Shown here piece after piece: positions 1 to 64,000 of a stretch of 64,000 nucleotides of DNA. The notes beneath the pieces were generated by a model. That model saw nothing but the letters and a program-made list of their open reading frames with translations. It did no database searches and was not told the origin of the DNA. The translations under genes and the position numbers were made by a program. Positions within the stretch are counted from its first letter, which is position 1. Each line of letters starts with the position of its first letter. This DNA comes from a candidate division WWE3 bacterium UBA1401 (GTDB lineage Bacteria > Patescibacteriota > WWE3 > UBA101185 > UBA10185): positions 224,916-288,915 of the forward strand of contig DBQF01000001.1 in assembly GCA_002305115.1 (NCBI GenBank). The letters run 5' to 3'.

Positions 1-131
1 TGAGTAGGTCTATGGTTAGGGCTATGATTAAAGTGGGTATGAGTATGTGCATACGCTTAGTAAGTGGCTCAATTGTACTATCTTTTGAAAAAAAATTGAC
101 AGGGCTAGAGAGTAATAATATACATACTAGT

Positions 132-347
132 ATGAAAGATGAAAAAATATCTAATACAAACACTAAAGGACAGTTGGTTATTCCTCCCGTCAAAGCCGTT
201 ATTCCTGATATTCCTAATAATAATGTTTATAGGCAAGTGCTTGAAAGTACTGTCGGCTCTTGGAGAAATGATACCTACGAAGAGACTATTAAAAAAAGGC
301 AGAAATTAGAGCTGGAAGCATCCCGCAAAAGGAAAAAAGAGTGGTAG
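132..347 (+). CDS. putative AbrB/SpoVT-type antitoxin (VapB-like) paired with a decayed PIN gene
   Basis: ORF 12-347 with a probable ATG at 132. 'TKGQLVIPP' motif and basic C-terminus. Its stop overlaps the PIN ORF start (341) by 7 nt. Confidence 0.4.
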   Translation: MKDEKISNTNTKGQLVIPPVKAVIPDIPNNNVYRQVLESTVGSWRNDTYEETIKKRQKLELEASRKRKKEW

Positions 348-660
348 TTTTGGATACTAGCATTATTATTGACCATCTACGTCAAAGAGCTGGTACCCAG
401 ACTCGTTTATTGAAACTTAATGAGACAGAAAGTATGCAAAACTTATGTATCTCCGTTATAACCTTGCAGGAATTATACGAGGGCCAAAGTACGAAAAATG
501 AACAGCGTTTAAATCAGATGCTTTCTATCTTAGCCCCATGGAATTTGCCGATGCCGCTATAGCTGCAACTTGCATTTATAATGATTTTGAACTTGCTACC
601 TTAAATAGTAAACACTTTTTAAGTATTGCTGAACTTAGGTTATATGATAGAGATTTTTGA
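341..660 (+). pseudogene. PIN-domain (VapC-type) toxin, frameshifted and internally shortened
   Basis: PIN N-terminus 'MVVLDTSIIIDHL' is in the frame of 341-562. The PIN C-terminus 'EFADAAIAATCIYNDFELATLNSKHF' continues in a different frame at 541-660. The middle of the domain appears to be missing. Confidence 0.6.
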
Positions 661-740
661 GTTCTGCTAAGGCAGTTTTTCAATTATAATCTATAGTCAC
701 CTTTGGCCTGCACTCCTTTTGTAGGGCTGATGAGGTTTTA

Positions 741-827
741 AGTATTTATCTGTTTACTAATTCTTCGTAGTTTTCCATCATGAAATCATGGTAGAAGTCA
801 TTTTCCGATAAATACCTGTATACATTT
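741..827. repeat. 87-bp repeat, copy 1 (3' end of the 746-1184 gene)
   Basis: Aligns with 1842-1928. The core 775-827 vs 1876-1928 is 52/53 identical. On the minus strand it encodes '...NVYRYLSENDFYHDFMMENYEELVNR*'. Confidence 0.8.
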
Positions 828-1184
828 GCAGTTTTATCCGGAGATTCACTATTGAACTCTGCACACAGTTTATCTATTTGTGGCTCAGTTTCTTGCGATA
901 AGGTTATCTGTTGTATGTTGCCGTCCGGATGCTTGAAAACAAAGAAGATATTGTTTTTACCAATTATTTCATTCCAATAACCATTTGAAAGTTTACTTTT
1001 TAACTAAACTTATGTATTGATCTATGTTTTGGTCTGGGATTTTTAGCTTTCTGCTACCGGAAGGTGTTGTTTCGATGATTTCTGCATCTATGTCTGCAAG
1101 TTCAGTGTTGCTAATGTTTTCCGCACCTATGAGGTAGCTTAGGTAGTAGTTCATGTAATTAGTATACAATTTTTCCGTAATCAC
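746..1184 (-). pseudogene. hypothetical gene split by a +1 frame change at an A5 run
   Basis: The 63-aa ORF 993-1184 ends at TAA. An open frame at 746-1003 continues in +1 ('KLSNGYWNEIIGKNNIFFVFKHPDG...') without an ATG. The junction reads GTTAAAAAGTAAAC. Confidence 0.35.
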
Positions 1185-1206
1185 CCATATGATACGACGG
1201 TTTTTT

Positions 1207-1485
1207 TTATAATCTACAGCGGGCGGTTAAGACATCTTCAGCCCAACGCAGTCGCGCTTTTGGATCGGCAAAGTCTGTAAAAGTGCTGTTAAGAATTCTC
1301 AGTTTATTCCTAATTTCCTTTTCGTGGGTGCTTAACTCGATTTTGTCAAAATCCTTGTCTGCATGTTCCAAAAATTCTTTGACTGATTTTTGTGGAATTT
1401 CTTTAGTTAAATCTCCGGTGGCTGTTACAATCCTAAACAAATCCATTTTTATAGAATCAATGATAAATTTTTTGTCTCTTGTCAT
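1207..1485 (-). CDS. hypothetical protein (92 aa)
   Basis: ORF overlapping the upstream ORF 1482-1820 by 4 nt. No motif recognised. Confidence 0.5.
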   Translation of the reverse strand: MTRDKKFIIDSIKMDLFRIVTATGDLTKEIPQKSVKEFLEHADKDFDKIELSTHEKEIRNKLRILNSTFTDFADPKARLRWAEDVLTARCRL

Positions 1486-1820
1486 ATTTCCAAAAACTCC
1501 TTGGTAAGACTAAAAAGTTTATCTCTTATCTCTTTGTCCATTATTTCATAAGTTGTTTTGTTAAGTGCTGGTTTATAGTTACTCATTGCCATATATTCTA
1601 CTTCTTTTGTACTTATTCGATATCCACCGCCATAAAGATTTTCCAATCTTGAGCCTTTGTTTATGAGTACCTCTTCACAATCTATGTGATATTCTCCTCC
1701 AACTGCCAGAATGTTTTTTTCAATATCAATAACGGTTTTTATGTAGTCTTGATAAGCTTCACGTGCTTGTTCGAATTCTTCGGGGATTATTTTCCTGTTT
1801 AGGACGATGATCATGGTCAA
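1482..1820 (-). CDS. hypothetical protein (112 aa)
   Basis: ORF with start/stop overlap to 1207-1485. No motif recognised. Confidence 0.5.
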   Translation of the reverse strand: MTMIIVLNRKIIPEEFEQAREAYQDYIKTVIDIEKNILAVGGEYHIDCEEVLINKGSRLENLYGGGYRISTKEVEYMAMSNYKPALNKTTYEIMDKEIRDKLFSLTKEFLEI

Positions 1821-1841
1821 ATTCTATCACGGTTGTTTCTA

Positions 1842-1928
1842 AGTACTTATCTGTTAACAAGTTCGGCGTAATGATCCATCATGAAATCATGGTAGAAATC
1901 ATTTTCCGATAAATACCTGTATACATTT
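1842..1928. repeat. 87-bp repeat, copy 2 (orphan gene-end fragment)
   Basis: On the minus strand it encodes '...NVYRYLSENDFYHDFMMDHYAELVNR*'. Only about 40 codons are open upstream and there is no start codon, so this is a remnant of a paralogue of 746-1184. Confidence 0.7.
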
Positions 1929-1981
1929 CTTCTTCGAGTTGGTACGTGTTCGACACTATAACTCTTTGTGGTGTAGAACGT

Positions 1982-2134
1982 CTATTGAGTTTTCATCTCT
2001 TTCATCTGATTTGCGCGCTCTATGGCTTCTCCAGGTCTAGCTGTAGATAGTATACCTATTGTAATTGGCACAATTATAAGCACTAAAAAGATGAATGCCA
2101 AAATTATCAGTATTATCTTTAACCATTTAGGCAT
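1982..2134 (-). CDS. small membrane protein (50 aa)
   Basis: Not in the ORF track because it is under 60 aa. ATG at 2134 is preceded by AAGGAG. 'MPKWLKIILIILAFIFLVLIIVPITIGIL' forms one TM helix. Confidence 0.4.
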   Translation of the reverse strand: MPKWLKIILIILAFIFLVLIIVPITIGILSTARPGEAIERANQMKEMKTQ

Positions 2135-2211
2135 AAAAAAACTCCTTGCTTATAGTTTACACTTAAGTTTATTCGTGAGCAAGACCTCCTATTGGTTTTT
2201 TGTTTTTCGAG

Positions 2212-2400
2212 TGGTTGGGGTGATCCTCCTACGTCCTTCGGACTTCGGCGGGCAGGGACTCGGTTACTTGTCAGCAAATGTGGCCGTGCCATCCAAAGCG
2301 TTAACAGTAGTCGATAGAATTATTTCTAAATTGGTATTGTCTAGCTATTCTATAAAGGAAATCTGTCTGCGACGGATGGTCGGGGAAACAGGATTAGAAC
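2212..2400. repeat. left copy of a ~190-bp direct repeat carrying tRNA-Pro 3'-end-like termini
   Basis: Aligns with 9759-9951. The 124-bp core 2262-2385 is identical to 9813-9936. Termini are TGGTTGGGGTGAT (2212-2224) and TGGTCGGGGAAACAGGATTAGAAC (2377-2400, 20/24 identical to the tRNA-Pro 3' end). Confidence 0.85.
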
Positions 2401-2430
2401 TGCTCAATATACTAAAAGGTATTACCATCT

Positions 2431-3084
2431 TTGCTGTATAATTGCACTATGGACCCAAAAGGTAAAAAGCTGATGACAGTATTTGCCCATCCTGACGATG
2501 CTGAAATATGGGCAGGTGGAACAATAGCCAAATGGGATAAACGTGGTGGTAAATCCCTGGTTGTTTGCTTTACAACAGATGGCACGAGAAAAGATGAGGC
2601 GAGACGGGGCGCAAGTATTTTAGGGTCCGAACTCTCAATAGTTGAAGATAACCCTGAATTCAGTAAGCCCAACATCGAGCTAGTATCAAAGGAGATAGAA
2701 GAATTTAGTCCGGAAATTCTTATAACACATACATCGCAAGACTCTCATCCGGAGCATCGCGCTGTCTTTGAAATAGTGTCGAATTCGATAATTAACTCAA
2801 GAATCAGGCAAGGAAAACCCAAGTTGTTGTTATGTGCGGATACATATAATGAAATTTGTTTAGATGGAGTTTTCAATCCAAACATCTACGTTGATGTGTC
2901 TGATTATTTTGATCTTAAAATGGCGGCGATAGAAATTTACAAATCACAACCGTTCGACATGTGGAAGAAAGTGGCCACAGATCAAAATGAATTGCTTGGC
3001 TCTAGACTGTCGGAAGTCAAATATGCGGAAGGTTTCATCCAGGTACCCATTTTAGGGAAGTTAGCCAATCTTTCCCTCTTTTGA
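2431..3084 (+). CDS. PIG-L/LmbE family N-acetylglucosaminyl deacetylase
   Basis: 'VFAHPDDAEIWAGGT' signature and 'HPEH' motif. Start may be a later Met. Confidence 0.85.
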   Translation: MLYNCTMDPKGKKLMTVFAHPDDAEIWAGGTIAKWDKRGGKSLVVCFTTDGTRKDEARRGASILGSELSIVEDNPEFSKPNIELVSKEIEEFSPEILITHTSQDSHPEHRAVFEIVSNSIINSRIRQGKPKLLLCADTYNEICLDGVFNPNIYVDVSDYFDLKMAAIEIYKSQPFDMWKKVATDQNELLGSRLSEVKYAEGFIQVPILGKLANLSLF

Positions 3085-4211
3085 TGAGAATAGCATTTAC
3101 ATTTCTGACATATGGTACAAATATTTTTGGGGGTATTGAGAATGCACTTTTCAATTTAACTAAAGGCTTGAAGGATATTGGGCATGAGGTCTCTGTTTTT
3201 ACTAGTTCAACATATCTAAGTACTAATGGGAATCTTCCCGCTAACGTATATCAGTCGAAACATCTACCTACAAAATATGATGGGAATGTAAACAGACTCA
3301 TTTCCTATTTGCAAGATCATAGCAAACTTATTAACAGTGACCTTGATTCCTTCCTCGAGAAATGTAAGCCAGACCACGTTGTTGTTGTGGATCCTATTTG
3401 GGGAATCCTAGAAGCGACCGCTTACATTAACAGGAGAAACATCCCCATATCTATGTCTTATCATATAGCCAATGATTGGCCAGAAACAAGACCGATAATG
3501 GAACGTTCCCTACTTAACCAATACGCTAACTTTTTTGTTGTAAGCAGGTTTTTGGAAACAGAAATAAAAGGTAAATTTAATGTGGCTAGGGATGTAAAAA
3601 TGAAAATTTTACCAAACTCTATCGATACTTCCTTATATAGTGATCCTTCTAGCATTCCAGAGGAATATATCTTCTGTAATTCAAGGATAGCGGAAGGAAA
3701 AAATGTTGACGTCTTAGTCAATGCCTTCAGCACAATTAAGGACGATGGTTTGGAATTAGTACTTTGTACAGGAAAATTTCCTTTTGGGGATTCCGCTAAC
3801 GTAGTTAATAAAATGGAAAGACTTGTCAAAGAACTACGGATAGAGAATCAAGTTAAATTTTTACCCAACATAAATTGGGTGGATGTCCCAGCGATGGTTA
3901 AGAAATCCTATGCTGTTGTATTACCCTCAACTTATGAGACGTTTGGAATCGCAGCACTAGAAGCCTCCGTTGCTGGTGTTCCTCTGATAGTTGCGGATGC
4001 CACGAATTTTAAGAATCTTGTAAAACGGAATGCACTTTTTTTTACACCGAATGCTATAGAAGATCTAAGCAAAAAAATACGGACGCTACGTAGAAATTAC
4101 AAATACTATAGAGACAAATCTAGTAAAGACAAAGTGCATTTTATAAATAACTTCGATAATATAGTTGTTGCAGAAAGGCTTGTGAATGAAATACATTCTA
4201 ACAACGTGTAG
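3081..4211 (+). CDS. glycosyltransferase family 4 (GT-B)
   Basis: 'GGIENALFNL' N-terminal motif and 'YETFGIAALEASVAGVPLIV' C-terminal motif. TGATG overlap with the upstream gene. Confidence 0.85.
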   Translation: MMRIAFTFLTYGTNIFGGIENALFNLTKGLKDIGHEVSVFTSSTYLSTNGNLPANVYQSKHLPTKYDGNVNRLISYLQDHSKLINSDLDSFLEKCKPDHVVVVDPIWGILEATAYINRRNIPISMSYHIANDWPETRPIMERSLLNQYANFFVVSRFLETEIKGKFNVARDVKMKILPNSIDTSLYSDPSSIPEEYIFCNSRIAEGKNVDVLVNAFSTIKDDGLELVLCTGKFPFGDSANVVNKMERLVKELRIENQVKFLPNINWVDVPAMVKKSYAVVLPSTYETFGIAALEASVAGVPLIVADATNFKNLVKRNALFFTPNAIEDLSKKIRTLRRNYKYYRDKSSKDKVHFINNFDNIVVAERLVNEIHSNNV

Positions 4212-4593
4212 TAAAGACAAAGATGAGAGCAAGGTCCTTCTTCCAGCTATTCAGAGATATACGGACAACCGTGTTGCATATGTATACAGAATAAGCAAGA
4301 AATTGTCGTTACCCATGATCATATTTTCTGGTAAATACGGGATCTTGAAAACCAATGATCCGATTCCATTTTATGACCTTAGATTGGAGAAAGAACATGT
4401 TGATGCAATGGTTGAAAAGGTTGCGGGTCAGTTCCACCAGTTAAGTGTTTCCAAAATAGATTTCTATGGTTTAGATGAACAAACTCATACTGATTGGGTA
4501 CCCTACTATGATGTTATTAGAGAGGTTTGTGTACAAGTTGGTACAGAACTGAATATTATCCATTTAAAAGAGAGTGAATATGCCACAAAATAA
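4186..4593 (+). CDS. hypothetical protein (135 aa)
   Basis: ORF overlapping both neighbours within the GT operon. No firm motif. Confidence 0.5.
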   Translation: MKYILTTCSKDKDESKVLLPAIQRYTDNRVAYVYRISKKLSLPMIIFSGKYGILKTNDPIPFYDLRLEKEHVDAMVEKVAGQFHQLSVSKIDFYGLDEQTHTDWVPYYDVIREVCVQVGTELNIIHLKESEYATK

Positions 4594-5809
4594 ACCTTTT
4601 TTACCGCACTGGTTTAAGTATATTGACTTGGAAAGCAAGAGACAGTTCAATGCTGAACTGTTCAAGGATGGTTCATTTCGTATTTATGAGCGTGAAACTA
4701 TCAGAGGTCAGGATCAAAACATTGCAATTTTTCTCGATGGTGTATTCCACCCCACTACAACAGGAGCTGCCTATTACTTTATGAATCTTTTGGTAGGCCT
4801 TGCAGGAAGTCCGCTAAATGTTTTTTTGTTTAGATGTTATAGAGGGTGGGAAGATCCATATATTTATGAAAAATTACCATTTAGTACTGTATGTATAGAT
4901 CCAGAAGTATTTTATGATGATCTTACGTCACAAATAGACGTATTACGAAAATACTCTATTCGTACTCTGATTTTTGACACATCTGAAGTTATTTTACGAC
5001 AAGGGGTTTACTTTAAGGAGACTTTGAAATCAAAAATAATCCACGATATACAAAATGTAGACCATGTTTTATCGAAAATGGGAGGTTTGTCCCCTGATGT
5101 AGTGGAAAAACAAAAACAAGAACTTCTCGCTGCAGATAAATACGTGGATTTATATTGGGCAAAGACGGAAATGGATAAAGTACAACTACAGAATGTAGGG
5201 ATAGACCCGCATAAAATCAGAGTAAGGCATCCTATTATTGATACTAAGAGAATACGTTACTCCTTAAGGAAGAAACTAGGAAATCCTGTTAAAGCACTCT
5301 TCCTTGGAAACATGTCTTATCCCCCCAATATAGAGGGTTTAGAAGTCCTGGAGAACACCTACAAAGATTGTGTGACGAATGGCATTAGGCTTGAAATTGA
5401 CGTTGTAGGAGAAGGTGATTTGGCAACGCTTGCAGAGAAGTTCCCCCACCTCAATTTAAAAGGTAAAGTGGATAGCATAAATGACCTCTTCTTGGATTAT
5501 CATTTAGCATTCGCTTGTCCCTCGTATGGATCAGGTATTAGCCTTAAGGTTTTGGATTATATGGCAGCTGGATTGCCTGTTATAGCAAATGACATAGGAG
5601 TTAGAGGACATTCCCAACTGATCAGTAATTATGTCCTGATCGATAACAGAGAGTCACTTTATCCCGCTGTTCAGAGGTTATTCGAGAACCCCGAGTTTTA
5701 TACTCGTTTGAGTTCGTCAAGCCGAGTATATATAGACAAATATTTTAATCCGGAAAAAGATATACGTACCTTTGAGGATGATATAAGGGAAATTAATCTC
5801 TGTCCTTGA
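4574..5809 (+). CDS. glycosyltransferase (GT-B, GT4-like C-terminal domain)
   Basis: C-terminal 'GSGISLKVLDYMAAGLPVIAND' resembles the Glycos_transf_1 motif. Confidence 0.7.
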   Translation: MNMPQNKPFLPHWFKYIDLESKRQFNAELFKDGSFRIYERETIRGQDQNIAIFLDGVFHPTTTGAAYYFMNLLVGLAGSPLNVFLFRCYRGWEDPYIYEKLPFSTVCIDPEVFYDDLTSQIDVLRKYSIRTLIFDTSEVILRQGVYFKETLKSKIIHDIQNVDHVLSKMGGLSPDVVEKQKQELLAADKYVDLYWAKTEMDKVQLQNVGIDPHKIRVRHPIIDTKRIRYSLRKKLGNPVKALFLGNMSYPPNIEGLEVLENTYKDCVTNGIRLEIDVVGEGDLATLAEKFPHLNLKGKVDSINDLFLDYHLAFACPSYGSGISLKVLDYMAAGLPVIANDIGVRGHSQLISNYVLIDNRESLYPAVQRLFENPEFYTRLSSSSRVYIDKYFNPEKDIRTFEDDIREINLCP

Positions 5810-6443
5810 CCAGGTAAATGCCAGGTAAGCTTACCCCAGTTACGATAGCCTTCCATACTATTTGACCTAGTGTTAGTCCTAGAGCTGTAGATATGCCCAA
5901 GGATTCCCCACCAAAAATCAGAGGTAAGGTAGTGAAGGCCAAAACAGCAAATATCAGTGAGTCTACTGGCAAACTTACAGCATTACTGACCAAAACCCTT
6001 GACCACTGGGGAAATTTGGCAAAGCGACTTTTCCACAGCTGGTATATTTCAGTATCTAACAATTCGCTAACAACTTCAGCTATTATAGAAGCAATAGTAA
6101 TTGAAGGCACTAAACCAAAAATTGAATTCCATGCCCCCTCTAATGCGAAGAACTTTGGGGAAGGAAGAAACGTCATTAGTTGTAAGTAAAAAGCCATTAT
6201 CAAATTCAGGCCTCCCGCTGTTAGAATTGTTGCTCTTGCCCACTCTTTTCCTAGCCTCTTATGTAACATATCTCTCAATGTAAAAGTTAAGGTGAAAATG
6301 AATGTACCCGCAGGTATAGCAAAACCATAAATCCGCACAATCTTTGTTGCTCCTATATCAGCTAACGCTTGAAATACGAGGTATGATCCCACAAGCAGAA
6401 CTATTGTCCATATTTCTTTTTTGTTAAGATTACTCAGACTCAT
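5793..6443 (-). CDS. yhhQ: queuosine-precursor (preQ0/preQ1) transporter, YhhQ/DUF165 family
   Basis: Multi-TM protein with 'ADIGATKIV...AGTFIFTLTFTLRDMLHKRLGKEWA', typical of YhhQ. Confidence 0.75.
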   Translation of the reverse strand: MSLSNLNKKEIWTIVLLVGSYLVFQALADIGATKIVRIYGFAIPAGTFIFTLTFTLRDMLHKRLGKEWARATILTAGGLNLIMAFYLQLMTFLPSPKFFALEGAWNSIFGLVPSITIASIIAEVVSELLDTEIYQLWKSRFAKFPQWSRVLVSNAVSLPVDSLIFAVLAFTTLPLIFGGESLGISTALGLTLGQIVWKAIVTGVSLPGIYLVKDRD

Positions 6444-6879
6444 TTTTTATTGTAGTCAAAATTTTTACAAGTTCTTCTTCTGTTTCAGCCATATTCTGTC
6501 CAATACTTTCTGTTATCATAATATTATCGTAACCCTGTTTATCCATGCTTCTTATATCTGTTTTAAAACCAACACATTTCTTTCCTAAAATATAAGCCAT
6601 TCCAAGTTCAGCACATGTTCCTTCGTCTGGTACCCTTCCATCCAGTAAACACAATATTATGTCACATTTTTTAACGCCCTCTAAATCATTATTAAAAATT
6701 GTTTTTCTTAATTTTGCGGTGTCACTTGTGTTTTTGCTTAAGTCACTAAACCTACCTGCTTTGTCTTGTGGCAAGTGGACTACAAAACCCAAATCCTCAA
6801 CGAGTTTTTTTATATGTAAATTTCTGTGCCACTCCATTTCATTAAATAGTGGCGCGGCGATATATATTAAAATTCCCAT
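6430..6879 (-). CDS. nucleoside 2-deoxyribosyltransferase family protein
   Basis: 'IYIAAPLFNEME' and 'PDEGTCAELGMAY' motifs. 14-nt overlap with yhhQ. Confidence 0.75.
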   Translation of the reverse strand: MGILIYIAAPLFNEMEWHRNLHIKKLVEDLGFVVHLPQDKAGRFSDLSKNTSDTAKLRKTIFNNDLEGVKKCDIILCLLDGRVPDEGTCAELGMAYILGKKCVGFKTDIRSMDKQGYDNIMITESIGQNMAETEEELVKILTTIKNESE

Positions 6880-6941
6880 ATGCTGAGAATAATATCATAT
6901 AAAATCCTCTAACAATAATGCATACCTGGTATACTAAACCT

Positions 6942-6977
6942 AGGCTGAGTTAGGGAGATACACGCCTAATTCAGCCT
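6942..6977 (+). promoter_or_regulatory. 5'-leader hairpin of the RT operon (13-bp stem, 10-nt loop)
   Basis: AGGCTGAGTTAGG (6942-6954) pairs with CCTAATTCAGCCT (6965-6977). The one non-WC pair is G-U on the + strand only. An extended -10 TGGTATACT at 6927-6935 puts the predicted TSS at about 6942. The ATG is at 6985 with no SD. Confidence 0.5.
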
Positions 6978-6984
6978 ATTTAAT

Positions 6985-7719
6985 ATGACAACAGACTTAC
7001 TCGATAAAGCCTTTAAACTTCTAAGAAGGAATTATGGTTGCCCCGGTCTAGATGGCGTTTCTTTAAGAGAGATAAAAAAAGATTATAACAAGCATAAAAA
7101 TGTGGTTTTGGGCAAATATACTGAGAATCAAGTAAACTCCTTGTCAATAAAGACAACTACTATAATTGATTATGGAGGTAAAGAAAGGGAAATATTTGTT
7201 TATTGCATCCATGAAAGATGGTTGCAAATGTACCTGAAATTACAAATTGAACATGACATTGAGAAGAACTTGAAAAGTTATGTTTTCGGTTATAGAAAAG
7301 GTGTGACAATGAAGGACTTGCATAGCTACTTACTTAATACCGGTCTCGAGCATATCCTTCATTTAGATATAGCCAAATATTTTGATCAAATTGATAGAGA
7401 ATCACTCTTTAATTTTCTAGAACACAATATTGGTGTAAGTAGAGACATCCTTGTTAAGATTCAAAAGAGTGTTTCTCATACAAATAAAGGATTGCCGCAA
7501 GGCAATGTTTTGTCCCCTATTCTATCAAATGTCTACCTTATACCCTTTGATAAGTGCTTTCCAGAAAATTATGCAAGATTTAGTGATGATCTCTATTTTG
7601 CACTAGGAACTCCCAGGAAAAAGGATGAAATGGTTAAGAAAATTAGCGAGCATCTACTTAAACATAAGCTTAAGATAAATTATAGTAAACTGGAAATTAA
7701 GAATGTTAACAAATTCTAA
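6985..7719 (+). CDS. reverse transcriptase (RNA-directed DNA polymerase), unusually short, no thumb region
   Basis: RT motifs: 'GCPGLDGVS', 'LDIAKYFDQID', 'GLPQGNVLSPILSNVYL', 'RFSDDLYF' (FSDD catalytic box) and 'KLKINYSKLEI'. The ORF ends about 8 aa after the last motif. Confidence 0.85.
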   Translation: MTTDLLDKAFKLLRRNYGCPGLDGVSLREIKKDYNKHKNVVLGKYTENQVNSLSIKTTTIIDYGGKEREIFVYCIHERWLQMYLKLQIEHDIEKNLKSYVFGYRKGVTMKDLHSYLLNTGLEHILHLDIAKYFDQIDRESLFNFLEHNIGVSRDILVKIQKSVSHTNKGLPQGNVLSPILSNVYLIPFDKCFPENYARFSDDLYFALGTPRKKDEMVKKISEHLLKHKLKINYSKLEIKNVNKF

Positions 7720-8569
7720 AGAAAAAAGAATACTGATAATGGATGGAAGTCACTACCTATATAGGGCATATTATGGAGTTCCAGATAGTGCAAAATTGCC
7801 AAGTGGTCTGCAAGTGAATGCTGTATATGGTTTTTTTGCATACCTAAGAAAAGTGGTGGATTCTGTAAACCCTTCTAACATTGTTGTTGTTTTTGACTCG
7901 GAAACCGGTATCTCTGAAAAGGTGGCTCAAAATACCTCCTATAAAGCAAACCGGAACTATTCAGATACGGGAATGTATGAGCAGTTGCCCATAATAAAGA
8001 AAATCTTAACCTTTTTATGCATTCCATATATTGAACCTGACAATCTTGAGGCCGATGATTATATAGGGGCATTAGCTGTGAGAAGCAAAGCTAGAAGTTA
8101 TACATTGATATTTTCGAATGACGCAGATTTTCTCCAACTGTTGGATGATTCCCTTAACGTAGTAAAGATGGGAAGAAAACAACCAGAGATCATGGATAAT
8201 GATAGTTTTTATGAGGTCTTCGGTTTTGAAAGTAAATACTATGTTGATTATTTAACGTTGAAAGGGGACCCAACGGATAATGTCAGGGGGGTACCGGGTA
8301 TCGGCAAAAAAACTGCCCAAAAGTTTATTTCCACCTATAACTCTATTGATAATATATACGCAAATCTTTCTGATCACCCGGAGAGAATGCGGCATTTACT
8401 ACTTGAGTATGAGTATGTTGTGAAAAGTACGTACGAACTACTGAAAATAGACACCTCTGTTGGGACCGAGGATATTGAAGAAATACTCAAAATCCCGTTT
8501 CAAAAGCATGATGAGTTGAAGAATAAAACTAACCACTTACTAACTTGCGTTGGAACTAACACTAGATGA
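7703..8569 (+). CDS. 5'-3' exonuclease / flap endonuclease (Pol I N-terminal domain family)
   Basis: 'MDGSHYLYRAYY', 'VVVFDSE', 'EADDYIGAL', 'SNDADFLQL' and H3TH 'GDPTDNVRGVPGIGKKTAQKF'. Start lies 17 nt inside the RT ORF. Confidence 0.85.
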   Translation: MLTNSKEKRILIMDGSHYLYRAYYGVPDSAKLPSGLQVNAVYGFFAYLRKVVDSVNPSNIVVVFDSETGISEKVAQNTSYKANRNYSDTGMYEQLPIIKKILTFLCIPYIEPDNLEADDYIGALAVRSKARSYTLIFSNDADFLQLLDDSLNVVKMGRKQPEIMDNDSFYEVFGFESKYYVDYLTLKGDPTDNVRGVPGIGKKTAQKFISTYNSIDNIYANLSDHPERMRHLLLEYEYVVKSTYELLKIDTSVGTEDIEEILKIPFQKHDELKNKTNHLLTCVGTNTR

Positions 8570-9636
8570 ACGTGGAAATTGTGAATGATGAAGAGTCGTT
8601 TAGAAAGATGGCAGCTGATTGGGAAAAATTATACAAAGTATTTGAGTATACTACACCCTACCAAAGCTGGAATTGGAATTACTTGTACTGGGAGTATTTT
8701 AAAGGGAAAAAGCAGCTAAAAGTATTTAGATATGATTTAGACGGTACTGTTAGCGCAATCTTTCCAATGTGGGTACGAGAACAACTAGGTCTTTCCGTAT
8801 TGGAACCAATAGGAACCAGAGGCACTGATTATATACATTTACTGCTAAAAACTGAGCAAGCAGAAGATGTAATTGATAACTTTCTCGAATGGTTTAGTCT
8901 CTCTAGATTAGACGTTTTAAATTTGGAAGATATACCGCATTCTGCGTTTTATATTAATATTTTGAGAACAAAATCAATTAAACATGGATTGTTTTATTAT
9001 CTAGATAGTAAATACTGCCCTTGTTTTGAAATAGATCTCCCTGATAAATGGGAGGACTATCTAAGAACGTTATCTAAAAGAGATAGGTCTGATATAGATT
9101 ACTACCGCAGATATGCTGCTAGAAACACACAAAATGTTACTTATATACAAGGTGGGTTTAGTGATTTGAAAGAGCACTTTCGTCTACATCAAAAGGTGCG
9201 TGAAAACAGAGGTGACAAAGGAGCCTACAAAATAACTCCTGTTAGAAACCTGGTAACAGAGTATATTTCGTCTTTGGAAAACGAAGGCGACTTGAAATTG
9301 GTTTTTTTGGAAATAGATAAAACGCTTTGTGCAACAATTCTGGGTATCGAGAAAGACTTGGTTAGATTCAATATGACAATAGGGCATGATCCTACATTCT
9401 CTAAGCTAAGACCAGGAACTTTGCTTTATGGATATGATATCGAGAATTGTATCAAGCAAGGTGTAAAGAAGTACGACCTTTCTAGAGGTCCCGACCCTTA
9501 TAAGAGTAAAATGGGAGCAAGGTTGAAGTTTAATACGCGAATGGTGCTAACCAAATCAAAGGAGCATGCTAGTCAGTATTTAGAAAATCAGAAAATATAT
9601 TGGAAGAACGAAGACTACGCACCAACTGAAAAGTAG
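8566..9636 (+). CDS. GNAT-fold acyltransferase, FemAB/CelD (BioF2-like) type
   Basis: N-terminal 'FRKMAADWEKLY...TPYQSWNW' pattern typical of CelD/BioF2-like acetyltransferases. ATGA overlap with the nuclease gene. Confidence 0.65.
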   Translation: MNVEIVNDEESFRKMAADWEKLYKVFEYTTPYQSWNWNYLYWEYFKGKKQLKVFRYDLDGTVSAIFPMWVREQLGLSVLEPIGTRGTDYIHLLLKTEQAEDVIDNFLEWFSLSRLDVLNLEDIPHSAFYINILRTKSIKHGLFYYLDSKYCPCFEIDLPDKWEDYLRTLSKRDRSDIDYYRRYAARNTQNVTYIQGGFSDLKEHFRLHQKVRENRGDKGAYKITPVRNLVTEYISSLENEGDLKLVFLEIDKTLCATILGIEKDLVRFNMTIGHDPTFSKLRPGTLLYGYDIENCIKQGVKKYDLSRGPDPYKSKMGARLKFNTRMVLTKSKEHASQYLENQKIYWKNEDYAPTEK

Positions 9637-9758
9637 CTAAATTAAAAAAATCAAGCCAAGTCAATCAAAACAGCGGTTCGGGAGTTTAAAAAACAACAAG
9701 GCTTTTTGCAAGCCGTTAAAAGAAAATTTAGGCATACTGGTCACTTTGATGCCCATTC

Positions 9759-9951
9759 TGGTCGGGGTGACCCTCCTACGTCCTTCGGACTTCGGCGGGC
9801 AGGCAGGGACTTGGTTACTTGTCAGCAAATGTGGCCGTGCCATCCAAAGCGTTAACAGTAGTCGATAGAATTATTTCTAAATTGGTATTGTCTAGCTATT
9901 CTATAAAGGAAATCTGTCTGCGACGGATGGTCGGGGTGACAGGACTCGAAC
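9759..9951. repeat. right copy of the ~190-bp direct repeat (includes the tRNA-Pro 3' end)
   Basis: See 2212-2400. TGGTCGGGGTGAC at 9759-9771 duplicates the first 13 nt of the tRNA-Pro 3' end found at 9928-9940. Confidence 0.85.
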
Positions 9952-10003
9952 CTGCGGCCTCACGCACCCCATGCGTACGCGCTTCCAACTGCGCTACACC
10001 CCG
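9928..10003 (-). tRNA. tRNA-Pro (anticodon GGG), CCA encoded
   Basis: Manual cloverleaf: CGGGGTG TA GCGC AGTTGGAA GCGC G TACGC ATGGGGT GCGTG AGGCC GCAGG TTCGAGT CCTGT CACCCCG A CCA. Confidence 0.85.
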
Positions 10004-10043
10004 ACGTGCCGCCATGCAAGACAAATGTTGTTGCGGCGGATAA

Positions 10044-10289
10044 TCATAACCTAGTTTTCAAGAATCTTCTCCCAAAACCTGTCTTCAAATACTTTTCTCG
10101 TTTTAAAGCATTTTCTTTACTTAGGCAGCCCTCAAAGTAAACGAGTTCCCAAGGACGCCCATATTTTGTTGCATCCACTTTACCTTTGTTGTGTAACAGA
10201 AGCTGTTTCCTTATTGATTCAGAATAACCTACGTACAATTTACCAGTTTTCTTGCTTTTTAGCACATAGACATAGGTATAGTAAAACAT
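10044..10289 (-). CDS. GIY-YIG nuclease family protein (81 aa)
   Basis: 'YVYVLKSKKTGKLYVGYSESIRKQLLLHN...' has the GIY/YIG motifs. 'ALKREKYLK' C-terminal motif. Confidence 0.85.
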   Translation of the reverse strand: MFYYTYVYVLKSKKTGKLYVGYSESIRKQLLLHNKGKVDATKYGRPWELVYFEGCLSKENALKREKYLKTGFGRRFLKTRL

Positions 10290-10292
10290 CTT

Positions 10293-10366
10293 ACGCTACC
10301 AACTCCCGCCTGCCATCGCAAGACTGAGCTTGCTCAGGCGTTGCGGGCAGGGCGCTACACTCCGCT
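10293..10366 (-). other. tRNA 5'-half-like fragment (acceptor + D-arm) interrupted by a 47-nt hairpin
   Basis: 10293-10304 matches the tRNA-Pro D-arm at 10/12, and 10352-10365 matches D-stem plus 5' acceptor at 12/14. The insert 10305-10351 folds as CCTGCC/CGCAA/CTGAG nested stems. The fragment ends 3 nt before the GIY-YIG ATG. Confidence 0.5.
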
Positions 10367-10455
10367 ATCCTGCTAATTCTCGCTATTTTACCACTTCTTC
10401 CATATACATATTCAAAAATATATGTAAAAATACACTCCAAAGGAGGTGAAGTTAA

Positions 10456-10980
10456 ATGGATGAAATTAATCAAGAAAATACGACTGCTGAAAATCCAACA
10501 GAAGTTCCTCAACCACCTCAACCCCCGGCGGAGCCTCAAGGCCCAATAGAAGCTGCGGCTTCAGTAGCTAGTGTTAACTATGCGACCTTTGGTGAAAGAT
10601 TTGTTGCTCTTATTATCGATGCTTTCTTAGTAGGGTTAGTAACAGGCATATTAGGCGGTATCTTTGGCGTGTCACGAGTACAGTCTGGCGAAGGCTCTGT
10701 GGTTTATTCCAACCCTTTTAGTTTATTAGGTCCTGTCTACTATGTGGTAATGACTGTTATATATGGTGCCACTCTTGGCAAAAAAGTAATGAATATTCGT
10801 GTTAAAAAAGACGGTCAAGAAAGAAACCTTAACTGGGGTGAAGGCATACTTAGAGAAATAATCGGTAAATTCCTGTCAGCTATAGTTCTTTTACTAGGGT
10901 ATCTTTGGATGTTGTGGGATCCAAAAAAGCAAACCTGGCACGACAAACTTGCAGGAAGTGTAGTTGTAAAGACAAAATAA
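10456..10980 (+). CDS. RDD family membrane protein
   Basis: 'ATFGERFVALIIDAFLVGLV' and C-terminal 'WHDKLAGSVVV' are typical of the RDD domain. SD AAAGGAGGTG upstream. Confidence 0.8.
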   Translation: MDEINQENTTAENPTEVPQPPQPPAEPQGPIEAAASVASVNYATFGERFVALIIDAFLVGLVTGILGGIFGVSRVQSGEGSVVYSNPFSLLGPVYYVVMTVIYGATLGKKVMNIRVKKDGQERNLNWGEGILREIIGKFLSAIVLLLGYLWMLWDPKKQTWHDKLAGSVVVKTK

Positions 10981-11016
10981 TGGTCTTATATTTGAGGGAG
11001 TGGTATAGCCATTCCC

Positions 11017-11685
11017 TCAAATTATCGAGTACTCCCGTTTCTCAAACACCAAATGAAAAATTGGCCGCTTTTGGCCAAATGCCAGTTTCTTACTCCAGGT
11101 AGTTTCAAGTTCCCTTAAAGCAGATTTATTCAGAATACTAAATTTTACTAACTCCAACCCGAGTTGCGTATAGGCTGGAACTAGTTTTTTCTCAATATAT
11201 TCGCCACTTATTTTAGCTAAGCCCAACCTCTCAAACTCCGAAGGTTCAAATTCTGGAGAATAGCCGAAAATGATATTTAATTTACCTTCTGGTTTCAGTA
11301 ACCCTATTATATCAATTAGTTTGGTGGTATCGGGTGCAGCTACATATTGTAGTAACGTTCCCCAAGGCAAAATAATAAACACCTCATCTGCGCTAGTAGT
11401 TAGTTCTTGCGGAATATTTTCAGCCGCAGCAGGTGCAAACAGTACATTAGGCAATTTCTTCCTGGCAGCCTTTCTGGCATAAATTTGCAGTTGCTTAGGT
11501 GCAGGGTCAATGCCGATAAATAAAGTATCCGGGTGTGTTAACGCGTTCTTATAAACAAACTTGCCGTCCCCAGTTCCAAGATCAATTACAAGTCTGGAGT
11601 ATTGTTTAATGAGCTCTGTTACATCAACTTCCTCTAGCTTATTTCCCTTAACTACCTTCATTACTATACATAATACACTACCCAT
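11017..11685 (-). CDS. 16S rRNA (adenine1408-N1)-methyltransferase-like protein (NpmA/KamB family)
   Basis: 'VIDLGTGDG', 'LFIGIDP', 'ILPWGTLLQYV' and 'WSKKLAFGQKRPIF' line up with my memory of NpmA ('HIDLGTGDG', 'FYIGIDP', 'ILFPWGTLLEYV', 'WAKRLAFGRKRSFF'). Size matches. Start may be the ATG at 11661. Confidence 0.65.
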   Translation of the reverse strand: MGSVLCIVMKVVKGNKLEEVDVTELIKQYSRLVIDLGTGDGKFVYKNALTHPDTLFIGIDPAPKQLQIYARKAARKKLPNVLFAPAAAENIPQELTTSADEVFIILPWGTLLQYVAAPDTTKLIDIIGLLKPEGKLNIIFGYSPEFEPSEFERLGLAKISGEYIEKKLVPAYTQLGLELVKFSILNKSALRELETTWSKKLAFGQKRPIFHLVFEKREYSII

Positions 11686-11690
11686 CTTTT

Positions 11691-12071
11691 GTGTTACACT
11701 ATAAACCTATGAACCAAGAATCAATTAACAAACGTCTGAAAATAATTGCAGATTTGCAGGTAGAACTTAAAAAATTAAGAGCTCTATATCAAGAATCTCT
11801 AGAAAATGACCCTCAGTACCAGGAAATTCAAGAACAGGCTCAAAAACACAGAGAAGAAACGAAAGTAAGAAAGGACCAGGTTTTATCCAACTCTTCCTAT
11901 CAAAATATTGCAGACAAAATTAAAGATGTTCAGACAGAGCTTAAAGAGCATAAAGAAATTTTGTCTCAAGATTTGGTAGATTTTTACAAAGAAAGCGGTA
12001 GCCCGGAAATAGAGGACGAAGAAGGTAATGTCAAGCGCATGAAGTTTTCTGTAAAACTTGTTAACGGTTAG
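11691..12071 (+). CDS. hypothetical coiled-coil protein
   Basis: ORF. A likely ATG at 11709 is more plausible than the GTG at 11691. Confidence 0.5.
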   Translation: MLHYKPMNQESINKRLKIIADLQVELKKLRALYQESLENDPQYQEIQEQAQKHREETKVRKDQVLSNSSYQNIADKIKDVQTELKEHKEILSQDLVDFYKESGSPEIEDEEGNVKRMKFSVKLVNG

Positions 12072-13480
12072 TTCTTCTTAACAAACAATTTATAATTGCC
12101 AAACTTAAGTTCTGAATCAGGCTGGTAAAATTCATCAGCCATCTTGCCTTCATCTGCGGCAATAAACACACTATATTTAGGATTACCTACTACAATTTGA
12201 TCCTCCGGCTCAATAAAAGGCCAGCCGCTAAAATCTTCATAGGGGTTTTGCGGGTCATATAACTTAACTTCCGCATCCTGCACATAATATTTGCCTACTA
12301 CAAATTCGATAGGAGAAGTAAATACAATTGCTTCATTTCGGCCGGAAAACCTTTTAGCCAAAAGTTTCATTCCTTCATAGTAACCAGGGGAAGAAATTCT
12401 AAGCAAAGTTACAATATATAGAACTACCATTATGCCCATTGTTTCAAATCTTACCAATTTGCCTAATACTACTGCTGTTACCATTAAGTAAAAGATTGCT
12501 GAAGGTAGTAAGTATCTTTCCACGTAAATGCTTTTATTAGTCACAATACCGTAAAAAATAACCACTAGCTGAGGAATTACAGTCATGGCAATTAAAAACA
12601 CCACTTTTTCTGTTTGTGCTGGGTTATCTTTAGTTTTATAAATTAGAATGGTGACACCTACCACTAGTGCAATAAAAATGATGGTGCCTAATGAGGTGGT
12701 GTCCAGAATAAAACTCAGGTCATTTAGCGCATCACTTCCTGCCAATCGGGCTTTCACTCCAAAAGAATAGGCAGTTATGCTTCTTTGAATATTTGTAAGT
12801 TCCGATGGACGCGCCCAGCCAATGTTTAGGTCATTATTGCTTTGGTTACCCCTCATAAAAAGCCCTGCTGCTATTGCTCCTATAAGTGCCAGTTTAGGTA
12901 ACTCTTTTAGTAATGTTTTCCTGTTACTAAAGGCATAGTACCCCATAAGCGGTGGTAGAAAAGCAAAGGTCATGTAGTGAGTTGCTAAGGCAGCAATGAC
13001 AGTAAATGTAAACAGCCAGTACTTTCTTGTTATTAGAAAGTACACAGCCAGTAGTATTACAAAGCCAAAAAATGTGTAAGATCTGGCTTCAATGGAATAG
13101 GTGATTAGAAAAGGGTTGATTGCTGCTAAAAATGCTGCAATAGCTCCTATTTCTTTGGTGAATAGTTTTTTAACTGTTATGTAAATTAAAAATACTGTAA
13201 AAACTCCAAAGACAAGCGGCAGTAATCTAAGGGTAAAGTCACTGACGCCGAAGAGTAAACTCCAGCCTTTGTTAATAAATGCGTAGAGTGGGGGGTGTAC
13301 ATCATTAGTTATTTCTTTTAGGAAAGAAGATTTATCCGCGCGCATTAGCAGGCCAATAAAGGCTTCATCAAACCATAGATCGTCTTTGGTTATGTTTTTT
13401 AGTCTGGTGACAATAGCAACTGTTAAGATAATTACTATATCTATGTAGTTGGAAGAAAGTAGTTTTTTTAAAGAGTTCAT
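12068..13480 (-). CDS. GT-C glycosyltransferase (ArnT/PMT, GT39/83-like) membrane protein
   Basis: Polytopic protein with the early-loop 'DLWFDEAF' acidic motif typical of ArnT/PMT-type enzymes. Confidence 0.7.
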   Translation of the reverse strand: MNSLKKLLSSNYIDIVIILTVAIVTRLKNITKDDLWFDEAFIGLLMRADKSSFLKEITNDVHPPLYAFINKGWSLLFGVSDFTLRLLPLVFGVFTVFLIYITVKKLFTKEIGAIAAFLAAINPFLITYSIEARSYTFFGFVILLAVYFLITRKYWLFTFTVIAALATHYMTFAFLPPLMGYYAFSNRKTLLKELPKLALIGAIAAGLFMRGNQSNNDLNIGWARPSELTNIQRSITAYSFGVKARLAGSDALNDLSFILDTTSLGTIIFIALVVGVTILIYKTKDNPAQTEKVVFLIAMTVIPQLVVIFYGIVTNKSIYVERYLLPSAIFYLMVTAVVLGKLVRFETMGIMVVLYIVTLLRISSPGYYEGMKLLAKRFSGRNEAIVFTSPIEFVVGKYYVQDAEVKLYDPQNPYEDFSGWPFIEPEDQIVVGNPKYSVFIAADEGKMADEFYQPDSELKFGNYKLFVKKN

Positions 13481-13630
13481 TGACTTCTATTTTATCATGC
13501 GCTATTTAAATAAATGTTTATTTCTGTTAGAATTCATGTGTTATGACAGTGAAAAAACACAAAAAGCACGCACAACCAAATAAAGACAAGAAAAGAATCC
13601 GCAAAAAAGCAAAAAGGGTTTGCTAGATAA

Positions 13631-13696
13631 CTTCTAACTGCTTACAGCTAACTACTAACTTTAAAAAAGTCAGAAGTTAGTAGTCAGTAGTTAGTC
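13631..13696. repeat. stop-codon-rich TTAG/TCAG repeat element in inverted-arm form
   Basis: CTTCTAACTGCTTACAGCTAACTACTAAC (13631-13659) faces GTCAGAAGTTAGTAGTCAGTAGTTAGTC (13669-13696). Same motif family as 16396-16473, 24025-24056, 24455-24494 and 40786-40819. Confidence 0.7.
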
Positions 13697-15001
13697 ATAA
13701 ACATACACCGGTATTCCAATTTTTGCCCATTCAAACAACTCCTTAGCCTCTTCGTATCTAAGCTGAATACAACCTCCAGTAGCTGGGCTGCCCATAGTGT
13801 TTTCATCCCTTGAATAAATATTTCCGGCAGCATCCATGTGATATGGAATAGCATGAAAGCCGAATTGGTAAGTATTAAAAATCTTTCCAATAGGCAAATA
13901 ATAAGGCATATACCAATTTCCAAAATACGAAATGGTCATTTTTTGCTTACCTAATACTTTATATGCGCCAGCCGGTGTGTCCCAAGTTAGCCCTGTTGAT
14001 ACAATATAAGTTTTTACTAACTTTCCGTGTTCAAACCTGTATAGCCGCTGCTGCGGCTTAACAACTTCAAGGTATGCGTCATGCAATTCTCCGTTGGTTC
14101 TGGGTAAACCCTCAATAGGCAAAATTACTGCCTGGTTAACCTGTTCATCTGCCGCCCGGTACAAAATTGCCCTTCTTACAGCGGTAACGGCATCTGTTAA
14201 TAGAAGTTTTACATCATCAGATTCATATTTCGGCATTAGTTCTTTAAGATAAGTTTCAATTCTAGAAGCCGAAATGAATCCATGCATCAGCCCGTTTATT
14301 TCCTGAGTATAAATAAAAGCTGCCATTTGTTCTTTGGGAACATATATGGGTGTACCTCCATATTTGATAAGTAGTGGCGTAGTTATTTTGTCTATCAAGG
14401 CTTGTGTCTCAGTGTGCTGCAAGTCAAAGTCATCTTCAGTTTCTACTGCTAAATCTATTTTTATACGCTCTTCATTAATGACTTTTGCAATAGCCGCCCG
14501 GTCAGCAAAAGGGGATCTGTCTATTTTAATTACTGCATCCGGGCTTAATGTCCTAAACGAGTAGTCATCAAAATTAATAATGTTGTTATTTTTTATATAG
14601 GCCAGCTCAGTTTCCAAACTGTCTAGATACGCATCTAGCTTGGCAAAATTTACGGCCAACAGCTCATCTGCAATGACTGGCTCATTAGATGTGTTTTTAC
14701 AAAAAAGCGGGGGAGTTATAACTCTGCACACTCGAGTGTATCTAAATAACCTATCTCTATTTAAGCTAATGCCAATTTCCGGAAAAGTCACTGCTCTGCT
14801 GGTGTTTTGGGTATTTAGATAAACAGGTTTAGTGAAGATGCCATTTATAAGGGCTGTGCCTTCAGGCCAGCTTTTACCACTTAGATCTATTGTTCCAAGT
14901 CTTACGTTGGGTTTAAAAATGGTGGTGGGTTTTTGGTCAAAATAACTAACAGCTAAAAAAGTTACTAAGGAGACAAAAAGTAACGCCAGTTTTACTTTCA
15001 T
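13691..15001 (-). CDS. L,D-transpeptidase (YkuD domain) with a large N-terminal domain
   Basis: C-terminal 'STGLTWDTPAGAYKV...HAIPYH...SPATGGCIQL' catalytic motif. N-terminal signal/TM segment. Confidence 0.8.
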   Translation of the reverse strand: MKVKLALLFVSLVTFLAVSYFDQKPTTIFKPNVRLGTIDLSGKSWPEGTALINGIFTKPVYLNTQNTSRAVTFPEIGISLNRDRLFRYTRVCRVITPPLFCKNTSNEPVIADELLAVNFAKLDAYLDSLETELAYIKNNNIINFDDYSFRTLSPDAVIKIDRSPFADRAAIAKVINEERIKIDLAVETEDDFDLQHTETQALIDKITTPLLIKYGGTPIYVPKEQMAAFIYTQEINGLMHGFISASRIETYLKELMPKYESDDVKLLLTDAVTAVRRAILYRAADEQVNQAVILPIEGLPRTNGELHDAYLEVVKPQQRLYRFEHGKLVKTYIVSTGLTWDTPAGAYKVLGKQKMTISYFGNWYMPYYLPIGKIFNTYQFGFHAIPYHMDAAGNIYSRDENTMGSPATGGCIQLRYEEAKELFEWAKIGIPVYVYD

Positions 15002-15004
15002 GTT

Positions 15005-15670
15005 TTATATTCTAGCACTCAGGAGTGTGGTTTTGTTCTTTAGATAAAAAGGTTCGAGTATGCCAATGTAGTTATCCCAGCCTTCCGGTTGCTTTAGAGT
15101 AGTTGTGGAACTTGCATAGTTAAATATTCTATATGGTCCCCTAAAGGGGTCGTGAATAACAAGGGCTTGTGCGGTGTCTCCGTTGTAGCCAAGCATACCC
15201 ACAATAACCAAGGCATGGCCGGTTATACCGTCATAGTTCTGGACATTTAGAATAACTGGGTTACCCCTAACTAAGGTCTCGTAAATAGCTGTAGGTGTGT
15301 TCTTTATTTTTTGAGTTTCTTTTGCGAAATAACTAGCACCTTCGTATAGATTATAGAATCTATCGCCCTTGACATATACACTAGTTGGTAATTTGCTAAT
15401 AACCTGTGACAAAGTGTAATCTTCTCCAAGATAATCCAAGATCATGGTTAATGCTGCCGGGCCGCATGCAGTGCCCCTAATATAAGATTTTTCAGTTTCC
15501 GGAAGGTCATTTATTTGGTGGGTAAATGGAACATTAAGCAATATGTCCTGGGTTGTTTGCACAATGATTTGGCTGTCAGAGGGCAAAAGAAGGTCTGCCT
15601 GTGGGGTTAAACCTGGTTTGGAAAGAGAAATTACCAGAAAGGCAATTAGGTTCAAAATATTTGAACTCAT
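15005..15670 (-). CDS. C39-like cysteine peptidase domain protein, secreted
   Basis: 'NVPFTHQ...GTACGPAALTMILDYLG' resembles Peptidase_C39_2. Has a signal peptide. Confidence 0.6.
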   Translation of the reverse strand: MSSNILNLIAFLVISLSKPGLTPQADLLLPSDSQIIVQTTQDILLNVPFTHQINDLPETEKSYIRGTACGPAALTMILDYLGEDYTLSQVISKLPTSVYVKGDRFYNLYEGASYFAKETQKIKNTPTAIYETLVRGNPVILNVQNYDGITGHALVIVGMLGYNGDTAQALVIHDPFRGPYRIFNYASSTTTLKQPEGWDNYIGILEPFYLKNKTTLLSARI

Positions 15671-15758
15671 AGTGTATGGGGGCAGCCATAGGGGTTATTG
15701 TATCTAGTTATAAAACTTTTAGCAATTTAGAGGAAAGTGTGTATAATCCATAGGTATT

Positions 15759-16397
15759 ATGATTAAACTTAACTTTATAAACAACCTGAAAAACTCCCTG
15801 TCTAAAGAATCCCTTGGTAACAATAAAAAGCTAATATCTCGAGTGCTTCTGTTGGTCTTTTCTGTGCTTGTTTTAGGTGGCGCCGCTTACTTGGTGAAGG
15901 AAAAAAAGGATCTTTTTGTTGTAGCTACAATAGATAACAGACCCATATTTAGATATCAACTTACTGGCAAGTTAGTTCAAAACTTTGGTGCAAGTGTACT
16001 GGAAGATCTTATTTCCCAGAATTTAGCAGAGGCTGAATTAGATAAGCAGAAAGTGGCCGTTACCGAAGATGAGCTTGCCGCAAAGCTTGATGAGATAAAA
16101 CAGAGCGTTGGTGGCGACTTGGAAGCGGCCCTTGCAAGCAGTAATATGACTATGAAAGATTTGGAATCGCAAGTGGTGTTGCAGCTACGAATGGAAAAGT
16201 ATTTTGCAGACGATGTGAAAGTAACTGATGAAGAAGTGGCGCAGCTATTGGAAGATTATGCGGATCAGATTGATGGTACTGAAGATGAGAAGAAGAAGCA
16301 AGCTGTGGATTATTTGAGGAATCAGAAGTTGCAAGGGAAGATTTATGAGTGGTTGGAAGGCCTAAAGCAGCAAGCAGATATTAGGAAGTTTATTTAA
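15759..16397 (+). CDS. SurA N-terminal-domain-like chaperone (PrsA/SurA family, no PPIase domain seen)
   Basis: TM anchor followed by an acidic helical region similar to SurA_N-type proteins. Confidence 0.5.
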   Translation: MIKLNFINNLKNSLSKESLGNNKKLISRVLLLVFSVLVLGGAAYLVKEKKDLFVVATIDNRPIFRYQLTGKLVQNFGASVLEDLISQNLAEAELDKQKVAVTEDELAAKLDEIKQSVGGDLEAALASSNMTMKDLESQVVLQLRMEKYFADDVKVTDEEVAQLLEDYADQIDGTEDEKKKQAVDYLRNQKLQGKIYEWLEGLKQQADIRKFI

Positions 16398-16473
16398 CTA
16401 CTGACTACTGACATGCTCTTTATAAGAATTCCCTGTTAGTTGTTAGAAGTCAGTAGTTAGTCGTTAATCGTTA
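16396..16473. repeat. stop-codon-rich TTAG/TCAG repeat element in inverted-arm form
   Basis: AACTACTGACTACTGAC (16396-16412) faces GTTAGTTGTTAGAAGTCAGTAGTTAGTCGTTAATCGTTA (16435-16473). Confidence 0.7.
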
Positions 16474-16483
16474 CATTTCCCTA

Positions 16484-16513
16484 TTGACATTTTCACACTA
16501 TATTTTGCATAAT
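16484..16513 (+). promoter_or_regulatory. sigma70-like promoter for structured RNA 1
   Basis: TTGACA (16484-16489), 18-nt spacer, CATAAT (16508-16513). Confidence 0.4.
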
Positions 16514-16519
16514 TGATTT

Positions 16520-16706
16520 TAGGAGGTGGGCTCCCGCTCGCTTCGACTGGTTCGAGTTGATTGTTAGTATCCGCAAGGTCTAACACGGGAGCCCACTCTT
16601 AGAGACTACTATCCGCCCGGAAGTGCTGTTGGAAGAAAGTGACTAGTGTTCTGTTCATGCTTTGGCTAGTTCACTTGTCTTCCACACTTCCGGGCCCTTC
16701 CTTTTT
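16520..16706 (+). ncRNA. unclassified structured RNA 1 (~187 nt): branched 5' domain plus a long terminator hairpin
   Basis: Perfect 11-bp stem 16526-16536/16586-16596 encloses two sub-hairpins. A long imperfect hairpin at about 16615-16695 (outer 11 bp perfect) is followed by CCTTCCTTTTTT. No ORF. Confidence 0.45.
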
Positions 16707-16715
16707 TAAAATCTC

Positions 16716-16745
16716 TTGACTTACAACACCAAAATTTGCTATATA
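16716..16745 (+). promoter_or_regulatory. sigma70-like promoter for structured RNA 2
   Basis: TTGACT (16716-16721), 17-18 nt spacer, TATATA (16740-16745). Predicted TSS is at the base of the 16752 stem. Confidence 0.4.
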
Positions 16746-16751
16746 GTAACA

Positions 16752-16933
16752 AAGCCCTATAGGAAGTTATAGATTGGAGAAGCGACTTCAAACAGGACAA
16801 ACCTCACCTGTTTTTGAGTAACCGGGTTGGCAGTACTGAGGAAGCTAGTCTTCTTCCGAAGGGTTACTCTCATCAGGTGGGACTCCTAATACACACGAAG
16901 AGTGTGCTTCTCTAATCTCTTCCTGTAGGGCTT
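16752..16933 (+). ncRNA. 182-nt rod-shaped RNA with a large central bubble; candidate 6S RNA
   Basis: Nested stems: 16752-16766/16919-16933 (15 bp, one G-U); about 12 bp at 16772-16783/16906-16917; about 8 bp at 16803-16810/16874-16881; 8 bp at 16816-16823/16861-16868; then an apical hairpin. An asymmetric internal loop of about 16 and 20 nt lies between stems 2 and 3. Confidence 0.4.
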
Positions 16934-16959
16934 CCTCAAGGAGAGATCAATTCTATGTA

Positions 16960-17219
16960 GGAGGGGGAGACTGAGGGTGTGCTGAAACATCACATAAAAG
17001 TAAGCCGCCATCAAAGCAGTCTCCTTCTCCCACTCTTGCACTAAACCTCATACAATGCTAAAACGTATATAGCCTCAGAAATCTGGAATTACAAATTGGC
17101 TCACCGTCTAAACCCCTCCAATTTGTGATATCCAATTTCTATTTTTCGTTCTCCTATTTCTGCCCCAGCTATGCGCAGAGGTTTGTGTACCATAGTATGC
17201 AGCCTCTGCTCCTCTTTTT
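16960..17219 (+). ncRNA. further structured RNA modules (three hairpins, last is terminator-like)
   Basis: 14-bp stem 16960-16973/17017-17030 with two G-U pairs valid only on +. Hairpin 17085-17099/17118-17133 followed by a T-rich run. Hairpin 17175-17181/17203-17209 followed by TCCTCTTTTT. Confidence 0.35.
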
Positions 17220-17270
17220 ACATTTGATAAAATATACACATCTTAAAAAATTCTTCGAAAGGAAAATAGA

Positions 17271-17660
17271 ATGAATCCCTATGTAGCAAACATCCAAGAA
17301 GAAACCCTTGCCAACGAAAATTTCCGAAAAGTCTTATTTACCGCTCCCAACAGTCAACTAGTTGTTATGACCCTTCAACCTAATGAAGACATTGGTATGG
17401 AAGTTCACGGCAACATAGATCAATTTATTAGAATAGAAGAAGGTGAAGGTGTAGTAATTTTAGATGGGCAGGAAACCAAAGTTGAGGATGATTTTGCCAT
17501 AGTCATTCCTGCAGGTACTCAGCACAACTTAATTAACACATCTGCAGACAAGCCTCTAAAGCTATACACCATCTACTCGCCTCCGGAGCACAAAGAAGGC
17601 ACAGTTCATAGCACCAAACAAGAAGCTATGGCTGATGAATATGATCACTATTCAGCTTAA
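17271..17660 (+). CDS. cupin domain protein
   Basis: 'GMEVHGNIDQFIRIEEGEG...IPAGTQHNLIN' is the two-motif cupin signature. Confidence 0.8.
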   Translation: MNPYVANIQEETLANENFRKVLFTAPNSQLVVMTLQPNEDIGMEVHGNIDQFIRIEEGEGVVILDGQETKVEDDFAIVIPAGTQHNLINTSADKPLKLYTIYSPPEHKEGTVHSTKQEAMADEYDHYSA

Positions 17661-18846
17661 GCTTGTTAGGTAACGTTACCGTAAAAGTAGTGCCATAATT
17701 TAGTTTACTTTTTACCGAAATGTGACCGTGAAACTCGGTTTCAATAATCTCTTTGGTAATGCTTAGCCCAATACCCATATTGGTACCAGCTTTTGACGAA
17801 TAAAAAGGTTGCCAGATTTTATCTAGTTGTTCTAAAGGTATACCTGCCCCAAAGTCTTGTACGGTTAAGACCAGATTGTTCTTAAGTTTTTCCAGTCTTA
17901 CCATTACATTACTTTCATCTTGTTTGCAGGCTTGCACCGCATTAGCCATTAAATTGCTAACCGCTTGTGCGAACTTTGCGGGGCTGCCAAAAAGCTGCTC
18001 TGATGTTTTACTAACTATTTTTACGTTTTCAAATAAACTTGCTGCTTCTTTTAGTTCTTCCGTGGGTGAAAATAAAACATTTGTCTTTTGGTTTTTAAGC
18101 TGTGCGCGCACTTCCTCAATGTAGCTCTCCATAATTCTGGCGCTTCTTACTGCTTTTACTAAACTTTCCGGTTCCGCCGTTTCTTGTAAGTATTCCAGAT
18201 TGATAGTTAAATTGGTTAAGGGTGTTGCCAAATCATGCACTAAAGATGCAGTGGCTTTGCCATAATCTGCTAACTTATAGATAAATCTAGTCCTTTCTTT
18301 TACTTTTTGTTCAAGCAGCTCTTTTTCTTGTTGAAGTGCCCGTTCACTTCTTTGGGCGAGTCTTAGTGTTTCCCGTAGTTTTCTATTAGTAAGCCATGTG
18401 ATTATGAGAATTATGCCTAGTAGAAAAATAAAAGGTATGAAGTTAACAAGTGATTCTAGTTGGGCATTTTGCCGCGCAGGCGTTGATTGGCTTAATCCTA
18501 GTAAAAATAAACTACAAAAATAAATAGTACCGGTTTTTGGACTGATAATAACTCCAGTTATGAGTGCCAACAGGGCGATAGATAGTATACCCAGGTAAAA
18601 ATTGCCTGAACTGGTGATTAGTGTGTATACCGATGGAATAGAACACAGGAGGATTAGGTTTAGGAAGGCCAGTTTATGAAAGCCCAGTTTGGACAGGAAG
18701 TATAGGATCAGGAGGATTATTAGAATAATTGTTGCAAGTGGGAAGCTTATTACAGGGCTTATGTAGTTGAGGGAAGTTAAACAAATGGCGAACAGAATAA
18801 GGGAATTGGTGATAAATTCTTTTCGCCTGGGTTCAATGTTATGCAC
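17626..18846 (-). CDS. sensor histidine kinase (membrane)
   Basis: Multiple TM helices. HisKA 'LVHDLATPL'. HATPase 'DFGAGIP...GIGLSITKEI'. Confidence 0.85.
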   Translation of the reverse strand: MHNIEPRRKEFITNSLILFAICLTSLNYISPVISFPLATIILIILLILYFLSKLGFHKLAFLNLILLCSIPSVYTLITSSGNFYLGILSIALLALITGVIISPKTGTIYFCSLFLLGLSQSTPARQNAQLESLVNFIPFIFLLGIILIITWLTNRKLRETLRLAQRSERALQQEKELLEQKVKERTRFIYKLADYGKATASLVHDLATPLTNLTINLEYLQETAEPESLVKAVRSARIMESYIEEVRAQLKNQKTNVLFSPTEELKEAASLFENVKIVSKTSEQLFGSPAKFAQAVSNLMANAVQACKQDESNVMVRLEKLKNNLVLTVQDFGAGIPLEQLDKIWQPFYSSKAGTNMGIGLSITKEIIETEFHGHISVKSKLNYGTTFTVTLPNKLKLNSDHIHQP

Positions 18847-18934
18847 CTTGACTATTTAGTATAGGGTATGGTGGACTACGGGGCAAGGAGGGGGTAACCC
18901 GCCTACGTTCCATTACGGCGGGTAAACTACTATT

Positions 18935-19360
18935 GTGCACCTTATTATGTATAATTTTTCTATGGACAAAAAAAGAAATTTAAAAAATGGAAGTTTTTGG
19001 AAAAGTTTTAAGTGTGCTCTTAGGGGTATTTTTTCTTGTGACAAAGAGCGAAATCTAAAGATTCATTTAATTTTCTTTATGTTGGTTTTGTTTTTTGGTG
19101 TCTTTTTTAGTATTAGTGTTTTTGAGTGGCTGATTATTTTTGCGGTTTCCGGGTTGGTGATGGCTTTGGAGTTGGTGAATACATCAATTGAGGAGGTGTG
19201 CGATAGGTTGAGGGATGATTTGGGAATGTCTTATGAGGCTACGGCGAAGGCGAGGGATGTGGCAGCAGGTGCTGTACTTATTGCGGCGTTTTTTGCCGCA
19301 TGTTGTGGGCTTGTGATTTTTGTTCCACGCGGGGTGGGGTTTTTGGTAAGTTGTTTTTAA
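18935..19360 (+). CDS. dgkA: diacylglycerol/undecaprenol kinase (DgkA family)
   Basis: 'ERNLKIHL...ELVNTSIEEVCDRL...ARDVAAGAVL'. Start may be the ATG at 18962. Confidence 0.8.
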   Translation: MHLIMYNFSMDKKRNLKNGSFWKSFKCALRGIFSCDKERNLKIHLIFFMLVLFFGVFFSISVFEWLIIFAVSGLVMALELVNTSIEEVCDRLRDDLGMSYEATAKARDVAAGAVLIAAFFAACCGLVIFVPRGVGFLVSCF

Positions 19361-19366
19361 AAATGC

Positions 19367-19440
19367 GAAAAGCCCTGCGTTCTGAGTGTTGAAGATGGTC
19401 ATAGACCATTTCTCATCAGAAGCACAGGGCTTTTGTTAAC
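19367..19440 (+). terminator. rho-independent-type terminator after dgkA
   Basis: GAAAAGCCCTGCGTTCTGA (19367-19385) pairs with TCAGAAGCACAGGGCTTTT (19416-19434), with an inner ATGGTC/GACCAT stem, then TTTTGTT. Confidence 0.55.
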
Positions 19441-19558
19441 GGGCTGTATCTACAAGCTTGATGACATTTCTGTCACTTTAGCGAGATGCAGCCCGATAGA
19501 AGTGTGATAGCGCTGGCAGCGCGTATTTGGCTATTTAGCCAGCGCTGAAGACTGGGTT

Positions 19559-20734
19559 CTACTTGCCGTAAGGCTCTGGTGTGAGACCTATGGCAGACAT
19601 CCGGGTGGTGTCGACCAGTTGCAGGTCAACGAGATTCACACCCGGATTGATCCAAACCTTTGCGACCCAGAAGCGACCAGTTATCCTGGGGTTGTGCTCG
19701 TTGAGCACGGTTTGCTCCAGGATGACATAGTCATTCGGGCCGCTCCCCGTCCACATAATGACTCCCCGAGGGTTGTTGTCCCCGAACGGGTTCACCTGTG
19801 GAACAGGAACATATATGTAAACCCACATCCCCTCCTGCATACGCAGGAAGAACTGGGATGCAGGGCATTCCCGGGCATCGGCCGTGAAGAACCCGCCTTC
19901 CATCCACATACCTCCCTCAACAGGGATGAGCAGAGGTCTCGCGGAGAGACCCTCACCACCTTGGAGAAGGAGATTCAGCCACGTGTCTGTCCCGCTTTCG
20001 GGGACAATGGTTGGAGTGGCCGAGGGCGCGGGTGTAACCGTGCTGGTTGGTGTCCACGTCGGCGTTTCCGTTTGCGTCGGCGTTGACGTGAGCGTGGGCT
20101 CCGGCGTATTCGTACCCGTCGGCGTGATCAGCGGTATAGTCTGCGTCGGCGACGGGGTGGACGAAGGCGTGGCGGACGGGGCGGGCGTGTTGGTCATTGT
20201 CGGCGGAGGTGTCTCCGTCGGCGTGGAGCAATCCACAGACGAATCTGGAATTGCCCCGTGTGCGAATCCCTCCACCATCAGGACCTCACTCTCCCGGCGT
20301 CCCCCCGTTGGGAACAGGTATTCCTGGGGGTCTGCCTGGAACTCTTTAGGTAGGCACCTGTCGATTTCCGCGACCGTTACCTCGCCTTTTGGGAGTTCCG
20401 TTCCAGGGTCCCACACGAAGTTGAATCCGTAGACGCTTCCCCCAGTTATAACTTCTTGGGGGGTTAGCCCTACGTGCAGAAATCCTCTCTGCCGTAGAGA
20501 GAATCCCTGCGGAACCCGAATCCTGGTGACTTCCCAAATGAACTTGGGATATTCCCAGGTCCAGTGGAGATCAATTTCCACAGGGCGGCCTTCGTACTGT
20601 CCCCTGATGAAGATGATCCCCTCACCCGTGTTGTTTGCTTCTTCACGGGCGAACGCGGGGTTGGTGGAGGCCAGGGAGCCTGCCACCAAAACGACGATAG
20701 CCAGAACGACGAGCCAAAACTTGTTGCGCGACAT
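19559..20734 (-). CDS. secreted protein with Pro/Thr-rich linker; compositionally foreign (GC-rich)
   Basis: Start reassigned to the ATG at 20734 (GGAGGA 5 nt upstream). Signal peptide 'MSRNKFWLVVLAIVVLVAGSLASTNPAFA'. About 90-aa P/T/S linker. A sampled line is about 63% GC, against about 30% in the flanks. Confidence 0.7.
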   Translation of the reverse strand: MSRNKFWLVVLAIVVLVAGSLASTNPAFAREEANNTGEGIIFIRGQYEGRPVEIDLHWTWEYPKFIWEVTRIRVPQGFSLRQRGFLHVGLTPQEVITGGSVYGFNFVWDPGTELPKGEVTVAEIDRCLPKEFQADPQEYLFPTGGRRESEVLMVEGFAHGAIPDSSVDCSTPTETPPPTMTNTPAPSATPSSTPSPTQTIPLITPTGTNTPEPTLTSTPTQTETPTWTPTSTVTPAPSATPTIVPESGTDTWLNLLLQGGEGLSARPLLIPVEGGMWMEGGFFTADARECPASQFFLRMQEGMWVYIYVPVPQVNPFGDNNPRGVIMWTGSGPNDYVILEQTVLNEHNPRITGRFWVAKVWINPGVNLVDLQLVDTTRMSAIGLTPEPYGK

Positions 20735-20975
20735 GTTTCCTCCAATGTTGTTTTGAATATGCGAAAAGACTATGCCAATACCGCCCGAGGGACAAAAAAA
20801 AGACCAACTGTAACCATTTACAAATTGGCCTACAGTCCCTCTCCAAGAACTACGTCCATCATTAAAATCTATCGTAAAAGCCTTTGTTGTCAAAGTGCTA
20901 TGATGTAATTATACTTTAATATACCCTATAGGTCAAGTGGGGAAAAATTCATTATTACAATAAAAATTGGCAAAA

Positions 20976-21050
20976 CCTCACCCCCTTAATCCCCCTCTCC
21001 ATCAACTGCTGATGGAGAGGGGGACAGGGGGAGGGGGTTAGGAGGTGAGG
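20976..21050 (-). terminator. very GC-rich hairpin terminator after the 21038-22141 gene
   Basis: Perfect 14-bp stem CCCCCTCTCCATCA (20991-21004) / TGATGGAGAGGGGG (21010-21023). Outer CCTCACC/GGTGAGG pairing. On the minus strand it is followed by TTTTGCCAATTTTT. Confidence 0.6.
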
Positions 21051-22141
21051 TGTCTTAGGAGGGCGACAACATCCGGATCGCCTTGCACATCGCCGTCTTT
21101 CAACTCCAAGACCTCTCCGCCCTTTCTAAGCAAATTAACCACAATAAAATTCACCAAACTCTTATTATTCCCGTCCTTCCTTTCTTTCCTCACAAACACA
21201 TGCTCTACATGCCCGTAACTTGCTTCTTTAGCAATCTTTTCCAAATCATCTACAATAACCCTACTACTTCCCATTGCGTCATTAAGTTCTTCTACCCTTT
21301 TCTGCCGTTTGTTTTCAACAAACCCTTGTGCTACTTCCCAAGCCTGTTTTGCCAGCTGTGCATTGCTCGCCGTATGTGCGTCTATTTTTACAGACTCATC
21401 TGCTACATTTACATGCGAACTAATATCTTTATAAATGGGGTAATATTCGTCCAAACACGCCAGTATTAAAGGTGTTTCTTCATCTGTTATCACTTCTGTT
21501 ACTTTTTCATTTACTTCTATAAAGAACTCTCTGATATCTTCTTCTTTTGCGTCTTTAAACTCACCCTGGCCGTGAAACCGCAGTGGCGATTTTTTTGACC
21601 CAGTGGTATGAAACTGTAGCTGTTCCGGTACATTTATGAAATCAAAAAGTTCATTAATATTATTGGGAATAACGTGCTTGCCCACTTGTCTGCATGCCTT
21701 GTTAACGCATTGCAGAAGCCTTACATTTTTGAGATCAAGTGCCAGAACATAATAATCTATGTGGTCAAACATGTAGTTAACAAGTTGTGTTAGGTCAAAG
21801 TATTTGCCTATGTAACTTCTTTCTTCAACTGGTGTAGGTAATTGTATTATTTCTAAACTTTGGGGTGATACATAAAGCATTAAACCTTCCAGTTGTTGCT
21901 GCCAAAAGCTTTCATCTGTTTCTAGCCCCTCAAGTTTGGATAGCAAATCATGCTGTAAAGCTGTACTGGCTTCAAGTTCGGTTTTTACTTCTTTTATTTG
22001 ATTAGTGAGCCTGATTTTTGTCTGTTCCGTATTATCCCATTGTCTTTCTGATGGTAAACTCACACTAACTTTTATGACACTAGTATCTTGAGCTAGTTCT
22101 TTAAGTTCTGCGAGTAGATTTTTTTTGGTTAATAATTCCAA
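21038..22141 (-). CDS. hypothetical protein, possibly baeRF (bacterial archaeo-eukaryotic release-factor-like) family
   Basis: The N-terminal pattern 'VSVSLPSER...TKIRLTNQIKEV' resembles what I remember of baeRF families. Unverified. Confidence 0.35.
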   Translation of the reverse strand: MELLTKKNLLAELKELAQDTSVIKVSVSLPSERQWDNTEQTKIRLTNQIKEVKTELEASTALQHDLLSKLEGLETDESFWQQQLEGLMLYVSPQSLEIIQLPTPVEERSYIGKYFDLTQLVNYMFDHIDYYVLALDLKNVRLLQCVNKACRQVGKHVIPNNINELFDFINVPEQLQFHTTGSKKSPLRFHGQGEFKDAKEEDIREFFIEVNEKVTEVITDEETPLILACLDEYYPIYKDISSHVNVADESVKIDAHTASNAQLAKQAWEVAQGFVENKRQKRVEELNDAMGSSRVIVDDLEKIAKEASYGHVEHVFVRKERKDGNNKSLVNFIVVNLLRKGGEVLELKDGDVQGDPDVVALLRHLTS

Positions 22142-22190
22142 GTGGCTTTTACGCCCCCACTTCTTAAGTGAAGTGGGGGATTAATTTCTG

Positions 22191-22676
22191 TTAATAATTA
22201 GTTATTACGTCTCTGCGCATTGCGCTTATTAACATATCTATGTTTGCAACCGCATCTGCCGCGCTTTGCCTGATTTGTACTTCAAGTAATTCCATACGGG
22301 CATCCAGGTGTTGCACTTGTTCTGCCATTTTTCCTGTAGCATTAAAGTATGCTTCCTGCAGATCTTTACGCATACTCTGAATGTCTACAATAAGTTTCTC
22401 AATCTCCTCAAGTGTCAATTGTTCATCTATCACTCTTGCCCTTAAGCTTAGTAGCCTTGCTTCAAGCCTGGTACGTAAGGCCACCTGTTTCAAGCTTTCG
22501 GTAGGTTCCTCCTGCTCAGCTACTGCGCTTTGCATTGATTCCTGTGCCAAAGGCTCAAGTGTTGTCTTTTTTCTTTGATTGTATGCCAGTAGCGAAACAC
22601 CTAGCGCTACAGTTGCTAATACAATTGCTGTCCACGTTGCAATCTGTCCCTTTTGTTTTTGCACGAGTCTATTCAT
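22191..22676 (-). CDS. membrane-anchored coiled-coil protein
   Basis: One TM helix, then heptad-rich sequence. Confidence 0.5.
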   Translation of the reverse strand: MNRLVQKQKGQIATWTAIVLATVALGVSLLAYNQRKKTTLEPLAQESMQSAVAEQEEPTESLKQVALRTRLEARLLSLRARVIDEQLTLEEIEKLIVDIQSMRKDLQEAYFNATGKMAEQVQHLDARMELLEVQIRQSAADAVANIDMLISAMRRDVITNY

Positions 22677-22698
22677 ATGCTATCTCCCATTAACAAAG

Positions 22699-23106
22699 TT
22701 ATTTGTTAGAACTTGTTCCTGTATGGGATTTTGTTCTATCCACAATATTTCTTGCTTCAGGTTCCAATGCTCTTCCAAAAGCAAGCCCTAAAGCTATAGC
22801 TATTGTGAAAGTTAAGCCGTTAGCGATGGCGGCAAGTACCTGCTCTCCAATACCTAAGTAGTCTAGAATGACTAAGACCAATAATACCTTTGCTATGGGT
22901 ACCATGACCCGGATAATGATGTCTCTTAGTTTATCGTCGATATTCCATTTCTTGATATCCAGTTTCTTCAAGCCTTTTACTGCAAGGTCAATCAACCAAT
23001 TACCCAACCACCAGATGACAATAGCTACAATAATTAAGGGAATAGCGCTTAAGATACTGGAAATGAACGAGCCAATGCCTGATCCAATTGCATCTATAAT
23101 GTTCAT
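22699..23106 (-). CDS. small membrane protein with TM-helix repeats (mechanosensitive-channel N-terminal-like)
   Basis: Start moved to the ATG at 23106 (AAGGAGGTG upstream). Three predicted TM helices. Confidence 0.55.
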   Translation of the reverse strand: MNIIDAIGSGIGSFISSILSAIPLIIVAIVIWWLGNWLIDLAVKGLKKLDIKKWNIDDKLRDIIIRVMVPIAKVLLVLVILDYLGIGEQVLAAIANGLTFTIAIALGLAFGRALEPEARNIVDRTKSHTGTSSNK

Positions 23107-23134
23107 TAAATTCACCTCCTTAGATAAACAATTT

Positions 23135-23659
23135 TTATGGTTTGCTAATAGCAATATCCGCTACGCTGTTGCCGTTTTCTTCTTCCATAATTTCTTTAAT
23201 TCTTTCTGTATCGTTTTCTTTAGCAAGTACTCCTAGTAATGTTTCACCGTTTCTAACGCTTTCTTCATATTCATTAGCAAGCCTCTCATCTACACCAATT
23301 TCTTTTAGTGCGCCTACTAAGCCTCCAGCTAAAGCTCCGGTTAGCGCCCCGGAAGCTGTTACACCAAGTACCCCTGTAATACCTAGTGCGGCAACGATTG
23401 GGCCGGCAATAAAAAGTGCTCCTAAGCCTGGTATTGCTAGTACTCCCAAGCCTGCCAGTAAGCCTACCAGGCCGCCCGCTAACGCGCCCACTTTGGCACC
23501 CTGGCCAATATTCTGGGAAGCATCTGTCTCAATCTCTATGTTTTCTTCTTTGGTTATTACCGATACTTCTTCTGCTGTGTAATTTTTATCTTTCAGCTTT
23601 TCTAAAACACTATCTACATTTTCTGTGTTTTCAAAAGTTCCAAGTACCGTTCTTCTCAT
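23135..23659 (-). CDS. general-stress-type protein with a Gly-zipper membrane segment
   Basis: 'GTFENTENVDSVLEKLK' N-terminal domain plus a GxxxG-rich core. Paralogue of 32265-32828. Confidence 0.55.
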   Translation of the reverse strand: MRRTVLGTFENTENVDSVLEKLKDKNYTAEEVSVITKEENIEIETDASQNIGQGAKVGALAGGLVGLLAGLGVLAIPGLGALFIAGPIVAALGITGVLGVTASGALTGALAGGLVGALKEIGVDERLANEYEESVRNGETLLGVLAKENDTERIKEIMEEENGNSVADIAISKP

Positions 23660-23672
23660 GATGTTTTGCTCC

Positions 23673-23921
23673 TTACCTAATAAGTCTTACAACTAAAATA
23701 ATTACTATAGCTCCTAAGATAGCTACCAGGATGCTGTAGATGTTAAACCCGGTGATGCCTTCAAACCCCAATAAGTTCATTATGATACCGCCTACAAATG
23801 CCCCAATTATGCCCAAGATGATGTTTGCGAGAATGCCTTGCTGGTCATCATTTGTGCCCATAATTAAAGATGCCAGCCAGCCCACTAGGGCACCAAACAA
23901 GATCCACAAGATTATGCCCAT
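23673..23921 (-). CDS. GlsB/YeaQ/YmgE family stress-response membrane protein
   Basis: 'ILWILFGALVGWLASLIMG...GIIGAFVGGIIMN' family signature. Confidence 0.8.
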   Translation of the reverse strand: MGIILWILFGALVGWLASLIMGTNDDQQGILANIILGIIGAFVGGIIMNLLGFEGITGFNIYSILVAILGAIVIILVVRLIR

Positions 23922-24024
23922 GTAAAATTCACCTCTTTCTAGCTCTGCTAGCCAACTTTGTTGATAGAGTATAGGGAGGATGGTTAAAAGTGCCTTGAGA
24001 AAGATGTAAAAAGGTTATAAGAAT

Positions 24025-24056
24025 AACGACTGACTGCTAACTGCTAACTTCTGACT
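24025..24056. repeat. left inverted arm flanking the four-helix-bundle gene (TTAG/TCAG family)
   Basis: The reverse complement AGTCAGAAGTTAGCAGTTAGCAGTCAGTCGTT matches 24455-24486 at about 28/32. Two of the mismatches are G-U in + strand RNA. Confidence 0.75.
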
Positions 24057-24073
24057 GGAAGGTACAGTGAATA

Positions 24074-24460
24074 TTGCTAGATCTGGTAGACAATGGTACA
24101 ATCCATGTTGTGGTATTTCGATACAGAAATTTCAGTGTTTATAAGGATGCTCAGGAATTTCATAAAGAAATCCTGCAATTTACCAGAAAATTTCCTTACT
24201 ACCTTCAAGATCAAATTTGTAGAGCTTCCCTAAGCATTATTCTTAACATTGCTGAAGGTTCAGGTAAATCCACAGATAAAGATTTGGGTAATTTTTTACA
24301 AATATCACTGGGTTCTGTATCTGAAGTTATGGCATGTTTAGAAGTCGCAGCATTAAATAATCTTATAGACCAACCTACCTTTAATAAACTCTCACAAGAC
24401 TGTGAAAAACTCTCCAAACAGCTTGGAGGTTTCAGAAAACACCTGAAAACCACAAGTTAG
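24074..24460 (+). CDS. four-helix-bundle protein (23S rRNA intervening-sequence protein / Avd-like family)
   Basis: 'YRNFSVYKDAQEFHKEI...LQDQICRASLSIILNIAEGSGKST' is characteristic of this family. Confidence 0.8.
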   Translation: MLDLVDNGTIHVVVFRYRNFSVYKDAQEFHKEILQFTRKFPYYLQDQICRASLSIILNIAEGSGKSTDKDLGNFLQISLGSVSEVMACLEVAALNNLIDQPTFNKLSQDCEKLSKQLGGFRKHLKTTS

Positions 24461-24494
24461 AAGTTAGTAGTTAGCTGTCAGTCGTCAGCCGTTA
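24455..24494. repeat. right inverted arm flanking the four-helix-bundle gene
   Basis: AGTTAGAAGTTAGTAGTTAGCTGTCAGTCGTCAGCCGTTA. Overlaps the ORF stop. Confidence 0.75.
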
Positions 24495-24498
24495 ATTC

Positions 24499-25179
24499 CT
24501 AGTCTTCGATTTTGTAGCCAAATCCAATCACTGTTTGAATAAGCGGGAATTCGAATGGGTAATCTACTTTTTCTCGTAAATAGCCGATATAAACGTCAAC
24601 AATTCTGTCGTTCACATAGGAAGTTTTCCAGACGTGATTTAGGATCATCTCTCTTGATAGCACCTTATTTTTGTTAACCACCAGATAATGCAGCAGTTTA
24701 AATTCAGTTGGAGTTAAGACAATGGCCATATTCTGGCGCTTAACTTCCAAAGTTTCTGTATTCATAGTCAGATCTTTGGCGCCAATTACAGTCGCACTTT
24801 TACCCTCCACTGTGTTTTCTTTAGGGGTCATTGCCACTTGGACTCTGGCTAAGAATTCTTCGGTAGATATTGGCTTTATCATGAAATCCACTTTGGGATT
24901 TTTTAAAACATCAGAAATCAATTGCACATCAGATTCATTGCCGATAAAAACTATGGGGATTTTGGGGAATTCTTTGTGAAATTGCTTAACGAAAGATTGT
25001 GCAGTTATAGTTTTGCAGCCATAACAAGTTATTACCAAATCCATGTCTATGTTATACATATCTTTTAAGAGTGCCACTTCGTCTTTGGCTGTTATTACTT
25101 TATATCCCGCCTCTATTAGGATTCTCTTTAGGAATTGCAGGTAGGCCTCATCATTTTGTATTAATGCAATTACCTTCAT
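24499..25179 (-). CDS. OmpR-family winged-helix regulator with an atypical (Asp-less) receiver domain
   Basis: C-terminal 'LTPTEFKLLHYL...VDVYIGYLREKV'. The receiver has 'DLVITCYG' where 'DLVLLD' is expected, so Cys sits at the phospho-Asp position. Confidence 0.75.
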   Translation of the reverse strand: MKVIALIQNDEAYLQFLKRILIEAGYKVITAKDEVALLKDMYNIDMDLVITCYGCKTITAQSFVKQFHKEFPKIPIVFIGNESDVQLISDVLKNPKVDFMIKPISTEEFLARVQVAMTPKENTVEGKSATVIGAKDLTMNTETLEVKRQNMAIVLTPTEFKLLHYLVVNKNKVLSREMILNHVWKTSYVNDRIVDVYIGYLREKVDYPFEFPLIQTVIGFGYKIED

Positions 25180-25309
25180 TGCTCTATTATATACTCCTAA
25201 CTGAAGTTAAAAAATACTCTTTTCTTCCTTCTTACCTTGTTCTTACGTAGCGTTTACTAAACTCTCTAAAGTTCTTTGCTACATTTAGTTTGTATTTTAC
25301 TAAATATAT

Positions 25310-27976
25310 ATGCAAAATGCTATCTGTGATATTTGCCATGTCAGACCTGCTACCACTGCAGTTTCGGTGTTCGATCACGGCGTTAGAAAAACAATAAACG
25401 TATGTGATTTTGATTATCAAAGACTTCAGACAACACAGGCAAGGCGCACTATGCTGGAGTCTTTGTTTGACATGGATCCGTTTCAACACTTTACTTATAC
25501 ACAAGAATCAGACCTTTTTACACCAGAAGACGATATTCAGCAAGCCGAAGCGTTAGCAAGAGACTACCTTGAGATTTCCAAGTTCTTTTCAGAGCAAACC
25601 ACAGACATTTTCAAAGAGGCGGGCAATGTTGCAGAAGGTTTTAACCGTAACGAAGTAGATACTGAGCATGTGCTTTATGCCGCTCTAGGCAATCCATTGG
25701 TAGTCAAACTTTTAGCTAAGCTTGGCACAAACGCTGATGATATTAAGGCATATATAGACACCAATGTGGCGCAAGGCACCTTGTCTGATGAAGCTTCGCT
25801 AGCTGCAGATTTAACTATTTCACCAAGAGTAAAAGATGTTTTAGAGAGAGCCTTTCAGGCTTCACGCGACCTTGGTTCCAGTTATATAGGCCCTGAGCAC
25901 ATACTAATAGGCCTAGCAGAAGAAGACGATGGCTTAGGCGGTATTACTCTGCGTAAGTTTGGAGTAGATCCAACTGCCCTTAGAGATGCCATTAACCTAC
26001 TCCAGAAAACTCCGGCTAAAGCTCCAAGAGTAATTTTAAATGTACCAACATTGGCAAAGTACACAAGAGATCTAACGGAGTTAGCTGAACAGGGCAAGCT
26101 CGACCCGGTAATTGGCAGAACAGATGAGATAAGTACGTTGATTGAAGTTTTGTCCAGAAGGACTAAAAATAATCCGGTCTTGATAGGTGAAGCAGGTGTA
26201 GGCAAGACAGCTATAGTTGAAGGTTTGGCTCAACGTATTGTGAACGGGGATGTTCCGGAGCACTTGTTAACTAAACGGGTATATGAAGTGAGTGTGAATT
26301 CTCTAGTTGCAGGAACAAAGTATCGGGGAGAATTTGAAGAGCGACTGGAAACTCTTATCAACGAGGTTATAGCAAACAAAGAGCATTTGATTTTGTTTGT
26401 TGATGAACTCCATATGATTGTAGGTGCCGGCGCCGGTGGTGAAGGTGAGACCGGTGATGTTTCCAACATTATTAAACCCTATCTAGCCCGAGGTGATATC
26501 AACCTAATTGGTGCAACTACACTAGGTGAATATACCAAGTACATTGAAAAAGACGCAGCACTAGAAAGGCGGTTTCAGCCAATTCTGGTTGCTGAGCCTA
26601 CAGTTGAGGAAACAATAGAAATTCTGCGAGGTTTAAGGGATAAATACGAAGCATTTCATAAAGTACGCATAACCGATAGAGCCATTGTGTCTGCGGCTGA
26701 ACTTTCAGATAGATATATAAAAAACCGGCTACTTCCGGATAAAGCCATAGATTTAGTAGATCAAGCATCCGCGCGCTCGCGTATTAGTTCGGGAGTATTT
26801 TCTGCCGAAATAAAAAGGCTTAACAGTGATATAGAACGGTTAGGTATGGAAGAGGATTTTGCAGCCACTTACGGCAATTATGACGAAGCGGAAAAGATCA
26901 GGGACAAGCTTGATAAATTGAGAGAAAGAAGGGATGAAATAAATGCCCAATGGGAAACTGAACGAGGTACTACTTCTGTAGATGTTACAGAAGAAGATAT
27001 AGCTACAGTGGTTTCTAAACTTACCGGTATTCCTGTTACTCAACTTACCCAAGAGGAACGGGCTAAACTGATGCAGCTTGAAACTGCTATTCAGCAAAAG
27101 ATAATTGGTCAGGAAAAAGCAGTTACTGCCGTAGCACGAGCAATTCGAAGGTCACGGGCAGGGTTGTTAGCAAGTACTCGGCCTATTGCAGTTTTTATGT
27201 TTCTTGGCCCAACAGGTGTAGGTAAAACCGAACTAGCCAAGGCTTTAGCCAGAGTGATGTTTGGTGATGACAAAGCTTTAATTAGAATAGATATGTCTGA
27301 ATATAAAGAGAGTCATACTATTTCCAAATTAATTGGGTCGCCACCGGGATATATTGGTTATGAAGAGAGTGGCTATTTAACAGAGAAAGTGCGAAGAAGT
27401 CCGTATAGTGTTATTTTGCTAGATGAGCTGGAAAAGGCGCATCCTGACGTGCATAATTTGCTGCTTCAGATTTTTGACGAAGGCAGGCTTACAGATAGCA
27501 AAGGTAGAACAGTAGATTTCACTAACACTATAATTATTGCCACCAGCAACTTGGGTTCTGAGTATATTCAGAAGTATGGCAAAGTAACCGAAGAGTTGCA
27601 GAAGCAAGTTAACGATTTTTTAGCTAATGTATTTAGACCTGAATTTTTGAACAGAATTGATGAAGTGATTATTTTCCATTCGTTAAGCAAGGAACAAATT
27701 AGACAAATTGTGGATTTGAGGCTTAGTGAAGTATGTGAAGTTTTGGAAGGCCAGGGATTAACAGTAGATTTTACAGACGAGTTAAAAGATTATCTGGCTG
27801 AGCAAGGTTATGACCCTAGGTTTGGAGCAAGGGAATTAAATAGGATTATTCAAGCGCAGGTGATGGATGTATTGGCGGAAACATTGTTAAGCGGCAAGGT
27901 TGACCCTCAGAAGGTGCAGAAGTTGCAAATAGATTATTCCGATGAGCAGGGTAAGGTAGTGGTGGAGGGTTTGTGA
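25310..27976 (+). CDS. clpC: ATP-dependent Clp chaperone ClpC-type (two AAA+ modules)
   Basis: Clp_N repeats. Walker A 'GEAGVGKT' and 'GPTGVGKT'. UVR-like '[11 protein letters not shown]' middle region. Extra Cys-rich N-terminal ~45 aa. Confidence 0.85.
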
Positions 27977-28027
27977 ATGCTCCCTTAACTAGAGGCTTAA
28001 GCCTCTGGTTAATAGTGTGCCTTATTT

Positions 28028-28555
28028 CTACGCAGTCTTTTTGCCGGGAACAAGCTCTACCGGCGGTAGCTTTACTGTTACATCCTTAGTATATCTATTT
28101 CCCTCTTTCTTTTTGTGCCTCCTAAACAAAGGCTCCCTAATAGTTACTTCAAGATGATATTGCCCCTCTTTGGGTATTTGCCAGTTCTCTCCATAATGAT
28201 ACAAGAACGGATGCCAGATGAATCTTTGCTTCTTTTCGCCAACTAGTCCATCTTGCCCATCAACTAACTTACAGTAAATTTCCAAATAAGGTACAAACTT
28301 TAAATTTTCCTTATCTTGTACCATAACTTCTATGTGTTGGTTCTGATTCAGATCCGGTGTAAGCCATACTAGTTCGCCTTCTACGTCTGGAGTATACATG
28401 CCTTCTGCTTCTTCGAATGCACCGGTAATGATATAGTCATCGGTCTCCTGCTGCACGGATGTATGTAACTCCATAAAAAAATCCAAGGTTTCTTTATAAG
28501 CTTCGCCTTGTTTCTGGCTTAAGCTTTTTAACCTTTCTTCCTGCTCTTTAGTCAT
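28028..28555 (-). CDS. conserved hypothetical protein (possibly P19/'iron transporter'-like beta-sandwich)
   Basis: The 'FIWHPFLYHYGENW' motif recalls proteins annotated as iron transporter. Weak evidence. Confidence 0.35.
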   Translation of the reverse strand: MTKEQEERLKSLSQKQGEAYKETLDFFMELHTSVQQETDDYIITGAFEEAEGMYTPDVEGELVWLTPDLNQNQHIEVMVQDKENLKFVPYLEIYCKLVDGQDGLVGEKKQRFIWHPFLYHYGENWQIPKEGQYHLEVTIREPLFRRHKKKEGNRYTKDVTVKLPPVELVPGKKTA

Positions 28556-28563
28556 AAAGCTCC

Positions 28564-29046
28564 TTAATAAATAATTACTTTAGTTCCGGGATCCGACGTA
28601 GATGGCAGGTCTATCCAGTTGTACAGATCCTTGGCGTCTTCCGTTCTTAAATTCACACAGCCATGGCTCATTGGATTTCCAAAGTTATTGTGCCAATATG
28701 TTCCATGAATTGCATAGCCTTCAGTCTCAGATATTTGGTTATTAGCAAAATAAACTACATAAGGCACATTGGGCAGATCATAATAGCTTTCTGTACCAGG
28801 TACTCCGCCTATCATACGGTCGTACCTTAGTTTTATCCATGGATAAAAGGTTCCTTGTGGCGTAGGCCAGGTTGGCAGCCCGGTAGAAACAGGTATGTCA
28901 TAAATAAGCTTATTGTTTTCAAAGGCATATAGCCTTTGGGTTTCAGTATTTATCATTATTTGTTTAGAAGTTTGGGCGTGTGCAGTACGTGGCACTACCA
29001 GCAGTGTTATTGTTATAATTAGAGCAGTAGCAAATTGTTTTAACAT
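28564..29046 (-). CDS. L,D-transpeptidase (YkuD domain), secreted
   Basis: 'AIHGTYWHNNFGNPMSHGCVNL' catalytic motif. Has a signal peptide. Confidence 0.85.
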   Translation of the reverse strand: MLKQFATALIITITLLVVPRTAHAQTSKQIMINTETQRLYAFENNKLIYDIPVSTGLPTWPTPQGTFYPWIKLRYDRMIGGVPGTESYYDLPNVPYVVYFANNQISETEGYAIHGTYWHNNFGNPMSHGCVNLRTEDAKDLYNWIDLPSTSDPGTKVIIY

Positions 29047-29120
29047 GGTTTGGTTACTATAGCCTGGGTTTTTTAAGTTGGCATAAGCCGTTTGTAAGAA
29101 AGTTATAGGAGGATTCTTAT

Positions 29121-29516
29121 ATGTTTAATAAAGTCAAAAAGTATGGCTTCTATGTTTTCTTAATATGTGGCGCCATGGCAGTAATAACTTTAGTTATTTC
29201 ATCAATTCAAATTGGTAATCATGTACAAGATCAGTGTGCTTATGCAGTTAGTTTGTATGGTAGCGATTGTGTTACGGCTTTAGGTAGTCTGGTGCAGGAT
29301 GCTAATAGAACTTATGGAGAAAGAAATAACGCGATATGGGCATTGGGGCAGTTGGGTGACGCGCGTGGTTTACCTATTTTGGAGAAGTACTATACAGGAG
29401 TTATCCTCGATAAGGAGCCTTGGAATGGCGTTTTGTCTCAATATGAATTAGGCAAGGCAATTAAGTTGTTGCGTGGTGGCTTTAATCTTACATCCCTATT
29501 TCGCAAAGATATCTAG
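29121..29516 (+). CDS. HEAT-repeat (PBS-lyase-like) membrane-anchored protein
   Basis: 'RNNAIWALGQLGDARGLPIL' HEAT-like repeat. Confidence 0.5.
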   Translation: MFNKVKKYGFYVFLICGAMAVITLVISSIQIGNHVQDQCAYAVSLYGSDCVTALGSLVQDANRTYGERNNAIWALGQLGDARGLPILEKYYTGVILDKEPWNGVLSQYELGKAIKLLRGGFNLTSLFRKDI

Positions 29517-29576
29517 CTCACAGTTTTCTTACTAGTAGTTAACACGTATCAAATCGATAATTGTTACACTAAGTTT

Positions 29577-30665
29577 ATGACCAGAATTATTTTGTTAGTT
29601 GTGATTGCTGTAGCTATACTATTTGGCCTTTACTTGATGTTTGGCACTGATGAGGCTATTTCTGAAATGCCTTCTCAAGCGCAGCCTCAAAGTTCTGAAA
29701 CTATTCAGATTATTGCAGAAAATTTGGAAGTTCCCTGGGCGCTAAAGTTTTTGCCCGACGATTCCATTATTTTTACAGAACGTGTGGGCAACTTAAAATA
29801 TATGGCTGCCAACTATAACTTAGCTTCCGCGCCTATTGCCCAACTTCCCGATGTAGTCACAATAGGTGAAGGGGGCTTATTAGGTTTGGAAATACATCCA
29901 GACTTTGAAACTAATAACTATATCTATATGTATTACACTTACACAAGTGGTGGTAATACACTAAACAAAGTTGTTAGGTATAAGCTTGAAAATATGGAGC
30001 TTACAGAAGATATGATTATTTTGGAAAATATACCCGGGTCAGCTAATCATAACGGCGGCAGGCTTGCATTTGGACCGGATGGCTATTTATACATAACTAC
30101 AGGTGATGCTGGCAATGCCTCTTTAGCTCAAGATACTTCTTCTTTAGCAGGAAAAATTTTACGGATGGCAGATGATGGGGGTATTCCGGAAGATAATCCG
30201 TTTAGTAATGCTGTCTACTCATATGGTCACAGAAACCCTCAAGGTTTAGCTTGGGACAGCCAGCGCAGATTGTGGGCAACTGAACACGGTTCTTCCGCGC
30301 ACGATGAGCTTAATTTAATTGAGCGTGGTGCCAATTATGGTTGGCCGGATATTACAGGTGATGAAACCAGGGAAGGTATGCAAGCGCCTGTAATACAAAG
30401 TGGTGATGCAACTTGGGCACCTACAGGGTTAGCACATCTTAATGGTAATTTATACTTTGCTGGGTTGCGAGGATCTGCTTTGTATAGATATGACATAGAA
30501 GATGCAAGGCTAGATCAATTTTTGGAGAATGCCTATGGTAGACTTCGAGCAGTGGAATTAGGCCCCAATAACTTGTTATATGTTTCAACCAGTAATCGTG
30601 ATGGCAGAGGCACACCTGTTTCAAGTGATGACAGAATTATCGTGATAGATCCTACTAAGTTTTAG
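29577..30665 (+). CDS. PQQ-dependent sugar dehydrogenase (soluble aldose dehydrogenase family)
   Basis: 'HNGGRLAFGPDGYLYITTGD', 'YGHRNPQGLAWD' and 'GANYGWP'. Confidence 0.8.
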   Translation: MTRIILLVVIAVAILFGLYLMFGTDEAISEMPSQAQPQSSETIQIIAENLEVPWALKFLPDDSIIFTERVGNLKYMAANYNLASAPIAQLPDVVTIGEGGLLGLEIHPDFETNNYIYMYYTYTSGGNTLNKVVRYKLENMELTEDMIILENIPGSANHNGGRLAFGPDGYLYITTGDAGNASLAQDTSSLAGKILRMADDGGIPEDNPFSNAVYSYGHRNPQGLAWDSQRRLWATEHGSSAHDELNLIERGANYGWPDITGDETREGMQAPVIQSGDATWAPTGLAHLNGNLYFAGLRGSALYRYDIEDARLDQFLENAYGRLRAVELGPNNLLYVSTSNRDGRGTPVSSDDRIIVIDPTKF

Positions 30666-32170
30666 TCTTTAGTCTTAGGCTCTACTCTATATATTTTAAC
30701 CACAGTTGCACCTTGGGCATTTTTTATTTCGTGAACTGTGTGTTTGCCATGTATCTGGGACATTTTGTAATCATACTGTAAAGACAGAGGACGTTTAATA
30801 CCAACAGCATAAAAAGGTTCACTAGTGTTTGCATCAACTGTCTTAACATCCATGTAAAAGCTGTCTATTCTGATTTCGTTCGTGTAGTAGCCTAATTCTT
30901 CGTTATTCAGTTTATTTTGTTCTGTGATAAATGCATTTATTTCTTTCCAGTATCTTTTATGGGGAAATCCTGTCCTATGCCGAATGTTATCGGAATGTTC
31001 TGCTTCTTTGGTTTTTAGCCCCAAAATATTCTCAGATTCCATTGGATATTCAACCGAGTGATCTACAAACAATAAATATGATTGGTAGTAGAAAAACGCT
31101 AGCACCAGCCCGGTAACGCCCAGAAGAATTGGTTTAAGTTTTGGTACCAGCCTAGTTATTTGGAAAATTCCCAGAGCGCAAATAATTACCCAGGGAATGA
31201 ACATATTATAAAAATGCAAGCCTGAATAATTTATGAAAAATCTAAAAATTAGGAATATAATCAGTCCCCAGAGTGCCACTAAGTAATTTTTCTTGAAAAA
31301 AATTGCGCCTATGGCCATTGTAGCTAAATAGAACCACAACGTGATAAACGGGTTATAAAGCAGAAATTGTACTAAGTCCGGCCGATCTATAAATCTACCT
31401 CCCATACCTACAATAGAGCTTAAATAGGCCTGGTTGCGCTCTGATTTCATGTAATAGTTAATGTAGGGAATCATGAAGGGGGCGAGTAGTACTAATGCCA
31501 ACCCCAAATTACTTAGAGTAAGTACTAGTTTGTATTTTGCTGCAAAATTTTTATTAAGTAAGAATTCTACGTACAAATAGCCAATGGGAATTAGAATATA
31601 AACTGCATCCCAATGCGATAAAAATGAAAGCGCGAACATAAAGGTTCCCAGCAGAGTTTTCCCCAAGTGTTTTGCTTCTGGTTCCCTCAAAGAAGTATAA
31701 AAATATAATGCAGCAAACGAAAACAATAAATTTAGGTTCTGATATTGTGCTATCCTGCCGTATGCTACTACTAAGCCGTTGGTGGATAGCAAAGTGGTGG
31801 ATACAAACGCAACAAATGTATTACCTGTAAGCTTTTTAACTACGAAATAAAACACTACCATGGCGGCACTTCCTGCCAGTGCAAAAGGCAGGCGCTGGGC
31901 GAGTTCATTTTCGTAGTTGCCAACAATGTAATATGGAATTAAGCCCACGAAAATCTGCATAGGACCTTTGCGTTGTTTTAACAGGAATTCCCATTTAGAT
32001 AGATGCCCGTCTGCGCCATAACCTCTGTAGTAGAAAGTTCCGGGTTCATCAGACATGTATTCCGAGTAACCTAAGTTAATTAGTCTTAATGATAAGGTTG
32101 CAATTATAAGTATCGTTAGAAGTACTCTTTCTTTATGTTTGACAATAAGTTTCACTCTAGCATTATACAT
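30662..32170 (-). CDS. GT-C glycosyltransferase (ArnT/PMT-like) membrane protein
   Basis: Polytopic 502 aa with an early 'YMSDEPGTFY' acidic loop. Confidence 0.65.
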   Translation of the reverse strand: MYNARVKLIVKHKERVLLTILIIATLSLRLINLGYSEYMSDEPGTFYYRGYGADGHLSKWEFLLKQRKGPMQIFVGLIPYYIVGNYENELAQRLPFALAGSAAMVVFYFVVKKLTGNTFVAFVSTTLLSTNGLVVAYGRIAQYQNLNLLFSFAALYFYTSLREPEAKHLGKTLLGTFMFALSFLSHWDAVYILIPIGYLYVEFLLNKNFAAKYKLVLTLSNLGLALVLLAPFMIPYINYYMKSERNQAYLSSIVGMGGRFIDRPDLVQFLLYNPFITLWFYLATMAIGAIFFKKNYLVALWGLIIFLIFRFFINYSGLHFYNMFIPWVIICALGIFQITRLVPKLKPILLGVTGLVLAFFYYQSYLLFVDHSVEYPMESENILGLKTKEAEHSDNIRHRTGFPHKRYWKEINAFITEQNKLNNEELGYYTNEIRIDSFYMDVKTVDANTSEPFYAVGIKRPLSLQYDYKMSQIHGKHTVHEIKNAQGATVVKIYRVEPKTKD

Positions 32171-32264
32171 ATTCTTATGTATTTCTTGAGAACTTTTTAC
32201 AGTTATTAAATAATCAATCCTTACAATCGTTATAATAAATAATTTTGTAGAAAGAGGTAATTAC

Positions 32265-32828
32265 ATGAATCAAAATGAAGTAATAATTGGAGTTTTTCCG
32301 GATCATAAAAAAGCGGATGATGCGATAAAAGATCTGGAAAAAAACGGTGTTGATGCCAGTAATGTTTCTATAATTATGAAAAGCCCCGGTGAGGGTAAGC
32401 CAGTTGCCGGAGATAAAAACATTAGTGTAGTTGGTGGTGTAGTTAAAAATTTGGCAGGAGGTGCCGGAACAGGTGGCATTATTGGTGGTCTGCTGGGGTT
32501 GTTAGTGGGAATTACGGCAATTACTATTCCTGGGCTAGGGGGTTTACTTATTGCGGGGCCTGTGGCTGAGGCGCTTGGGCTTACGGGTGCTGCTGCTACT
32601 ACTGTAACGGGTGCAGTGACAGGTGCTACGCTTGGTGGTTTGATAGGAATTTTTGAAGGAATTGGTGCTTCCAGGGAAGATGCTAAGATGTATGCTAAAT
32701 ATGTGCAGGATGGAGCTATTCTTGTGGCAGTTCCTGCCATGATGCAACAGGAGTTACAGGTGGAAGATATTATGAAAGAGCATGACGCTCAGCAGGTGGG
32801 TACTATTCCATTAAGAGGCCAGCAGTAA
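32265..32828 (+). CDS. general-stress-type protein with a Gly-zipper membrane segment
   Basis: Paralogue of 23135-23659 ('GVFPDHKKADDAIKDLEKNG', GxxxG core, 'DAKMYAKYVQDG'). Confidence 0.55.
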   Translation: MNQNEVIIGVFPDHKKADDAIKDLEKNGVDASNVSIIMKSPGEGKPVAGDKNISVVGGVVKNLAGGAGTGGIIGGLLGLLVGITAITIPGLGGLLIAGPVAEALGLTGAAATTVTGAVTGATLGGLIGIFEGIGASREDAKMYAKYVQDGAILVAVPAMMQQELQVEDIMKEHDAQQVGTIPLRGQQ

Positions 32829-32869
32829 ACTTTGTCTTTGACACACACTATAAAACCACCTAGACTAAA

Positions 32870-35722
32870 GTGGTAATGCCCAAAGACTTAACTGCCCTGT
32901 TCTGCCCTAAAACTCTTGCCATTGTTGGCGCTTCACGCTCTCCTGAAAAGGTTGGTGCCGTTGTCCTGAAAGGCATTCAAGAGGCGGGTTATGCAGGTAC
33001 AATATATCCTGTAAATCCTAAGGCCGTTGAGGTTGGTGGTCTTAAATGTTATCCAAGCGTGACCGATCTTCCTGAAACTCCCGATCTAGCTATTGTAGCT
33101 ATTCCGGCACCTTTAGTTTTGGAAGCATTAGCAGAAATTGGAGAAAAAGGTGTACCAAACGTAATTGTTATGTCTGCTGGTTTTAAGGAAACCGGTGACG
33201 AAGGTGCAAAGCTGGAAAAGCAGTTAGTTGAATTGGCAGACAAATATCAAATCAACATGCTTGGTCCCAATTGTATGGGTTATGTAAATACTTTGTGTTC
33301 ACTCAATGCTACTTTTGCTCATACTCCTACAGAAGTTGGTAACTTGCGGCTGGTTTCTCAGTCGGGGGCAGTAGCTGCAAGTATCTTTGATTGGTGTGAC
33401 TCTATTAATTTGGGTTTCAGTACTTTTATAACTTTGGGTAATAAGGCACAGATTACTGAAACTGATATTTTGGAATTTTACAAAAACCAGACCTTTGAGC
33501 TTGATAACAAAGGATTGTCACACGTGAGACCCATAGGTCTCTACTTAGAGTCGGTTGCTCACGGTACAGAATTTTTAAAGTTAGTAGAAGCTGTTTCCAA
33601 AACCGATCCAGTGCTAGTCATTAAGCCCGGCAAAACTTCTGCAGGCGAACACGCTATGGCATCACATACCGGTTCTATGGCTGGTGAGGATGTTGTTTTC
33701 GAAACTGCTCTTAGGCAGGCAGGTGGTATAAGGTGCAATACACTAGAGGATTTCTTTGATTTAACTAAAGCTTTTGCCTGGGAAGATGCCCCCAAGGGGC
33801 CTAAAGTTGCGGTGGTTACTAATTCTGGCGGGCCTGGTGTTATCAGTGCCGACGCGGTAGTAAGCTCTGGTTTAGAATTAACCCCTATTACAAATGAACT
33901 TAAGTCAAAATTACTAGAAGTCTTACCTCCGGCTTCTGGTTTAGCCAATCCCGTTGATGTGTTGGGTGATGCTTTGGCCGATAGATATTATCAGGCGGCA
34001 GAGATTTTATTTGAAAATGCGGAAGTTGATGTCATGCTGTTTTTGTTAACCCCTCTTTTAATGACAGAAATAGAGCAAACAGCTGAAGCTATAAATAAAC
34101 TTTCCAAAAAGTATCATAAGCCTATTTTCTGTTCATTTATTGGTGGTACAGAGGTGGTGGCAGGTAATAAAATTTTAGATACCTACAAGATTCCTGCATA
34201 TAACTTCCCTGAAAGGGCTATTTTTGCCATTTCTAAAATGTATGAATGGCAGAGAAACAAACAGCAACATGATGACATTGTTTCACTTGTCGATATGGCT
34301 GCAGATATTGATTTTGAGATTTCCAAACAGATTGTTTTTGGAGCTATCAGAAATCAGCAGGTAGCTTTAGATAATTTCCAAGTAAACGATATATTAACTT
34401 CTGTGGGAATTACAGTGCCTGCTACTAGGCCAGTAAGAACATTGGAAGAAGCACAGATTTTCTCAGCAGAAAATGGCTGGCCAGTGGTTTTGAAACTTTC
34501 TGCCTCCGGTTTGTTACATAAAAAAGACATTGGAGGTGTTATTACATCCATTGACTCATTTCAAGCCTTGGAAGAGTCGTGGGCAAGAATTAACGAGGCT
34601 CTTAACAAACTAGCTCCACAAATGCAAGAGCTGTCAGCTATCCAAATTCAGCAGCAAGTGCCTGACGGTGTTGAAGTAATTGTTGGAGTTAAAAAAGATG
34701 CTACTTTTGGTAATGTTTTGTTATTTGGTGCCGGCGGAACTTTAGCTGAGCTTATTCAAGATAGGAATTTGTATGTTTTACCTATGGAAGATAATGCAGT
34801 TGATAATTTTGTAGCCAGTTCGAAAATTTATAAAGTCCTCAAGGGTTATCGCGGCCACGAAGCTTATGCGCTAGATAAACTTTATGATTTGCTTATCAGG
34901 TTTGCTAAAACTGCTGAGGCACACACCCAAATAGCAGAAATGGAAATTAACCCGGTAATAGTTACACCAGATGCTGTTTGGGCGGTAGATGGTAAGGTAG
35001 TATTAACACAGCAAGCCTCCTCAGTACCTGCCGGGCCTAAGTTTTTAACGGCAAAAACCCTTGAGCATAAAGTGCTGGCTACAACTTATCACTATTTCGA
35101 ATTTGAGCCTGATGTACCGTTAAAATATCAGCCTGGCCAATATTTAAGCGTAAAAGTCTCCAGTGACCGTATTAACTGCTACTCTATTGCCGGCCAGAAA
35201 GGTAATAAATTTAACTTATTAGTAGATGTGCTCCCGGGCGGCCCCGGATCTAAATTTTTTGAAAGCCTTAAGGTAGGTGAAGATGTTAGTTATTTAGGAC
35301 CATTTGGCAATTTTGTGCTGCACGAAGATGATAATGCTAAGCATATTCTCCTGTTAGCTACTGGTTGTGGTTTTGCCCCACTAAAGAGCATTTTGGAGAC
35401 ACTTTTGGTTGATCGCAAGACTACTATTCCCATCAGCTTGTACTTTGGTTTTAGGAAACCCCAGGATGTCTTCTGGGAAGATTATTTTGCTAAATTAGCC
35501 TCAACATATCCGAACTTTAAGTATCACCTAACAGTGGATAAGGCAGAAGGTGATTGGTGTGGCAATATTGGCTATATAACCGAGCTTATTAATAAAGATT
35601 TTGAAGATCTGAAAGGTTTTTCTGCGTATCTTTGCGGTAGTAAACCTATGATTAATGCGGCAGTTGAACTGCTTACAAGTAAAGGCTGTTCGGAGGATAA
35701 TATTTATTATGAAAAGTTATAA
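32870..35722 (+). CDS. ADP-forming acetyl-CoA synthetase (fused alpha/beta) with a C-terminal FNR-like FAD/NAD(P)-binding module
   Basis: CoA-binding 'IAIVGASRSPEKVG'. Succinyl-CoA-ligase-like 'SQSGA' and 'HTGSMAG'. ATP-grasp region. The last ~230 aa carry 'CYSIAG', 'GPFGNF', 'LLATGCGFAPLKS' and 'YLCGSKPM'. Confidence 0.8.
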   Translation: MVMPKDLTALFCPKTLAIVGASRSPEKVGAVVLKGIQEAGYAGTIYPVNPKAVEVGGLKCYPSVTDLPETPDLAIVAIPAPLVLEALAEIGEKGVPNVIVMSAGFKETGDEGAKLEKQLVELADKYQINMLGPNCMGYVNTLCSLNATFAHTPTEVGNLRLVSQSGAVAASIFDWCDSINLGFSTFITLGNKAQITETDILEFYKNQTFELDNKGLSHVRPIGLYLESVAHGTEFLKLVEAVSKTDPVLVIKPGKTSAGEHAMASHTGSMAGEDVVFETALRQAGGIRCNTLEDFFDLTKAFAWEDAPKGPKVAVVTNSGGPGVISADAVVSSGLELTPITNELKSKLLEVLPPASGLANPVDVLGDALADRYYQAAEILFENAEVDVMLFLLTPLLMTEIEQTAEAINKLSKKYHKPIFCSFIGGTEVVAGNKILDTYKIPAYNFPERAIFAISKMYEWQRNKQQHDDIVSLVDMAADIDFEISKQIVFGAIRNQQVALDNFQVNDILTSVGITVPATRPVRTLEEAQIFSAENGWPVVLKLSASGLLHKKDIGGVITSIDSFQALEESWARINEALNKLAPQMQELSAIQIQQQVPDGVEVIVGVKKDATFGNVLLFGAGGTLAELIQDRNLYVLPMEDNAVDNFVASSKIYKVLKGYRGHEAYALDKLYDLLIRFAKTAEAHTQIAEMEINPVIVTPDAVWAVDGKVVLTQQASSVPAGPKFLTAKTLEHKVLATTYHYFEFEPDVPLKYQPGQYLSVKVSSDRINCYSIAGQKGNKFNLLVDVLPGGPGSKFFESLKVGEDVSYLGPFGNFVLHEDDNAKHILLLATGCGFAPLKSILETLLVDRKTTIPISLYFGFRKPQDVFWEDYFAKLASTYPNFKYHLTVDKAEGDWCGNIGYITELINKDFEDLKGFSAYLCGSKPMINAAVELLTSKGCSEDNIYYEKL

Positions 35723-37439
35723 CAACTTAAGATTTACTATAAAGATTGGTGGTGAAGCAGGTCAGGGTATTAAGTCTGCAGGTGTTATGCTTGCTAAAGT
35801 TGCTACACGAAGCGGTTATCACACATATTCGTATACAGAGTATCCCTCACTGATTCGTGGAGGCCATAACGTTACGCAAATAGAAATTGCAGAAGAGCCA
35901 GTTACCGGGCCTTCTGATAATACAGATTTCTTAATTGCTCTAAACCAGGAAACTTTAGATTTGCACGCTAATGAGCTAACTTCTGGCAGTGGCGTTTTAA
36001 TGGATACAGATAAGAAATTAACTTTACCGAAAAATTGTCCGTTTGAAGTAGTAAGCTTTCCGGTTCCCCTAAAAGAATTGGCCGGAAAAGATCTGCTTGT
36101 TAATACTGTAGCCTTAGGCGCAACGTTAGCTTTGTTAAAAGGTGATTTGGAAATCTTGAAAGATTTGCTGCAGGAAGCATTTGGCGCCAAAGGTGAAGAG
36201 GTTATTGCTATGAACGTAAAGGCCGCAGAGGCTGGTTATAACTATGTTGTAGACACTTACGCTAAAGGTAAGAATGTTATATACAAGAATTATCTGGAGA
36301 AAAAAGAAATAACTTCCGACCAAATTGTTATCAATGGGAATGAAGCCGTTGCGTTGGGAGCTATTGCGGCGGGGTTACAATTTGCTGCTATTTATCCCAT
36401 GTCTCCCATTTCCAATATTTTGCACGTACTGGCAGCTCACCAGGAAGAATATGGCTATGTTTATAAACAACCAGAAGACGAAATTTCTGCTATCAACATG
36501 GCTATTGGCGCCTCATTTGCCGGTGCCAGAAGTATGACTACTACTTCCGGTGGCGGTTTTTGTTTAATGACCGAAGGTTTAGGATTAGCTGGAATGACGG
36601 AAACGCCTTTAGTTATTGTAGATGGTATGCGTGGCGCTCCTGCTACGGGTTTGCCTACCTGGAGCGAGCAAAGTGACATGCAAATGGTTTTGCGCGCGCA
36701 TCAAGGTGATTTTCCTAGAATAGTTCTTGCTGCGGGTGACCCCGAAGAAGCGTTTTATTTAACTATGCAGGCATTTAATTTGGCCGATAAGTACCAAACA
36801 CCTGTTGTTTTGCTAATAGACAAAAATATCTGTGAAAATGACCAAAGTTTTAGTTTATTTGATACATCGGGTTACAAAGTAGATAGAGGTAAATTCACCA
36901 TGACAAGAGTGGAAGATTTCAAGCGCTTTGCGTTGGCAAAAGATGGTATTTCGGAAAGAAGTGTGCCGGGAAGTGGGAACTTTTTTATAGCGAATTCAGA
37001 TGAACACGATGAGTTTGGTTATTCCAATGAAGAAATTGCTAACAGAAATGAACAGATGCAGAAACGCATGGCGAAACTTGAGACCTGTGCTACAGAAGAC
37101 ATGGCTGCCCCCGTTTTGTATGGCCCGGAAGATGCTGAGGTCACTCTAGTTTCGTGGGGAAGTAACAAGGGCAGTATTTTGCAGGCGATGAAAGGTTTTA
37201 AAGAAAGAAAAGTTAATTTCATGCATATTACTTGGATAAATCCCTTCCCGGCAGAGGCTGTAGCGGCAGTTTTAACTAAAGCAAAGCATGTTGTAAATAT
37301 AGAATGTAATTACAGTGCGCATATGGGAAGTTTGATTCGGGAAAAAACCGGTATTGAGATTAAAGATAATTTACTAAAGTATGATGGAAGGCCGTTTTTT
37401 GTGGAAGCAATAGAGGCTAAGTTAAGGGAGGTATTATAG
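35709..37439 (+). CDS. 2-oxoacid:ferredoxin oxidoreductase, fused gamma/alpha subunit
   Basis: ATG at 35709 overlaps the upstream stop. Gamma motif 'IGGEAGQGIKSAG', then an alpha-subunit pyrimidine-binding region. Confidence 0.85.
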   Translation: MKSYNNLRFTIKIGGEAGQGIKSAGVMLAKVATRSGYHTYSYTEYPSLIRGGHNVTQIEIAEEPVTGPSDNTDFLIALNQETLDLHANELTSGSGVLMDTDKKLTLPKNCPFEVVSFPVPLKELAGKDLLVNTVALGATLALLKGDLEILKDLLQEAFGAKGEEVIAMNVKAAEAGYNYVVDTYAKGKNVIYKNYLEKKEITSDQIVINGNEAVALGAIAAGLQFAAIYPMSPISNILHVLAAHQEEYGYVYKQPEDEISAINMAIGASFAGARSMTTTSGGGFCLMTEGLGLAGMTETPLVIVDGMRGAPATGLPTWSEQSDMQMVLRAHQGDFPRIVLAAGDPEEAFYLTMQAFNLADKYQTPVVLLIDKNICENDQSFSLFDTSGYKVDRGKFTMTRVEDFKRFALAKDGISERSVPGSGNFFIANSDEHDEFGYSNEEIANRNEQMQKRMAKLETCATEDMAAPVLYGPEDAEVTLVSWGSNKGSILQAMKGFKERKVNFMHITWINPFPAEAVAAVLTKAKHVVNIECNYSAHMGSLIREKTGIEIKDNLLKYDGRPFFVEAIEAKLREVL

Positions 37440-37441
37440 AC

Positions 37442-38323
37442 ATGACTGATCAAATCGCTTCAATTACACCTGTAGCTACAGATTTAAACACACCGTGTTC
37501 CCCTACTTGGTGCCCCGGATGTGGTAATTTTGCGATTCTTAGTGCATTCAAAAAGGCTGCAACGCAAGAGGGGTGGAATAACACTAACACTTCAATGGTG
37601 GCTGGGATTGGGTGCCATGGGCACATAGTCAATTATGTAAAGCTAACTTCGGTAGAAGGTCTGCATGGCAGAGCCATTCCGGTGGGCACTGGCATTAAAA
37701 TGGCCAATCATGAGCTTAATGTGTTTGTGTTTACGGGTGATGGTGACTGTATGGGCGAAGGTGGTAATCATTTTATTCATGCCTGCCGCAGGAATCATGA
37801 TATTACAATAGTTCTGCATAACAATAATATTTACGGGTTAACTACTGGGCAGACGTCTCCCACTTCGCCGCATAACTTTAAGACCAAGTCGACGCCGGAT
37901 GGCAACCCGGATTACCCGTTGTTGCCAGTACCGTTAGCGATAGCTAGTGGGGCTACATTTGTTGCCAGGGAGTATGCAGGAAATGTGAAGGAGCTTACGG
38001 AGCTCTTGATTAGGGCGAATTCGCATAAGGGCATTTCGATTTTAGAAGTGGTGCTGCCGTGTGTTTCGTTTAATAAAGAGTTTGGGGCAGAATTTTTTAA
38101 GGAGAATACGTATCGTTTGCCTGAAGATTATGACGTTACAGATAAGGTTGCCGCGTTTGCGAAGGCGTTGGAATGGGGGTCTCATCAGGTGCCGCTGGGA
38201 GTGTTTTATGAAGAAGCTAAGCCTTCGTATGAGTCTGAAATTCCCCAATTACAGCACAATATTTTGTTGGAAAATACCTATATGGATCGAGATGTGACGG
38301 GGTTGTTAAGGAAGCAAGGATAG
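37442..38323 (+). CDS. 2-oxoacid:ferredoxin oxidoreductase beta subunit (TPP-binding)
   Basis: 'TWCPGCGNF', 'GIGCHG' and 'TGDGDCMGEGGNH'. Confidence 0.85.
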   Translation: MTDQIASITPVATDLNTPCSPTWCPGCGNFAILSAFKKAATQEGWNNTNTSMVAGIGCHGHIVNYVKLTSVEGLHGRAIPVGTGIKMANHELNVFVFTGDGDCMGEGGNHFIHACRRNHDITIVLHNNNIYGLTTGQTSPTSPHNFKTKSTPDGNPDYPLLPVPLAIASGATFVAREYAGNVKELTELLIRANSHKGISILEVVLPCVSFNKEFGAEFFKENTYRLPEDYDVTDKVAAFAKALEWGSHQVPLGVFYEEAKPSYESEIPQLQHNILLENTYMDRDVTGLLRKQG

Positions 38324-38332
38324 GTTTTGTTA

Positions 38333-38483
38333 GAGGACGAGCCTGGAGAGTATTTCCACAGAGGTTATGAGTAGAGAAAATGTGAGGTTCAAACTGGGGC
38401 TCGTCCCCAAAAATCAACCCGGGAAGTGCCCCTATTAACCCTTACAACAATGAAAGATACGTTTGGCATACCGGGACGAGCCC
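38333..38483 (+). promoter_or_regulatory. candidate leader with mutually exclusive pairings (three GGACGAGCC-type segments)
   Basis: GAGGACGAGCC (38333-38343), its complement GGGGCTCGTCCCC (38396-38408) and GGGACGAGCCC (38473-38483). The middle segment can pair with either flank. Lies upstream of 38538. Confidence 0.3.
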
Positions 38484-38537
38484 GCTTAATCCTGCAAGTT
38501 TGTGCCAAATACAATTGATTAGTGTTAGACTCTAGTC

Positions 38538-39509
38538 ATGCATCCTAACCAGAATCGAATAGACTACAAAGGTTATATTGTGCCAGTTCTTAAGGAAGTG
38601 TCAGATGCATATGGTTTTGGTAGTTACAAAGAGCATAAGGTTATTGAAACAGGGTACGAAGACTTCAACGTAATACTGACAACCAATCTTGGCAGATTTT
38701 TCCTTAAGTTTTTTGCCAAGTTTAGAGATGAGATTGAGTGTCAGCGGTATGTTGATATTATGGTAGCTGCCATATTGCAAGGTGTCAGCCACCCTAAGCA
38801 GTATGGCTCTCCCATGGGTTATATGTTTACCAAAGAAACTGAAGAAGGCATTGTAAGACTTGTCGCCCTTGAATACATAGAAGGTAAAACATTTTATGAT
38901 ATGAAAAGGAAACCTGACGATAGCGAAAGTGCTCTTGTAGTACAACAGGCTGCTCTGATAAATAAGATGCCCATAAAGCCCCAGTATTTCTATGATGATT
39001 GGGCAGTTGTAAATTTACTAGTAGAGTTCGAAAAACTTAAGAATCACCTGTCCAAAGAGGATATTGCCTTAATTGAGCCTGTTGTAGCTAAGTTCTCTGA
39101 TATTGATATTCCTAGCTTACCCAACTGTTTTGTGCACGGTGACATAATTGATACCAATGTTTTGCTTGCAGATGATGGAAAAGTTTATGTTTTAGATTTT
39201 TCAGTTGCAAATTGCTACCCTCGGGTGCAGGAACTGGCTGTTATGCTCTGTGACATATTATTTAATGCTAATGCCTCCACATTCCAGAGGAAAATGGATC
39301 AAGCTTTAGTGGTTTATCAGGAAATTGTTTCCTTGGAAGCGCGTGAGCTTGAAGTATTGCCGATATTTGTGCAAGCAGCTCACGCTATGCATATTATCGG
39401 GGCCTCGAAGTTTGCTAGTACTGGTGGTGCGTCTGCGGAGAATGATCATTGGTTGGAAGTAGGTAGAGCTGGCCTTAAAGCTTCTATCGAATTTTGGGGA
39501 GATATTTAA
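38538..39509 (+). CDS. phosphotransferase (APH/choline-kinase family)
   Basis: 'CFVHGDIIDTNVLLADDGKVYVLDFS' Brenner/APH catalytic motif. Confidence 0.7.
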   Translation: MHPNQNRIDYKGYIVPVLKEVSDAYGFGSYKEHKVIETGYEDFNVILTTNLGRFFLKFFAKFRDEIECQRYVDIMVAAILQGVSHPKQYGSPMGYMFTKETEEGIVRLVALEYIEGKTFYDMKRKPDDSESALVVQQAALINKMPIKPQYFYDDWAVVNLLVEFEKLKNHLSKEDIALIEPVVAKFSDIDIPSLPNCFVHGDIIDTNVLLADDGKVYVLDFSVANCYPRVQELAVMLCDILFNANASTFQRKMDQALVVYQEIVSLEARELEVLPIFVQAAHAMHIIGASKFASTGGASAENDHWLEVGRAGLKASIEFWGDI

Positions 39510-39550
39510 ACTTTCTTGAGCCAACCCCCTATAACTGCTAAACTTTTTGT

Positions 39551-39802
39551 ATGAATCAAGATCAAACATACCAAATAGGCAAATACAAAGTTACCGTTTT
39601 ACGTGATATGTGCATAGGTGCAGCCACATGCACTGCAGTTTCACCTTCCACTTTCCAGCTGGATGCCGAAAACAAAGCAGTAATTCAGGAAGCTAGCACC
39701 GATACCCCGGAAAATATAGTAATGGCAGCGCAGTCTTGCCCAACTAGAGCCATTGTTGTGGTAGATACCGAAACTGGTGAGCAAGTCTGGCCGGTGGAAT
39801 AA
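39551..39802 (+). CDS. small ferredoxin
   Basis: 'CIGAATCTAV...AAQSCPTRAI' single-cluster ferredoxin pattern. Confidence 0.75.
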   Translation: MNQDQTYQIGKYKVTVLRDMCIGAATCTAVSPSTFQLDAENKAVIQEASTDTPENIVMAAQSCPTRAIVVVDTETGEQVWPVE

Positions 39803-39805
39803 CTC

Positions 39806-40756
39806 ATGTCAGCTTCTGCCCGAAAAGGCGTTTATTTCGCCATAATCCCTGCTTTAATATCCGGAATTTCTATATTTGTTAACAAATTTGCTGTTGGTGC
39901 TATTACACCGCCTCTGCTTTTTACTACTGCAAAAAATGTAGGAGTTGCTTTGGTTTTGTTAGTGTTGCTGTTGGCCAGAAGTAACTGGTACAAAATAAGA
40001 GCTTTAAGCAAAAGTGATTTTCTAAAGCTGTGCCTGATAGGTCTGGTTGGTGGCTCGGTGCCCTTTTATTTGTTTTTTACTGGGCTGGCCCAAATTCCTG
40101 CCATCAGTTCAGCAATTATTCATAAAACATTGGTGATTTGGGTTGCTCTTTTGGCAGTACCTTTGCTTAAAGAAAAAGTTAATGTGATTCAGGGAATTGG
40201 TGTGTTGTTACTTTTTGCCAGTAACTTTGTAGTTGGTGGGTTTAAGGGGTTTGAGTTTTCGGTTGGGGAGGTTCTTACGCTTGCCGCAACGCTGTTATGG
40301 GCAGGGGAGACTATATTGGTTAAAAAATTGTTACCAAAAATCGATTCAGATCTAGTCGCGTTATTCCGAATGGGTGTTGGTGCTTTGGTCTTAATGATGG
40401 TCTCGGCACTGACTGTGCCCTCGGCTGCAGTACAGCTGACCGTTACGCAAACAATGTGGCTTGGAGTTACTATGGTTTGTTTAGCCGGGTATGTTTTGAG
40501 TTGGTATAAGGCCTTAAAGTACGCGCCCGCTGTTGTGGTGACTTCGGTTTTGGTGCTTTCCACGTTGGTCACGAATGTTTTGTCTGCTGTCTTTATCACG
40601 CATAGTTGGAGTTTTTCCGGCACGTTGCATGGTGGATTAATAGTGTTAGGGTTAGTAGGTGTGTGCTCGGCAAGTGGGTTTCCGGTGCTCGCGGAGCTAC
40701 GCACGCTGCGCTCCGTAGAACCCCCATTGCCTCGCAATCCTGTAAGCAGTCAGTAG
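39806..40756 (+). CDS. DMT-superfamily (EamA) transporter
   Basis: Ten predicted TM helices in a duplicated EamA-like architecture. Confidence 0.75.
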   Translation: MSASARKGVYFAIIPALISGISIFVNKFAVGAITPPLLFTTAKNVGVALVLLVLLLARSNWYKIRALSKSDFLKLCLIGLVGGSVPFYLFFTGLAQIPAISSAIIHKTLVIWVALLAVPLLKEKVNVIQGIGVLLLFASNFVVGGFKGFEFSVGEVLTLAATLLWAGETILVKKLLPKIDSDLVALFRMGVGALVLMMVSALTVPSAAVQLTVTQTMWLGVTMVCLAGYVLSWYKALKYAPAVVVTSVLVLSTLVTNVLSAVFITHSWSFSGTLHGGLIVLGLVGVCSASGFPVLAELRTLRSVEPPLPRNPVSSQ

Positions 40757-40785
40757 CCTGCCCCCCGTAGCCTTGGCGAAGGCGG

Positions 40786-40819
40786 GTTAGTTGTCAGAAG
40801 TTAGAAGTTAGTAGTCAAC
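40786..40819. repeat. stop-codon-rich TTAG/TCAG repeat element (single arm)
   Basis: GTTAGTTGTCAGAAGTTAGAAGTTAGTAGTCAAC lies between convergent genes. Confidence 0.65.
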
Positions 40820-41559
40820 ACCCGCTCTGTCCAAAACCTCAACTTATGCGCTTCGTCTTGCGTTAACACTTTTACTACCACACCCCAATGCACCGCTACT
40901 ACTTTTTTTGGCGTAACTTCCTCTATCAGTCTCTTATCTACAGTCAATTCTTCAGGTATCACCGTCAGCTCATGTTTTCCTTCCGTGCTTTGCATCAGCG
41001 AATTCAAGTCGGTCTTAATAATATTATCCTGTACTTCTGTAACCTTGCCCCACCTGATCATACAATTATTAATCGACTCTATGTTGAATGTCACCGCGCC
41101 ACTGCTCCTGCCTACCCCCACATGCAGCACCTGAAACAGATGGTTTGGAATAAATGCTTTTGGTTGTTTATGTGCCAGTTCTTCCAACAAATTTTCGGGT
41201 ACCCCTTGGGCTTTAAAGTTTTCCAGCAACAAACTGTAATCTTCGAGCTTTGCTCTTTCCAATAAATCATTTCCCAACCAATAAGCCTCTATAACTTCAT
41301 AGTCAAACATAATTTTGTTTGAAATCTGTGCCAAAGTTTTTAAATAAGGATGCAAAACAATAAAGTGCGGTATTTCTGCAGTAACTTGTTCACAGTTGCC
41401 GGTTGCAATACACCCTAAAAACTTTGCTGGCGCACTATCTTTTCCACAGTAACCCAACGCATTTGGAGACAGCGAAAATCTACTTAATAGTTGAAGAGCC
41501 TTTGTGTTCATAACGGGTTTAATAATACCTACACTTGTGGGTAAAATACAGCTATGCAA
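40801..41559 (-). CDS. conserved hypothetical protein adjacent to hydrogenase genes
   Basis: ORF with a TTG start at 41559; alternative ATG at 41511. 'LSPNALGYCG' motif. Function unknown. Confidence 0.5.
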   Translation of the reverse strand: MHSCILPTSVGIIKPVMNTKALQLLSRFSLSPNALGYCGKDSAPAKFLGCIATGNCEQVTAEIPHFIVLHPYLKTLAQISNKIMFDYEVIEAYWLGNDLLERAKLEDYSLLLENFKAQGVPENLLEELAHKQPKAFIPNHLFQVLHVGVGRSSGAVTFNIESINNCMIRWGKVTEVQDNIIKTDLNSLMQSTEGKHELTVIPEELTVDKRLIEEVTPKKVVAVHWGVVVKVLTQDEAHKLRFWTERVLTTNF

Positions 41560-41955
41560 GTTTATGTTTTTGGCAATGAAGATGTTTCACATGACAATGC
41601 CGCTATCAAGGTCGCCAAGGTTCTTTCAGGAACAATTCCAAACGTAGCATTTGTTTTTGTTAAACCCAACGAAGACTTACCATTTGCCGGAAACCAAAAC
41701 GTTGTATTAATGGATACTGTTCTGGGAGTTGACGAAGTAAGGTTACTGGAAAATGCAGATCTAGACACGCTTATATTAAATTCCCGTACTTCTGTACATG
41801 ATTTTGATTTGGGTTTTCAATTAAGATACTTAAAAAAGCTTGGGCTGTTGGAAAAAGTTACGTTAATTGCGTTACCCATGCAGGGTGACGTTGACTATAC
41901 TCTTATCCAATCTATCTTAAGGAAATTAGTGGCACAAGACATACACGGGTCATAA
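41554..41955 (+). CDS. putative hydrogenase maturation endopeptidase (HycI/HoxW-like)
   Basis: 'VFGNEDVSHDNAAIKVA' resembles the GNxxxxDDxxG start of these proteases. Context: next to the NiFe large subunit. Confidence 0.55.
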   Translation: MQVYVFGNEDVSHDNAAIKVAKVLSGTIPNVAFVFVKPNEDLPFAGNQNVVLMDTVLGVDEVRLLENADLDTLILNSRTSVHDFDLGFQLRYLKKLGLLEKVTLIALPMQGDVDYTLIQSILRKLVAQDIHGS

Positions 41956-43196
41956 GCTCTGATAATTTTTTCTGCATTCAGCTTAAGTTCCTTTTCCGGT
42001 TTATCCAGATTTTCGTTGAAATAATGCTTTAGATCTCGTTCAATATTGATTTGGTTTTGGGAAGTTGGAACAATCACGTCGTAATCTTCAATTTTGCCTG
42101 AAGCATCAATTTTTGCCATGTGATATAAAACGCCGCGTGGTGCTTCCACTACGCCTACTCCTGTTCCTGCCCTAACTGGCGCTGTTACAGGTTTCTCCTC
42201 TGTAATTTTAATGGTTTTTAAGATATCAATAGCATCATCTACACACTGCAAAATTTCGATAGCTTGGGCAAGGTTGTTGTGATAAACATTATCCGAAGGA
42301 AATACGCCAAGATATTTTTTAGTGTCTTTAACGGTTCTTTTGTGCAGCAAGTCTTTATTAAAGTTAATACGAGCCAAAGCGCCTACTAAATAGTCTTCTT
42401 TGGTTTTCGAAATAAGATAGCCCTTAGACTCAGAATATGGGATTACTACAGTTTTCAAAAAGTTCATGAACTCTGCTTCGGGAATAGCAGGCCCGCCGGA
42501 AATAACGATGTTGCCTTCCAGGAAATCAAACTGCTTGTCATTTCTTAAGTAAATATAATCAGAATCTCTGACCAAGCTTTCCTGCCAGTCGTAAAAAGTT
42601 TGAATGCCCCGTAATACTTGCGGTCGAACTGCTTCTAACCGGTCTATTAGTTCCGGGAATTTCTGTGGATCCGGGTTTCTTAGCATGCCCCCGATAGTAG
42701 GCAGTGGTGCGTGAATGGCTGCCCCAATGGTAGCTTCCGACAAGTCTGTTCCCAGTTTTTTAATATCAAACGAATCATGCAGCAAAATATGCCCCAAATC
42801 ATCACCGTCATCTGGAATATCTAAAATAGAGTCCAGACCCAAAATATCCGGTAAGACGAAGAAGTATAAGTGCAAGGCGTGGTCTCTGATCATTAATGCA
42901 TTGTAAGCTAGCCTTCTAATCAGCTTAGTTTGCTCAGTGATAGTTATACCCTGTGCTTTTTCAATAGTTTCCAGTGACGCAAATAAGTGTGCTACCGAGC
43001 AAGTGCCACAAATTCTGGATAAAAAGGCAGGTACGGCAGTTATAGGTGTACCCTTAACTGTTTGGGAATAAAACCTGCGGTAGTCGTTAATGTAAAACTT
43101 TAGGTCTGTAACTTTGTTGTTTTCGATTACAACCTTAATGCCCGCACTACCTTCTATTTTTGAAATGCTTTCTATGGTTATATCACCTGAGTGCAC
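41895..43196 (-). CDS. [NiFe]-hydrogenase large subunit (group 3-like, 433 aa)
   Basis: N-terminal 'RICGTCSVAH' (RxCGxCxxxH). C-terminal 'DPCMSCATN' (DPCxxCxxH-type motif with Asn). Confidence 0.85.
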   Translation of the reverse strand: MHSGDITIESISKIEGSAGIKVVIENNKVTDLKFYINDYRRFYSQTVKGTPITAVPAFLSRICGTCSVAHLFASLETIEKAQGITITEQTKLIRRLAYNALMIRDHALHLYFFVLPDILGLDSILDIPDDGDDLGHILLHDSFDIKKLGTDLSEATIGAAIHAPLPTIGGMLRNPDPQKFPELIDRLEAVRPQVLRGIQTFYDWQESLVRDSDYIYLRNDKQFDFLEGNIVISGGPAIPEAEFMNFLKTVVIPYSESKGYLISKTKEDYLVGALARINFNKDLLHKRTVKDTKKYLGVFPSDNVYHNNLAQAIEILQCVDDAIDILKTIKITEEKPVTAPVRAGTGVGVVEAPRGVLYHMAKIDASGKIEDYDVIVPTSQNQINIERDLKHYFNENLDKPEKELKLNAEKIIRAYDPCMSCATNFLKIDWIRV

Positions 43197-43197
43197 A

Positions 43198-43725
43198 TTA
43201 ATTCTCCTTTTCTACTACACCAAACAGCTGTAGGTATTTAAACAATGTTTCCAGGAATTTTACTTTATTCATAGGGCAGCCATGAACCATGTCATCTACT
43301 TTAATTACATCTGCCAGTTTTTTAACTTTGTCATTGTAATTAAACTTTTTCATGTACCAGCCGATTTCTTCGGTAATGTCTTGGGCTACAAATTTATTTC
43401 TGCTTGCCGATGGCATGCCGGTACAGGCACATGCGCCAATGGCTACAACATACTTAGCGTTTTCTCTGATGGTACGGGCACGTTTGGCTTGGGATTCTGA
43501 GGAAATTGCCCCTTCGATAAAGGCCACATCAAGGTCTCTTAATTCATTTTTGGATTTTAAAGCTTTGAAGTATCTGAACTCTACAAGTTGTTTAAGGTCA
43601 TCGTGCATGTCGTTTAAAATTTCGGTAAGCAAGATAGTACTGTCTTCCGAACAGGTAAAAGAAAACCAGCCAACGATAAGTTTTTTAGGTGTGTTTGTGG
43701 TGTTTGTTTTTGTAGTCATGGGCAA
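43198..43725 (-). CDS. [NiFe]-hydrogenase small (delta/NuoB-like) subunit
   Basis: 'GWFSFTCSEDS', 'GACACTGMP' and 'HGCPM' cluster ligands. Confidence 0.8.
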   Translation of the reverse strand: MPMTTKTNTTNTPKKLIVGWFSFTCSEDSTILLTEILNDMHDDLKQLVEFRYFKALKSKNELRDLDVAFIEGAISSESQAKRARTIRENAKYVVAIGACACTGMPSASRNKFVAQDITEEIGWYMKKFNYNDKVKKLADVIKVDDMVHGCPMNKVKFLETLFKYLQLFGVVEKEN

Positions 43726-43756
43726 GTTTTATAACGCTGTTCTATAATAGCATAGC

Positions 43757-43957
43757 ATGTGTTTAGCAATTCCGGGGAAAGTTATTAATACAAAAGGTCA
43801 GAAGGTTACTGTGCAGTATCCGCAAGAGCGAAGGGAAGTTTTTGCCGGCGGTATGTCTGTTGTGGTGGGGGATTGGGTGTTGGTGCAGATGGGTATTGTG
43901 GTGAAGGTGTTGTCTGAGGAGGAGGCTTTGGAATCCCAAAAGGCTTGGGATTATTAG
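43757..43957 (+). CDS. hypC: hydrogenase assembly chaperone HypC/HupF
   Basis: Canonical 'MCLAIPGKVI' N-terminus, 66 aa. Confidence 0.85.
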   Translation: MCLAIPGKVINTKGQKVTVQYPQERREVFAGGMSVVVGDWVLVQMGIVVKVLSEEEALESQKAWDY

Positions 43958-44730
43958 TTTGAGAATTTAATGCTCTCAAGTACTTTGTTGAAGTAATCTT
44001 TGTTTTCTTGTCCTACACCATCAAAATAGATTATTTCATAGATGGTGTTACTGGTTTTAACTAGTATGTATGTTTGCCAAAATTGTCCATCATAAGGATC
44101 TTCTTTATATATACTCCAAAACCCCGTTTTGCCTTCCAGCATGTCCCCCTCTATACCATCTACTACGATTGTGCTAATCTTTTTATTTTCGTGGCTCCAC
44201 TTTGAAGCGCGCTCTCTTAAGGAATTATAATAATTTTCTTTTTCACTGAGGTTCTCAAATGGGCCGTATGGTTGAATGATAAATGTTTTGTAAGGGTAAG
44301 TTGCATGCTCCATGTGTATCTCTACTCTTGCTCCCATACTGTTGTCTCCCCCCATAAACACGTAATTTTCCGGATACATAAATGAGTAATTATGCTTTGT
44401 GCTTGTAAATGTTATCCAGTTAGTTGGCTTAATATTTTCCGGAATTACTTCATTGTCAGTTAATGTTTTCTCAGTAGATTCTTGTAGCTGCGGTACAGGC
44501 TGTACGTTTGACTTAGTTGCTGTTGTTAGTTCTGCTGCTTGCCTAAGCTGCTTTTGTTTGTACTGTTTATGTATCTCTAATCCAATTAGGCTTATTCCTA
44601 TTGCTATGAATGCGGTAATAGTAATTAGTATTAATCTTGTATGGTTATGGAAAAATGAGTTGAACTGCTGTTTGGGGTTAGCATTGGAGTTTAGGTTAGT
44701 TACAGTTTTATCAGAAGTTTGTTCATCCAT
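43954..44730 (-). CDS. membrane-anchored hypothetical protein
   Basis: ORF with one TM helix. Confidence 0.5.
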   Translation of the reverse strand: MDEQTSDKTVTNLNSNANPKQQFNSFFHNHTRLILITITAFIAIGISLIGLEIHKQYKQKQLRQAAELTTATKSNVQPVPQLQESTEKTLTDNEVIPENIKPTNWITFTSTKHNYSFMYPENYVFMGGDNSMGARVEIHMEHATYPYKTFIIQPYGPFENLSEKENYYNSLRERASKWSHENKKISTIVVDGIEGDMLEGKTGFWSIYKEDPYDGQFWQTYILVKTSNTIYEIIYFDGVGQENKDYFNKVLESIKFSN

Positions 44731-44866
44731 CTTTTGTTTCCGCTATAAGTGTAATGTTTAATCGGGTTGTTGTAAATATTCTTTCAAACCCCGCGCAGGG
44801 TCCGACCTTAACTATTACTCATAACAACAGACCTGGTTTTTGTAATCTATCCAGTTTAGAACTTGT

Positions 44867-45505
44867 TTAACCTTGTCCAACTTCCGATTGTGCAAGAACC
44901 TCTCTAATAGCTTTAACGACTTCTGCAATGTTTTCTGGAACGGCCTGATTTTCAATATCACCTTTATCTGCATAAAGTTTTAACTTATCAAATTCCCCTA
45001 ACAATTTTTCTGCTGCTTTTTCCATTCCATACCTGTTTACAAATTCTTCGAATGGTTCGTTCCCTGGTTGGTTTACTATTTTAACAGCATAAGGGAACTG
45101 TTTTTTAAATGTGGCTTGTACTCTCCTTTGATGAAATGGTCTTGACACCAGGATGACTTTTTTAAATTTTAAGCCTGCTTGTTCCAAGATGGGTCTGGCG
45201 TGTGTAATGTCTTCCAGGGTGTTAGTTGAGGTATCTTGCACAAGGATATTATTATCAGGTACTCCCCCTTTGATAAGGTAGTCTTTGAATGTTTCAGCAA
45301 TAGTTTTTTCTTCTTTCCAAGTAGCTCCTTTTTTTCCCGTCACTAATATTTTTGGGGCATATCCTTGGTTATAGAGTTCTAGGCCTTTTTGAGGGGCTAT
45401 GTTAAATAACCCGCCGAATAAAAAAATCAGATCTGCTTTTTCTGGTTTATCTTTAACTGCCAGCCAGTTTAGAAGGCTTTTAGTATTTTTCTCTAATGTA
45501 GTCAT
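44867..45505 (-). CDS. YdcF/DUF218 family protein
   Basis: 'ADLIFLFGG...ILVTG...VSRPFHQRR' pattern. Confidence 0.7.
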   Translation of the reverse strand: MTTLEKNTKSLLNWLAVKDKPEKADLIFLFGGLFNIAPQKGLELYNQGYAPKILVTGKKGATWKEEKTIAETFKDYLIKGGVPDNNILVQDTSTNTLEDITHARPILEQAGLKFKKVILVSRPFHQRRVQATFKKQFPYAVKIVNQPGNEPFEEFVNRYGMEKAAEKLLGEFDKLKLYADKGDIENQAVPENIAEVVKAIREVLAQSEVGQG

Positions 45506-46137
45506 CAGGTTAATTTCACGCCTAACTCAATCAAATCTCTTTTCAATTGAGCTGCGCTTACAAACTGAATGCCATTAATACCCAGGTCTCTTGCGGCTTT
45601 GGCAAATTCTGCCCTGTCATCAATAAAAACAGTTTCTTCAGGCGTTGTCTCTAGCCTTTGTAACGCTAATCTGAAAATTTTTTCTTCAGGTTTTCTGCAA
45701 CCTACTTCACAGGAGAACACTGTTGCATTGAAATATCTGAAGAAATCTTTGTTTCTAAGAAAGTTCACATGTGCCTGATTTGTATCTGAGATAATCCCCA
45801 TCTTATAGAATTTTTTTAACTTCCTAACTAGTTCCATAACATCTGGGAATGGTTTAAAGTTTTTGGCTAATTCTCTTAACAATAGTGAGTTTTCAGGTAA
45901 TTTTTTTGTGCATTTAGTTAAGCTTTTGAACTTATTCCAGAAGTTTTCTTCTGTGATGATCCCCTTTTCAATTTGAGGTAAAAGTACTTCAATGGTTTTT
46001 TCTACAATGTTTAAGTTAAGGTCTAGTGTTATACTTATATCGTGCTTAATTTCACTCATCGGATTAGTAATAAGCACACCGCCAATGTCAAAGATTACGG
46101 TAGTTATTTCCATAGTTGATTTTATACCATGTGGCAT
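45505..46137 (-). CDS. HAD-superfamily hydrolase (subfamily IA)
   Basis: 'VIFDIGGVL' motif I, 'ISDTN' and 'VFIDDR'. Confidence 0.8.
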   Translation of the reverse strand: MPHGIKSTMEITTVIFDIGGVLITNPMSEIKHDISITLDLNLNIVEKTIEVLLPQIEKGIITEENFWNKFKSLTKCTKKLPENSLLLRELAKNFKPFPDVMELVRKLKKFYKMGIISDTNQAHVNFLRNKDFFRYFNATVFSCEVGCRKPEEKIFRLALQRLETTPEETVFIDDRAEFAKAARDLGINGIQFVSAAQLKRDLIELGVKLT

Positions 46138-46146
46138 GTTACTTGG

Positions 46147-46692
46147 CTAATTAATCAATCTTTTTAGCATCTCGTAATTCAACATTGCGCCATTCAAAGC
46201 TCTATGCTCCTCAGGCTCTGGTGTCAAGTTCAGAAATTCTGCCACTCTTGCTAGTTTCAATGATGATAAATTGGAGTTTCTGTATTTTTGCCACACGATG
46301 GATGGAATATCTATGCAATGGTGATCAAGTACATTTTGGATTCCAGTTCTTAGGCAACTTTCTTTAATGAAACTTAAATCAAAGGTTACGTTATAAGCGC
46401 AAAATACTGCGCCTGAAGTTTTGGCAAAGTATTGCTGCAGGCTTTCTTTAAGGCTGATGGCATCTTGCCACTGTTCCTTGTTGTAGCCGTTTAGTTTTAG
46501 TGCTTCAGGTGTAGCTGTTTCTATGTGTTCCGGAATTACTTTAAATTCTAGAGTATCAATTATTTTCAGGCTAGGCTATCTAACCAGCACAAGTCCAATC
46601 TCAATTATTTCGTGTGTAGAAGAATCTAGACCAGTAGTTTCAAGGTCTGTAATGGCAATGTTTCTGGTTTTAAAATTTTGAGTTTTTTCCAC
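46147..46692 (-). pseudogene. DEDDh (DnaQ-like) 3'-5' exonuclease interrupted by one in-frame TAG
   Basis: My translation: 'VEKTQNFKTRNIAITDLETTGLDSSTHEIIEIGLVLVR*PSLKIIDTLEF...YNVTFDLSF...HRALNGA...'. The TAG is at 46576-46578 in the same frame. TATAAT lies just upstream of the GTG at 46692. Confidence 0.6.
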
Positions 46693-46753
46693 AAAGCTAT
46701 TATAACAACATTAATACTTCTTTTAGGGTGGTTCCTTTCCACCCGTCACAAAC

Positions 46754-47053
46754 CTAGAACCCTTTAATCAAAAACGCTGTCGAAGCAATATCCCAGCCTA
46801 CCAAGTCATTGCCAAACTTTCTTTTGAGCTGATCAGAAGTTTTGTCGAAATACTCATCATGGGCTTCTTTAGAACCATCCCCAGCGTAAGCAAAACCAAT
46901 TCCAAACTGATCCTTACTTGTTTTTCTAACGTACAAATTCACATATTTCTCATCTTTAGCCCATTCATTGGCTACTTCGGTCAATTTATCCACACCAACT
47001 CTTTCATGAAACTTCCACAGACCCATTATCAAGCTCTGTTTTTTATCATCCAT
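46754..47053 (-). CDS. hypothetical protein (99 aa)
   Basis: Start moved to the ATG at 47053 (AAGGAGGTG upstream). Confidence 0.55.
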   Translation of the reverse strand: MDDKKQSLIMGLWKFHERVGVDKLTEVANEWAKDEKYVNLYVRKTSKDQFGIGFAYAGDGSKEAHDEYFDKTSDQLKRKFGNDLVGWDIASTAFLIKGF

Positions 47054-47216
47054 GTAAATCACCTCCTTAAAACAAAAAAAGTCCGTGCTTTCCACGGATT
47101 TCTTTTACTACTACTAAACTAAGAAACGAAAAGAAAAGGAATGGAAAGGAACCGCTATTATTATAGTACTTTTTGGTGCCAGAGTTAAAAGCTATAGGGC
47201 AGAGGATCCAGGCTTT

Positions 47217-47942
47217 TTATCCTGTATGAGCTACTTTTTTACCCGTTTCAATCTTTCTCAAAGTTTCTCTTACGGCAATTGCAGGAAGTTTTTCTTTATT
47301 TTCCTTAACATATTTGTATACATCTGATTTATGTAGTTTTGTCATTTCCCGTAGCAACCAGGAAATTGCTTTCGAAATAAGTTTATTTTTTTCGCTTTTT
47401 AATCTGTCAATGTTTGTAAATGCTAATTCTTTTAACCTTGCGTCTGTACTATCTCTTACTGGTTTAGTAAGTAGCACTAACGAAGCTCTTCTTTTACTAA
47501 TGTGTAAAGACTTGTTGAATCCCACTAAAGTTTTTTTCCAGATATCCCAGTTGTTAAGCATTTCTTCTGCTCCAAAATTTGACTGGCAAAGAGAATCAAT
47601 TTGTGCCCAACCTGTTAAGTTTTCCAGCCATCTGTCCAACCTTTTGGGATCTAGTTGCTTTCTATATTCTGGAAATAACTTGAGAATACCTCCGCCTAAA
47701 TATTTCTCTGTTGCCGACTCGCTCTGGACGTAAATAGAATCTAGTAAATTTTGGAAGTCGTTAAAACCAATGTCCTTGTGCTGAGTATGCCAATTATTAA
47801 GTAAAGTTTTTAACTGTGGATTTGTAAGTGAATATGTTTTATCAGAGTGTCCAGCGTATTTTGGTCCTTGCGTGGTGCTGAAGGGGTTTGTAGCGCTAAG
47901 TTCTTGGATTGATTGGAGTAGTTGCTTATGTAATGAGTGCAT
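47217..47942 (-). CDS. DNA alkylation repair protein (AlkD-like HEAT-repeat family)
   Basis: Length and the helical-repeat pattern 'AISWLLREMTK...' are consistent with the DNA_alkylation family. Confidence 0.65.
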   Translation of the reverse strand: MHSLHKQLLQSIQELSATNPFSTTQGPKYAGHSDKTYSLTNPQLKTLLNNWHTQHKDIGFNDFQNLLDSIYVQSESATEKYLGGGILKLFPEYRKQLDPKRLDRWLENLTGWAQIDSLCQSNFGAEEMLNNWDIWKKTLVGFNKSLHISKRRASLVLLTKPVRDSTDARLKELAFTNIDRLKSEKNKLISKAISWLLREMTKLHKSDVYKYVKENKEKLPAIAVRETLRKIETGKKVAHTG

Positions 47943-48169
47943 AGTGTTATTCTATCAAGATTTCTGTGCTATCATGCCCTACTATTTTATTGGGCTGATT
48001 AATGGTTATTTTGGTTTATTTTTTGCAAGGTTGCTCTCTTCCAAGTAAAACTCCAATTTTCGTGGTACAATACGCTCCGCTGTTGTGCTTAATAGATTAG
48101 AGTTTTAACTATCTAACCCTTTAGATTTGTTCTCCAGTCCATTTTGGACACTAGCCCTAGAAAGAAAAC

Positions 48170-49381
48170 ATGTATAAACAAAAAAATACTAAAAATTGGC
48201 GTTCTAGCAGAACGTCACATAAAAAATGGTCTGGTAAGAACAGAAAACTCAGGCGAGAAAACATAGCAGCTTCTATGTACATTTCCAAACCCGAAAATAC
48301 CCAAGCTAGCGCTTATATTCCGGAAAACACTTTCTACGATTTTAAGCTTCACGGAACTTTGGCAAAAAACATTGCTGATAGAGATTACGTAAACCCTACC
48401 AAAATTCAAGATCAGGCAATTCCTGAAATTTTAAAAGGTAAAGATGTTTTAGGCATAGCTAGCACAGGCTCCGGCAAAACTGGCGCATTCCTTATACCAA
48501 TGATCGATAAAGCTTTAAAAACCCCCGCAACCAGAGTATTAATTGTAAGCCCCACACGTGAGCTGACAAGCCAGATATATGCTGAATTTAAAAAATTTGC
48601 ACAAAATACCAGGCTTAACATTGTTTTGGTAATAGGTGGTGCAAGTATTCGTGATCAGATCCGCTTGCTTAAGAGTAATCCTCAGTTTGTGGTAGCAACC
48701 CCCGGCAGGCTTATTGACCTTGAGAAAAGACATTGCATCAACTTAAGCACTTTCAATAACGTTGTATTAGACGAAGTAGATCAGATGCTTGATATGGGTT
48801 TTGTGGAAGATATTAAAAGGCTTATTGCTAAGCTTTCGCCGCAAAGACAAAGTTTGTTCTTCTCTGCTACGTTGGCTCAAAAAGAGGAAATCATTGCTAA
48901 CACTTTATTGGTTGATCCTGTAAGAGTGCAGGCCGATAAACAATCACCCTTGAAAAACATTCATCAGGGCATAGTACAAGTAAAAACTCGTGCCCAGAAA
49001 CTGCAAGTGCTTCAAGAACTTTTGCAAAAACAGGAATTTAACAAGGTTTTAGTTTTTGCAGGTACCAAAGCAGGTGTTGACTTCATTACCCAAGAGATGC
49101 AAAAGCAAGGTATAAGAGCTGGAGCGCTGCATGGAGACAAATCACAGCGTGATCGTTCTAAAGTGTTAACCAGCTTTAGACAAAATAAAATAGATGTCTT
49201 GATTGCTACTGATGTAGCTTCCCGCGGCATAGATATTCCAAATATTTCACACGTAATAAACTATGATGAACCCGGTAACTATAATGACTATATACACCGT
49301 ATAGGTAGAACTGGCAGACTTGGTAAAAAAGGCACTGCTATAACATTTGTACTAAGCAAATACCATAAATCTTATAGATAG
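48170..49381 (+). CDS. DEAD-box ATP-dependent RNA helicase
   Basis: Q-motif 'PTKIQDQAIP', 'TGSGKTGAF', 'DEVD', 'SAT' and 'HRIGRTGR'. Confidence 0.85.
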   Translation: MYKQKNTKNWRSSRTSHKKWSGKNRKLRRENIAASMYISKPENTQASAYIPENTFYDFKLHGTLAKNIADRDYVNPTKIQDQAIPEILKGKDVLGIASTGSGKTGAFLIPMIDKALKTPATRVLIVSPTRELTSQIYAEFKKFAQNTRLNIVLVIGGASIRDQIRLLKSNPQFVVATPGRLIDLEKRHCINLSTFNNVVLDEVDQMLDMGFVEDIKRLIAKLSPQRQSLFFSATLAQKEEIIANTLLVDPVRVQADKQSPLKNIHQGIVQVKTRAQKLQVLQELLQKQEFNKVLVFAGTKAGVDFITQEMQKQGIRAGALHGDKSQRDRSKVLTSFRQNKIDVLIATDVASRGIDIPNISHVINYDEPGNYNDYIHRIGRTGRLGKKGTAITFVLSKYHKSYR

Positions 49382-49388
49382 TAACTAT

Positions 49389-51200
49389 ATGAAGTTAAGA
49401 AACATAGCCATAATTGCACATGTTGATCATGGAAAAACCACAATTGTTGATGGTTTGCTAAAGCAATCTAAAAATTTCAGGGAAAATGAAGCTTTGATGT
49501 CTCAGGAGTTAATAATGGATTCTAACGATCAGGAAAGGGAGCGTGGCATTACTATTTTGGCGAAAAACACTTCGGTTATTTATCAAGATACCAAGATTAA
49601 TATTATAGACACTCCAGGGCATGCAGATTTTGGTGGTGAAGTTGAGCGAACATTAAATATGGCCGATGGAGTACTTTTGGTGGTAGATGCGCAAGAAGGC
49701 CCTATGCCGCAAACCAAGTTTGTATTACGTAAAGCTCTGGATCTGAATTTAAAGATTATTGTGATTGTAAATAAAATAGATAAAAAGAACGCACGTATTC
49801 CCGAAACATTATCAAAAATCTATGATCTTTTTTTGGAATTAGCTACAACCGAAGCTCAGCTTGATTTTCCTGTGCTTTATGCCACAGGCAAAGCAGGCAA
49901 GGCTTGGAAGCAAATGCCTGCAGACCCGGAAGAAGCTGCAGATTTTTCTGATATTTTTGATGCAATTCTGGAAAACGTGCCTGAACCTATGGTGGAAGAT
50001 GATACTAACTTCCAAATGTTAGTTTCCGCACTAGATTGGGATAATTATAAGGGCAGATATGCTATTGGTAGAGTAAAGAGAGGTGTTGTGAAATCCGGTC
50101 AGCATGTTTCAGTCATAAAGTCTGATGGCACTGTTTTGAATGGTGTAGTAGACAAAATTTTCACAAATCAAGGACTAAAACGTGTAGAAACTACAGAAGT
50201 ATATCCGGGAGATATTATTGCGCTTACAGGTCTGAATGATGCAGAAATTGGTGATACTATTACCTGCACTGCTAAGCCAGAAGCTTTACCTACTATTAAG
50301 ATTGGTGAACCTACGCTAAGTCTAACAATTGGGCCAAACACTTCTCCGCTAATGGGTAAAGAAGGCAAGTTTTTAACTAGCAGACAAATATTGGAAAGAA
50401 TACAACGGGAACTGCAAACAAATGTTGCTATGAAGTTTAGGATTAATGAAGAAGGAAACTATGTGTTATCAGGGCGTGGTGAATTGCATTTGTCGGTTTT
50501 TTTGGAAACTCTTAGACGTGAAGGTTTTGAACTTGAAGTAAGTAAGCCCACGGTTATAACAAAGGTTGTTGATGGTGTGGAAATGGAACCGGTAGAAGAG
50601 CTTACTGTTGATGTAGATAAAGCTTATGTAGGTTCTGTTAAGGGTGAAGTTGGCAAAAGGAAAGGTGTTCTTATAAATCAGGAAGAGCTCTCAAGTGAAA
50701 CCGACAGATTGGTTTTCGAAATTACTACCCGTGGTATCTTAGGGCTACGCAGTACCCTGTTAACTTTATCTAAAGGTACTGCTGTAACAAGTTCTGTTTT
50801 TATACGCAACGAGCCTGTAAGTTCTCAGTTGCAAAAGTTACGCAAGGGGGTTGTTGTTTCTTCTCATTTGGGTAAAGCTGTTCCTTATGGTCTGGTTTCT
50901 GCTCATGAAAAGGGTGCGGTTTTTATTGGTCCCCAAACGCCTGTTTATGCGGGCATGATTGTGGGTGCTAATGGTAGAGACGAGGATATTGAGGTAAATG
51001 TTTGTAGAGAGAAGCAGTTGACTAATAACAGGTCTGTGGGAGAAGAGGGAATTATTTTGCCCCCACCAATAGAGTTGAGTTTGGAACAGCAGCTGGGCTT
51101 TTTGGAAGATGATGAACTGTTGGAGATTACTCCGCATAGCCTGCGCCTAAGAAAAAAGATTTTAGATGCCACTATGCGTCGCCGCGCCGATAGACGCTAA
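49389..51200 (+). CDS. typA: translational GTPase TypA/BipA
   Basis: 'IAIIAHVDHGKTT', 'DTPGHADFGGEV' and 'NKID'. 603 aa. Confidence 0.9.
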   Translation: MKLRNIAIIAHVDHGKTTIVDGLLKQSKNFRENEALMSQELIMDSNDQERERGITILAKNTSVIYQDTKINIIDTPGHADFGGEVERTLNMADGVLLVVDAQEGPMPQTKFVLRKALDLNLKIIVIVNKIDKKNARIPETLSKIYDLFLELATTEAQLDFPVLYATGKAGKAWKQMPADPEEAADFSDIFDAILENVPEPMVEDDTNFQMLVSALDWDNYKGRYAIGRVKRGVVKSGQHVSVIKSDGTVLNGVVDKIFTNQGLKRVETTEVYPGDIIALTGLNDAEIGDTITCTAKPEALPTIKIGEPTLSLTIGPNTSPLMGKEGKFLTSRQILERIQRELQTNVAMKFRINEEGNYVLSGRGELHLSVFLETLRREGFELEVSKPTVITKVVDGVEMEPVEELTVDVDKAYVGSVKGEVGKRKGVLINQEELSSETDRLVFEITTRGILGLRSTLLTLSKGTAVTSSVFIRNEPVSSQLQKLRKGVVVSSHLGKAVPYGLVSAHEKGAVFIGPQTPVYAGMIVGANGRDEDIEVNVCREKQLTNNRSVGEEGIILPPPIELSLEQQLGFLEDDELLEITPHSLRLRKKILDATMRRRADRR

Positions 51201-51248
51201 CTGCAACGCGTTGTTTAAGATATATCTGCAACATAGTATAATCATTTT

Positions 51249-51821
51249 ATGAATAAAAAATTTTTAATTTCCGCTATCCTGTTAGTTGTACTTGTTTCTG
51301 TTTTCATTGTTTCTAAACAAGCAGCTGCACCAGAAGCTCCCGCTGAGCCAATTGATATGACTGATGCAGACACCGCTTCGTTACCTAATCCGGCTTCAGC
51401 ATACTGTGAAGAACAAGGCAGCACTTTGGAAATTGTTACTTCGTCTGACGGCAGCCAGTTTGGCATGTGCAATTTAGGTGATTATCTTTGTGAAGAATGG
51501 GCTTATTATGGAGGAGAATGTGCTGTTGCTGAAGATGAAACTGCTATTTTGCAAGCGCTTAAGGCAAAAGGCCTTGATTTGACAGATATGAAAGTGGTAA
51601 TCAAAAAGCATTTAGGTGAGTATATCGAAGGCGCTGTGGTACCTGTTTCCGCTCCTGCCGGTGGCGGTTACGTATATGCTGCAAAAACGGATGAAGGTAT
51701 GAAGGTGGTAGCTGATGGTAATGGCGTAATTATGTGTTCCGCCTTTGCGGATTATCCCGATTATCCCACTTATCTTATACCTGAGTGTGTGGATGATGAG
51801 GGTGTTGTGATTGAACGTTAG
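51249..51821 (+). CDS. DUF333-domain secreted protein
   Basis: 'NPASAYCEEQGSTLEI...GMCNL...CEEWAYY' pattern. Has a signal peptide. Confidence 0.6.
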   Translation: MNKKFLISAILLVVLVSVFIVSKQAAAPEAPAEPIDMTDADTASLPNPASAYCEEQGSTLEIVTSSDGSQFGMCNLGDYLCEEWAYYGGECAVAEDETAILQALKAKGLDLTDMKVVIKKHLGEYIEGAVVPVSAPAGGGYVYAAKTDEGMKVVADGNGVIMCSAFADYPDYPTYLIPECVDDEGVVIER

Positions 51822-51863
51822 AAGTTACTTTAAGTGTCACGAAAACTCGATTAAGTAACAAAC

Positions 51864-52319
51864 TTATTTCAGTTGTTTTTCCATAGAAACCATATCTATT
51901 CCATCGTAGGTTATATTTTCTACTCTTCTAAATCCTAAGTTTCTATAAAAAGGTACCGCATTTAATGTGGCGTTAAGTGATATCTTATCTTTATCACTTT
52001 TAATAAAGTCATCTTCAATATATTTATATAGCTCCCTGCCGTATTCCCTCCTTTGATAATCTGGATCCACCTGTATTTGATATAAATCCATATCTTCTAA
52101 ATCATATTGAGCAAAACCTATTGTATTATTATCTTCTTTAATAACTATCCATGTGGTATTTTCAAATTGAGCTAGTACACTTTCCTCATTTATTAAATCT
52201 AACCAACTATCAATGACACTGTTACTATAAACCTTAGAGTTAGTTCCTTTGATACACTTTTTGTGTATTTCCACTATGGTTGGTATATCTTGTTCTGTGG
52301 CTGATTGAATGTTGAACAT
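51864..52319 (-). CDS. GNAT family N-acetyltransferase
   Basis: 'IQVDPDYQRREYGRELY' acetyl-CoA-binding motif. Confidence 0.8.
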   Translation of the reverse strand: MFNIQSATEQDIPTIVEIHKKCIKGTNSKVYSNSVIDSWLDLINEESVLAQFENTTWIVIKEDNNTIGFAQYDLEDMDLYQIQVDPDYQRREYGRELYKYIEDDFIKSDKDKISLNATLNAVPFYRNLGFRRVENITYDGIDMVSMEKQLK

Positions 52320-52684
52320 GTTTTTATTGTAGAACGAAAAAAGGAGATTCGGTAACCTGTTTTTATCTGTAACTCACTCACTTCGTTCGTTAACATCTGA
52401 AAGCCCGCTACACTCGCTTCTTCGCTACTCTGGGTCCGCATTATACTCATCCTTTGTCCAATAATGAAAAATTCCCGCCAACCTCTCGCTTTGCTCAAGG
52501 CTTACGGGAATTTTCATGGCTGAGCATGTCGATCAGGAACCTTATTAATCCTGCACAATATCAATCCTGCTTGATACAGCAAAACCTACCATTCCTCCCC
52601 ATTGAGTGGCTGTTTCTGGAGGCGTGTTATCTAAAGCTACAAATAACACCAAATAAAAAGCAGGTTTAGAGATGAATTCAGTGT

Positions 52685-53125
52685 CTACACTGGGGGAAGT
52701 TCAAAACTCACGTTTGTTGAATCGATGGGTATAGTAGATATAGCAAGGGGATAATTTTCTCCGGAAAGACTGTAATAGCAAGGACCCTTGTCTTTTTTAA
52801 TTGCATCGATTATTTGATTCTTATAGTCTAGTGCTACCAAACAAACAGATATTTCATCCGCATAGTAGTTCAGAAGATAATCTTTGTTTATTCCTAATAA
52901 AAATTGGAGCTTATTACCGTCTTTTAAGCTATCGGTGTACTTAAGTATTTTAATATTATAGTTATCACGCCTGTCTTCAAAATTGAATACTCCTGTTGCT
53001 TCAACGATCGTTGAGTCATTTAAAGTACTTTCTGGTAATTTAGATGGGTTTTGCTCAAGGAAATAGTACCCAAACACTCCGACAACTATTAATAAGGGTA
53101 AGAGGATAAAGAGGACTTTTCTCAT
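52685..53125 (-). CDS. secreted/membrane-anchored hypothetical protein
   Basis: ORF with an N-terminal TM or signal segment. Confidence 0.5.
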   Translation of the reverse strand: MRKVLFILLPLLIVVGVFGYYFLEQNPSKLPESTLNDSTIVEATGVFNFEDRRDNYNIKILKYTDSLKDGNKLQFLLGINKDYLLNYYADEISVCLVALDYKNQIIDAIKKDKGPCYYSLSGENYPLAISTIPIDSTNVSFELPPV

Positions 53126-53263
53126 ATCTAATGTATATATATCTTCCCTGAAGTATCAACACTTTGGTTTGAATCTAGGTTATGCATGCATATATTTGCT
53201 AGCCATAAAAGGCTGTCTGAGGCCTCTTGGTCACTTATGTGCCTATTCTGTTGAGAGTCTATG

Positions 53264-53536
53264 TTAACTCGCTAACTCTCGTTCAAAATAACCCTTCAGC
53301 ATTGTAATCAAGGTAGTTCTGCCTCTATTTGTTTTAAGATATTTTTCTCTTCTCAAAGCATCTTGTTTGGAATTGTAACCCTCAAAATGGATTAACTCTA
53401 ATGGTGTGAACTTCTTTGTAGAAGTTACTTCCTTGTTATTGTGTTTGTTGATCCTGTTCTTTAAATTTTCGGTGTATCCAATGTAGATAAAGCTCTTTTG
53501 AGCATTACGCAACACGTAAACAAAATAAAAGGACAT
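53264..53536 (-). CDS. GIY-YIG nuclease family protein (90 aa)
   Basis: 'YFVYVLRNAQKSFIYIGYTENLKNRINKHN' and 'ALRREKYLK'. Paralogue of 10044-10289. Confidence 0.85.
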   Translation of the reverse strand: MSFYFVYVLRNAQKSFIYIGYTENLKNRINKHNNKEVTSTKKFTPLELIHFEGYNSKQDALRREKYLKTNRGRTTLITMLKGYFERELAS

Positions 53537-53655
53537 GGGTTCAACTTAACAGAAAAGTATTAAAAAATAATTAAAAAAAGGTTTATTGTCAGGCACCATT
53601 AGTTTTTTGTTTTGAAAAAGAATGTGAGATTTTGGTATACGCAAATTACTGTTAT

Positions 53656-53684
53656 TGGCCTGCCAGGTGCCGAATGGTACCTGG
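53656..53684. repeat. 29-nt hairpin element, copy 1
   Basis: TGGCCTGCCAGGTGCCGAATGGTACCTGG is 25/29 identical to 57928-57956. Stem CCAGGTGCC/GGTACCTGG. Confidence 0.6.
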
Positions 53685-53755
53685 CTGCAAACTGTTGACG
53701 AAGTTCGAAACTATTTTATGAAGGATGCAGACTATAAATTCAATATCTTTGCTGC

Positions 53756-54553
53756 TTAGAATTCGTGTGTGTCAGCGGCCATTTTGCCACCATCAACAGT
53801 AATTGTTTGTCCATTGATATAAGAGGAATCTTTGCCAGCTAAGAAAGATACAACACTAGCGACCTCACTCACCTCACAAACTCTTCTCATTGGATATTGC
53901 TTTGAAATATCTGAGTACCATTTTTCTAGCTCTTCTGGCGATCTGTTATTTTCGGAATTGGCTATTTTGACAAATCCTGGACAAATAGCATTTGCTCTAA
54001 TGTCAGGAGCAAAATCTACTGCAATGGTTCGTGTTAGGGCATTAATTGCAGCCTTTGATACAGAATATACACTGAAATTTGGGAGTGCATTAAAAGCAGC
54101 TAAGGAGGATATATTAATAATTGTTCCTCCTCCTGATTCCAGTATCAAAGGTATTGAGTATTTTGCCATTTTGAAATATCCATTTAAATTTACATTTAAT
54201 GTTTCATTCCACTCTTCCTCAGTAATATCTACAATGTTTTTAGACATTCCAGATCCATATCTTGCAACACAATTAACTAGGCAATTTAATCCATGGAAAG
54301 TTTCTTTTGTCGTTTTGATAATTCTTTCAACGTCTTCTGTAATTGTCACATCGGCTTGTATAAAAATGGCATCTCCACCCGCATCCTTAATATGCTCTAC
54401 AGTTTTGTTTCCCATATCACCCAGATCGACTACAACGACACAGAAGCCATCTTTTGCCAAACGTATAGAAGTTGCGCCACCAATAGAAGCACCTCCAGAT
54501 TTATAACCCATCGCTCCCCCAGTAACTATGGCTACTTTTTTAGTATTGTTCAT
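53756..54553 (-). CDS. SDR-family oxidoreductase (FabG-like)
   Basis: 'VAIVTGGAMG' cofactor motif and 'YSVSKAA' catalytic YxxxK. Confidence 0.85.
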   Translation of the reverse strand: MNNTKKVAIVTGGAMGYKSGGASIGGATSIRLAKDGFCVVVVDLGDMGNKTVEHIKDAGGDAIFIQADVTITEDVERIIKTTKETFHGLNCLVNCVARYGSGMSKNIVDITEEEWNETLNVNLNGYFKMAKYSIPLILESGGGTIINISSLAAFNALPNFSVYSVSKAAINALTRTIAVDFAPDIRANAICPGFVKIANSENNRSPEELEKWYSDISKQYPMRRVCEVSEVASVVSFLAGKDSSYINGQTITVDGGKMAADTHEF

Positions 54554-54762
54554 ATAAATATTGTATCAAAACTTAACATACATAGATGTCTGGTTCGAAC
54601 CTAAAAAATTCGGCTCGATTTTATTGTCATAACAATATTTAGTTATATGGTATATGCGCGTATTGTCCCGATTTGGTTATGTGAAAATTGATATAGTTCG
54701 AACGCTAAGAAAAGCTTGAAATGGTTAGGTTAGAACTTTGTCCCTAATGGTTTATCTCTTAC

Positions 54763-54836
54763 TGGCTGGGGAACAGGGATTCGAACCCCAATTCCTGCAT
54801 CCAGAGTGCAGTGTCCTACCATTAGACGATTCCCCA
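54763..54836 (-). tRNA. tRNA-Gln (anticodon CTG), CCA encoded
   Basis: Manual cloverleaf: TGGGGAA TC GTCT AATGGTA GGAC A CTGCA CTCTGGA TGCAG GAAT TGGGG TTCGAAT CCCTG TTCCCCA G CCA. Confidence 0.8.
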
Positions 54837-54916
54837 ATAACAACACTGTGGGATTTTACCATAGAAATTCTATTTCAAATCCCACAGATAATAAGGCCAT
54901 TAAGACAAAAACTTAT

Positions 54917-55060
54917 TTACATACCCAACATTTTCTTGAGTTTGGCTAAAAATCCACCCTCTTGCTGAGGTTCTACTGGTGATGCCTGTTGAGTTTGTGC
55001 TGTCGAATCAACTTGTGGTTCTTGCGGTTGCATTGGTTGCGTGTTATTTTCTTGGTCCAC
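54917..55060 (-). CDS. small Gln/Pro-rich protein with an amphipathic C-terminus (47 aa)
   Basis: Not in the ORF track. GTG at 55060 is preceded by AAAGGAGGTG with an 8-nt spacer. '...QQEGGFLAKLKKMLGM*'. Confidence 0.4.
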   Translation of the reverse strand: MDQENNTQPMQPQEPQVDSTAQTQQASPVEPQQEGGFLAKLKKMLGM

Positions 55061-55139
55061 TTACAAACACCTCCTTTATAACTTAGCAAAATTATTATAT
55101 CCTTGGTCTAATAATAATATTTTCGGAAAGGATAAACAA

Positions 55140-55697
55140 ATGTCTTCAACAAAACATCCAGAACAGCGTGTGGGTATCTTCGTAGATGTACAGAACATGT
55201 ATTATTCCGCCAAAAACCTTTACTCTGCCAAAGTAAACTTTAAACGAGTTTTAGATGAAGGAGTTTCCCAAAGGAAACTTATCAGAGCTTTTGCTTACGT
55301 AATCAAGGCTGACGTAGGTGCTGAGCAGGATTTTTTTGATGCTTTAGCCAAGATAGGTTTTGAAGTTAGAGAAAAAGAGCTTCAGATTTTTTATGGTGGC
55401 GCTAAAAAAGGGGATTGGGATGTAGGTTTATGTATGGACGTTGTGCGTATGATTCCTAAAATTGATGCTATGGTCTTAGTTTCAGGCGATGGTGACTATA
55501 CAGACTTACTGGATTATGCCCGCAGTCAAGGTGTGCGTACCGAGGTTATTGCCTTTGGCAAAACGGCTTCTGGTAAATTAGTAGAACGAGCAGATGAATT
55601 TACTGATCTGGGAGCAGCCCCAAGTAAATATTTAATTAGAAATACCAGGTCAGAACGAACAATCAAGCCCGCGGATGCTGACAAACAAACTCAGTAA
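55140..55697 (+). CDS. NYN-domain (LabA/DUF88) protein
   Basis: 'RVGIFVDVQNMYYSA' and 'VLVSGDGDYTDLL'. Start moved to the ATG at 55140. Confidence 0.8.
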   Translation: MSSTKHPEQRVGIFVDVQNMYYSAKNLYSAKVNFKRVLDEGVSQRKLIRAFAYVIKADVGAEQDFFDALAKIGFEVREKELQIFYGGAKKGDWDVGLCMDVVRMIPKIDAMVLVSGDGDYTDLLDYARSQGVRTEVIAFGKTASGKLVERADEFTDLGAAPSKYLIRNTRSERTIKPADADKQTQ

Positions 55698-57438
55698 AAC
55701 CTTATTATGGCTATTTGAGCGTAAGTACACCAAGTGTTGTCTTGGTGCTGTTGGTGTTGTACTCCTGCTTTTTTCTGCCTATCATCTGTATTTTGCGCAC
55801 AGAATTATTCCTGGAGTTTACGTGGGTGCTGAAGACCTAGGCGGGTTGACTTCCAATCGAGCTCACCGTGTTTTGGAAGAGGCTGGCGCAGAAAATAACA
55901 AAATACTTACACTTACGACCGGTGACTATACTTTTAACGTAACCGCGGCGGATATTGAATTAGAGTACGATTGGAGAAATACCATAGCCAGAGCTTTTGA
56001 AGTTGGTAGAACAGGCAATATTGTTGTGGATACCAAAGATAAGCTAAAGGGGCTTATAAAGCCGGTGCCTCTTAATGCTTTTTATACCTTTAATGAAGAT
56101 TTACTTAGCCAGAAGATAGCCCAGATACAAGCAGAAGTTGCGCAGCCGTCCGAAAGTGCCTCTTTTATTTTGACAAATGGTAGGTTGGAAATAAAGCCTT
56201 CTAGATTTGGTACCGCGGTTTATTCTTCTGAACTCTATAAGATGTTGATAGCTGCCTTTGATAAAGTAGCATTTGGTGTCAAAGAATTACCTATAGAACA
56301 GGATATTCCTGAAATACTGGAAACCGAGCTGCTAACTGTTCAGGAGGAGGTTGCTTCAATTATTGCTCAGGACTTAGCAGTAATTTATGAAGACACGGTC
56401 TGGACTTTGCCTCCAGAGCAACAGTTGGAGTTCTTAAGATTTAAAAAAGATGCAAATGCTAAGTTGGAAATTAGGCTTAATGAAGATAAGTTTGAGGCTT
56501 ATCTAGATGAGTTAAAGCTGGCCATAAACACAACCCCCAAGGGGGAGGTTATGCAGTTGGATGGGGATAAGGTGCTTGATTTCCGAATTATCGAAACCGG
56601 TGTAGCTATAGATGAGAAAGCCTTTACAGAAGCCTTTAAAACTGCCTTGTTTGATAAACAACCTGAGGTGGCTGTTAGTGTGGTTGCCACAGGAGGTTCT
56701 GCTGATGCCTCGGATTATGGTATTTATGCTGTTTTAGGCGAAGGCATGTCACATTATTATGGATCTGCAGCAGGTAGAGTACATAACCTGAATTTGGCTG
56801 CAGAAAGAACTAATGGTGTACTAGTACCGCCAGACGCTGTATATTCGTTTAATGAAGCCGTAGGTGCCATAAGCGCCGCTACCGGTTATGATACTGCATA
56901 TATTATTTCTAATGGTCGCACAATTTTAGGTGAAGGAGGGGGTGTATGCCAGACTTCCACTACTCTTTTCAGAGCTATTCTAGACGCGGGGCTGCCCATT
57001 GTTTCCAGACACCCGCATGCCTACAGGGTTTCTTACTACGAATATGACAAACCAGTAGGGTTTGATGCCTCAATTTTTCAACCTTCCTTAGATCTTAAGT
57101 TCAAAAATGACACTCCTAACTATGTGTTGATCCAAGCTTATTCGGATAGAAGTCAGAGTATGTTGGCATTTAAAATTTTTGGTACCCCGGATGGTAGAAC
57201 TGTGGAAATTTCTGATCCGGTGATTACTAATGTGACTCCCCCACCTGAACCTTTATATAAAGACGATCCCACTTTGCCCGAAGGAACAGTTAAACAAATT
57301 GACTTTGCTGCTTGGGGGGCTAATGTTAGTTTTACCAGAGTAGTTAAGCGCAGTGGTGAAGTTCTGTACGAAGATGTGTTCAGCAGCAGGTATCAGCCGT
57401 GGCAGGCTGTATACCTTAAGGGCACAAAGAAAAACTAG
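55675..57438 (+). CDS. VanW family protein
   Basis: 'GGGVCQTSTTLFRAILDAGLPIVSRHPH' VanW core. N-terminal TM helix. Confidence 0.8.
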   Translation: MLTNKLSKTLLWLFERKYTKCCLGAVGVVLLLFSAYHLYFAHRIIPGVYVGAEDLGGLTSNRAHRVLEEAGAENNKILTLTTGDYTFNVTAADIELEYDWRNTIARAFEVGRTGNIVVDTKDKLKGLIKPVPLNAFYTFNEDLLSQKIAQIQAEVAQPSESASFILTNGRLEIKPSRFGTAVYSSELYKMLIAAFDKVAFGVKELPIEQDIPEILETELLTVQEEVASIIAQDLAVIYEDTVWTLPPEQQLEFLRFKKDANAKLEIRLNEDKFEAYLDELKLAINTTPKGEVMQLDGDKVLDFRIIETGVAIDEKAFTEAFKTALFDKQPEVAVSVVATGGSADASDYGIYAVLGEGMSHYYGSAAGRVHNLNLAAERTNGVLVPPDAVYSFNEAVGAISAATGYDTAYIISNGRTILGEGGGVCQTSTTLFRAILDAGLPIVSRHPHAYRVSYYEYDKPVGFDASIFQPSLDLKFKNDTPNYVLIQAYSDRSQSMLAFKIFGTPDGRTVEISDPVITNVTPPPEPLYKDDPTLPEGTVKQIDFAAWGANVSFTRVVKRSGEVLYEDVFSSRYQPWQAVYLKGTKKN

Positions 57439-57869
57439 TCAGCCCAATAGATATCTATAATTGCTAGTGTTTTGCCCGATTTTTCTTGTCTGGCTGAAGT
57501 GATTTTTACTCGTTCATTTCCGTTTTTGTATTCGGTGCTGTAGAACTCTTCAAGTTGGGTTTCCCGCTCTTTTTGCCAGCCCTGCTCAATTAAAGCTGTC
57601 TGATAGAAGGTCTGTAGCTCAAGTGCGGTTTTGCTGGTATGGAAGACAAGCTGTCTGCCAATAGTTGTTTGTGAGTTGCTTAGTAATGTGTAGTCGGTTG
57701 GGAAAGGTAAACTGCAATCTGTCATGTCTTGTGAGCCTTTTACCTCCTGTCTTTCTTTGTTGATGTCTGGTTTGTAGGTCATAAATTGTGCATAGGAATA
57801 GACAGGAATGCCTAAAACGGCTAGTGTCCCAAGTGCGAAGGTTATGTATTTTTGGGAGTAAATTTGCAT
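57435..57869 (-). CDS. secreted hypothetical protein
   Basis: ORF with a signal peptide. Confidence 0.5.
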   Translation of the reverse strand: MQIYSQKYITFALGTLAVLGIPVYSYAQFMTYKPDINKERQEVKGSQDMTDCSLPFPTDYTLLSNSQTTIGRQLVFHTSKTALELQTFYQTALIEQGWQKERETQLEEFYSTEYKNGNERVKITSARQEKSGKTLAIIDIYWAD

Positions 57870-57927
57870 TGTGTTGATTATAGTAGGGAGGTTGGGGCTG
57901 TGGCAAGTTAGACGTTAGTGTTTTTGC

Positions 57928-57956
57928 TGGCCTGCCAGGTACCATATGGTATCTGG
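57928..57956. repeat. 29-nt hairpin element, copy 2 (abuts the tRNA-Glu fragment)
   Basis: TGGCCTGCCAGGTACCATATGGTATCTGG. See 53656-53684. Confidence 0.6.
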
Positions 57957-57981
57957 TGACCCACGGGGAGTCGAACCCCGT
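57954..57981 (-). repeat. orphan copy of the tRNA-Glu 3' end (T-arm + acceptor + CCA)
   Basis: TGGTGACCCACGGGGAGTCGAACCCCGT vs 59607-59634 TGGTGACCCCACGGGGAGTCGAACCCCG (one 1-nt indel). No matching 5' half nearby. Confidence 0.75.
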
Positions 57982-58032
57982 TGATAGAATGATTGAGTTT
58001 ATTAATAGCTGCATTTGATTTCAGTGTAAGTA

Positions 58033-58596
58033 CTAATTGCTTATATATTCATTTTTATAGCCCGTGAACACTTTACTTATATCATCAATAGATCTGATCC
58101 CGAGATCCCAAGAGTCTAAAGCTTCGGCAAAAATTATATAATGCCCATAATCTTTTACAGCGTGTAAAGTACTCATCTCAGGATTCACTTGGTGCCATTT
58201 ATCGTTAATATAAACTTCGGCAAAAACATGCCCTCTAAAAGGTCCTTCATAGTCTGGATCAAGATACTTCTTATCTATGGCTTCAATATATTTTGTGGGG
58301 ATACCCTTAGCACGGGTTAACGTAACAAAAACAAGAGCAACATCTGTACATCCTGTAAAAAAGCCATCTTCTAGTATTTTGTCTGCAGATCTATTTCTAA
58401 ATATATCTCTCCAATTATGATGTTTCCTTTCCATTTTCAAATCTTTATTTATTCTCACAAGGGTATTAACTACAAAGTCAAATTTGTCACCTGTGATTCC
58501 TTTAATATAATCCTTAATCTTTTTAGTTATTTCAGTTTGTGGCCCTTCTTGGAGCCAATAATTGAGATCTTTCATATTACTGATTATACATTTCAA
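58033..58596 (-). CDS. transglutaminase-like cysteine peptidase domain protein
   Basis: 'FTGCTDVALVF' (Cys), 'GHVFAEVY' (His) and 'WHQVNP'. Confidence 0.65.
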   Translation of the reverse strand: MKCIISNMKDLNYWLQEGPQTEITKKIKDYIKGITGDKFDFVVNTLVRINKDLKMERKHHNWRDIFRNRSADKILEDGFFTGCTDVALVFVTLTRAKGIPTKYIEAIDKKYLDPDYEGPFRGHVFAEVYINDKWHQVNPEMSTLHAVKDYGHYIIFAEALDSWDLGIRSIDDISKVFTGYKNEYISN

Positions 58597-58660
58597 ACGA
58601 GTTGGGAGTGCAAACTAGTGTGTAAAACCATAGTTTGCACTCCTGCGCCCGTCTCTTTCC

Positions 58661-59524
58661 TTATTCAGCAAGTGCCCGTTGGGTTTCTTGCACACGTGTC
58701 TGAATGTGTACCATGATTTTCCTAATAGCTTCACAAGCTGGGGTTTTCTCAGCGAGCATACCCTCTCCCAAATACTTGTGAAAGGAGCATCCATTGTGAC
58801 AAGCACATAGCCAGGGGCATTCCTGACACTCGTCGGATAAACGTAAGGCTTTTGATAGGTACTCTTGCCTTCTGCTGCCAGTGAGGATCTGATCCAAAGG
58901 AGTGGATCTTAAGTTTCCGAGATCAACACCGGAATATCCGGACATCCGTCCACATGGGTACACAGTTCCGTCAGCGTCTATTTCAAGAAAACGCCAACAT
59001 CCATTAGACATAGAACACAAGTAAGGTTGTTTCCCTATTGCTGCCTCAACATAAGAATACAAAGTTCGTACTCTCACGGAGGGGTTATCCTCTTTCCACC
59101 AAAGGTTGAATACACTGCAGAAGAAATCTGCGTACTGCTCAGGTTGGATAGGGAATAGCAGGTCACCATTCACTCCGATAGGAGAAAAACAGGGTGTAAA
59201 GCTAAACGATCTGAAGTGTTGTCTAAAGAATCGATAGAATCTTTCCGGCTGTGTTACATTCACAGAATTTATGACAGCACTTACGCCCACTTGTACACCC
59301 ATCTCCTTAAGGAGGACATAAGCAGCAAAAGACCTACCGAATGTACCAACACCTCCTTTGTCCTTTCGAAATGTGTTATGCATATCAGCAGGACCATCAA
59401 TGCTCATACCAACCTTCCATCCATTCTGGAGCAAAAAATTCCCCCATTCACGGGTAATCAGAGACCCATTAGTCTGCAGCCACTTTGCCCACCTCCTTTC
59501 CCTATAGATTTCCCATATTATACA
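58661..59524 (-). pseudogene. radical-SAM/SPASM maturase (anaerobic sulfatase-maturase-like), 5'-truncated
   Basis: The ORF has the 'GMSIDGP' region and SPASM Cys clusters ('CSMSNGCW', 'YPCG', 'CQECPWLCACHNGC'). The frame is open only to 59524, and the N-terminal CxxxCxxC radical-SAM motif is absent. Confidence 0.6.
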
Positions 59525-59606
59525 TTATTGATATACAAAGAAGCACGATTTGTTTACTTTAAAGAGAGATTATTTGTTGCTATGATGGATAGGAGATGAT
59601 TGGTTA

Positions 59607-59681
59607 TGGTGACCCCACGGGGAGTCGAACCCCGGTTACCAGGATGAGAACCTGACGTCCTAACCACTAGACGATGGGGCC
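59607..59681 (-). tRNA. tRNA-Glu (anticodon CTC), CCA encoded
   Basis: Manual cloverleaf: GGCCCCA TC GTCT AGTGGTTA GGAC G TCAGG TTCTCAT CCTGG TAAC CGGGG TTCGACT CCCCG TGGGGTC A CCA. Confidence 0.85.
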
Positions 59682-59741
59682 ACATCTGCTCTTACCAGCG
59701 CTATTATAGCAGAGATTTTGAACAGCAGCCCCTTTAGTTAA

Positions 59742-60158
59742 TCAGAATTTTTCCAGCTTTATTTCCTCGTATATCTTAAAATCACTTACGTTATTAGTTG
59801 CTATATGCGTTACAGCATTTGTTAAAGCTGTTGCTACCAGATAAGTATCATAAATATCATTTGATGTAATCTTATATTTTCTGACTAATTCATAAAACGT
59901 ATCTCTTGTTTCTATGTTAGGTGTTATATGTGTGCACTCATCCGAAATTCTCCGGACTGCTTGTAATGCTGTTCTTGTATTAACAGCTTTTTTGTACTTT
60001 GTATGGGTAAGAATACGTATAGCTTCGTTAACGCTTTGATCCGCTATTGCCAGCTTTGGTAAATTACTGTTTATATATTCTCGAGCCCTTTCGCAATCCG
60101 TGTCAGACTCGTTAATTGCATACACGATAATATTTGTATCTAGAAGAATCTCATGCAT
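59742..60158 (-). CDS. PIN-domain toxin (VapC-type)
   Basis: 'ILLDTNIIVYAI' N-terminus and later acidic residues 'DTYLVATAL...ATNNVSDF'. Confidence 0.8.
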   Translation of the reverse strand: MHEILLDTNIIVYAINESDTDCERAREYINSNLPKLAIADQSVNEAIRILTHTKYKKAVNTRTALQAVRRISDECTHITPNIETRDTFYELVRKYKITSNDIYDTYLVATALTNAVTHIATNNVSDFKIYEEIKLEKF

Positions 60159-60161
60159 ACT

Positions 60162-60395
60162 TTAGTCTTCGTAATAATCTTTTCTACTTAGGTTATGTGG
60201 TATATCTAGGTCTAGTCCTATGAAATCTATTTTCTTCTTTTTGCTAGGCATTTGCTTTTGCAATTCGGAGAATAAGGCTCTGTTGAAAATTTCTTGCAAT
60301 GTTACGTTTTCGCGAATAGCTTGAATTTCAGCCAATTTTTTTAGCTGCTTGTTTATATATAAGGTTGTTCTGACCTTCTGTGGTTGTGCATTCAT
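60162..60395 (-). CDS. putative antitoxin of the PIN toxin
   Basis: 77-aa ORF 3 nt upstream of the PIN gene. N-terminal beta-strand/helix pattern 'VRTTLYINKQLKKLAEIQA'. Confidence 0.55.
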   Translation of the reverse strand: MNAQPQKVRTTLYINKQLKKLAEIQAIRENVTLQEIFNRALFSELQKQMPSKKKKIDFIGLDLDIPHNLSRKDYYED

Positions 60396-60480
60396 ATTCG
60401 CATGCTAGCATAAAAGCATATATATGTCTATCATTGTTGTATAGATTGCATATATTTAAGATATAATTACCGAACAAAAC

Positions 60481-61125
60481 ATGAACATCACAAGTCTCCT
60501 CAACACTCCCATAGACCAGCTAGACTTCTCCGTAGTAGACGTAGAAACTACCGGTATGAACGCAGAATATGGCAGGGTGATTGATATTGGCATTGTGAAA
60601 ATGAGAGGTTCCAAAGTTATTGAAAAATGGGAAACACTAATAGACCCTAAGCAGGAAGTGCCCTACTGGATAACTCACTATACTCACTTATCAAATAAAG
60701 ACGTTGATGGTCAACCTACGTTTGATTATGTTATGGAAAAGATTAGTGGCTTGCTGCAAAACTCTGTTTTTGTTGCACACAACGTGATGTTTGATTATAG
60801 TTTTTTGTTTCATGAGTATAAACGTAACGACGCCTCCTTTGAACTGCCTAAGCTTTGTACTGTGCAGCTTGGTAGGCGATTAGTGCCTGAGCTCCCTAGA
60901 TTTAATCTAGATACTTTGTCTTTTTATTTTGGTATAAAAATTGTTAATAGGCACAGAGCCATGCCAGATGCAGAGGCAACGGCGGTTATTTTTGGGAATT
61001 TTTTATCACTTGCCCAAGAGGAGTATAGAGTTAGGAACTTTCTGGATTTGGAAAGACTTCAGAGGTTTGGTTTTAAAAAACCAGAAGACACAAAGACACT
61101 GAGTTTATTTGAAAACTACCCCTAA
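60481..61125 (+). CDS. DnaQ-like 3'-5' exonuclease (DEDDh)
   Basis: 'FSVVDVETTGM', 'FVAHNVMFDYSFL' and 'HRAMPDAEA'. Confidence 0.8.
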   Translation: MNITSLLNTPIDQLDFSVVDVETTGMNAEYGRVIDIGIVKMRGSKVIEKWETLIDPKQEVPYWITHYTHLSNKDVDGQPTFDYVMEKISGLLQNSVFVAHNVMFDYSFLFHEYKRNDASFELPKLCTVQLGRRLVPELPRFNLDTLSFYFGIKIVNRHRAMPDAEATAVIFGNFLSLAQEEYRVRNFLDLERLQRFGFKKPEDTKTLSLFENYP

Positions 61126-61232
61126 ACGTCTATTGCTTTTGCCAGAAGCCAATAAGAAAACGCCTTATACAAATGTTTTCACATTGCATAAGGCGTCTCT
61201 CCTTTCACAAATCACAAAACATCTGTTTCTGT

Positions 61233-62033
61233 TTAATATTCTTGCGAATATTCCGGATGACAACTGTAACAAGGCTGATTGTGCTCTTGGGTAGGACAAG
61301 GTACGTAATCGGGTTTGTATTCCTCTCTTGTTGGACACGGAACATATTCTCTTGTTGGATAAGGTTCATATTCTTTGGTTGGGCATGGCACATAATGAGG
61401 TTTTTCCGTGGGATAGGGTTCACACGTTGGGCATGGAGAGCATGTGGGGCAAGGTGAACTTGTAGGATAAGGTGTATACGTTGGTGCCGGCGTTACTGTG
61501 GGTAACTCGCCGCCACCTGCCTCCGGCAGTAGCTCCGCTGGCGGCATGGTCAGTGCCCTTGGTGCCACAATCCCCACTTCCCGTACCGTATCGCTTTCAT
61601 TAATCCTGGCCGTGACGCGCAGCAACAACGCGCATGCCTGTATATCTTGCGCTACGGTTATTCTGCCTGTTGGATTTACCATCGAGTCCCATACTAATTC
61701 ATCTTCACCAACCAACTCTTCATCTATCGGCATGTAAAGCTGTGCCCTGATTGTTGTGCGTTCTCCTTCAGGGGCAGGTGTGACTATTATGCCCCAGACA
61801 AGATCATCTTCTTCCCAAAGGTACCATACTCGAAGGACAAAACCTCCTTCTCTTATAGCAAAGCTTTGGCTATTTTCTGGAAGACTGTCCTCCAGAAGAT
61901 TTTCCAGTGGTTCTTCCTGTGGCGTCATTTGAAGCTGGAGTTCATCTCTTTGGTTGAATGCCCCCAAAAAAAGCCCTAGCGCAAGTAGAATAAACACTAC
62001 CGCTATAATCCCTATTATTATCCACTTTACCAT
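61233..62033 (-). CDS. membrane-anchored protein with a Cys/Pro/Tyr-rich repeat tail; GC-richer than its neighbours
   Basis: N-terminal TM 'WIIIGIIAVVFILLALGLFLGAF'. C-terminal '...SPCPTCSPCPTCEPYPTEKPHYVPCPTKEYEPYPTREYVPCPTREEYKPDYVPCPTQEHNQPCYSCHPEYSQEY'. Confidence 0.65.
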   Translation of the reverse strand: MVKWIIIGIIAVVFILLALGLFLGAFNQRDELQLQMTPQEEPLENLLEDSLPENSQSFAIREGGFVLRVWYLWEEDDLVWGIIVTPAPEGERTTIRAQLYMPIDEELVGEDELVWDSMVNPTGRITVAQDIQACALLLRVTARINESDTVREVGIVAPRALTMPPAELLPEAGGGELPTVTPAPTYTPYPTSSPCPTCSPCPTCEPYPTEKPHYVPCPTKEYEPYPTREYVPCPTREEYKPDYVPCPTQEHNQPCYSCHPEYSQEY

Positions 62034-62159
62034 CTTGGCTACTCCTTACTATATATTCTTAAGGTGCTTTTAGACCATAATCTTTCCTTGTTTGTTAACA
62101 CGGTATCAGTTTGGTGTATTACTGTTGTAAGAGCTTGTTAAGAAGCAAGTTAGTTTTTG

Positions 62160-62570
62160 TTAAGTGTGAATATGCAGTTCCTGGGCTAATTTGAGTATTG
62201 TGAGTATTACTGTCACTAAGACTAAAGTAACCGAATTAATAGTTGGTTCTTTACTTAGGAAATAACGTAGGCCTGCATAAAATACAAAATAAAATTCAAA
62301 AACATTTGGAAAAATAACAAGGTATATACCATTGCTTGTGTATAAAAATAAAGTAGTGCCTATTACCCTTAGTAAAAATGTTATTGTAGCGATTAATTTG
62401 GCATTTACTTGCTGCCACTTACGTGTTGTTATAAAAGCAAGGAATAAAAAATATATATCGAGCAGCTTATCTATAGCCTGGTACTGGGAATTCTCAAGCT
62501 GATTCAAAATCTCCCAGTCTACAAAGTCCGCCAGCATCGCTACTATGATTCCTGGAAATGGTTGTATCAA
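62160..62570 (-). CDS. small integral membrane protein
   Basis: ORF with 3-4 TM helices. Confidence 0.5.
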   Translation of the reverse strand: MIQPFPGIIVAMLADFVDWEILNQLENSQYQAIDKLLDIYFLFLAFITTRKWQQVNAKLIATITFLLRVIGTTLFLYTSNGIYLVIFPNVFEFYFVFYAGLRYFLSKEPTINSVTLVLVTVILTILKLAQELHIHT

Positions 62571-62671
62571 TATAGCTAGTGGTAATATTAGTCTGGCTAG
62601 AATTATATAAAGTATGCCTGTATTTTAGCCTGTTTACAGAAAATTGTTATTCTACTAAGATAAATACGTAC

Positions 62672-64000
62672 ATGCCGTTTTTTACCAGACAGCTCAAACA
62701 AAGTTCAGCGCTGCTATTTTTGGCTTTTTTTTCTGTCCTACTGTCTAGAAAAGCTGTAGCTCAAGATTTGCAGGTAATTGGTGCATCTGCTTCTTCTTAT
62801 GCAGCTGCTGTAGAACGATGCGAGAGCTTTGATAACCCCAATAGGTATATACCTCCCCAGCAAGGTGTATTTCAGTGCCACTCGATGAATGCCGGTTATT
62901 TTGCTAAAGACTTTGTATATGGAGGAGACCTTATTTTGGAATGGGCCGCTTTCGAACCTTCTCCCGGAAACTACGATTACTCACAAATAGATAGATTTTT
63001 AGACACCCTGAAATCTGCAGGTAGAAGGGGCTATATTCTTTTCCAAACGTATGATTATGATCTTGACACTGCCTCTGGCACACGCAGCAAGGGGTTGCCT
63101 ACCTGGTTAGAAACTGATCCTTACAACGTGCCTACAGTAGCTTTTGGTTCCAGAAATATGGCACTTCCTGTTCCCTGGAACAATGATTATATGAATAGGC
63201 ATGGTGAAGCAATAGCAGCTTTAGGCAGTTATTTAAGGGCTCATGATCCTTGTAAGTTAATTCAAGCAGTGCAAATGTCTGCTGGTGGTTTATGGGGGGG
63301 AGCTTCTATTTATTCTCCTACTATAGATAATCCTCAAAAACGAAACTTTATTGCAGCCTATAATCGTAGTTATGATCCAGAGTCTGGGCCTCCATCAGAT
63401 GAATTAAGACGTAACTTTGCCCGTAACTATTCCGATACTCTTAAAGAAACTATAAACAGGTATATGCATGGGATAACTGATCGCCCTGTTGTACTAATAA
63501 ATGCGAAAGCCCCAGGGTTTTCCTATGAGGCACCTGATCTTTTACCCGGTTATTCCAGCAGTACTCTTACTGAATATTCACATTATGCTGTTAGCACTTA
63601 TGGCGGCAGAATGTTTATGAAGGAGGCTGGTGTAGGGGGCCACGATGACAGTTGCGGCATTCGGCCTTATATGTATAATTTTTGTTCCGAGGCTTCCGGT
63701 AGTGGTTTGGGCAGATGCGTTTTTGGTAACTGCCCTGCAACCAGGTGTTTGAGTGAACCTTATCTTAGGTTTGAGGATTTTGTTGAAAGCGGCTGTAATT
63801 ATGGTTATTTGTATGCACACGAGGCTATGAACATGGACACAAAACAGCCATCTGGTGAAGAAATGCGTGGAGAAACCGTACTGTCTATTAGGTCTTCTGC
63901 TTCTTGTATATATTCCGGTCCCTTGCAAGATTCTGCTCTCGATTGGGTACATGAGAAATTGTCAGGTTATTCGGGTTTTCATATAGATATCAATGCTGTT
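62672..64000 (+). CDS. secreted protein, possibly a TIM-barrel glycoside hydrolase; 3' end lies outside the window
   Basis: Not in the ORF track because no stop lies within the window. I read an uninterrupted frame from the ATG at 62672 to 64000 (443 codons). Signal peptide 'LLFLAFFSVLLSRKAVAQ'. 'LEWAAFEPSPGNYDYSQIDRFLDTLKSAG' resembles GH42/GH35-type motifs. Confidence 0.55.
   Translation, partial: MPFFTRQLKQSSALLFLAFFSVLLSRKAVAQDLQVIGASASSYAAAVERCESFDNPNRYIPPQQGVFQCHSMNAGYFAKDFVYGGDLILEWAAFEPSPGNYDYSQIDRFLDTLKSAGRRGYILFQTYDYDLDTASGTRSKGLPTWLETDPYNVPTVAFGSRNMALPVPWNNDYMNRHGEAIAALGSYLRAHDPCKLIQAVQMSAGGLWGGASIYSPTIDNPQKRNFIAAYNRSYDPESGPPSDELRRNFARNYSDTLKETINRYMHGITDRPVVLINAKAPGFSYEAPDLLPGYSSSTLTEYSHYAVSTYGGRMFMKEAGVGGHDDSCGIRPYMYNFCSEASGSGLGRCVFGNCPATRCLSEPYLRFEDFVESGCNYGYLYAHEAMNMDTKQPSGEEMRGETVLSIRSSASCIYSGPLQDSALDWVHEKLSGYSGFHIDINAV

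What the first reader, a model, noticed from the sequence alone, without database searches (positions are those of the whole stretch)
16484..17219. ~700-nt ORF-free locus of consecutive highly structured RNAs with their own promoters and terminators; one is a 6S-like 182-nt rod
Seen in sequence: between 16398 and 17270 the track shows no ORF of 60 aa or more on either strand, in an otherwise tightly packed genome. The interval contains two good promoters: TTGACA-N18-CATAAT at 16484 and TTGACT-N17/18-TATATA at 16716. RNA 1 (about 16520-16706) has a perfect 11-bp closing stem around a branched domain, then an ~80-nt hairpin followed by a T-run. RNA 2 (16752-16933) starts at the predicted TSS. 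It folds into five nested stems (15, about 12, about 8, 8 and about 5 bp) with a large asymmetric internal bubble of about 16 and 20 nt. That matches the size and shape of 6S RNA. Further hairpins follow: 16960-17030, 17085-17133 and 17175-17209 plus a T-run. At least three stem mismatches are G-U on the + strand, where they would be A-C on the minus strand. This argues for + strand RNA rather than chance palindromes. An SD-like AGGAGGTG is half buried in the RNA 1 stem. A minimal start-stop ORF (AAGGAGAG-N9-ATG-TAG, 16938-16960) follows RNA 2. Apart from the tentative 6S call, I could not match these RNAs to RNase P, SRP, tmRNA or any riboswitch consensus I know.
Basis: partly seen in the sequence, partly recalled or inferred. 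Interest (0 to 1): 0.75.

Follow-up and report, generated by a model that had tools for sequence, protein, structure and literature searches.

The report
Orphan structured RNA locus in Patescibacteria
An 870-base gene-free stretch in an ultra-small (candidate-phyla-radiation) bacterium folds into unusually stable RNA hairpins behind promoter-like sites. It matches no known RNA family, including 6S RNA, and is missing from the same site in the three nearest relatives found, so it is an unproven, lineage-specific non-coding RNA candidate.

Summary
Window 16398-17270 has no ORF above 51 aa, and all six frames carry all three stop codons. The + strand folds far better than shuffles: whole locus z = -10.6, RNA 1 z = -7.2, RNA 2 z = -6.5. 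Other long intergenic regions score -0.6 and -1.2. An 11/12 sigma-70 match sits at 16484 and a weaker one at 16716; each places the start site at the first base of a long closing helix. No Rfam 15 family matches, and RNA 2 scanned alone gives no hit at all, including 6S. No copy or homologue was found in the window, in 221 kb of related contigs, in phage or plasmid collections, or in the pattern scans. The genome is a deep-branching Patescibacterium (best ClpC hit 57%). Three relatives that keep the surrounding gene order have the SurA-like and cupin genes 17-21 nt apart, so the locus is lineage-specific and covariation cannot be tested. My best reading (confidence 0.4) is two + strand units encoding orphan structured sRNAs. 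The rivals are palindromic or mobile debris, a long cupin leader, and a divergent 6S RNA. The '6S-like' label rests on shape only.

The parts
16394..16467 (.). Hairpin built from tandem heptamers (ACTACTG / GTTAGTA) directly after the stop of the SurA-like gene. It belongs to a repeat family found at other gene ends in this window. It forms the left edge of the intergenic region and is not part of the unique RNAs.
   Evidence: (z -5.4)
16484..16513 (+). Promoter-like site P1: TTGACA-18-CATAAT (11/12). The predicted start, near 16519-16521, falls at the start of the RNA 1 closing helix.
   Evidence: sequence
16518..16603 (+). RNA 1 domain. A 21-bp closing helix holds AGGAGGUG in its 5' strand. 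It encloses a three-way junction with two hairpins, with loops GGUUCG and a GCAA tetraloop.
   Evidence: the covariance model built from it scores 114 bits on + and 19 bits on -
16615..16707 (+). An 81-nt, nearly perfect hairpin (16615-16695), then CCUUCC and U6 (16702-16707). It is terminator-like, but the U-tract starts 7 nt after the stem.
   Evidence: not called by the terminator scan
16716..16747 (+). Promoter-like site P2: TTGACT-18-TATATA with TG two bases upstream of the -10 hexamer (extended -10), or CTTACA-16-TATAGT (9/12). The predicted start is near 16752.
16752..16933 (+). RNA 2, a 182-nt rod. It has 15-bp and 13-bp closing helices. The central bubble has a 10-nt 5' strand (GACUUCAAAC, unpaired p > 0.8) and a 3' strand that forms a CACAC-GAAGA-GUGUG hairpin. 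Helices of 4, 8, 8 and 4 bp follow.
   Evidence: (z -8.1)
16938..16960 (+). AAGGAGAG-N9-AUG-UAG, a Shine-Dalgarno-like site followed by a start-stop. The UAG is the first triplet of the next hairpin's 5' arm.
   Evidence: sequence; no function tested
16957..17033 (+). Hairpin R3, with a purine-rich 5' arm (GGAGGGGGAGACUG) and a pyrimidine-rich 3' arm. It weakly resembles the RNA 1 closing helix: both carry TAGGAGG ... CCCACTCTT at the same spacing.
   Evidence: (global alignment z 2.6, p 0.01)
17077..17150 (+). Hairpin R4 (22 bp, 17077-17140) followed by AUUUUUCG. This is the most canonical terminator-like arrangement in the locus.
17151..17219 (+). A single-stranded CU-rich tract (UUCUCCUAUUUCUGCCCC), then hairpin R5 (17175-17209) and UCCUCUUUUU. 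The layout is like a base-pairing sRNA seed followed by a terminator.
   Evidence: a weak chance-level PsrR1 alignment (E 5.4) covers this layout
17224..17272 (+). Two weak promoter-like sites (9/12 each) just upstream of the cupin start at 17271. Other genes here also have promoter-like sites only a few to some tens of bases from their start codons.

Best explanation
The locus is a lineage-specific block of non-coding DNA, most simply read as an insertion although a loss in the relatives' ancestor cannot be ruled out. It separates two genes that are adjacent, and probably co-transcribed, in the relatives. I read it as two + strand transcription units that make orphan, highly structured small RNAs.

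Unit 1 (about 16520-16707) is a three-way-junction domain followed by a long 3' hairpin. Unit 2 (about 16752 to 17147 or 17219) is a 182-nt rod followed by hairpins, and it ends in a CU-rich single-stranded tract plus a terminator-like hairpin.

Shown: absence of coding capacity, extreme and strand-biased foldability, promoter-like sites aligned with helix starts, and absence from the relatives.

Inferred: that the promoters fire, where the transcripts end, and any activity. The likeliest activities are protein binding by the long, almost perfect duplexes (RNA polymerase or RNase III type partners) and base pairing by the 3' CU-rich tract with Shine-Dalgarno regions (GGAGGTGAT in this clade).
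For: - No ORF above 51 aa, stops of all three kinds in every frame, and no Pfam signal in the ten longest stop-free translations.
- Whole-locus z of -10.6, against -0.6 and -1.2 for other long intergenic regions. RNA 1 and RNA 2 rank in the top five local structures of the 128 kb scanned on both strands.
- The + strand folds better than the - strand in all three segments: -86.2 vs -76.9, -79.6 vs -69.5 and -83.6 vs -79.4 kcal/mol, with z -4.6 vs -1.2 for the last.
- G-U pairs versus A-C mismatches: 16 to 1 in the + fold, 11 to 6 in the - fold.
- Promoter-like sites occur only on the +strand, and P1 is one of five 11/12 matches in the window. Several other 10-11/12 matches in the window lie just upstream of gene starts, so the consensus seems to apply in this organism.
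- The cupin gene has its own nearby promoter-like sites, and short leaders are the rule here. This argues against a 750-nt leader.
- No second copy of any element in 64 kb.
Against: - There is no expression data.
- The locus is missing from the syntenic position in three related species, where the SurA-like stop and the cupin start are 17-21 nt apart. It is therefore not an old, conserved RNA gene.
- No homologue was found anywhere, so there is no covariation support.
- The helices are longer and more perfect than in most functional RNAs, which is typical of palindromic repeats.
- No hairpin passes the terminator consensus scan.
- An 11/12 promoter match is not rare enough to be evidence on its own.
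- This genome also carries other very stable intergenic hairpins at 19364-19543 and 20974-21040.
Confidence: 0.4

Rival explanations
1. The hairpins are selfish or neutral palindromic DNA: decayed MITE, REP or ERIC-like elements, or inverted duplications. They accumulated in a tolerant spot between two genes. Any transcription is incidental, and at most they act as terminators or mRNA stabilisers.
For: - Absent from all three syntenic relatives.
- The left edge of the region is a genome-wide heptamer repeat.
- RNA 2 has 15-nt terminal inverted repeats that are 93% complementary.
- The helices are long and nearly perfect.
- Other extreme hairpins flank a foreign-looking high-GC gene nearby.
- No known RNA family matches.
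Against: - No second copy of any element in the window or in 221 kb of related contigs.
- No hit for the RNA 2 terminal repeats in the metagenome or viral scans.
- No target-site duplications are visible at the hairpin ends (sequence).
- Strand-biased stability and promoter-like sites aligned with helix starts are not expected from neutral palindromes.
Confidence: 0.25
2. The region is one long, structured 5' leader of the cupin gene. P1 and P2 drive cupin expression, the three hairpin-plus-U-run elements act as conditional terminators, and the start-stop mini-ORF or a protein decides read-through.
For: - Everything is on the same strand as cupin, and in the relatives cupin depends on upstream transcription.
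- The U-tracts are offset from the stems, so termination may be leaky.
- The start-stop with a good Shine-Dalgarno site abuts hairpin R3.
- The cupin-proximal promoter-like sites are only 9/12.
Against: - No cupin homologue in 30 metagenomic loci and 18 further contigs has a related leader.
- No riboswitch or leader family matches.
- Leaders in this genome appear very short.
- A 21-bp P1-type helix is unlike a switching aptamer.
Confidence: 0.2
3. RNA 2 is this lineage's divergent 6S-type RNA. It would be a promoter-mimicking rod that sequesters the RNA polymerase holoenzyme and templates a short product RNA from its bubble.
For: - Length of 182 nt.
- A long closing stem, and a robustly open 10-nt 5' bubble strand opposite a 3' strand that forms a small hairpin, followed by an internal stem with small loops.
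- A strong local z-score of -8.1.
- Published work shows that structure-and-sequence homology searches, Rfam included, lose power with evolutionary distance and failed for the 6S-related Ms1 RNA in Actinobacteria (PMC9130861).
Against: - Zero Rfam hits at E <= 10 when RNA 2 is scanned alone, so there is no 6S signal at all.
- Absent from the syntenic site in three relatives, which is unexpected for a housekeeping RNA.
- The bubble is smaller than the canonical one.
- There is no terminator or processing signal at its 3' end.
- Shape alone has misled before, as with Ms1.
Confidence: 0.1

Closest known systems
6S RNA (Rfam RF00013 and related models) and Ms1 RNA
   Same: RNA 2 has the size (182 nt) and the general architecture of closing stem, open central bubble and internal stem. 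The 3' bubble strand can form a hairpin, as in several 6S RNAs (my own knowledge).
   Different: No score against any Rfam 6S model. The 5' bubble strand is only 10 nt. The RNA is not conserved in relatives. Binding to RNA polymerase and product-RNA synthesis are untested.
Palindromic intergenic repeats (MITEs, ERIC, REP/BIME, Correia elements)
   Same: Imperfect palindromes of 60-180 nt, lying in intergenic DNA next to gene ends, absent from related genomes, and with terminal inverted repeats.
   Different: Single copy in all the sequence available. No target-site duplication. The five hairpins are unrelated in sequence. Stability is strand-biased and promoter-like sites sit in register with the helices.
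Promoter-to-terminator bacterial sRNA genes (for example PsrR1-type seed plus terminator)
   Same: Sigma-70-like promoter, structured body, a CU-rich single-stranded tract and a 3' hairpin with a U-run. A comparable promoter + structured RNA + canonical terminator unit sits upstream of a cupin homologue in L012.
   Different: Much longer and more duplex-rich than typical sRNAs. No family match. The L012 RNA is not homologous.
TIGR stem-loop arrays (TIGR-Tas systems, common in candidate-phyla-radiation bacteria; PMC12045711)
   Same: A tandem series of variable palindromic hairpins with no repeat conservation, in a Patescibacterium.
   Different: No box C (RUGAUGA) on the + strand and only one TGATGA on the - strand. 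No Nop-domain gene among the 17 neighbouring ORFs scanned, 8.6-25.2 kb of the window. Unit sizes are irregular (60-180 nt rather than regular short units).

Membership tests
6S RNA | Length of about 160-200 nt | tested here: met
   182 nt between the predicted start (16752) and the end of the closing helix (16933). The ends are predicted, not mapped.
6S RNA | Mostly double-stranded rod with a large, open central bubble between a closing stem and an internal or terminal stem | tested here: inconclusive
   The rod and a robustly unpaired 10-nt 5' bubble strand are present. The 3' strand mostly forms a hairpin. The bubble is smaller than the canonical one.
6S RNA | Match to the family covariance models (Rfam 15) | tested here: not met
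   No hit at gathering score. No hit at E <= 10 in the 971-nt scan or in the 196-nt scan of RNA 2 alone.
6S RNA | Housekeeping gene conserved among related genomes | tested here: not met
   The locus is absent from the syntenic site in L034/L035, L048 and L049. A copy elsewhere in those genomes could not be checked.
6S RNA | Binds the sigma-70-type holoenzyme and templates product RNA | not testable with these tools
   Needs RNA polymerase pull-down and small-RNA sequencing.
MITE / REP-like palindromic repeat | Terminal inverted repeats or an overall imperfect palindrome | tested here: met
   For example 16752-16766 and 16919-16933, 15 nt and 93% complementary, plus the other hairpins.
MITE / REP-like palindromic repeat | Multiple dispersed copies in the genome | tested here: inconclusive
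   No second copy in 64 kb or in 221 kb of relatives. Only about 12% of the 544-kb contig is visible.
MITE / REP-like palindromic repeat | Target-site duplication at the ends | tested here: not met
   No direct repeats flank any hairpin (sequence).
TIGR stem-loop array | Box C / box D motifs inside each hairpin loop | tested here: not met
   No RTGATGA on either strand, and a single TGATGA on the - strand.
TIGR stem-loop array | Adjacent Tas (Nop-domain) gene | tested here: not met
   Pfam scans of 17 neighbouring ORFs within 8.6-25.2 kb show no Nop domain.
Riboswitch or cis-regulatory leader of the cupin gene | Conserved structured element upstream of orthologous genes, or a match to a known aptamer class | tested here: not met
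   No Rfam match. Cupin homologues in about 48 contigs lack it.
Independent sRNA gene (promoter to intrinsic terminator) | Sigma-70-type promoter and a GC-rich hairpin directly followed by a U-tract | tested here: inconclusive
   P1 is 11/12 and P2 about 9/12 with an extended -10. Hairpins with nearby U-runs exist, but none passes the terminator scan, and the U-runs are offset by 1-7 nt.

The most novel reading that the evidence does not exclude
The locus is a self-contained, horizontally acquired non-coding RNA cassette in a minimal-genome symbiont. Its 182-nt rod would be a new, sequence-unrelated class of RNA-polymerase-binding (6S/Ms1-type) or other protein-sequestering RNA, and it would be co-expressed with companion structured RNAs.
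Probability: 0.1. Interest if true: 0.7.

Novelty: new member of a known kind. Interest (0 to 1): 0.4.

Why it matters
In my literature searches I found no catalogue of regulatory RNAs for Patescibacteria, which have about 0.5-1 Mb genomes. An 870-nt non-coding investment with the most extreme folding signal in the window would be a concrete place to look for one. If RNA 2 bound RNA polymerase, it would extend 6S-type regulation to a lineage where sequence models fail. As it stands, the locus is a single-genome candidate that is not conserved in the nearest relatives, so it may equally be palindromic insertion debris.

Tried and rejected
- **Known RNA families.** I ran Rfam 15 on the whole window at gathering score, on the locus at E <= 10, and on RNA 2 and RNA 1 alone. 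Only chance-level miRNA, PrfA and PsrR1 alignments came back. ARAGORN found no tmRNA.
- **Decayed protein gene or recoding.** Rejected, because stops of all three kinds occur in all frames, tblastx against the loci found nothing, and Pfam found nothing in the ten longest stop-free translations.
- **Copies or homologues.** All of these searches were negative:
  - repeats within the window;
  - blastn against phage and plasmid collections;
  - an anchored pattern for RNA 2 in the metagenome contigs;
  - six patterns in viral contigs;
  - blastn and nhmmer against the fetched loci;
  - a covariance model of the RNA 1 junction against 265 kb.
- **Synteny through the SurA-like gene.** GTDB gave one hit at 35% identity and the nearest proteins are 40% identical. 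Their contexts are not syntenic.
- **Closest relatives through ClpC.** The best hit is only 57% identical, so no close relatives exist in the collection.
- **Source contig.** Exact-sequence look-ups for it returned nothing.
- **Cupin-linked leader RNA.** Rejected. The L012 upstream RNA is unrelated.
- **TIGR stem-loop array.** Rejected.
- **SRP RNA, RNase P RNA, integron attC sites (RYYYAAC ... GTTRRRY) and retron RNA.** I considered these by inspecting the sequence and by the Rfam scans. None of the required motifs, and no reverse transcriptase gene, is present.
- **Tandem duplication within the locus.** Only a weak resemblance between the RNA 1 helix and hairpin R3, and the covariance model does not confirm it.
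- **GC content of intergenic regions.** Not discriminating: 0.42 here against 0.39 overall.

Full report
**What is there**

The interval 16398-17270 lies between a SurA_N-like gene (15759-16397, +) and a cupin gene (17271-17660, +). Its longest ORF is 51 aa. Every reading frame is broken 14-22 times by a mixture of TAA, TAG and TGA, so alternative genetic codes do not rescue a gene. The ten longest stop-free translations hit nothing in Pfam, and tblastx against all fetched DNA is empty. The region is non-coding.

**Is the structure more than chance?**

Yes. The + strand values against dinucleotide shuffles are:
- 16515-16710: -86.2 kcal/mol, z -7.2.
- 16752-16935: -79.6 kcal/mol, z -6.5.
- 16936-17225: -83.6 kcal/mol, z -4.6.
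- The whole 711 nt: z -10.6.

Two other long intergenic regions of the same window give z -0.6 and -1.2. In a z-scored local-folding scan of both strands of the window, RNA 2 (z -8.1) and RNA 1 (z -7.5) are among the five strongest signals. The others are a hairpin at 20974-21040 and a triple hairpin at 19364-19543. This genome therefore does carry other extreme intergenic hairpins.

- A 21-bp helix closes a three-way junction with a GCAA tetraloop (16518-16603).
- An 81-nt hairpin follows (16615-16695).
- A 182-nt rod spans 16752-16933. Its 10-nt 5' bubble strand stays open in the ensemble (p > 0.8), while the 3' strand forms a small hairpin.
- Three further hairpins lie at 16957-17033, 17077-17140 and 17175-17209.

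**Strand and transcription signals**

The - strand folds less well in every segment: -76.9, -69.5 and -79.4 kcal/mol, with the last at z -1.2. G-U pairs outnumber A-C mismatches 16 to 1 in the + fold, against 11 to 6 in the - fold. This bias is real but modest.

Promoter-like sites occur only on the + strand. P1 (TTGACA-18-CATAAT) is an 11/12 match. Such matches are only about twice as frequent in the window as in shuffles. Several of the other 10-11/12 matches in the window sit just upstream of gene starts, so the consensus appears to be used in this organism.

Its TATATA lacks the conserved final T, although a TG two bases upstream gives an extended -10, and the scanner prefers CTTACA-16-TATAGT at 9/12. 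Both sites place the start on the first bases of a long closing helix, which is the most suggestive feature.

The 'terminators' are less clean than claimed. None passes the consensus scan, and the U-runs begin 7, 1 and 5 nt after the three candidate stems.

**What it is not**

- **Not a known RNA family.** Rfam 15 finds only three tRNAs in the window. At E <= 10 the locus yields only chance alignments. RNA 2 scanned alone yields nothing at all, so there is no trace of 6S, and RNA 1 alone yields only miRNA-hairpin noise. ARAGORN finds no tmRNA.
- **Not a TIGR stem-loop array.** That class of variable tandem hairpins is common in candidate-phyla-radiation bacteria (PMC12045711). Here there are no box C motifs on the + strand and no Nop-domain gene among the 17 neighbouring ORFs scanned.
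- **Not multi-copy in the sequence available.** No element is repeated in the window. The hairpins are unrelated to each other apart from a weak resemblance between the RNA 1 helix and R3, which a covariance model does not confirm.

**Relatives**

The gene content includes ADP-forming acetyl-CoA synthetase, pyruvate:ferredoxin oxidoreductase and a NiFe hydrogenase. Together with the taxonomy of the hits, this places the window in Patescibacteria. The lineage is isolated. The best SurA-like homologue is 40% identical and the best ClpC homologue 57%, and the source contig (544 kb) could not be retrieved.

The well-conserved cupin gave the key result. Contig L034 (identical junction in L035) keeps the whole neighbourhood PMT_2 - YkuD - C39 peptidase - SurA-like - cupin - histidine kinase - DAG kinase, with protein identities of 31-73%. 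L048 and L049, each identified from a short contig, keep the genes immediately around the junction. In all three species the SurA-like stop and the cupin start are 17-21 nt apart, and the spacer contains only a GGAGGTGAT-type ribosome-binding site. The 873-nt locus is therefore lineage-specific.

The three relatives group together (58-67% SurA-like identity among themselves, against 38-41% to the window). Insertion here and loss there cannot be formally distinguished. However, the left 70 nt of the region is this genome's own heptamer repeat, which favours insertion.

Thirty further cupin loci from metagenomes, and the other contigs fetched, show no related upstream RNA. Pattern scans of metagenome and viral contigs, and blastn against phages and plasmids, were negative. 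A covariation test is therefore impossible with the available data.

**Most likely explanation**

I favour, at about 0.4, two + strand transcription units making orphan structured small RNAs. Unit 1 runs from P1 through the junction domain to the long hairpin. Unit 2 runs from P2 through the rod, R3 and R4, and ends in a CU-rich single-stranded tract plus R5.

The non-coding nature, the extreme and strand-biased foldability, and the promoter-helix register are shown. Transcription, transcript ends and activity are inferred. The long duplexes suggest protein binding or RNase III processing. The 3' CU-rich tract (UUCUCCU...CCCC) could pair with the clade's GGAGG ribosome-binding sites.

The rivals are:
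- Palindromic or mobile debris (0.25). It is favoured by the absence from relatives, the terminal inverted repeats and the near-perfect helices. It is disfavoured by single-copy status, the lack of target-site duplications and the strand bias.
- A long conditional-termination leader of the cupin gene (0.2).

Shape resemblance to 6S is genuine. The Rfam test failed, the syntenic conservation test failed, and the Ms1 precedent shows that shape alone does not establish membership (PMC9130861).

**Verdict**

This is a real, statistically exceptional, non-coding structured locus of unknown function in an isolated Patescibacterial lineage. The 6S label is unsupported. Novelty is that of a new, unclassified member of the general kind 'bacterial structured small RNA', if it is expressed at all. 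Interest is moderate (0.4). The candidate is clean and testable, but it rests on a single genome and is not conserved.

Noticed in passing
window 19559-20737 (- strand), with flanks 19364-19543 and 20738-21051: A 392-aa ORF with 55-67% GC in a 40% GC genome. It has a signal-peptide-like N-terminus and no Pfam hit. Very stable hairpins bracket it: a triple hairpin at 19364-19543 (z -8.0) and one at 20974-21040 (z -10.6). In L034 the DAG kinase gene is instead followed directly by a DUF362 gene. This is probably horizontally acquired DNA.
   Followed up: partly
window 2212-2400 and 9759-9951: A direct repeat of about 190 nt, 96% identical. Its second copy overlaps the 3' end of tRNA-Pro (9928-10003, -). 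This is the signature of a roughly 7.5-kb element integrated at a tRNA gene.
   Followed up: no
window 13628-13701, 16394-16467, 24028-24056, 24456-24494, 40786-40818: A family of tandem heptamer repeats (GTTAGTA / GTCAGTA and their complements) that form hairpins at gene ends. They resemble cyanobacterial STRR repeats but occur here in a Patescibacterium. They are absent from the syntenic relative L034.
   Followed up: partly
window 20974-21051: The most stable local hairpin of the window. Its arms carry CCUCACC(U/C)CC and GGAGGUGAGG, which are anti-Shine-Dalgarno and Shine-Dalgarno-like sequences. It overlaps the stop codon of the baeRF (release-factor-like) gene.
   Followed up: no
window 24074-24460: A 128-aa protein of the '23S rRNA intervening sequence protein' family (PF05635), which is also the family of DGR Avd proteins (my own knowledge). 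The gene is flanked on both sides by inverted heptamer arrays. No reverse transcriptase gene was seen nearby.
   Followed up: no
window 11017-11685 (- strand): A strong match (E 2e-55) to the NpmA-type 16S rRNA m1A1408 methyltransferase family, known for aminoglycoside resistance, in an uncultivated symbiont genome.
   Followed up: no
L012 4318-4575: Upstream of a cupin homologue there is a TTGACA-17-TATGCT promoter-like site, a structured RNA of about 130 nt closed by GGGGGUGG / CCCACCCC, and a canonical terminator. A small membrane-protein ORF follows. There is no Rfam match, and my RNA 1 model does not find it.
   Followed up: partly
window 16511-16600 versus 16949-17037: The RNA 1 closing helix and hairpin R3 share AATT..TAGGAGG at the 5' side and CCCACTCTT at the 3' side, at the same spacing (438 / 437 nt apart). 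The global alignment gives z 2.6 (p 0.01). This may be an old duplication or convergence of GGAGG / CUCC-rich stems.
   Followed up: partly
window 62571-63577: A second ORF-poor stretch of about 1 kb (longest ORF 50 aa) without exceptional folding. It may be a pseudogene.
   Followed up: no
L021 4829-4934 (- strand): A SAM-I riboswitch (60 bits) lies next to the cupin homologue in one metagenomic contig and serves the divergent upstream gene. It is unrelated to the finding.
   Followed up: no

What the first reader, a model, noticed from the sequence alone, without database searches (positions are those of the whole stretch)
24025..24494. Four-helix-bundle (rRNA-IVS/Avd-like) gene enclosed by ~30-bp inverted arms: an IVS-like or MITE-like cassette outside rRNA
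Seen in sequence: the arms at 24025-24056 and 24455-24494 are inverted repeats (about 28/32 complementary). Two of the four mismatches are G-U in the + strand transcript. They bracket the 128-aa four-helix-bundle ORF precisely, and the right arm overlaps the stop codon. Established knowledge: this protein family was first found inside 23S rRNA intervening sequences, which are excised at a long flanking stem by RNase III. The same fold is the Avd accessory protein of DGRs. Here there is no rRNA or DGR context. Inference: this is a self-contained cassette whose transcript forms a long-range stem, which may be a processing or mobility signal. The arm sequence belongs to the repeat family described in the next finding, which also occurs without any ORF.
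Basis: partly seen in the sequence, partly recalled or inferred. Interest (0 to 1): 0.55.

Follow-up and report, generated by a model that had tools for sequence, protein, structure and literature searches.

The report
Helix-bundle gene inside heptamer-repeat hairpin
A small four-helix-bundle gene, of the kind first found inside ribosomal RNA intervening sequences, sits here between two ordinary genes, enclosed by inverted arms made of tandem 7-base units; this gene-plus-arms arrangement recurs in about a hundred related copies from several bacterial phyla, which ties an orphan protein family to orphan heptamer repeats.

Summary
Arms at 24024-24058 and 24453-24494 are 31 nt and 90% complementary in the best register. 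They enclose an intact PF05635/TIGR02436 four-helix-bundle gene, and the right arm contains its stop codon. The likely start is GTG 24110 (116 aa), not TTG 24074.

The arms are tandem heptamers, TRACNNN: 5 units on the left and 6 inverted units on the right.

The arrangement is general. A 7-nt period dominates the flanks of 73/77 (upstream) and 66/77 (downstream) homologous genes from Patescibacteria genomes. It also appears beside divergent second copies, beside cyanobacterial plasmid copies that use quite different units, and in copies inside 16S and 23S rRNA.

Published work on the Coxiella 23S IVS shows the same parts, and RNase III cuts its stem.

The window element is therefore an IVS-type cassette in an intergenic spacer. 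It is unusual in being antisense to both neighbours.

ORF-less hairpins of the same unit lie at 13627-13695 and 16397-16473.

RNase III processing here is inferred, not shown. Mobility is not shown, and no target-site duplication was found. The protein's role is unknown; binding of the repeats by a pentamer is an untested possibility. The searchable literature does not describe the family-wide link between this gene and heptamer arms.

The parts
24024..24058 (+). Left arm: five tandem heptamer units TAACGAC TGACTGC TAACTGC TAACTTC TGACTGG (consensus TRACNNN)
   Evidence: Sequence; the repeat finder I1-I3; TRF period 7; unit parsing and stop codons in all three + strand frames
24074..24102 (+). 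Promoter-like site TTGCTA-N17-TACAAT with TG extension, 8 nt upstream of GTG 24110. This is a lead only; it would give the antisense-oriented gene its own transcription.
   Evidence: 9/12 match. The number of such sites in the region is not above the shuffle expectation.
24110..24460 (+). Four-helix-bundle protein gene (116 aa, GTG start; alternative TTG start at 24074 gives 128 aa). PF05635 / TIGR02436.
   Evidence: P0001 is 99% identical over 116 aa. N-terminus fits the family alignment. AF2 model pLDDT 95.7 with four long helices. Foldseek: 2GSC TM 0.91, 2RLD 0.81, Avd 4DWL 0.77.
24453..24494 (+). Right arm: six inverted units CAAGTTA GAAGTTA GTAGTTA GCTGTCA GTCGTCA GCCGTTA. It contains the gene's TAG stop (24458-24460) and ends 4 nt before the stop codon of the response-regulator gene on the - strand (24499-24501).
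24024..24494 (+). Whole cassette. In the predicted RNA fold the arms pair as a stem of about 31 bp that closes the 394-nt gene-bearing loop.
   Evidence: strand folding: + strand MFE -139.6 kcal/mol, z -7.2, arms paired in MFE and centroid; - strand z -3.8, arms also paired. GC 36.3% against about 40% in the flanks.
13627..13695 (.). ORF-less hairpin of the same unit: 5 units, a 6-nt loop, then 4 inverted units. It starts at the stop codon of the - strand gene 13691-15001.
   Evidence: Folds as a hairpin on both strands, z about -3.
16397..16473 (.). ORF-less hairpin of the same unit with a loop of about 22 nt. It starts at the stop codon of the + strand gene 15759-16397.
   Evidence: Hairpin with z -4.5.
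40740..40818 (.). Heptamer arrays of the same unit between convergent genes, both in the same orientation and flanking a short GC-rich hairpin. This is not an arm-to-arm hairpin.
   Evidence: The fold is no better than shuffles (z about 0).

Best explanation
The element is one copy of a conserved module: a four-helix-bundle (PF05635) gene enclosed by two inverted arrays of about 4-6 tandem heptamers. This is the same module that forms the ORF-bearing intervening sequences of 16S and 23S rRNA. Here it lies in the spacer between two protein-coding genes. Proposed working: when the region is transcribed, the two arrays pair into a stem of about 30 bp that closes off the gene. That stem is a substrate for RNase III, as shown for the Coxiella IVS. 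Cleavage detaches the cassette RNA from the flanking RNA and leaves the neighbours joined at, or ending in, the base of the stem. This would explain why the module is tolerated inside rRNA helices, tRNA operons and tight operon spacers such as groES-groEL. In most relatives the gene is co-oriented with its neighbours and is presumably expressed by read-through. In this window it is antisense to both neighbours and would need its own promoter; a candidate lies at 24074-24102. Shown: the anatomy, the predicted stem, conservation of the architecture across phyla while the unit sequence turns over, the rRNA-borne relatives, and the protein fold. Inferred: RNase III cleavage here, expression of the gene, and any mobility. 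The protein's role is unknown.
For: Window anatomy and significance. Predicted long-range stem. Family-wide architecture in 77 genes chosen without regard to flanks: period 7 in 73/77 and 66/77 flanks against 15/142 controls; arrays on both sides 45/77 against 12/308 (p = 8e-27); arms have a median length of 31 nt, are about 80% complementary, and lie within about 0-15 nt of the neighbouring features. The two arms of one cassette share a unit (5.71/7 matches) more than arms of different cassettes do (4.48/7). Divergent second copies (30-35% identity) also carry arrays, with different units. Cyanobacterial plasmid copies at about 30% identity carry inverted arrays of unrelated units: TAGGGAG/CTCCCTA, AGGGTGT/ACACCCT, AAAGGGA/TCCCTTT. 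rRNA-borne copies have the same arms: 12 in 16S, L074 and Azospirillum L090 in 23S helix 45. 52/77 cassettes are co-oriented with both neighbours. Reverse test: of 121 inverted TRAC-heptamer array pairs 350-380 nt apart in metagenomes, 62 enclose a gene of this family. Experiment in a relative: the Coxiella IVS has a 28-bp terminal stem, is cut by RNase III in vitro with RACE-mapped ends in mid-stem, and has 2-3 tandem heptamers (GACAGAT) in the 5' arm (PMC4990558).
Against: There are no RNA data for this organism, and RNase III was not found in the window. Mismatches in the arms show no sense-strand G-U excess (111 G-U against 91 A-C), so selection on an RNA stem rather than on DNA is not demonstrated. 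Complementarity is high at the four conserved unit positions (91%) and only 63% at the three variable ones. In only 23/70 loci does the order of units add to pairing. In many relatives, therefore, the 'stem' is a chain of 4-5-bp helices with small internal loops, which is a poor RNase III substrate. One relative (L085) has its arrays in direct rather than inverted orientation. The window copy is antisense to its neighbours, and the promoter match is no better than chance. Half of the inverted array pairs in the reverse test enclose other small genes or nothing, so arrays are not exclusive to this gene.
Confidence: 0.55

Rival explanations
1. The arrays are primarily binding sites for the encoded protein. 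The four-helix-bundle protein forms a pentamer, each subunit reads one heptamer, and the arrays (about 4-5 units) on RNA or DNA serve autoregulation, packaging or maintenance of the repeats. Arm-to-arm pairing would then be secondary. ORF-less arrays and hairpins elsewhere in the genome would be further sites for the same protein.
For: What is conserved is the period and the 4-nt core, not perfect pairing (core 91%, variable 63% complementary). Arms hold a median of 4.1 and 4.7 units. The solved relatives 2GSC, 2RLD and 4DWL are each deposited with five chains. The Xcc0516 paper title describes 'five four-helix bundles' (reference list). Avd is part of an RNA-protein complex in entries 8UB7 and related. 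The unit is cassette-specific rather than genome-specific: two paralogues in one locus use different units (L033 TAACNNN against AGCGGAT; L003 against L046 in one MAG). ORF-less arrays resemble their own cassette's unit slightly more than other cassettes' units (4.88 against 4.45 of 7, p = 0.0015). All four array sites in the window use the cassette's unit.
Against: There is no binding data for any non-DGR member. The protein is only mildly basic (pI 8.8). Array length ranges from 3 to more than 15 units. Co-variation of protein and unit cannot be separated from shared descent with these data. Arrays also flank unrelated housekeeping genes.
Confidence: 0.25
2. The arms act at the DNA level. 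Either they are recombination or hairpin-targeting signals of a mobile cassette (a MITE or transposon with terminal inverted repeats, or insertion into the loops of pre-existing heptamer hairpins), or they are substrates for inversion of the gene segment.
For: The arms are inverted terminal repeats. ORF-less hairpins of the same unit look like 'empty' versions. The gene family occurs at many unrelated sites, including inside cas operons (PMC3936711; L085). IVS distribution is described as sporadic and horizontally transferred (PMC4990558). The cassette's GC is 36% against 40% in the flanks. The window copy is inverted relative to the usual orientation although its arms keep the usual polarity relative to the ORF. 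There is no G-U/A-C asymmetry.
Against: There is no target-site duplication at 24023/24495. No transposase or recombinase lies nearby. No near-identical second copy exists in the window. Arm ends are not conserved sequences; they vary by whole units. Many relatives sit at the same site in different lineages (tRNA-Thr/tRNA-Tyr in 10 loci annotated with both tRNAs, pilB/pilC-like, groES/groEL), which looks like long residence rather than hopping. Orientation is strongly biased (52/77 co-oriented), so free inversion is unlikely.
Confidence: 0.12
3. The heptamer hairpins are ordinary host intergenic elements, such as terminators, RNA-stabilising stems or translation signals of the TAACTGA/STRR type. 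The four-helix-bundle gene merely happens to lie between two of them.
For: Heptamer arrays occur widely without the gene: 53 arrays outside the cassettes in 425 kb of related loci, and TAACTGA repeats next to start codons in Beggiatoaceae, Cyanobacteria and Bacteroidetes (PMC4679880). Of 121 inverted array pairs, 59 do not enclose this gene; some of them enclose thioredoxin-, AtpE-, S17- or HypC-like ORFs.
Against: The association is far too strong for coincidence: odds ratio 35, p = 8e-27 against other ORFs in the same loci. Half of all array pairs of the right spacing hold this one small family. The association persists across phyla with unrelated units.
Confidence: 0.04

Closest known systems
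ORF-bearing rRNA intervening sequences (Leptospira and Coxiella burnetii 23S helix 45 IVS encoding S23p; 23S_rRNA_IVP ORFs in 16S/23S insertions of CPR bacteria)
   Same: The protein family is the same (PF05635). The overall size is the same (about 430-470 nt). Terminal inverted repeats form a stem of about 28-31 bp around the ORF. The arms contain tandem heptamers (GACAGAT in Coxiella, PMC4990558). Relatives of the window gene with the same arms lie in 16S and in 23S helix 45.
   Different: The window copy is not in rRNA. It lies in a protein-gene spacer and is antisense to both neighbours. RNase III excision is shown only for the rRNA copies. The unit here is TRACNNN.
TAACTGA heptamer direct repeats (MacGregor 2015, PMC4679880) and, from my own knowledge, the cyanobacterial STRR heptamers
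   Same: These are tandem 7-nt units in intergenic DNA next to start or stop codons. The window unit TAACTGC matches TAACTGA at 6 of 7 positions. The units carry stop codons, so an array blocks all three frames.
   Different: That paper describes direct arrays and proposes translational regulation. It does not mention four-helix-bundle/S23/IVS genes or inverted pairs (one search found none of those terms and only one inverted case).
REP/RAYT (REPIN) systems
   Same: A single gene is flanked by inverted copies of a short repeat that is also dispersed in the genome as ORF-less hairpins.
   Different: RAYT is a Y1 transposase with a known cleavage chemistry. The protein here is a small helical bundle with no known catalytic activity. 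The arms are tandem arrays rather than single palindromes. The resemblance is in architecture only.
Correia/NEMIS-type MITEs (from my own knowledge: inverted-repeat stems in mRNAs cut by RNase III)
   Same: These are intergenic, co-transcribed inverted-repeat elements whose stem is an RNase III target. This is a good analogy for the ORF-less hairpins at 13627 and 16397.
   Different: Correia elements have defined terminal repeats and a TA duplication, and occur as many near-identical copies. None of these features is seen here.
Avd, the accessory protein of diversity-generating retroelements
   Same: The fold is the same (4DWL TM 0.77).
   Different: Sequence identity is 6%. There is no adjacent reverse transcriptase or template/variable repeats; the only RVT_1 ORF in the window is 17 kb away.

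Membership tests
PF05635 / TIGR02436 four-helix-bundle ('23S rRNA IVS protein', 'S23p') | Profile score above the curated cut-offs | tested here: met
   Pfam 93.2 bits against 33.8; TIGR02436 91 bits against 24
PF05635 / TIGR02436 four-helix-bundle | Up-down four-helix bundle like Xcc0516 / BT_0352 | tested here: met
   AF2 pLDDT 95.7 with four long helices; Foldseek 2GSC TM 0.91, 2RLD 0.81; phmmer 2GSC E = 5e-7
PF05635 / TIGR02436 four-helix-bundle | Homopentamer | not tested
   Only a monomer was modelled. The solved relatives are each deposited with five chains.
rRNA intervening sequence (IVS) | Inserted at the tip of an rRNA helix (23S H9/H25/H45, or 16S) | tested here: not met
   Rfam finds no rRNA in the window. 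The flanks are a Transgly_assoc gene and a response-regulator gene.
rRNA intervening sequence (IVS) | Terminal inverted repeats that form a long stem enclosing the element | tested here: met
   31 nt, 90% complementary; paired in the MFE and centroid structures, z -7.2
rRNA intervening sequence (IVS) | Excision by RNase III within the stem | not testable with these tools
   Shown for Coxiella (PMC4990558). No RNA data exist for this organism.
rRNA intervening sequence (IVS) | ORF of the S23p family and tandem heptamers in the arm (ORF-bearing subclass) | tested here: met
   compare
MITE | Target-site duplication flanking the terminal repeats | tested here: not met
   The flanks ...GGTTATAAGAA | ATTCCTAGTC... 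share no direct repeat.
MITE | Non-coding, with many near-identical copies | tested here: not met
   The ORF is intact with all family-invariant residues. It is the only copy in the window. The other array sites share the unit but not the sequence.
DGR Avd | Encoded next to a DGR reverse transcriptase with template and variable repeats | tested here: not met
   The neighbours within about 5 kb have no RT. The only RVT_1 ORF is at 6985-7719. The repeat finder in 23800-24700 shows no TR/VR-like pair.
TAACTGA / STRR-type heptamer repeats | Tandem 7-nt units, intergenic, abutting start or stop codons | tested here: met
   TRF period 7. Units parsed. The arrays touch stop codons at 13691, 16397, 24458 and 24499.
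REP/RAYT | The flanked gene encodes an IS200/IS605-like Y1 transposase | tested here: not met
   The only Pfam hit is PF05635.

The most novel reading that the evidence does not exclude
PF05635 four-helix-bundle proteins are the specific partners of tandem heptamer repeats throughout bacteria. The pentamer would read about five 7-nt units. The gene enclosed by its own inverted arrays would be the 'autonomous' copy. The ORF-less heptamer hairpins and arrays scattered through genomes (TAACTGA, STRR and the like) would be its sites or its derivatives. This would give a function to a protein family that has been an orphan since the 1990s and to a class of repeats used for fingerprinting but never explained. 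It would also recast ORF-bearing rRNA IVSs as the subset of these cassettes that landed in rRNA.
Probability: 0.25. Interest if true: 0.85.

Novelty: new variant of a known kind. Interest (0 to 1): 0.62.

Why it matters
ORF-bearing intervening sequences have been treated as a curiosity of rRNA genes, and their protein has no known function. Tandem heptamer repeats in cyanobacteria, Beggiatoaceae and Bacteroidetes are likewise unexplained. The comparison made here shows that the IVS protein gene almost always travels with inverted heptamer arrays, whether it sits in rRNA, between tRNA genes, inside operons such as groES-groEL or cas operons, or in a plain spacer as in this window. The unit sequence turns over while the 7-nt period and the inverted symmetry stay. 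That makes two open questions directly testable: does the protein bind the repeats, and does RNase III process these stems in mRNAs and tRNA precursors? It also gives a practical rule for annotation: inverted period-7 arrays about 360-400 nt apart predict a gene of this family about half the time.

Tried and rejected
1. Presence/absence polymorphism at this site could not be tested. Exact look-ups of P0001 and of the neighbouring response regulator found no contig on record. The source genome is not among the GTDB representatives (no hit above 56% identity). The adjacent ClpC-like protein has no relative above 57% identity among 5.8 billion proteins. No close relative is therefore available. 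The taxon is unresolved; the nearest named hits are Parcubacteria, Saccharibacteria and Paceibacteria.

2. G-U against A-C mismatch asymmetry, used as a test for a sense-strand RNA stem, was inconclusive (111 against 91).

3. Unit-order permutation, used as a test for pairing beyond the shared core, was significant in only 23/70 loci.

4. The promoter and terminator scan gave counts no higher than in shuffles.

5. DGR context was rejected, and PADLOC gave no defence-system hit for the protein.

6. MITE was rejected: no duplication and no copies.

7. Chance or low complexity was rejected.

8. An alignment-based covariation test on the tRNA-Thr/Tyr subgroup was set up but dropped. Unit-number differences make the arms unalignable, and the variable positions are visibly often unpaired.

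9. Literature searches for a prior description of the gene-heptamer link found only the single Coxiella case and the TAACTGA paper. Ralph & McClelland 1993 is not held.
Full report
**Observation.**
The window holds an inverted repeat with arms at 24026-24056 and 24455-24485. The arms are 31 nt long, 90% complementary and 398 nt apart. Two further registers, shifted by 7 nt, are 79% and 76% complementary.

An ungapped scan of the 150-nt flanks scores 23.5. When the downstream flank is shuffled, the mean is 7.8 and the maximum 11. The pairing has 28 matches, two G-U and one other mismatch.

Between the arms lies an ORF that matches PF05635 (93.2 bits, cut-off 33.8) and TIGR02436 (91 bits, cut-off 24). 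Its TAG stop (24458-24460) lies inside the right arm.

- The family N-terminus (MxxFRF...) and the public 116-aa protein P0001 place the start at GTG 24110, not TTG 24074. A 51-nt spacer therefore separates the left arm from the gene.
- The arms are tandem heptamers with consensus TRACNNN, which matters more. There are five units at 24024-24058 (TAACGAC TGACTGC TAACTGC TAACTTC TGACTGG). Six inverted units lie at 24453-24494.

**Other array sites in the window.**
The same unit occurs at three more places.

- 13627-13695 is a hairpin of 5 and 4 units with a 6-nt loop. It starts at a stop codon.
- 16397-16473 is a hairpin with a loop of about 22 nt. It also starts at a stop codon.
- 40740-40818 holds arrays in one orientation, between convergent genes.

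The first two fold as hairpins (z -3 to -4.5). The third does not.

The motif is found 12 times in the window against 0.38 expected. Period-7 arrays number 4 against 0 in shuffles.

The window has no rRNA and only this one gene of the family.

**The gene and its protein.**
The protein keeps all residues that are invariant in its subfamily. An AlphaFold model is confident (pLDDT 95.7) and shows four long helices.

The model superposes on three solved structures:

- Xcc0516, 2GSC, TM 0.91
- BT_0352, 2RLD, TM 0.81
- the DGR protein Avd, 4DWL, TM 0.77 at 6% identity

All three entries hold five chains. The Xcc0516 paper title speaks of five four-helix bundles (reference list seen).

There is no DGR context. 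The neighbours are stress-type and regulatory genes. The only reverse-transcriptase ORF in the window lies 17 kb away.

**Are the arms a property of the gene family?**
A protein-based scan of 185,579 species-representative genomes returned 80 loci with relatives of 40-56% identity. Nearly all are from Patescibacteria MAGs. The loci were selected by the protein alone.

- In the 77 with enough flank, 7 nt is the best repeat period in 73 upstream and 66 downstream flanks. Control regions 770-900 nt away gave 15 of 142.
- With a strict array definition, arrays lie on both sides of 45/77 of these genes and 12/308 other ORFs of the same loci. The odds ratio is 35 and p = 8e-27.
- The arms have a median length of 31 nt, or 4.1 and 4.7 units, and are about 80% complementary.
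- The left arm ends a median 16 nt before the start codon. The right arm starts around the stop codon.
- The unit differs between cassettes: TAACNNN most often, but also CAGCNNN, GAACNNN, AAACNNN, TGACCTA, AGCGGAT and an 8-mer, GATTAGCN.
- The two arms of one cassette share their unit (5.71 of 7 positions) more than arms of different cassettes do (4.48).
- Eleven loci carry a second copy only 30-35% identical. Most of these also have inverted arrays, with other units.

**Other phyla.**
A tblastn search of plasmids found 15 copies at about 30% identity, 14 in cyanobacteria and one in Azospirillum. I inspected ten of them.

- Six have clear inverted heptamer arms with entirely different units:
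  - TAGGGAG/CTCCCTA in Nostoc edaphicum
  - AGGGTGT/ACACCCT in Calothrix
  - AAAGGGA/TCCCTTT in Geminocystis
  - CAGAGGA-CGGATGA in Azospirillum
  - GGCAGAA-type in Stanieria
  - GCTGTTA/GCTAAAA-type in Calothrix PCC 7716
- Three Nostoc copies keep the right array, with an IS element next to the left side.
- One, from Pseudanabaena, lies between cas6 and cas4. Its long arrays are in direct orientation.

**Reverse test.**
I scanned metagenomes for inverted TRAC-heptamer triplets 350-380 nt apart. The scan gave 121 array pairs, of which 62 enclose a gene of this family.

The rest enclose other small genes or no ORF. My reading of their translations suggests thioredoxin-, AtpE-, S17- and HypC-like products.

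The arrays are therefore not exclusive to the gene. The gene is, however, almost always accompanied by arrays, and it is by far the commonest content of such a pair.

**Where relatives sit.**
BLAST against E. coli rRNA and the flank sequences place the relatives as follows.

- Twelve cassettes lie inside 16S rRNA, at the tip of the helix near E. coli positions 70-100. One locus has a second cassette further into the 16S gene.
- L074 lies in the classical helix-45 site of 23S rRNA.
- The Azospirillum plasmid copy also lies in 23S helix 45, judged from its flanks.
- About 17 cassettes lie between or next to tRNA genes. Ten of them are annotated with tRNA-Thr upstream and tRNA-Tyr downstream; three more (L006, L022, L070) have only one of the two called.
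- Others lie between co-directional protein genes. Reading the ORF ends, these include groES-groEL in two lineages, pilB-like to pilC-like genes, and a penicillin-binding-protein-like gene followed by a downstream gene.

The arms abut the neighbouring feature within about 0-15 nt. In 52/77 loci both neighbours run in the same direction as the gene. Only two loci, one of them the window, are antisense to both. Antisense placement also occurs in two cyanobacterial copies.

**What is known.**
The Coxiella burnetii IVS lies in 23S helix 45 and encodes S23p. It has a 28-bp terminal stem and is cut by RNase III in vitro, with RACE-mapped ends in mid-stem. Its 5' arm holds two or three tandem GACAGAT heptamers whose number varies between strains (PMC4990558).

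CPR rRNA insertions are reported to encode 23S_rRNA_IVP ORFs (bioRxiv 10.1101/2024.02.27.582315). Genes of the family have been noticed inside cas operons (PMC3936711).

Abundant TAACTGA heptamer arrays next to start codons are described in Beggiatoaceae, Cyanobacteria and Bacteroidetes, with no known function. That paper makes no mention of this gene family (PMC4679880). The window unit TAACTGC is one base from TAACTGA.

I found no paper that states the general link between the gene and inverted heptamer arms. The library is incomplete, so this is absence of evidence only.

**How it most likely works.**
The predicted transcript of 24015-24505 pairs the two arms in both the MFE and the centroid structure. 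The z-score is -7.2 on the gene's strand and -3.8 on the other strand, where the arms also pair.

By analogy with the rRNA copies, the best-supported model has four steps.

- The arrays form a long stem.
- The stem closes off the cassette.
- RNase III cuts the stem.
- The flanking RNA is then left intact or held together at the stem base.

This would explain tolerance in rRNA helices, tRNA operons and tight operon spacers, and the strong co-orientation with neighbours.

In two thirds of the Patescibacteria-type arms, the strand that enters the cassette carries stop codons in all three frames. The counts are 46/70 and 38/70, against 10-13% in composition-matched shuffles. All but one arm-strand combination in the window do so. 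Translation entering from a neighbour would therefore terminate at the arm. This feature is not universal; AAAGGGA units lack stops.

In the window the gene is antisense to its neighbours and would need its own promoter. TTGCTA-N17-TACAAT at 24074-24102 is a candidate, but such matches are no commoner here than in shuffles.

**Weak points.**

- There is no G-U over A-C excess (111 against 91).
- The three variable unit positions are only 63% complementary, against 91% for the core.
- Unit order adds to pairing in only 23/70 loci.
- One relative has direct arrays.

These facts fit at least as well with arrays that are read as repeated sites. The obvious candidate reader is the encoded pentamer. 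Arm length clusters at 4-5 units, and paralogues in one genome use different units. ORF-less arrays resemble their own cassette's unit slightly more than those of other cassettes (p = 0.0015).

This reading is untested and does not exclude the stem model.

A DNA-level role in insertion, inversion or hairpin targeting has little direct support. There is no target duplication, no recombinase and no second copy. Many relatives occupy the same site in different lineages. The cassette's lower GC content (36.3% against about 40%) is a faint hint of foreign origin.

**Verdict.**
'MITE-like' is not.

The window element is a non-rRNA, antisense-placed member of a module known from rRNA. I therefore class it as a new variant of a known kind.

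The wider result goes beyond the window. The gene family and inverted period-7 arrays go together across phyla while the unit sequence turns over. I could not find this described, and it makes the function of both partners testable.

Noticed in passing
window 6985-8569 (+): A 244-aa reverse-transcriptase ORF (RVT_1 E = 3e-21; PADLOC generic 'RT' E = 6e-39) overlaps by 17 nt the start of a 5'-3' exonuclease gene (PF02739 + PF01367). It is a small RT paired with a FEN-like nuclease, is not next to any Avd-like gene, and lies 17 kb from the cassette.
   Followed up: partly
window 21038-22141 (-): A bacterial archaeo-eukaryotic release-factor-like protein (baeRF family 7/3, E = 1e-32) lies in a run of small stress-type genes (YflT/DUF1269, Transgly_assoc) just upstream of the cassette.
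   Followed up: no
window 11017-11685 (-): An NpmA-like 16S rRNA (adenine1408-N1) methyltransferase (PF24675, E = 2e-55), a type known as an aminoglycoside-resistance determinant.
   Followed up: no
window 32870-35722 (+): A 950-aa ORF joins an ADP-forming acetate-CoA ligase alpha-type region (TIGR02717, E = 2e-149) to a C-terminal ferredoxin-reductase-like domain (BenC/MmoC-type, E about 1e-31). This looks like an unusual fusion.
   Followed up: no
window 25310-27976 (+) and the window as a whole: The ClpC-like ATPase has no relative above 57% identity among 5.8 billion proteins. The nearest named hits are Parcubacteria, Saccharibacteria and Paceibacteria. The source appears to be a deep lineage without sequenced close relatives.
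   Followed up: partly
L085 (Pseudanabaena galeata plasmid pPg_01) about 1050-1660: A four-helix-bundle gene lies between cas6 and cas4. It is flanked by about 15 perfect AAGCTAA units on the left and about 10 AAGCCAA units on the right, in direct rather than inverted orientation. This exception to the hairpin arrangement could be misread as a mini-CRISPR.
   Followed up: partly
L012 and L078; L003, L011, L016, L027, L028, L034, L043, L045, L055, L057 (L006, L022 and L070 probably the same site): Cassettes sit between groES and groEL in two Patescibacteria lineages. They sit between tRNA-Thr and tRNA-Tyr in ten loci where both tRNAs are annotated; in three more only one of the two is called. 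The arms begin and end within about 15 nt of the neighbouring genes. The same sites recur in different lineages.
   Followed up: partly
L086-L090 (cyanobacterial and Azospirillum plasmids): In these taxa the upstream arm units are purine-rich and resemble Shine-Dalgarno sequences (GGGAG, GAGGA, AGGGA, repeated every 7 nt). The downstream arm is the anti-SD-like complement. This is not so in the Patescibacteria-type TRAC units.
   Followed up: no
L131, L134, L147, L177, L207, L209 (metagenome contigs): A recurrent element begins TAACAAC TAACAAC TAACAATAAGGTCG..ACACATG and encloses low-complexity, ORF-poor sequence instead of a four-helix-bundle gene. Its nature is unknown.
   Followed up: no
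L095, L154, L170, L172 and others (metagenome contigs): Inverted TRAC-heptamer arrays also bracket small housekeeping-looking ORFs. My reading of the translations suggests S17-, thioredoxin-, HypC- and ATP synthase c-like products. In some genomes, then, the arrays occupy many intergenic spacers.
   Followed up: partly
L082, L083, L091 (Nostoc PCC 7120 plasmids gamma and alpha; Nostoc HK-01): The same four-helix-bundle protein (WP_010994075.1) is encoded on two plasmids. In L082 and L091 an ISL3-family transposase gene ends just upstream of the gene; in L083 the same IS-end-like sequence lies upstream but the nearest annotated transposase is about 550 nt away on the opposite strand. In all three the left array would be expected at that position and only the right CTCTGCC array is intact.
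   Followed up: no
window 24412-24428 (-): A terminator-like hairpin with a T-run lies on the minus strand inside the antisense of the four-helix-bundle ORF, downstream of the response-regulator gene. It is a single hit and equals the chance expectation.
   Followed up: no

What the first reader, a model, noticed from the sequence alone, without database searches (positions are those of the whole stretch)
32870..38323. ADP-forming acetyl-CoA synthetase fused to an FNR-like flavoprotein module, overlapping 2-oxoacid:ferredoxin oxidoreductase genes
Seen in sequence: the 950-aa ORF contains the CoA-binding, ligase and ATP-grasp parts of an ADP-forming acetyl-CoA synthetase. Its last ~230 aa (from about 35030) carry ferredoxin-NADP-reductase-type motifs: CYSIAG, GPFGNF, LLATGCGFAPLKS and YLCGSKPM. 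Its stop overlaps the start of the gamma/alpha oxidoreductase subunit (35709). The beta subunit follows 2 nt later, and a small ferredoxin lies at 39551. Established knowledge: the oxidoreductase plus acetyl-CoA synthetase form the ATP-yielding 2-oxoacid-to-acid fermentation branch, and FNR-like modules move electrons between ferredoxin (or Fe-S partners) and NAD(P). Inference: the fusion would physically couple substrate-level phosphorylation to reoxidation of the reduced ferredoxin produced one step earlier. It may also stand in for the missing gamma subunit of the nearby two-subunit hydrogenase. I do not know of this domain fusion being described.
Basis: partly seen in the sequence, partly recalled or inferred. 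Interest (0 to 1): 0.55.

Follow-up and report, generated by a model that had tools for sequence, protein, structure and literature searches.

The report
ACD fused to ferredoxin-reductase-like flavoprotein
A real gene fusion, conserved in one branch of the ultra-small Patescibacteria, joins an ATP-making acyl-CoA synthetase to an NAD(P)H-binding flavoprotein, and it sits in a conserved gene cluster that suggests how these fermenters pass electrons between 2-oxoacid oxidation, NAD(P)H and a stripped-down hydrogenase.

Summary
The ORF at 32870/32876..35722 encodes a complete ADP-forming acyl-CoA synthetase (ACD). A short linker joins it to a 226-aa ferredoxin-NADP-reductase-like (FNR-like) FAD/NAD(P) module.

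It is not an assembly artefact. The top 120 database relatives share the architecture at only ~50% identity. In 39 of 39 testable species-representative genomes the ORF is continuous. All named ones are Patescibacteria (WWE3, Levy-, Davies-, Roizman-, Shapirobacteria).

Both ACD catalytic histidines and the FNR motifs are conserved.

The gene heads a conserved cluster: ACD-FNR, 2-oxoacid:ferredoxin oxidoreductase (OFOR) alpha and beta, a 3-Cys ferredoxin, an EamA transporter, DUF6390, a protease, and a two-subunit "hyd2" [NiFe] hydrogenase with HypC.

Unfused relatives of the FNR module lie directly upstream of OFOR alpha, or directly upstream of a homologue of the same ferredoxin (NifU-FNR-Fd).

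My best reading: the module is an NAD(P)(H):ferredoxin oxidoreductase for this ferredoxin, fused to a neighbouring operon gene. It is not a HydG orthologue. Functional replacement of the missing hydrogenase gamma subunit remains possible but unproven.

I found no paper describing the fusion. I rate it a new variant of known parts, of moderate interest.

The parts
32870..35722 (+). ACD-FNR fusion gene. It is 950 aa from GTG 32870. The likely true start is ATG 32876, giving 948 aa, identical to P0001.
32870..35005 (+). ACD part (aa 1-712). The alpha-type domains (CoA-binding, CoA-ligase, Ligase_CoA_2) are followed by the beta-type ATP-grasp. The catalytic His266 and His550 are present.
   Evidence: Pfam. 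PDB sequence hits 8wzu_A (E 6e-118) and 4xyl_A/B. H266 aligns to His254 of 4xyl_A and H550 to His68 of 4xyl_B. Both are invariant in 120 sequences. Foldseek TM 0.92-0.93 normalised to target.
35006..35038 (+). Linker between ATP-grasp and FNR module (about aa 713-723). It is poorly conserved; pLDDT is below 50 at aa 716-721.
35039..35719 (+). FNR-like FAD/NAD(P)-binding module (aa 724-950). It has no Fe-S motif.
   Evidence: Pfam. Motif conservation. AF2 pLDDT 95, pTM 0.90. Foldseek hits 5ogx, 2r6h, 1krh, 1qfj. PDB sequence hits NqrF and BenC.
35709..37439 (+). 2-oxoacid:ferredoxin oxidoreductase alpha subunit (gamma-alpha fused). Its start overlaps the ACD-FNR stop by 14 nt, and a GGAGGA Shine-Dalgarno sequence lies at 35691-35696.
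   Evidence: Pfam POR+POR_N+PFOR_II. TIGR03710 scores 642 bits, above the 482.75 cut-off. Sequence.
37442..38323 (+). 2-oxoacid:ferredoxin oxidoreductase beta subunit (TPP and a single [4Fe-4S]). It is of the two-subunit Sulfolobus tokodaii type.
   Evidence: Pfam. TIGR02177 scores 299 bits, above the 261.9 cut-off. Best PDB hit 5b48_B, E 1e-62.
38538..39509 (+). APH-family phosphotransferase. It is a lineage-specific insertion between OFOR beta and the ferredoxin and is not part of the conserved cluster.
   Evidence: Pfam. No APH match in any related locus.
39551..39802 (+). Small mono-cluster ferredoxin (83 aa, Fer4_13) with a conserved three-Cys pattern CxxAxxC...CP. It is the proposed redox partner of the FNR module, OFOR and the hydrogenase.
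   Evidence: Pfam. Alignment of 39 orthologues. 44% identical (E 1e-27) to the ferredoxin encoded directly after a stand-alone FNR relative in L099.
39806..40756 (+). EamA-family transporter (carboxylate/amino acid/amine type), a conserved member of the cluster.
40801..41559 (-). DUF6390 protein, a conserved member of the cluster. Function unknown.
   Evidence: Pfam. Synteny.
41554..41955 (+). HycI-like hydrogenase maturation protease (weak match). It overlaps the 3' end of the large-subunit gene convergently by 61 nt.
   Evidence: Pfam HycI E 0.019. Orthologue in L001 carries HycI (weak). Synteny.
41895..43196 (-). [NiFe] hydrogenase large subunit. It is related to group 3b and fits the CPR 'hyd2' type.
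   Evidence: Pfam. NCBIfam HydA/ShyA are the best matches but far below cut-off. PDB 5yxy_A and 9nez_D are the best hits. Jaffe et al. 2020 PMC7304191.
43198..43725 (-). Truncated [NiFe] hydrogenase small subunit (175 aa). It matches only the N-terminal ~150 residues of HydD and has four Cys, enough for one cluster.
43757..43957 (+). HypC/HupF hydrogenase chaperone.
   Evidence: Pfam E 1.5e-17. Same position in L001 and L003.

Best explanation
The gene encodes a genuine bifunctional protein of Patescibacteria (Microgenomatia/WWE3).

The N-terminal 712 aa are a catalytically competent NDP-forming acyl-CoA synthetase. It carries out acyl-CoA + ADP + Pi -> acid + ATP + CoA, by way of two phosphohistidines.

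The C-terminal 226 aa are a minimal FNR-type flavoprotein. I propose that it exchanges electrons between NAD(P)(H) and the small three-Cys ferredoxin encoded four genes downstream.

That ferredoxin would act as the local electron hub. It would be reduced by the single-cluster two-subunit OFOR, and probably reoxidised either by the FNR module (yielding NAD(P)H) or by the stripped-down two-subunit hyd2 [NiFe] hydrogenase (yielding H2). In the reverse direction the same hub would let NAD(P)H feed the hydrogenase.

The fusion arose by joining two adjacent genes of a 'ligase-FNR-OFOR' operon. It guarantees co-expression and stoichiometry and perhaps proximity. The redox function does not depend on it.

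Shown: the architecture, its conservation, intact catalytic and cofactor motifs, the gene order, and the FNR-OFOR and FNR-ferredoxin adjacency in unfused relatives.

Inferred: the flavin and NAD(P)H chemistry, ferredoxin as partner, the direction of electron flow, and any physical complex.
For: Architecture and reality of the fusion:
- Pfam and NCBIfam assign the domains.
- 120 of the 120 best homologues share the architecture at about 50% identity.
- The ORF is continuous in 39 of 39 loci from different species representatives.

ACD is competent:
- H266 aligns to His254-alpha and H550 to His68-beta of ckcACD1. Both are invariant.
- The structure model matches 8wzu and 4xym at TM 0.92-0.93.

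The FNR module is under purifying selection on its cofactor motifs. Y771-S772, G791/G793/S794, F797, G813, T831-G832, Y920, G923, M927 and E948 are invariant. AF2 gives pLDDT 95. The nearest folds are GcoB reductase, NqrF, BenC and Fre.

Partner evidence:
- OFOR alpha is adjacent in 31 of 35 loci, the ferredoxin is downstream in 26 of 29, and the hydrogenase is present in 18 of 22.
- Unfused FNR relatives lie immediately upstream of OFOR alpha in L019, L034, L085, L086 and L087.
- More basal relatives occur as NifU_N > FNR > ferredoxin, where the ferredoxin is 44% identical to the window's and has the same CxxAxxC..CP pattern.

The OFOR beta subunit is of the StOFOR type, which needs an external ferredoxin (established knowledge). 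The hydrogenase lacks beta and gamma subunits and has a one-cluster small subunit. Jaffe et al. 2020 report the same for hyd2, stating that its partners are unknown.
Against: - No biochemical data exist for any member.
- The Arg of the canonical R-x-Y-S flavin motif is Asn in the window protein and in 102 of 120 relatives. Flavin binding may therefore be atypical.
- The C-terminal aromatic residue that stacks on the flavin is Leu in the window protein. It is F or Y in 99 of 120 relatives.
- NADH versus NADPH preference cannot be read from the sequence.
- A three-Cys (probably [3Fe-4S]) ferredoxin may be too high in potential for H2 evolution.
- Four loci (L031-L033, L044) lack OFOR next to ACD-FNR.
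- Hyd2-like hydrogenases occur without ACD-FNR or the ferredoxin in other organisms.
- Gene adjacency is not proof of protein-protein electron transfer.
Confidence: 0.6

Rival explanations
1. Functional surrogate of the missing hydrogenase diaphorase. The FNR module (in place of HydG) and the small ferredoxin (in place of HydB) together wire NAD(P)H to the two-subunit hyd2 hydrogenase. The main job of the module would then be NAD(P)H-dependent H2 evolution or uptake rather than serving OFOR. This overlaps with the best explanation and differs in emphasis.
For: - Hyd2 has no beta or gamma subunit and a truncated one-cluster small subunit.
- The hydrogenase is present in 18 of 22 loci with enough flank.
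- It stays next to ACD-FNR even where OFOR is absent from the locus (L031-L033).
- Jaffe et al. saw an 'NAD-binding motif' and an Fe-S family near some hyd2 on the other strand.
- The SHI gamma subunit is a structural neighbour (9nf0_C, E 1e-17).
Against: - The module is not a HydG/ShyC orthologue. It scores 32-35 bits against cut-offs of 600-650, while BenC, MmoC and Fre score about 103-108 bits.
- It has no Fe-S domain.
- It lies 6 kb from the hydrogenase on the opposite strand.
- The module's tightest and most general neighbour is OFOR alpha or the ferredoxin, also in unfused forms.
- Hyd2-like enzymes exist without it.
Confidence: 0.3
2. Direct OFOR partner. ACD-FNR docks on OFOR alpha-beta, and the flavin takes electrons straight from the beta-subunit [4Fe-4S] cluster. 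This would make a ferredoxin-independent 2-oxoacid:NAD(P)+ oxidoreductase/ACD complex, analogous to pyruvate:NADP+ oxidoreductase, possibly with acyl-CoA channelling.
For: - FNR lies immediately upstream of OFOR alpha in fused and unfused forms.
- There is a 14-nt overlap with an internal Shine-Dalgarno sequence, which suggests translational coupling.
- The two-subunit OFOR lacks its own ferredoxin-like delta domain.
Against: - The ferredoxin gene is almost always present in the cluster (26 of 29).
- Basal relatives pair FNR with a homologue of that ferredoxin without any OFOR in the locus.
- ACD-FNR occurs without adjacent OFOR in four loci.
- No docking evidence exists. The full-length model has a flexible linker and pTM 0.69.
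Confidence: 0.15
3. Fre-like NAD(P)H:flavin (or other small-acceptor) reductase. The module would reduce free flavins, iron or an oxygen-defence protein, unrelated to OFOR or the hydrogenase.
For: - Its size and fold match E. coli Fre best in coverage (1qfj, TM 0.87 normalised to target), and the NCBIfam PRK08051 match is nearly full length.
- The Arg-to-Asn change in the flavin motif could mean loosely bound flavin.
- In L039 the unfused ACD is followed by a flavodiiron-type protein.
Against: This reading does not explain the conserved position upstream of OFOR alpha and of the ferredoxin. The Fre score of 103 bits is below its cut-off of 230.
Confidence: 0.1
4. Regulatory or sensor domain. 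The FNR module would sense the NAD(P)H/NAD(P)+ ratio or flavin redox state and gate ACD activity, much as the ACD-like domain regulates the GNAT domain in PatZ.
For: There is precedent for ACD-superfamily proteins with a C-terminal accessory domain (PatZ 9it0/9isq). Fusion to ACD is the majority state (39 of 44 loci).
Against: The module exists and is conserved as a separate gene, or next to a non-homologous AMP-forming ligase. All catalytic-type FNR motifs are conserved.
Confidence: 0.07
5. Assembly or annotation artefact: a missed stop codon or frameshift between two separate genes.
For: None found. Unfused arrangements do exist in a few relatives (L019, L034, L039, L087).
Against: The frame is continuous in the window, in 39 of 39 independent species-level loci and in 120 of 120 top hits from NCBI, JGI, ENA and Logan assemblies.
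Confidence: 0.01

Closest known systems
NDP-forming acyl-CoA synthetases. These include ACD, EC 6.2.1.13 (Pyrococcus furiosus ACS I/II, Ca. Korarchaeum ACD1, PDB 4xyl/4xym), fused alpha-beta forms, and Nitrosopumilus 4-hydroxybutyryl-CoA synthetase (8wzu).
   Same: It has the same five-subdomain architecture in alpha-then-beta order. Both catalytic histidines are present. The structure model superposes at TM 0.92-0.93. It sits in the same pathway position, next to a 2-oxoacid:ferredoxin oxidoreductase.
   Different: It carries an extra C-terminal FAD/NAD(P) module. The TIGR02717 score (498) is below the equivalog cut-off (567), so substrate identity is open. It is bacterial (Patescibacteria).
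FNR-like reductase modules of the BenC / MmoC / NqrF / GcoB / Fre class (PF00970 + PF00175).
   Same: It has the two-domain fold and the motifs x-Y-S, GGxGS, GPxGxF, TGxGxAP, YxCG and a C-terminal E-K-F/Y. The best sequence and fold matches are in this class.
   Different: There is no N-terminal [2Fe-2S] domain; the ACD occupies that position. The Arg of R-x-Y-S is mostly Asn. All NCBIfam scores are far below the equivalog cut-offs.
Pyruvate:NADP+ oxidoreductase (PNO) of Euglena and Cryptosporidium, in which PFOR is fused to an NADPH-cytochrome P450 reductase-like module (from my own knowledge).
   Same: The logic is the same: an FNR-type NAD(P) module is genetically welded to the 2-oxoacid-oxidising, acetyl-CoA-forming branch so that electrons can reach NAD(P).
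   Different: Here the flavoprotein is fused to the next enzyme (ACD), not to the oxidoreductase. There is no FMN/flavodoxin domain. A separate ferredoxin is conserved in the cluster.
Group 3b [NiFe] sulfhydrogenase diaphorase subunits HydB/HydG (P. furiosus SHI, PDB 9nez/9nf0) and the CPR 'hyd1' four-subunit enzymes.
   Same: HydG has an FNR-like FAD/NAD(P)H fold. The neighbouring hydrogenase is 3b-related and lacks these subunits, so FNR plus ferredoxin could fill the same role.
   Different: It is not orthologous to HydG, has no Fe-S cluster, is not in the hydrogenase operon, and is fused to ACD.
PatZ/Pat protein acetyltransferase, an ACD-like domain plus a C-terminal GNAT (PDB 9it0, 9isq).
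   Same: It is a precedent for an ACD-superfamily scaffold carrying a C-terminal accessory domain.
   Different: The accessory domain is a GNAT rather than an FNR. Here the ACD histidines are intact, which suggests real ligase activity.
Ferredoxin/ferredoxin-reductase pairs that serve Fe-S cluster assembly scaffolds (ISC-type Fdx/FdR; from my own knowledge).
   Same: The basal stand-alone relatives are encoded as NifU_N > FNR > ferredoxin (L099, L101). This points to an NAD(P)H-to-ferredoxin reductase function for the family.
   Different: The ferredoxin is a Fer4_13 three-Cys type rather than a [2Fe-2S] Fdx. In the window the pair is embedded in a catabolic cluster.

Membership tests
NDP-forming acyl-CoA synthetase (ACD) superfamily | Five subdomains: CoA-binding, CoA-ligase flavodoxin-like, Ligase_CoA_2 and ATP-grasp. 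| tested here: met
   Pfam hits are all above gathering scores. PDB hits are 8wzu_A at E 6e-118 and 4xyl_A/B. Foldseek TM is 0.92-0.93.
NDP-forming acyl-CoA synthetase (ACD) superfamily | Phosphohistidine of the alpha part on the swinging loop (His254-alpha in ckcACD1). | tested here: met
   H266 in ...MASHTGSMAG... aligns to residue 254 of 4xyl_A. It is invariant in 120 sequences.
NDP-forming acyl-CoA synthetase (ACD) superfamily | Second histidine in the ATP-grasp (beta) part (His71-beta in P. furiosus, His68 in 4xyl_B). | tested here: met
   H550 in ...LLHKKDIGGV... aligns to residue 68 of 4xyl_B. It is invariant.
Acetate--CoA ligase (ADP-forming), equivalog level (TIGR02717) | Score at or above the curated equivalog cut-off; acetyl-CoA as substrate. 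| tested here: not met
   It scores 498 bits against a cut-off of 567.15. Substrate range cannot be tested with these tools.
FNR-like FAD/NAD(P)-binding reductases (PF00970 + PF00175) | Two-domain fold: a six-stranded FAD beta-barrel plus a Rossmann-like NAD(P) domain. | tested here: met
   Both Pfam domains score above their cut-offs. AF2 gives pLDDT 95 and pTM 0.90. Foldseek gives E 2e-21 to 1e-17 against GcoB, NqrF, BenC, Fre and SHI-gamma.
FNR-like FAD/NAD(P)-binding reductases (PF00970 + PF00175) | R-x-Y-S/T flavin-binding motif. | tested here: inconclusive
   Y771-S772 are invariant. The Arg position is Asn in the window and in 102 of 120 relatives, and Arg in 18 of 120. An Arg two residues upstream is present in 97 of 120.
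FNR-like FAD/NAD(P)-binding reductases (PF00970 + PF00175) | Glycine-rich NAD(P) loop (GxGxxP) and the Y-x-C-G motif. | tested here: met
   T831-G832-x-G834-x-[AS]-P837 and Y920-x-C922-G923...M927 are conserved.
FNR-like FAD/NAD(P)-binding reductases (PF00970 + PF00175) | C-terminal aromatic residue stacking on the flavin. | tested here: inconclusive
   The family has F in 69 and Y in 30 of 120 sequences. The window protein ends in Leu.
FNR-like FAD/NAD(P)-binding reductases (PF00970 + PF00175) | Bound flavin and NAD(P)H-dependent electron transfer. | not testable with these tools
   This needs purified protein.
Group 3b hydrogenase gamma subunit (HydG/ShyC) | Sequence membership (NF040835 / NF040830). 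| tested here: not met
   It scores 32.0 and 35.2 bits against cut-offs of 650 and 600. BenC, MmoC and Fre models score 103-108 bits.
Group 3b hydrogenase gamma subunit (HydG/ShyC) | An Fe-S cluster domain in addition to the FAD/NAD(P) module. | tested here: not met
   The protein ends at the FNR C-terminus. Only C922 and C940 are conserved Cys.
Group 3b hydrogenase gamma subunit (HydG/ShyC) | Encoded in the hydrogenase operon with the beta, delta and alpha subunits. | tested here: not met
   It lies 6 kb away on the opposite strand, and no beta subunit is present in the cluster.
Pyruvate:NADP+ oxidoreductase-type fusion | A 2-oxoacid oxidoreductase and an NADPH-binding FMN/FAD reductase on one polypeptide. 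| tested here: not met
   FNR is fused to ACD and not to OFOR, and there is no flavodoxin domain.
CPR 'hyd2' group-3b-related [NiFe] hydrogenase (neighbouring genes) | A 3b-related large subunit, a small subunit truncated to about 164 aa, no adjacent beta or gamma subunit, and HypC nearby (Jaffe et al. 2020). | tested here: met
   The large subunit's best matches are HydA/ShyA and 5yxy/9nez. The small subunit is 175 aa and matches only positions 5-153 of 261 in HydD. HypC is at 43757-43957. No phylogenetic placement was done.

The most novel reading that the evidence does not exclude
ACD-FNR, the three-Cys ferredoxin and the two-subunit OFOR would be the long-missing partners of the CPR 'hyd2' hydrogenase. 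Together they would form one modular, possibly physically associated, fermentation unit. In it a ligase-tethered FNR plus a free ferredoxin replace the HydG/HydB diaphorase of group 3b hydrogenases. Electrons from both 2-oxoacid oxidation and NAD(P)H would then converge on a minimal [NiFe] enzyme while ATP is made on the same polypeptide. This would define a new functional subclass of group 3 hydrogenase systems and a new type of redox-linked ACD.
Probability: 0.25. Interest if true: 0.7.

Novelty: new variant of a known kind. Interest (0 to 1): 0.5.

Why it matters
Patescibacteria (CPR) are a huge, mostly uncultured group. Their energy metabolism is inferred almost entirely from genomes.

Their fermentative core of OFOR plus ACD is known. 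[quoted passage not shown] Jaffe et al. 2020 explicitly left open how the truncated 'hyd2' hydrogenase works without its beta and gamma subunits.

The fusion acts as a Rosetta-stone link. Together with the FNR-OFOR and FNR-ferredoxin adjacencies in unfused relatives, it nominates a specific NAD(P)-linked flavoprotein and a specific ferredoxin as the missing electron-transfer parts. The hypothesis can be tested directly with four or five small recombinant proteins.

It also adds a new domain architecture to the ACD superfamily. These proteins are currently annotated only as 'acetate--CoA ligase family protein', 'acetyltransferase' or 'hypothetical'.

Tried and rejected
- **Frameshift or missed stop:** rejected. 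The frame is continuous in the window, in 39 of 39 loci and in 120 of 120 homologues.
- **HydG orthology of the module:** rejected on NCBIfam scores and the missing Fe-S domain.
- **Naming the source organism:** failed. P0001 is identical to the window protein, but no encoding contig is on record and its cluster carries no name or accession. Rfam found only three tRNAs in the window. Relatives place it in Patescibacteria.
- **Obligate hydrogenase link:** rejected by a reverse-anchored test on the hydrogenase large subunit. Hyd2-like enzymes occur without ACD-FNR (L088-L091, an organism with 65% GC; L092-L094, next to a Pyr_redox_2 flavoprotein).
- **Fixed ACD-FNR docking:** not supported by full-length AlphaFold. 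pTM is only 0.69 and the linker has low confidence. Model coordinates and PAE were not available to inspect contacts.
- **Promoter and terminator scan:** the number of sites is not above the shuffled expectation, so it was not used as evidence.
- **NADH versus NADPH specificity:** considered, but I could not assign it from the sequence.
- **Literature:** eight searches were submitted; six ran and two failed on a too-short term. The six searches and five papers read found no description of the fusion. Kantor 2013 and Kadnikov 2020 list ACS, POR and a ferredoxin reductase as separate items.
- **NJ tree of FNR modules:** this is a rough distance tree. I use it only to say that ~230-aa stand-alone forms branch outside the fused clade and that some are nested within it.

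Full report
**1.

The window contains an uninterrupted ORF at 32870..35722 (+), 950 aa from a GTG start. The identical database protein P0001 (948 aa) and the family consensus begin at the ATG at 32876.

Pfam finds a complete NDP-forming acyl-CoA synthetase followed by an FNR-type module:
- CoA_binding_2, aa 14-139
- Succ_CoA_lig, aa 157-302
- Ligase_CoA_2, aa 313-464
- ATP-grasp_5, aa 492-712
- FAD_binding_6, aa 741-815
- NAD_binding_1, aa 828-932

The gene junctions are as described:
- The stop TAA (35720-35722) lies 14 nt inside the next gene. That gene's ATG is at 35709 and is preceded by GGAGGA at 35691-35696.
- The OFOR beta gene starts 2 nt after the alpha stop.
- The ferredoxin (39551-39802) and a two-subunit [NiFe] hydrogenase (41895-43725, minus strand) are present.

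**2. The fusion is real and conserved.**

A search of 5.8 billion proteins returned 120 best hits. All are 935-990 aa, all have the same seven Pfam domains, and they are only 49-54% identical to the query. They come from NCBI, JGI, ENA and Logan assemblies. Named examples are Roizmanbacteria, Levybacteria, Daviesbacteria, WWE3 and 'Patescibacteria group'.

A scan of one genome per GTDB species found 44 loci with the module at 38-57% identity. In all 39 loci where both parts are on the contig and adjacent, the ACD-to-FNR frame has no stop. A missed stop or frameshift is therefore excluded for the family.

At 50% clustering the family collapses to a handful of representatives. It is a single, moderately divergent clade.

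**3. Both halves look functional.**

ACD part:
- H266 aligns with His254 of the Ca. Korarchaeum ACD1 alpha subunit, and H550 with His68 of its beta subunit.
- From my own knowledge of Braesen et al. 2008 and Weisse et al. 2016, these are the two phosphohistidines of the ACD mechanism.
- Both are invariant in 120 sequences.
- The full-length AlphaFold model (pLDDT 89) superposes on Nitrosopumilus 4-hydroxybutyryl-CoA synthetase and on ckcACD1 at TM 0.92-0.93, normalised to target.
- The TIGR02717 score (498) is below the equivalog cut-off (567), so the acyl substrate is open.

FNR module:
- It models at pLDDT 95 and pTM 0.90.
- Its nearest folds are the GcoB reductase, the NqrF FAD domain, BenC, the carbazole dioxygenase reductase and E. 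coli Fre. The P. furiosus SHI gamma subunit is a more distant neighbour.
- The family motifs are under strong constraint.
- Two deviations are worth noting. The Arg of R-x-Y-S is Asn in the window and in 102 of 120 relatives. The C-terminal aromatic residue (F or Y in 99 of 120) is Leu in the window protein.
- There is no Fe-S motif. Its closest characterised relatives (BenC, MmoC, NqrF) carry an N-terminal [2Fe-2S] domain, but here the ACD occupies that position.

**4. Context: a conserved cluster of ten conserved genes, plus one lineage-specific insertion.**

Across fetched loci the order is ACD-FNR > OFOR alpha > OFOR beta > ferredoxin > EamA transporter > (reverse) DUF6390 > HycI-like protease > (reverse) [NiFe] large subunit > (reverse) small subunit > HypC.

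Among the 44 species loci with enough flank:

| Feature | Loci |
|---|---|
| OFOR alpha directly adjacent | 31 of 35 |
| Ferredoxin downstream | 26 of 29 |
| Hydrogenase present | 18 of 22 |

In four loci (L031-L033, L044) OFOR is absent from the locus, but ACD-FNR still sits directly beside other members of the cluster: ferredoxin and/or EamA, DUF6390, the protease and the hydrogenase in L031-L033, and the ferredoxin in L044, where the contig ends soon after.

The APH-like kinase at 38538-39509 is a local insertion.

The OFOR beta subunit is closest to the two-subunit, single-cluster Sulfolobus tokodaii enzyme (5b48_B, E 1e-62). From established knowledge, that enzyme hands electrons to an external ferredoxin.

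The ferredoxin is 60-73% identical across most loci. It has only three Cys, in a CxxAxxC...CP pattern. This is the pattern of [3Fe-4S]-type mono-cluster ferredoxins (from my own knowledge).

**5. The hydrogenase is the 'hyd2' type.**

- The large subunit's best matches are group 3b enzymes: HydA/ShyA, and PDB 5yxy and 9nez.
- The small subunit is 175 aa. It covers only the first ~150 positions of HydD and has four Cys.
- No beta or gamma subunit is present.
- This matches the CPR clade that Jaffe et al. 2020 (PMC7304191) called hyd2. They describe truncated small subunits (mean 164 aa), no proximal beta or gamma, an 'NAD-binding motif' and an Fe-S family somewhere nearby but not on the same strand, and conclude that its 'function remains uncertain'.
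- My inference is that those two vague neighbours are the FNR part of this fusion and the three-Cys ferredoxin.
- Other CPR lineages have normal four-subunit 3b enzymes (PMC10811913).

**6. Unfused relatives reveal the module's partners.**

- Within the same clade some genomes carry the FNR as a separate gene, still immediately upstream of OFOR alpha. These are L019 (no ligase nearby; the rest of the cluster is intact), L087 (unfused 718-aa ACD a few genes away) and L039 (unfused 744-aa ACD).
- In four cases (L034, L085, L086, L100) the gene in front of the FNR is a non-homologous AMP-forming acetate-CoA ligase. OFOR follows in three of them (L034, L085, L086). In L100 the truncated downstream gene was not identified.
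- More basal ~230-aa relatives (rough NJ tree) occur as NifU_N > FNR > ferredoxin (L099) or NifU_N > FNR (L101).
- The L099 ferredoxin is 44% identical (E 1e-27) to the window ferredoxin and has the same three-Cys signature.
- The constant neighbours of this FNR lineage are therefore OFOR alpha or this ferredoxin family. ACD is not a constant neighbour.

**7. Most likely mechanism (confidence about 0.6).**

The module is an NAD(P)(H):ferredoxin oxidoreductase specific for the cluster's small ferredoxin. The ferredoxin is the hub between OFOR, the FNR and, probably, hyd2.

In the fermentative direction:
- 2-oxoacid + CoA -> acyl-CoA + CO2 + reduced ferredoxin (OFOR)
- acyl-CoA + ADP + Pi -> acid + ATP (ACD)
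- reduced ferredoxin -> NAD(P)H (FNR) or H2 (hyd2)

In reverse, the FNR could pass NAD(P)H electrons to the hydrogenase by way of the ferredoxin.

The fusion is best seen as a fusion of adjacent operon genes that fixes stoichiometry. The low-confidence linker (aa 716-721) and pTM 0.69 give no sign of a rigid ACD-FNR interface.

The direction of flow, the nucleotide preference, the type of flavin and any supercomplex are inferences.

Kadnikov et al. 2020 (PMC7143001) already drew 'POR, ACS, FNOR' as separate boxes in a Microgenomates reconstruction. The functional idea is therefore not new, but the fusion and the conserved cluster have not been described, as far as I can find.

**8. Rivals.**

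- **Functional replacement of HydG/HydB for hyd2.** This is compatible with the synteny but is not orthology. It is weakened by hyd2-like loci that lack ACD-FNR and the ferredoxin: L088-L091 in a 65% GC organism, and L092-L094 next to a different Pyr_redox_2 flavoprotein.
- **Direct docking on OFOR, as in PNO.** This is possible but ignores the conserved ferredoxin and the NifU-FNR-Fd operon.
- **A Fre-like free-flavin reductase, or a redox sensor of ACD.** Neither explains the unfused arrangements.

**9. Novelty and verdict.**

Every part belongs to a known family. The combination (ACD + FNR on one chain) and the conserved cluster tying it to OFOR, a three-Cys ferredoxin and hyd2 are, as far as six literature searches and five papers show, undescribed. 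The proteins are abundant in public databases under generic names.

I rate it a new variant of a known kind, with interest 0.5. It is not a new mechanism. It is a useful Rosetta-stone clue that makes an explicitly open question, the partners of CPR hyd2 and redox balancing in Microgenomatia/WWE3, directly testable.

Noticed in passing
window 39551-39802 (and orthologues in 38 loci): The cluster ferredoxin has only three Cys, in a strictly conserved CI[GS]A[AGT][ST]C...CP pattern, and a conserved C-terminal ETGxQVWP. This predicts a [3Fe-4S]-type (or non-Cys-ligated) mono-cluster ferredoxin. One orthologue (L036) has CTGDGVC, like the P. furiosus ferredoxin.
   Followed up: partly
window 41554-41955 (+) versus 41895-43196 (-): The HycI-like protease gene and the hydrogenase large-subunit gene overlap convergently by 61 nt at their 3' ends. 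The same 61-nt overlap appears in the called genes of L001 (16573-17001 versus 16941-18242) and L003 (15870-16271 versus 16211-17512), although protein identity is only ~55-70%.
   Followed up: partly
window 40801-41559 (-): A DUF6390 protein is a constant member of the cluster, lying between the EamA transporter and the hydrogenase protease in nearly all loci. Its function is unknown; it may be a hydrogenase or ferredoxin accessory factor.
   Followed up: no
window 43198-43725 (-): The hydrogenase small subunit has only four Cys (C25, C99, C101, C149). Its first motif reads TCSED instead of the usual CxxC, so the proximal cluster ligation may be unusual.
   Followed up: no
window 38538-39509 (+): An APH-family phosphotransferase is inserted between OFOR beta and the ferredoxin. 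Related loci have gaps of variable size at exactly this point (for example L010, L016, L017), so this looks like a hotspot for insertions inside the operon.
   Followed up: partly
window 32838-32866 (+): A promoter-like site, TTGACA-17-TAGACT, ends 3-9 nt before the possible start codons of ACD-FNR (GTG 32870, ATG 32876). There is no obvious Shine-Dalgarno sequence, so the mRNA may be leaderless. The scan as a whole was not above chance.
   Followed up: no
L088-L091 (metagenome contigs, 65% GC): A hyd2-like large subunit (about 64% identical), a truncated small subunit and the protease occur in a high-GC, apparently non-Patescibacteria organism. Neighbours are unrelated (GH65, HAD hydrolase, DUF4870). 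This suggests lateral transfer of the minimal hydrogenase.
   Followed up: partly
L092-L094 (metagenome contigs): A more distant two-subunit hydrogenase (about 46% identical) keeps the protease and an EamA transporter as neighbours. It also has a HypC-like gene and a 430-aa Pyr_redox_2/FAD-dependent protein nearby, which may be an alternative flavoprotein partner. A RuBisCO-like/HTH protein lies upstream.
   Followed up: partly
L039 7372-8556 and 10815-15995: In this genome the unfused ACD is followed by a flavodiiron-type protein (ODP metallo-beta-lactamase fold plus flavodoxin). A 1726-aa alpha-2-macroglobulin homologue carrying Hint/intein-like domains separates the FNR from OFOR.
   Followed up: no
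L034 8287-9994: The AMP-forming acetate-CoA ligase upstream of the stand-alone FNR is split into two overlapping ORFs (439 aa AMP-binding and 137 aa AMP-binding_C). This is either a frameshift or sequencing error, or a pseudogene.
   Followed up: no
window 32265-32828 (+): Directly upstream of ACD-FNR lies a 187-aa protein with an N-terminal YflT stress-protein domain and a long Gly/Ala-rich, membrane-like repeat region. It is not conserved in the related loci examined.
   Followed up: no
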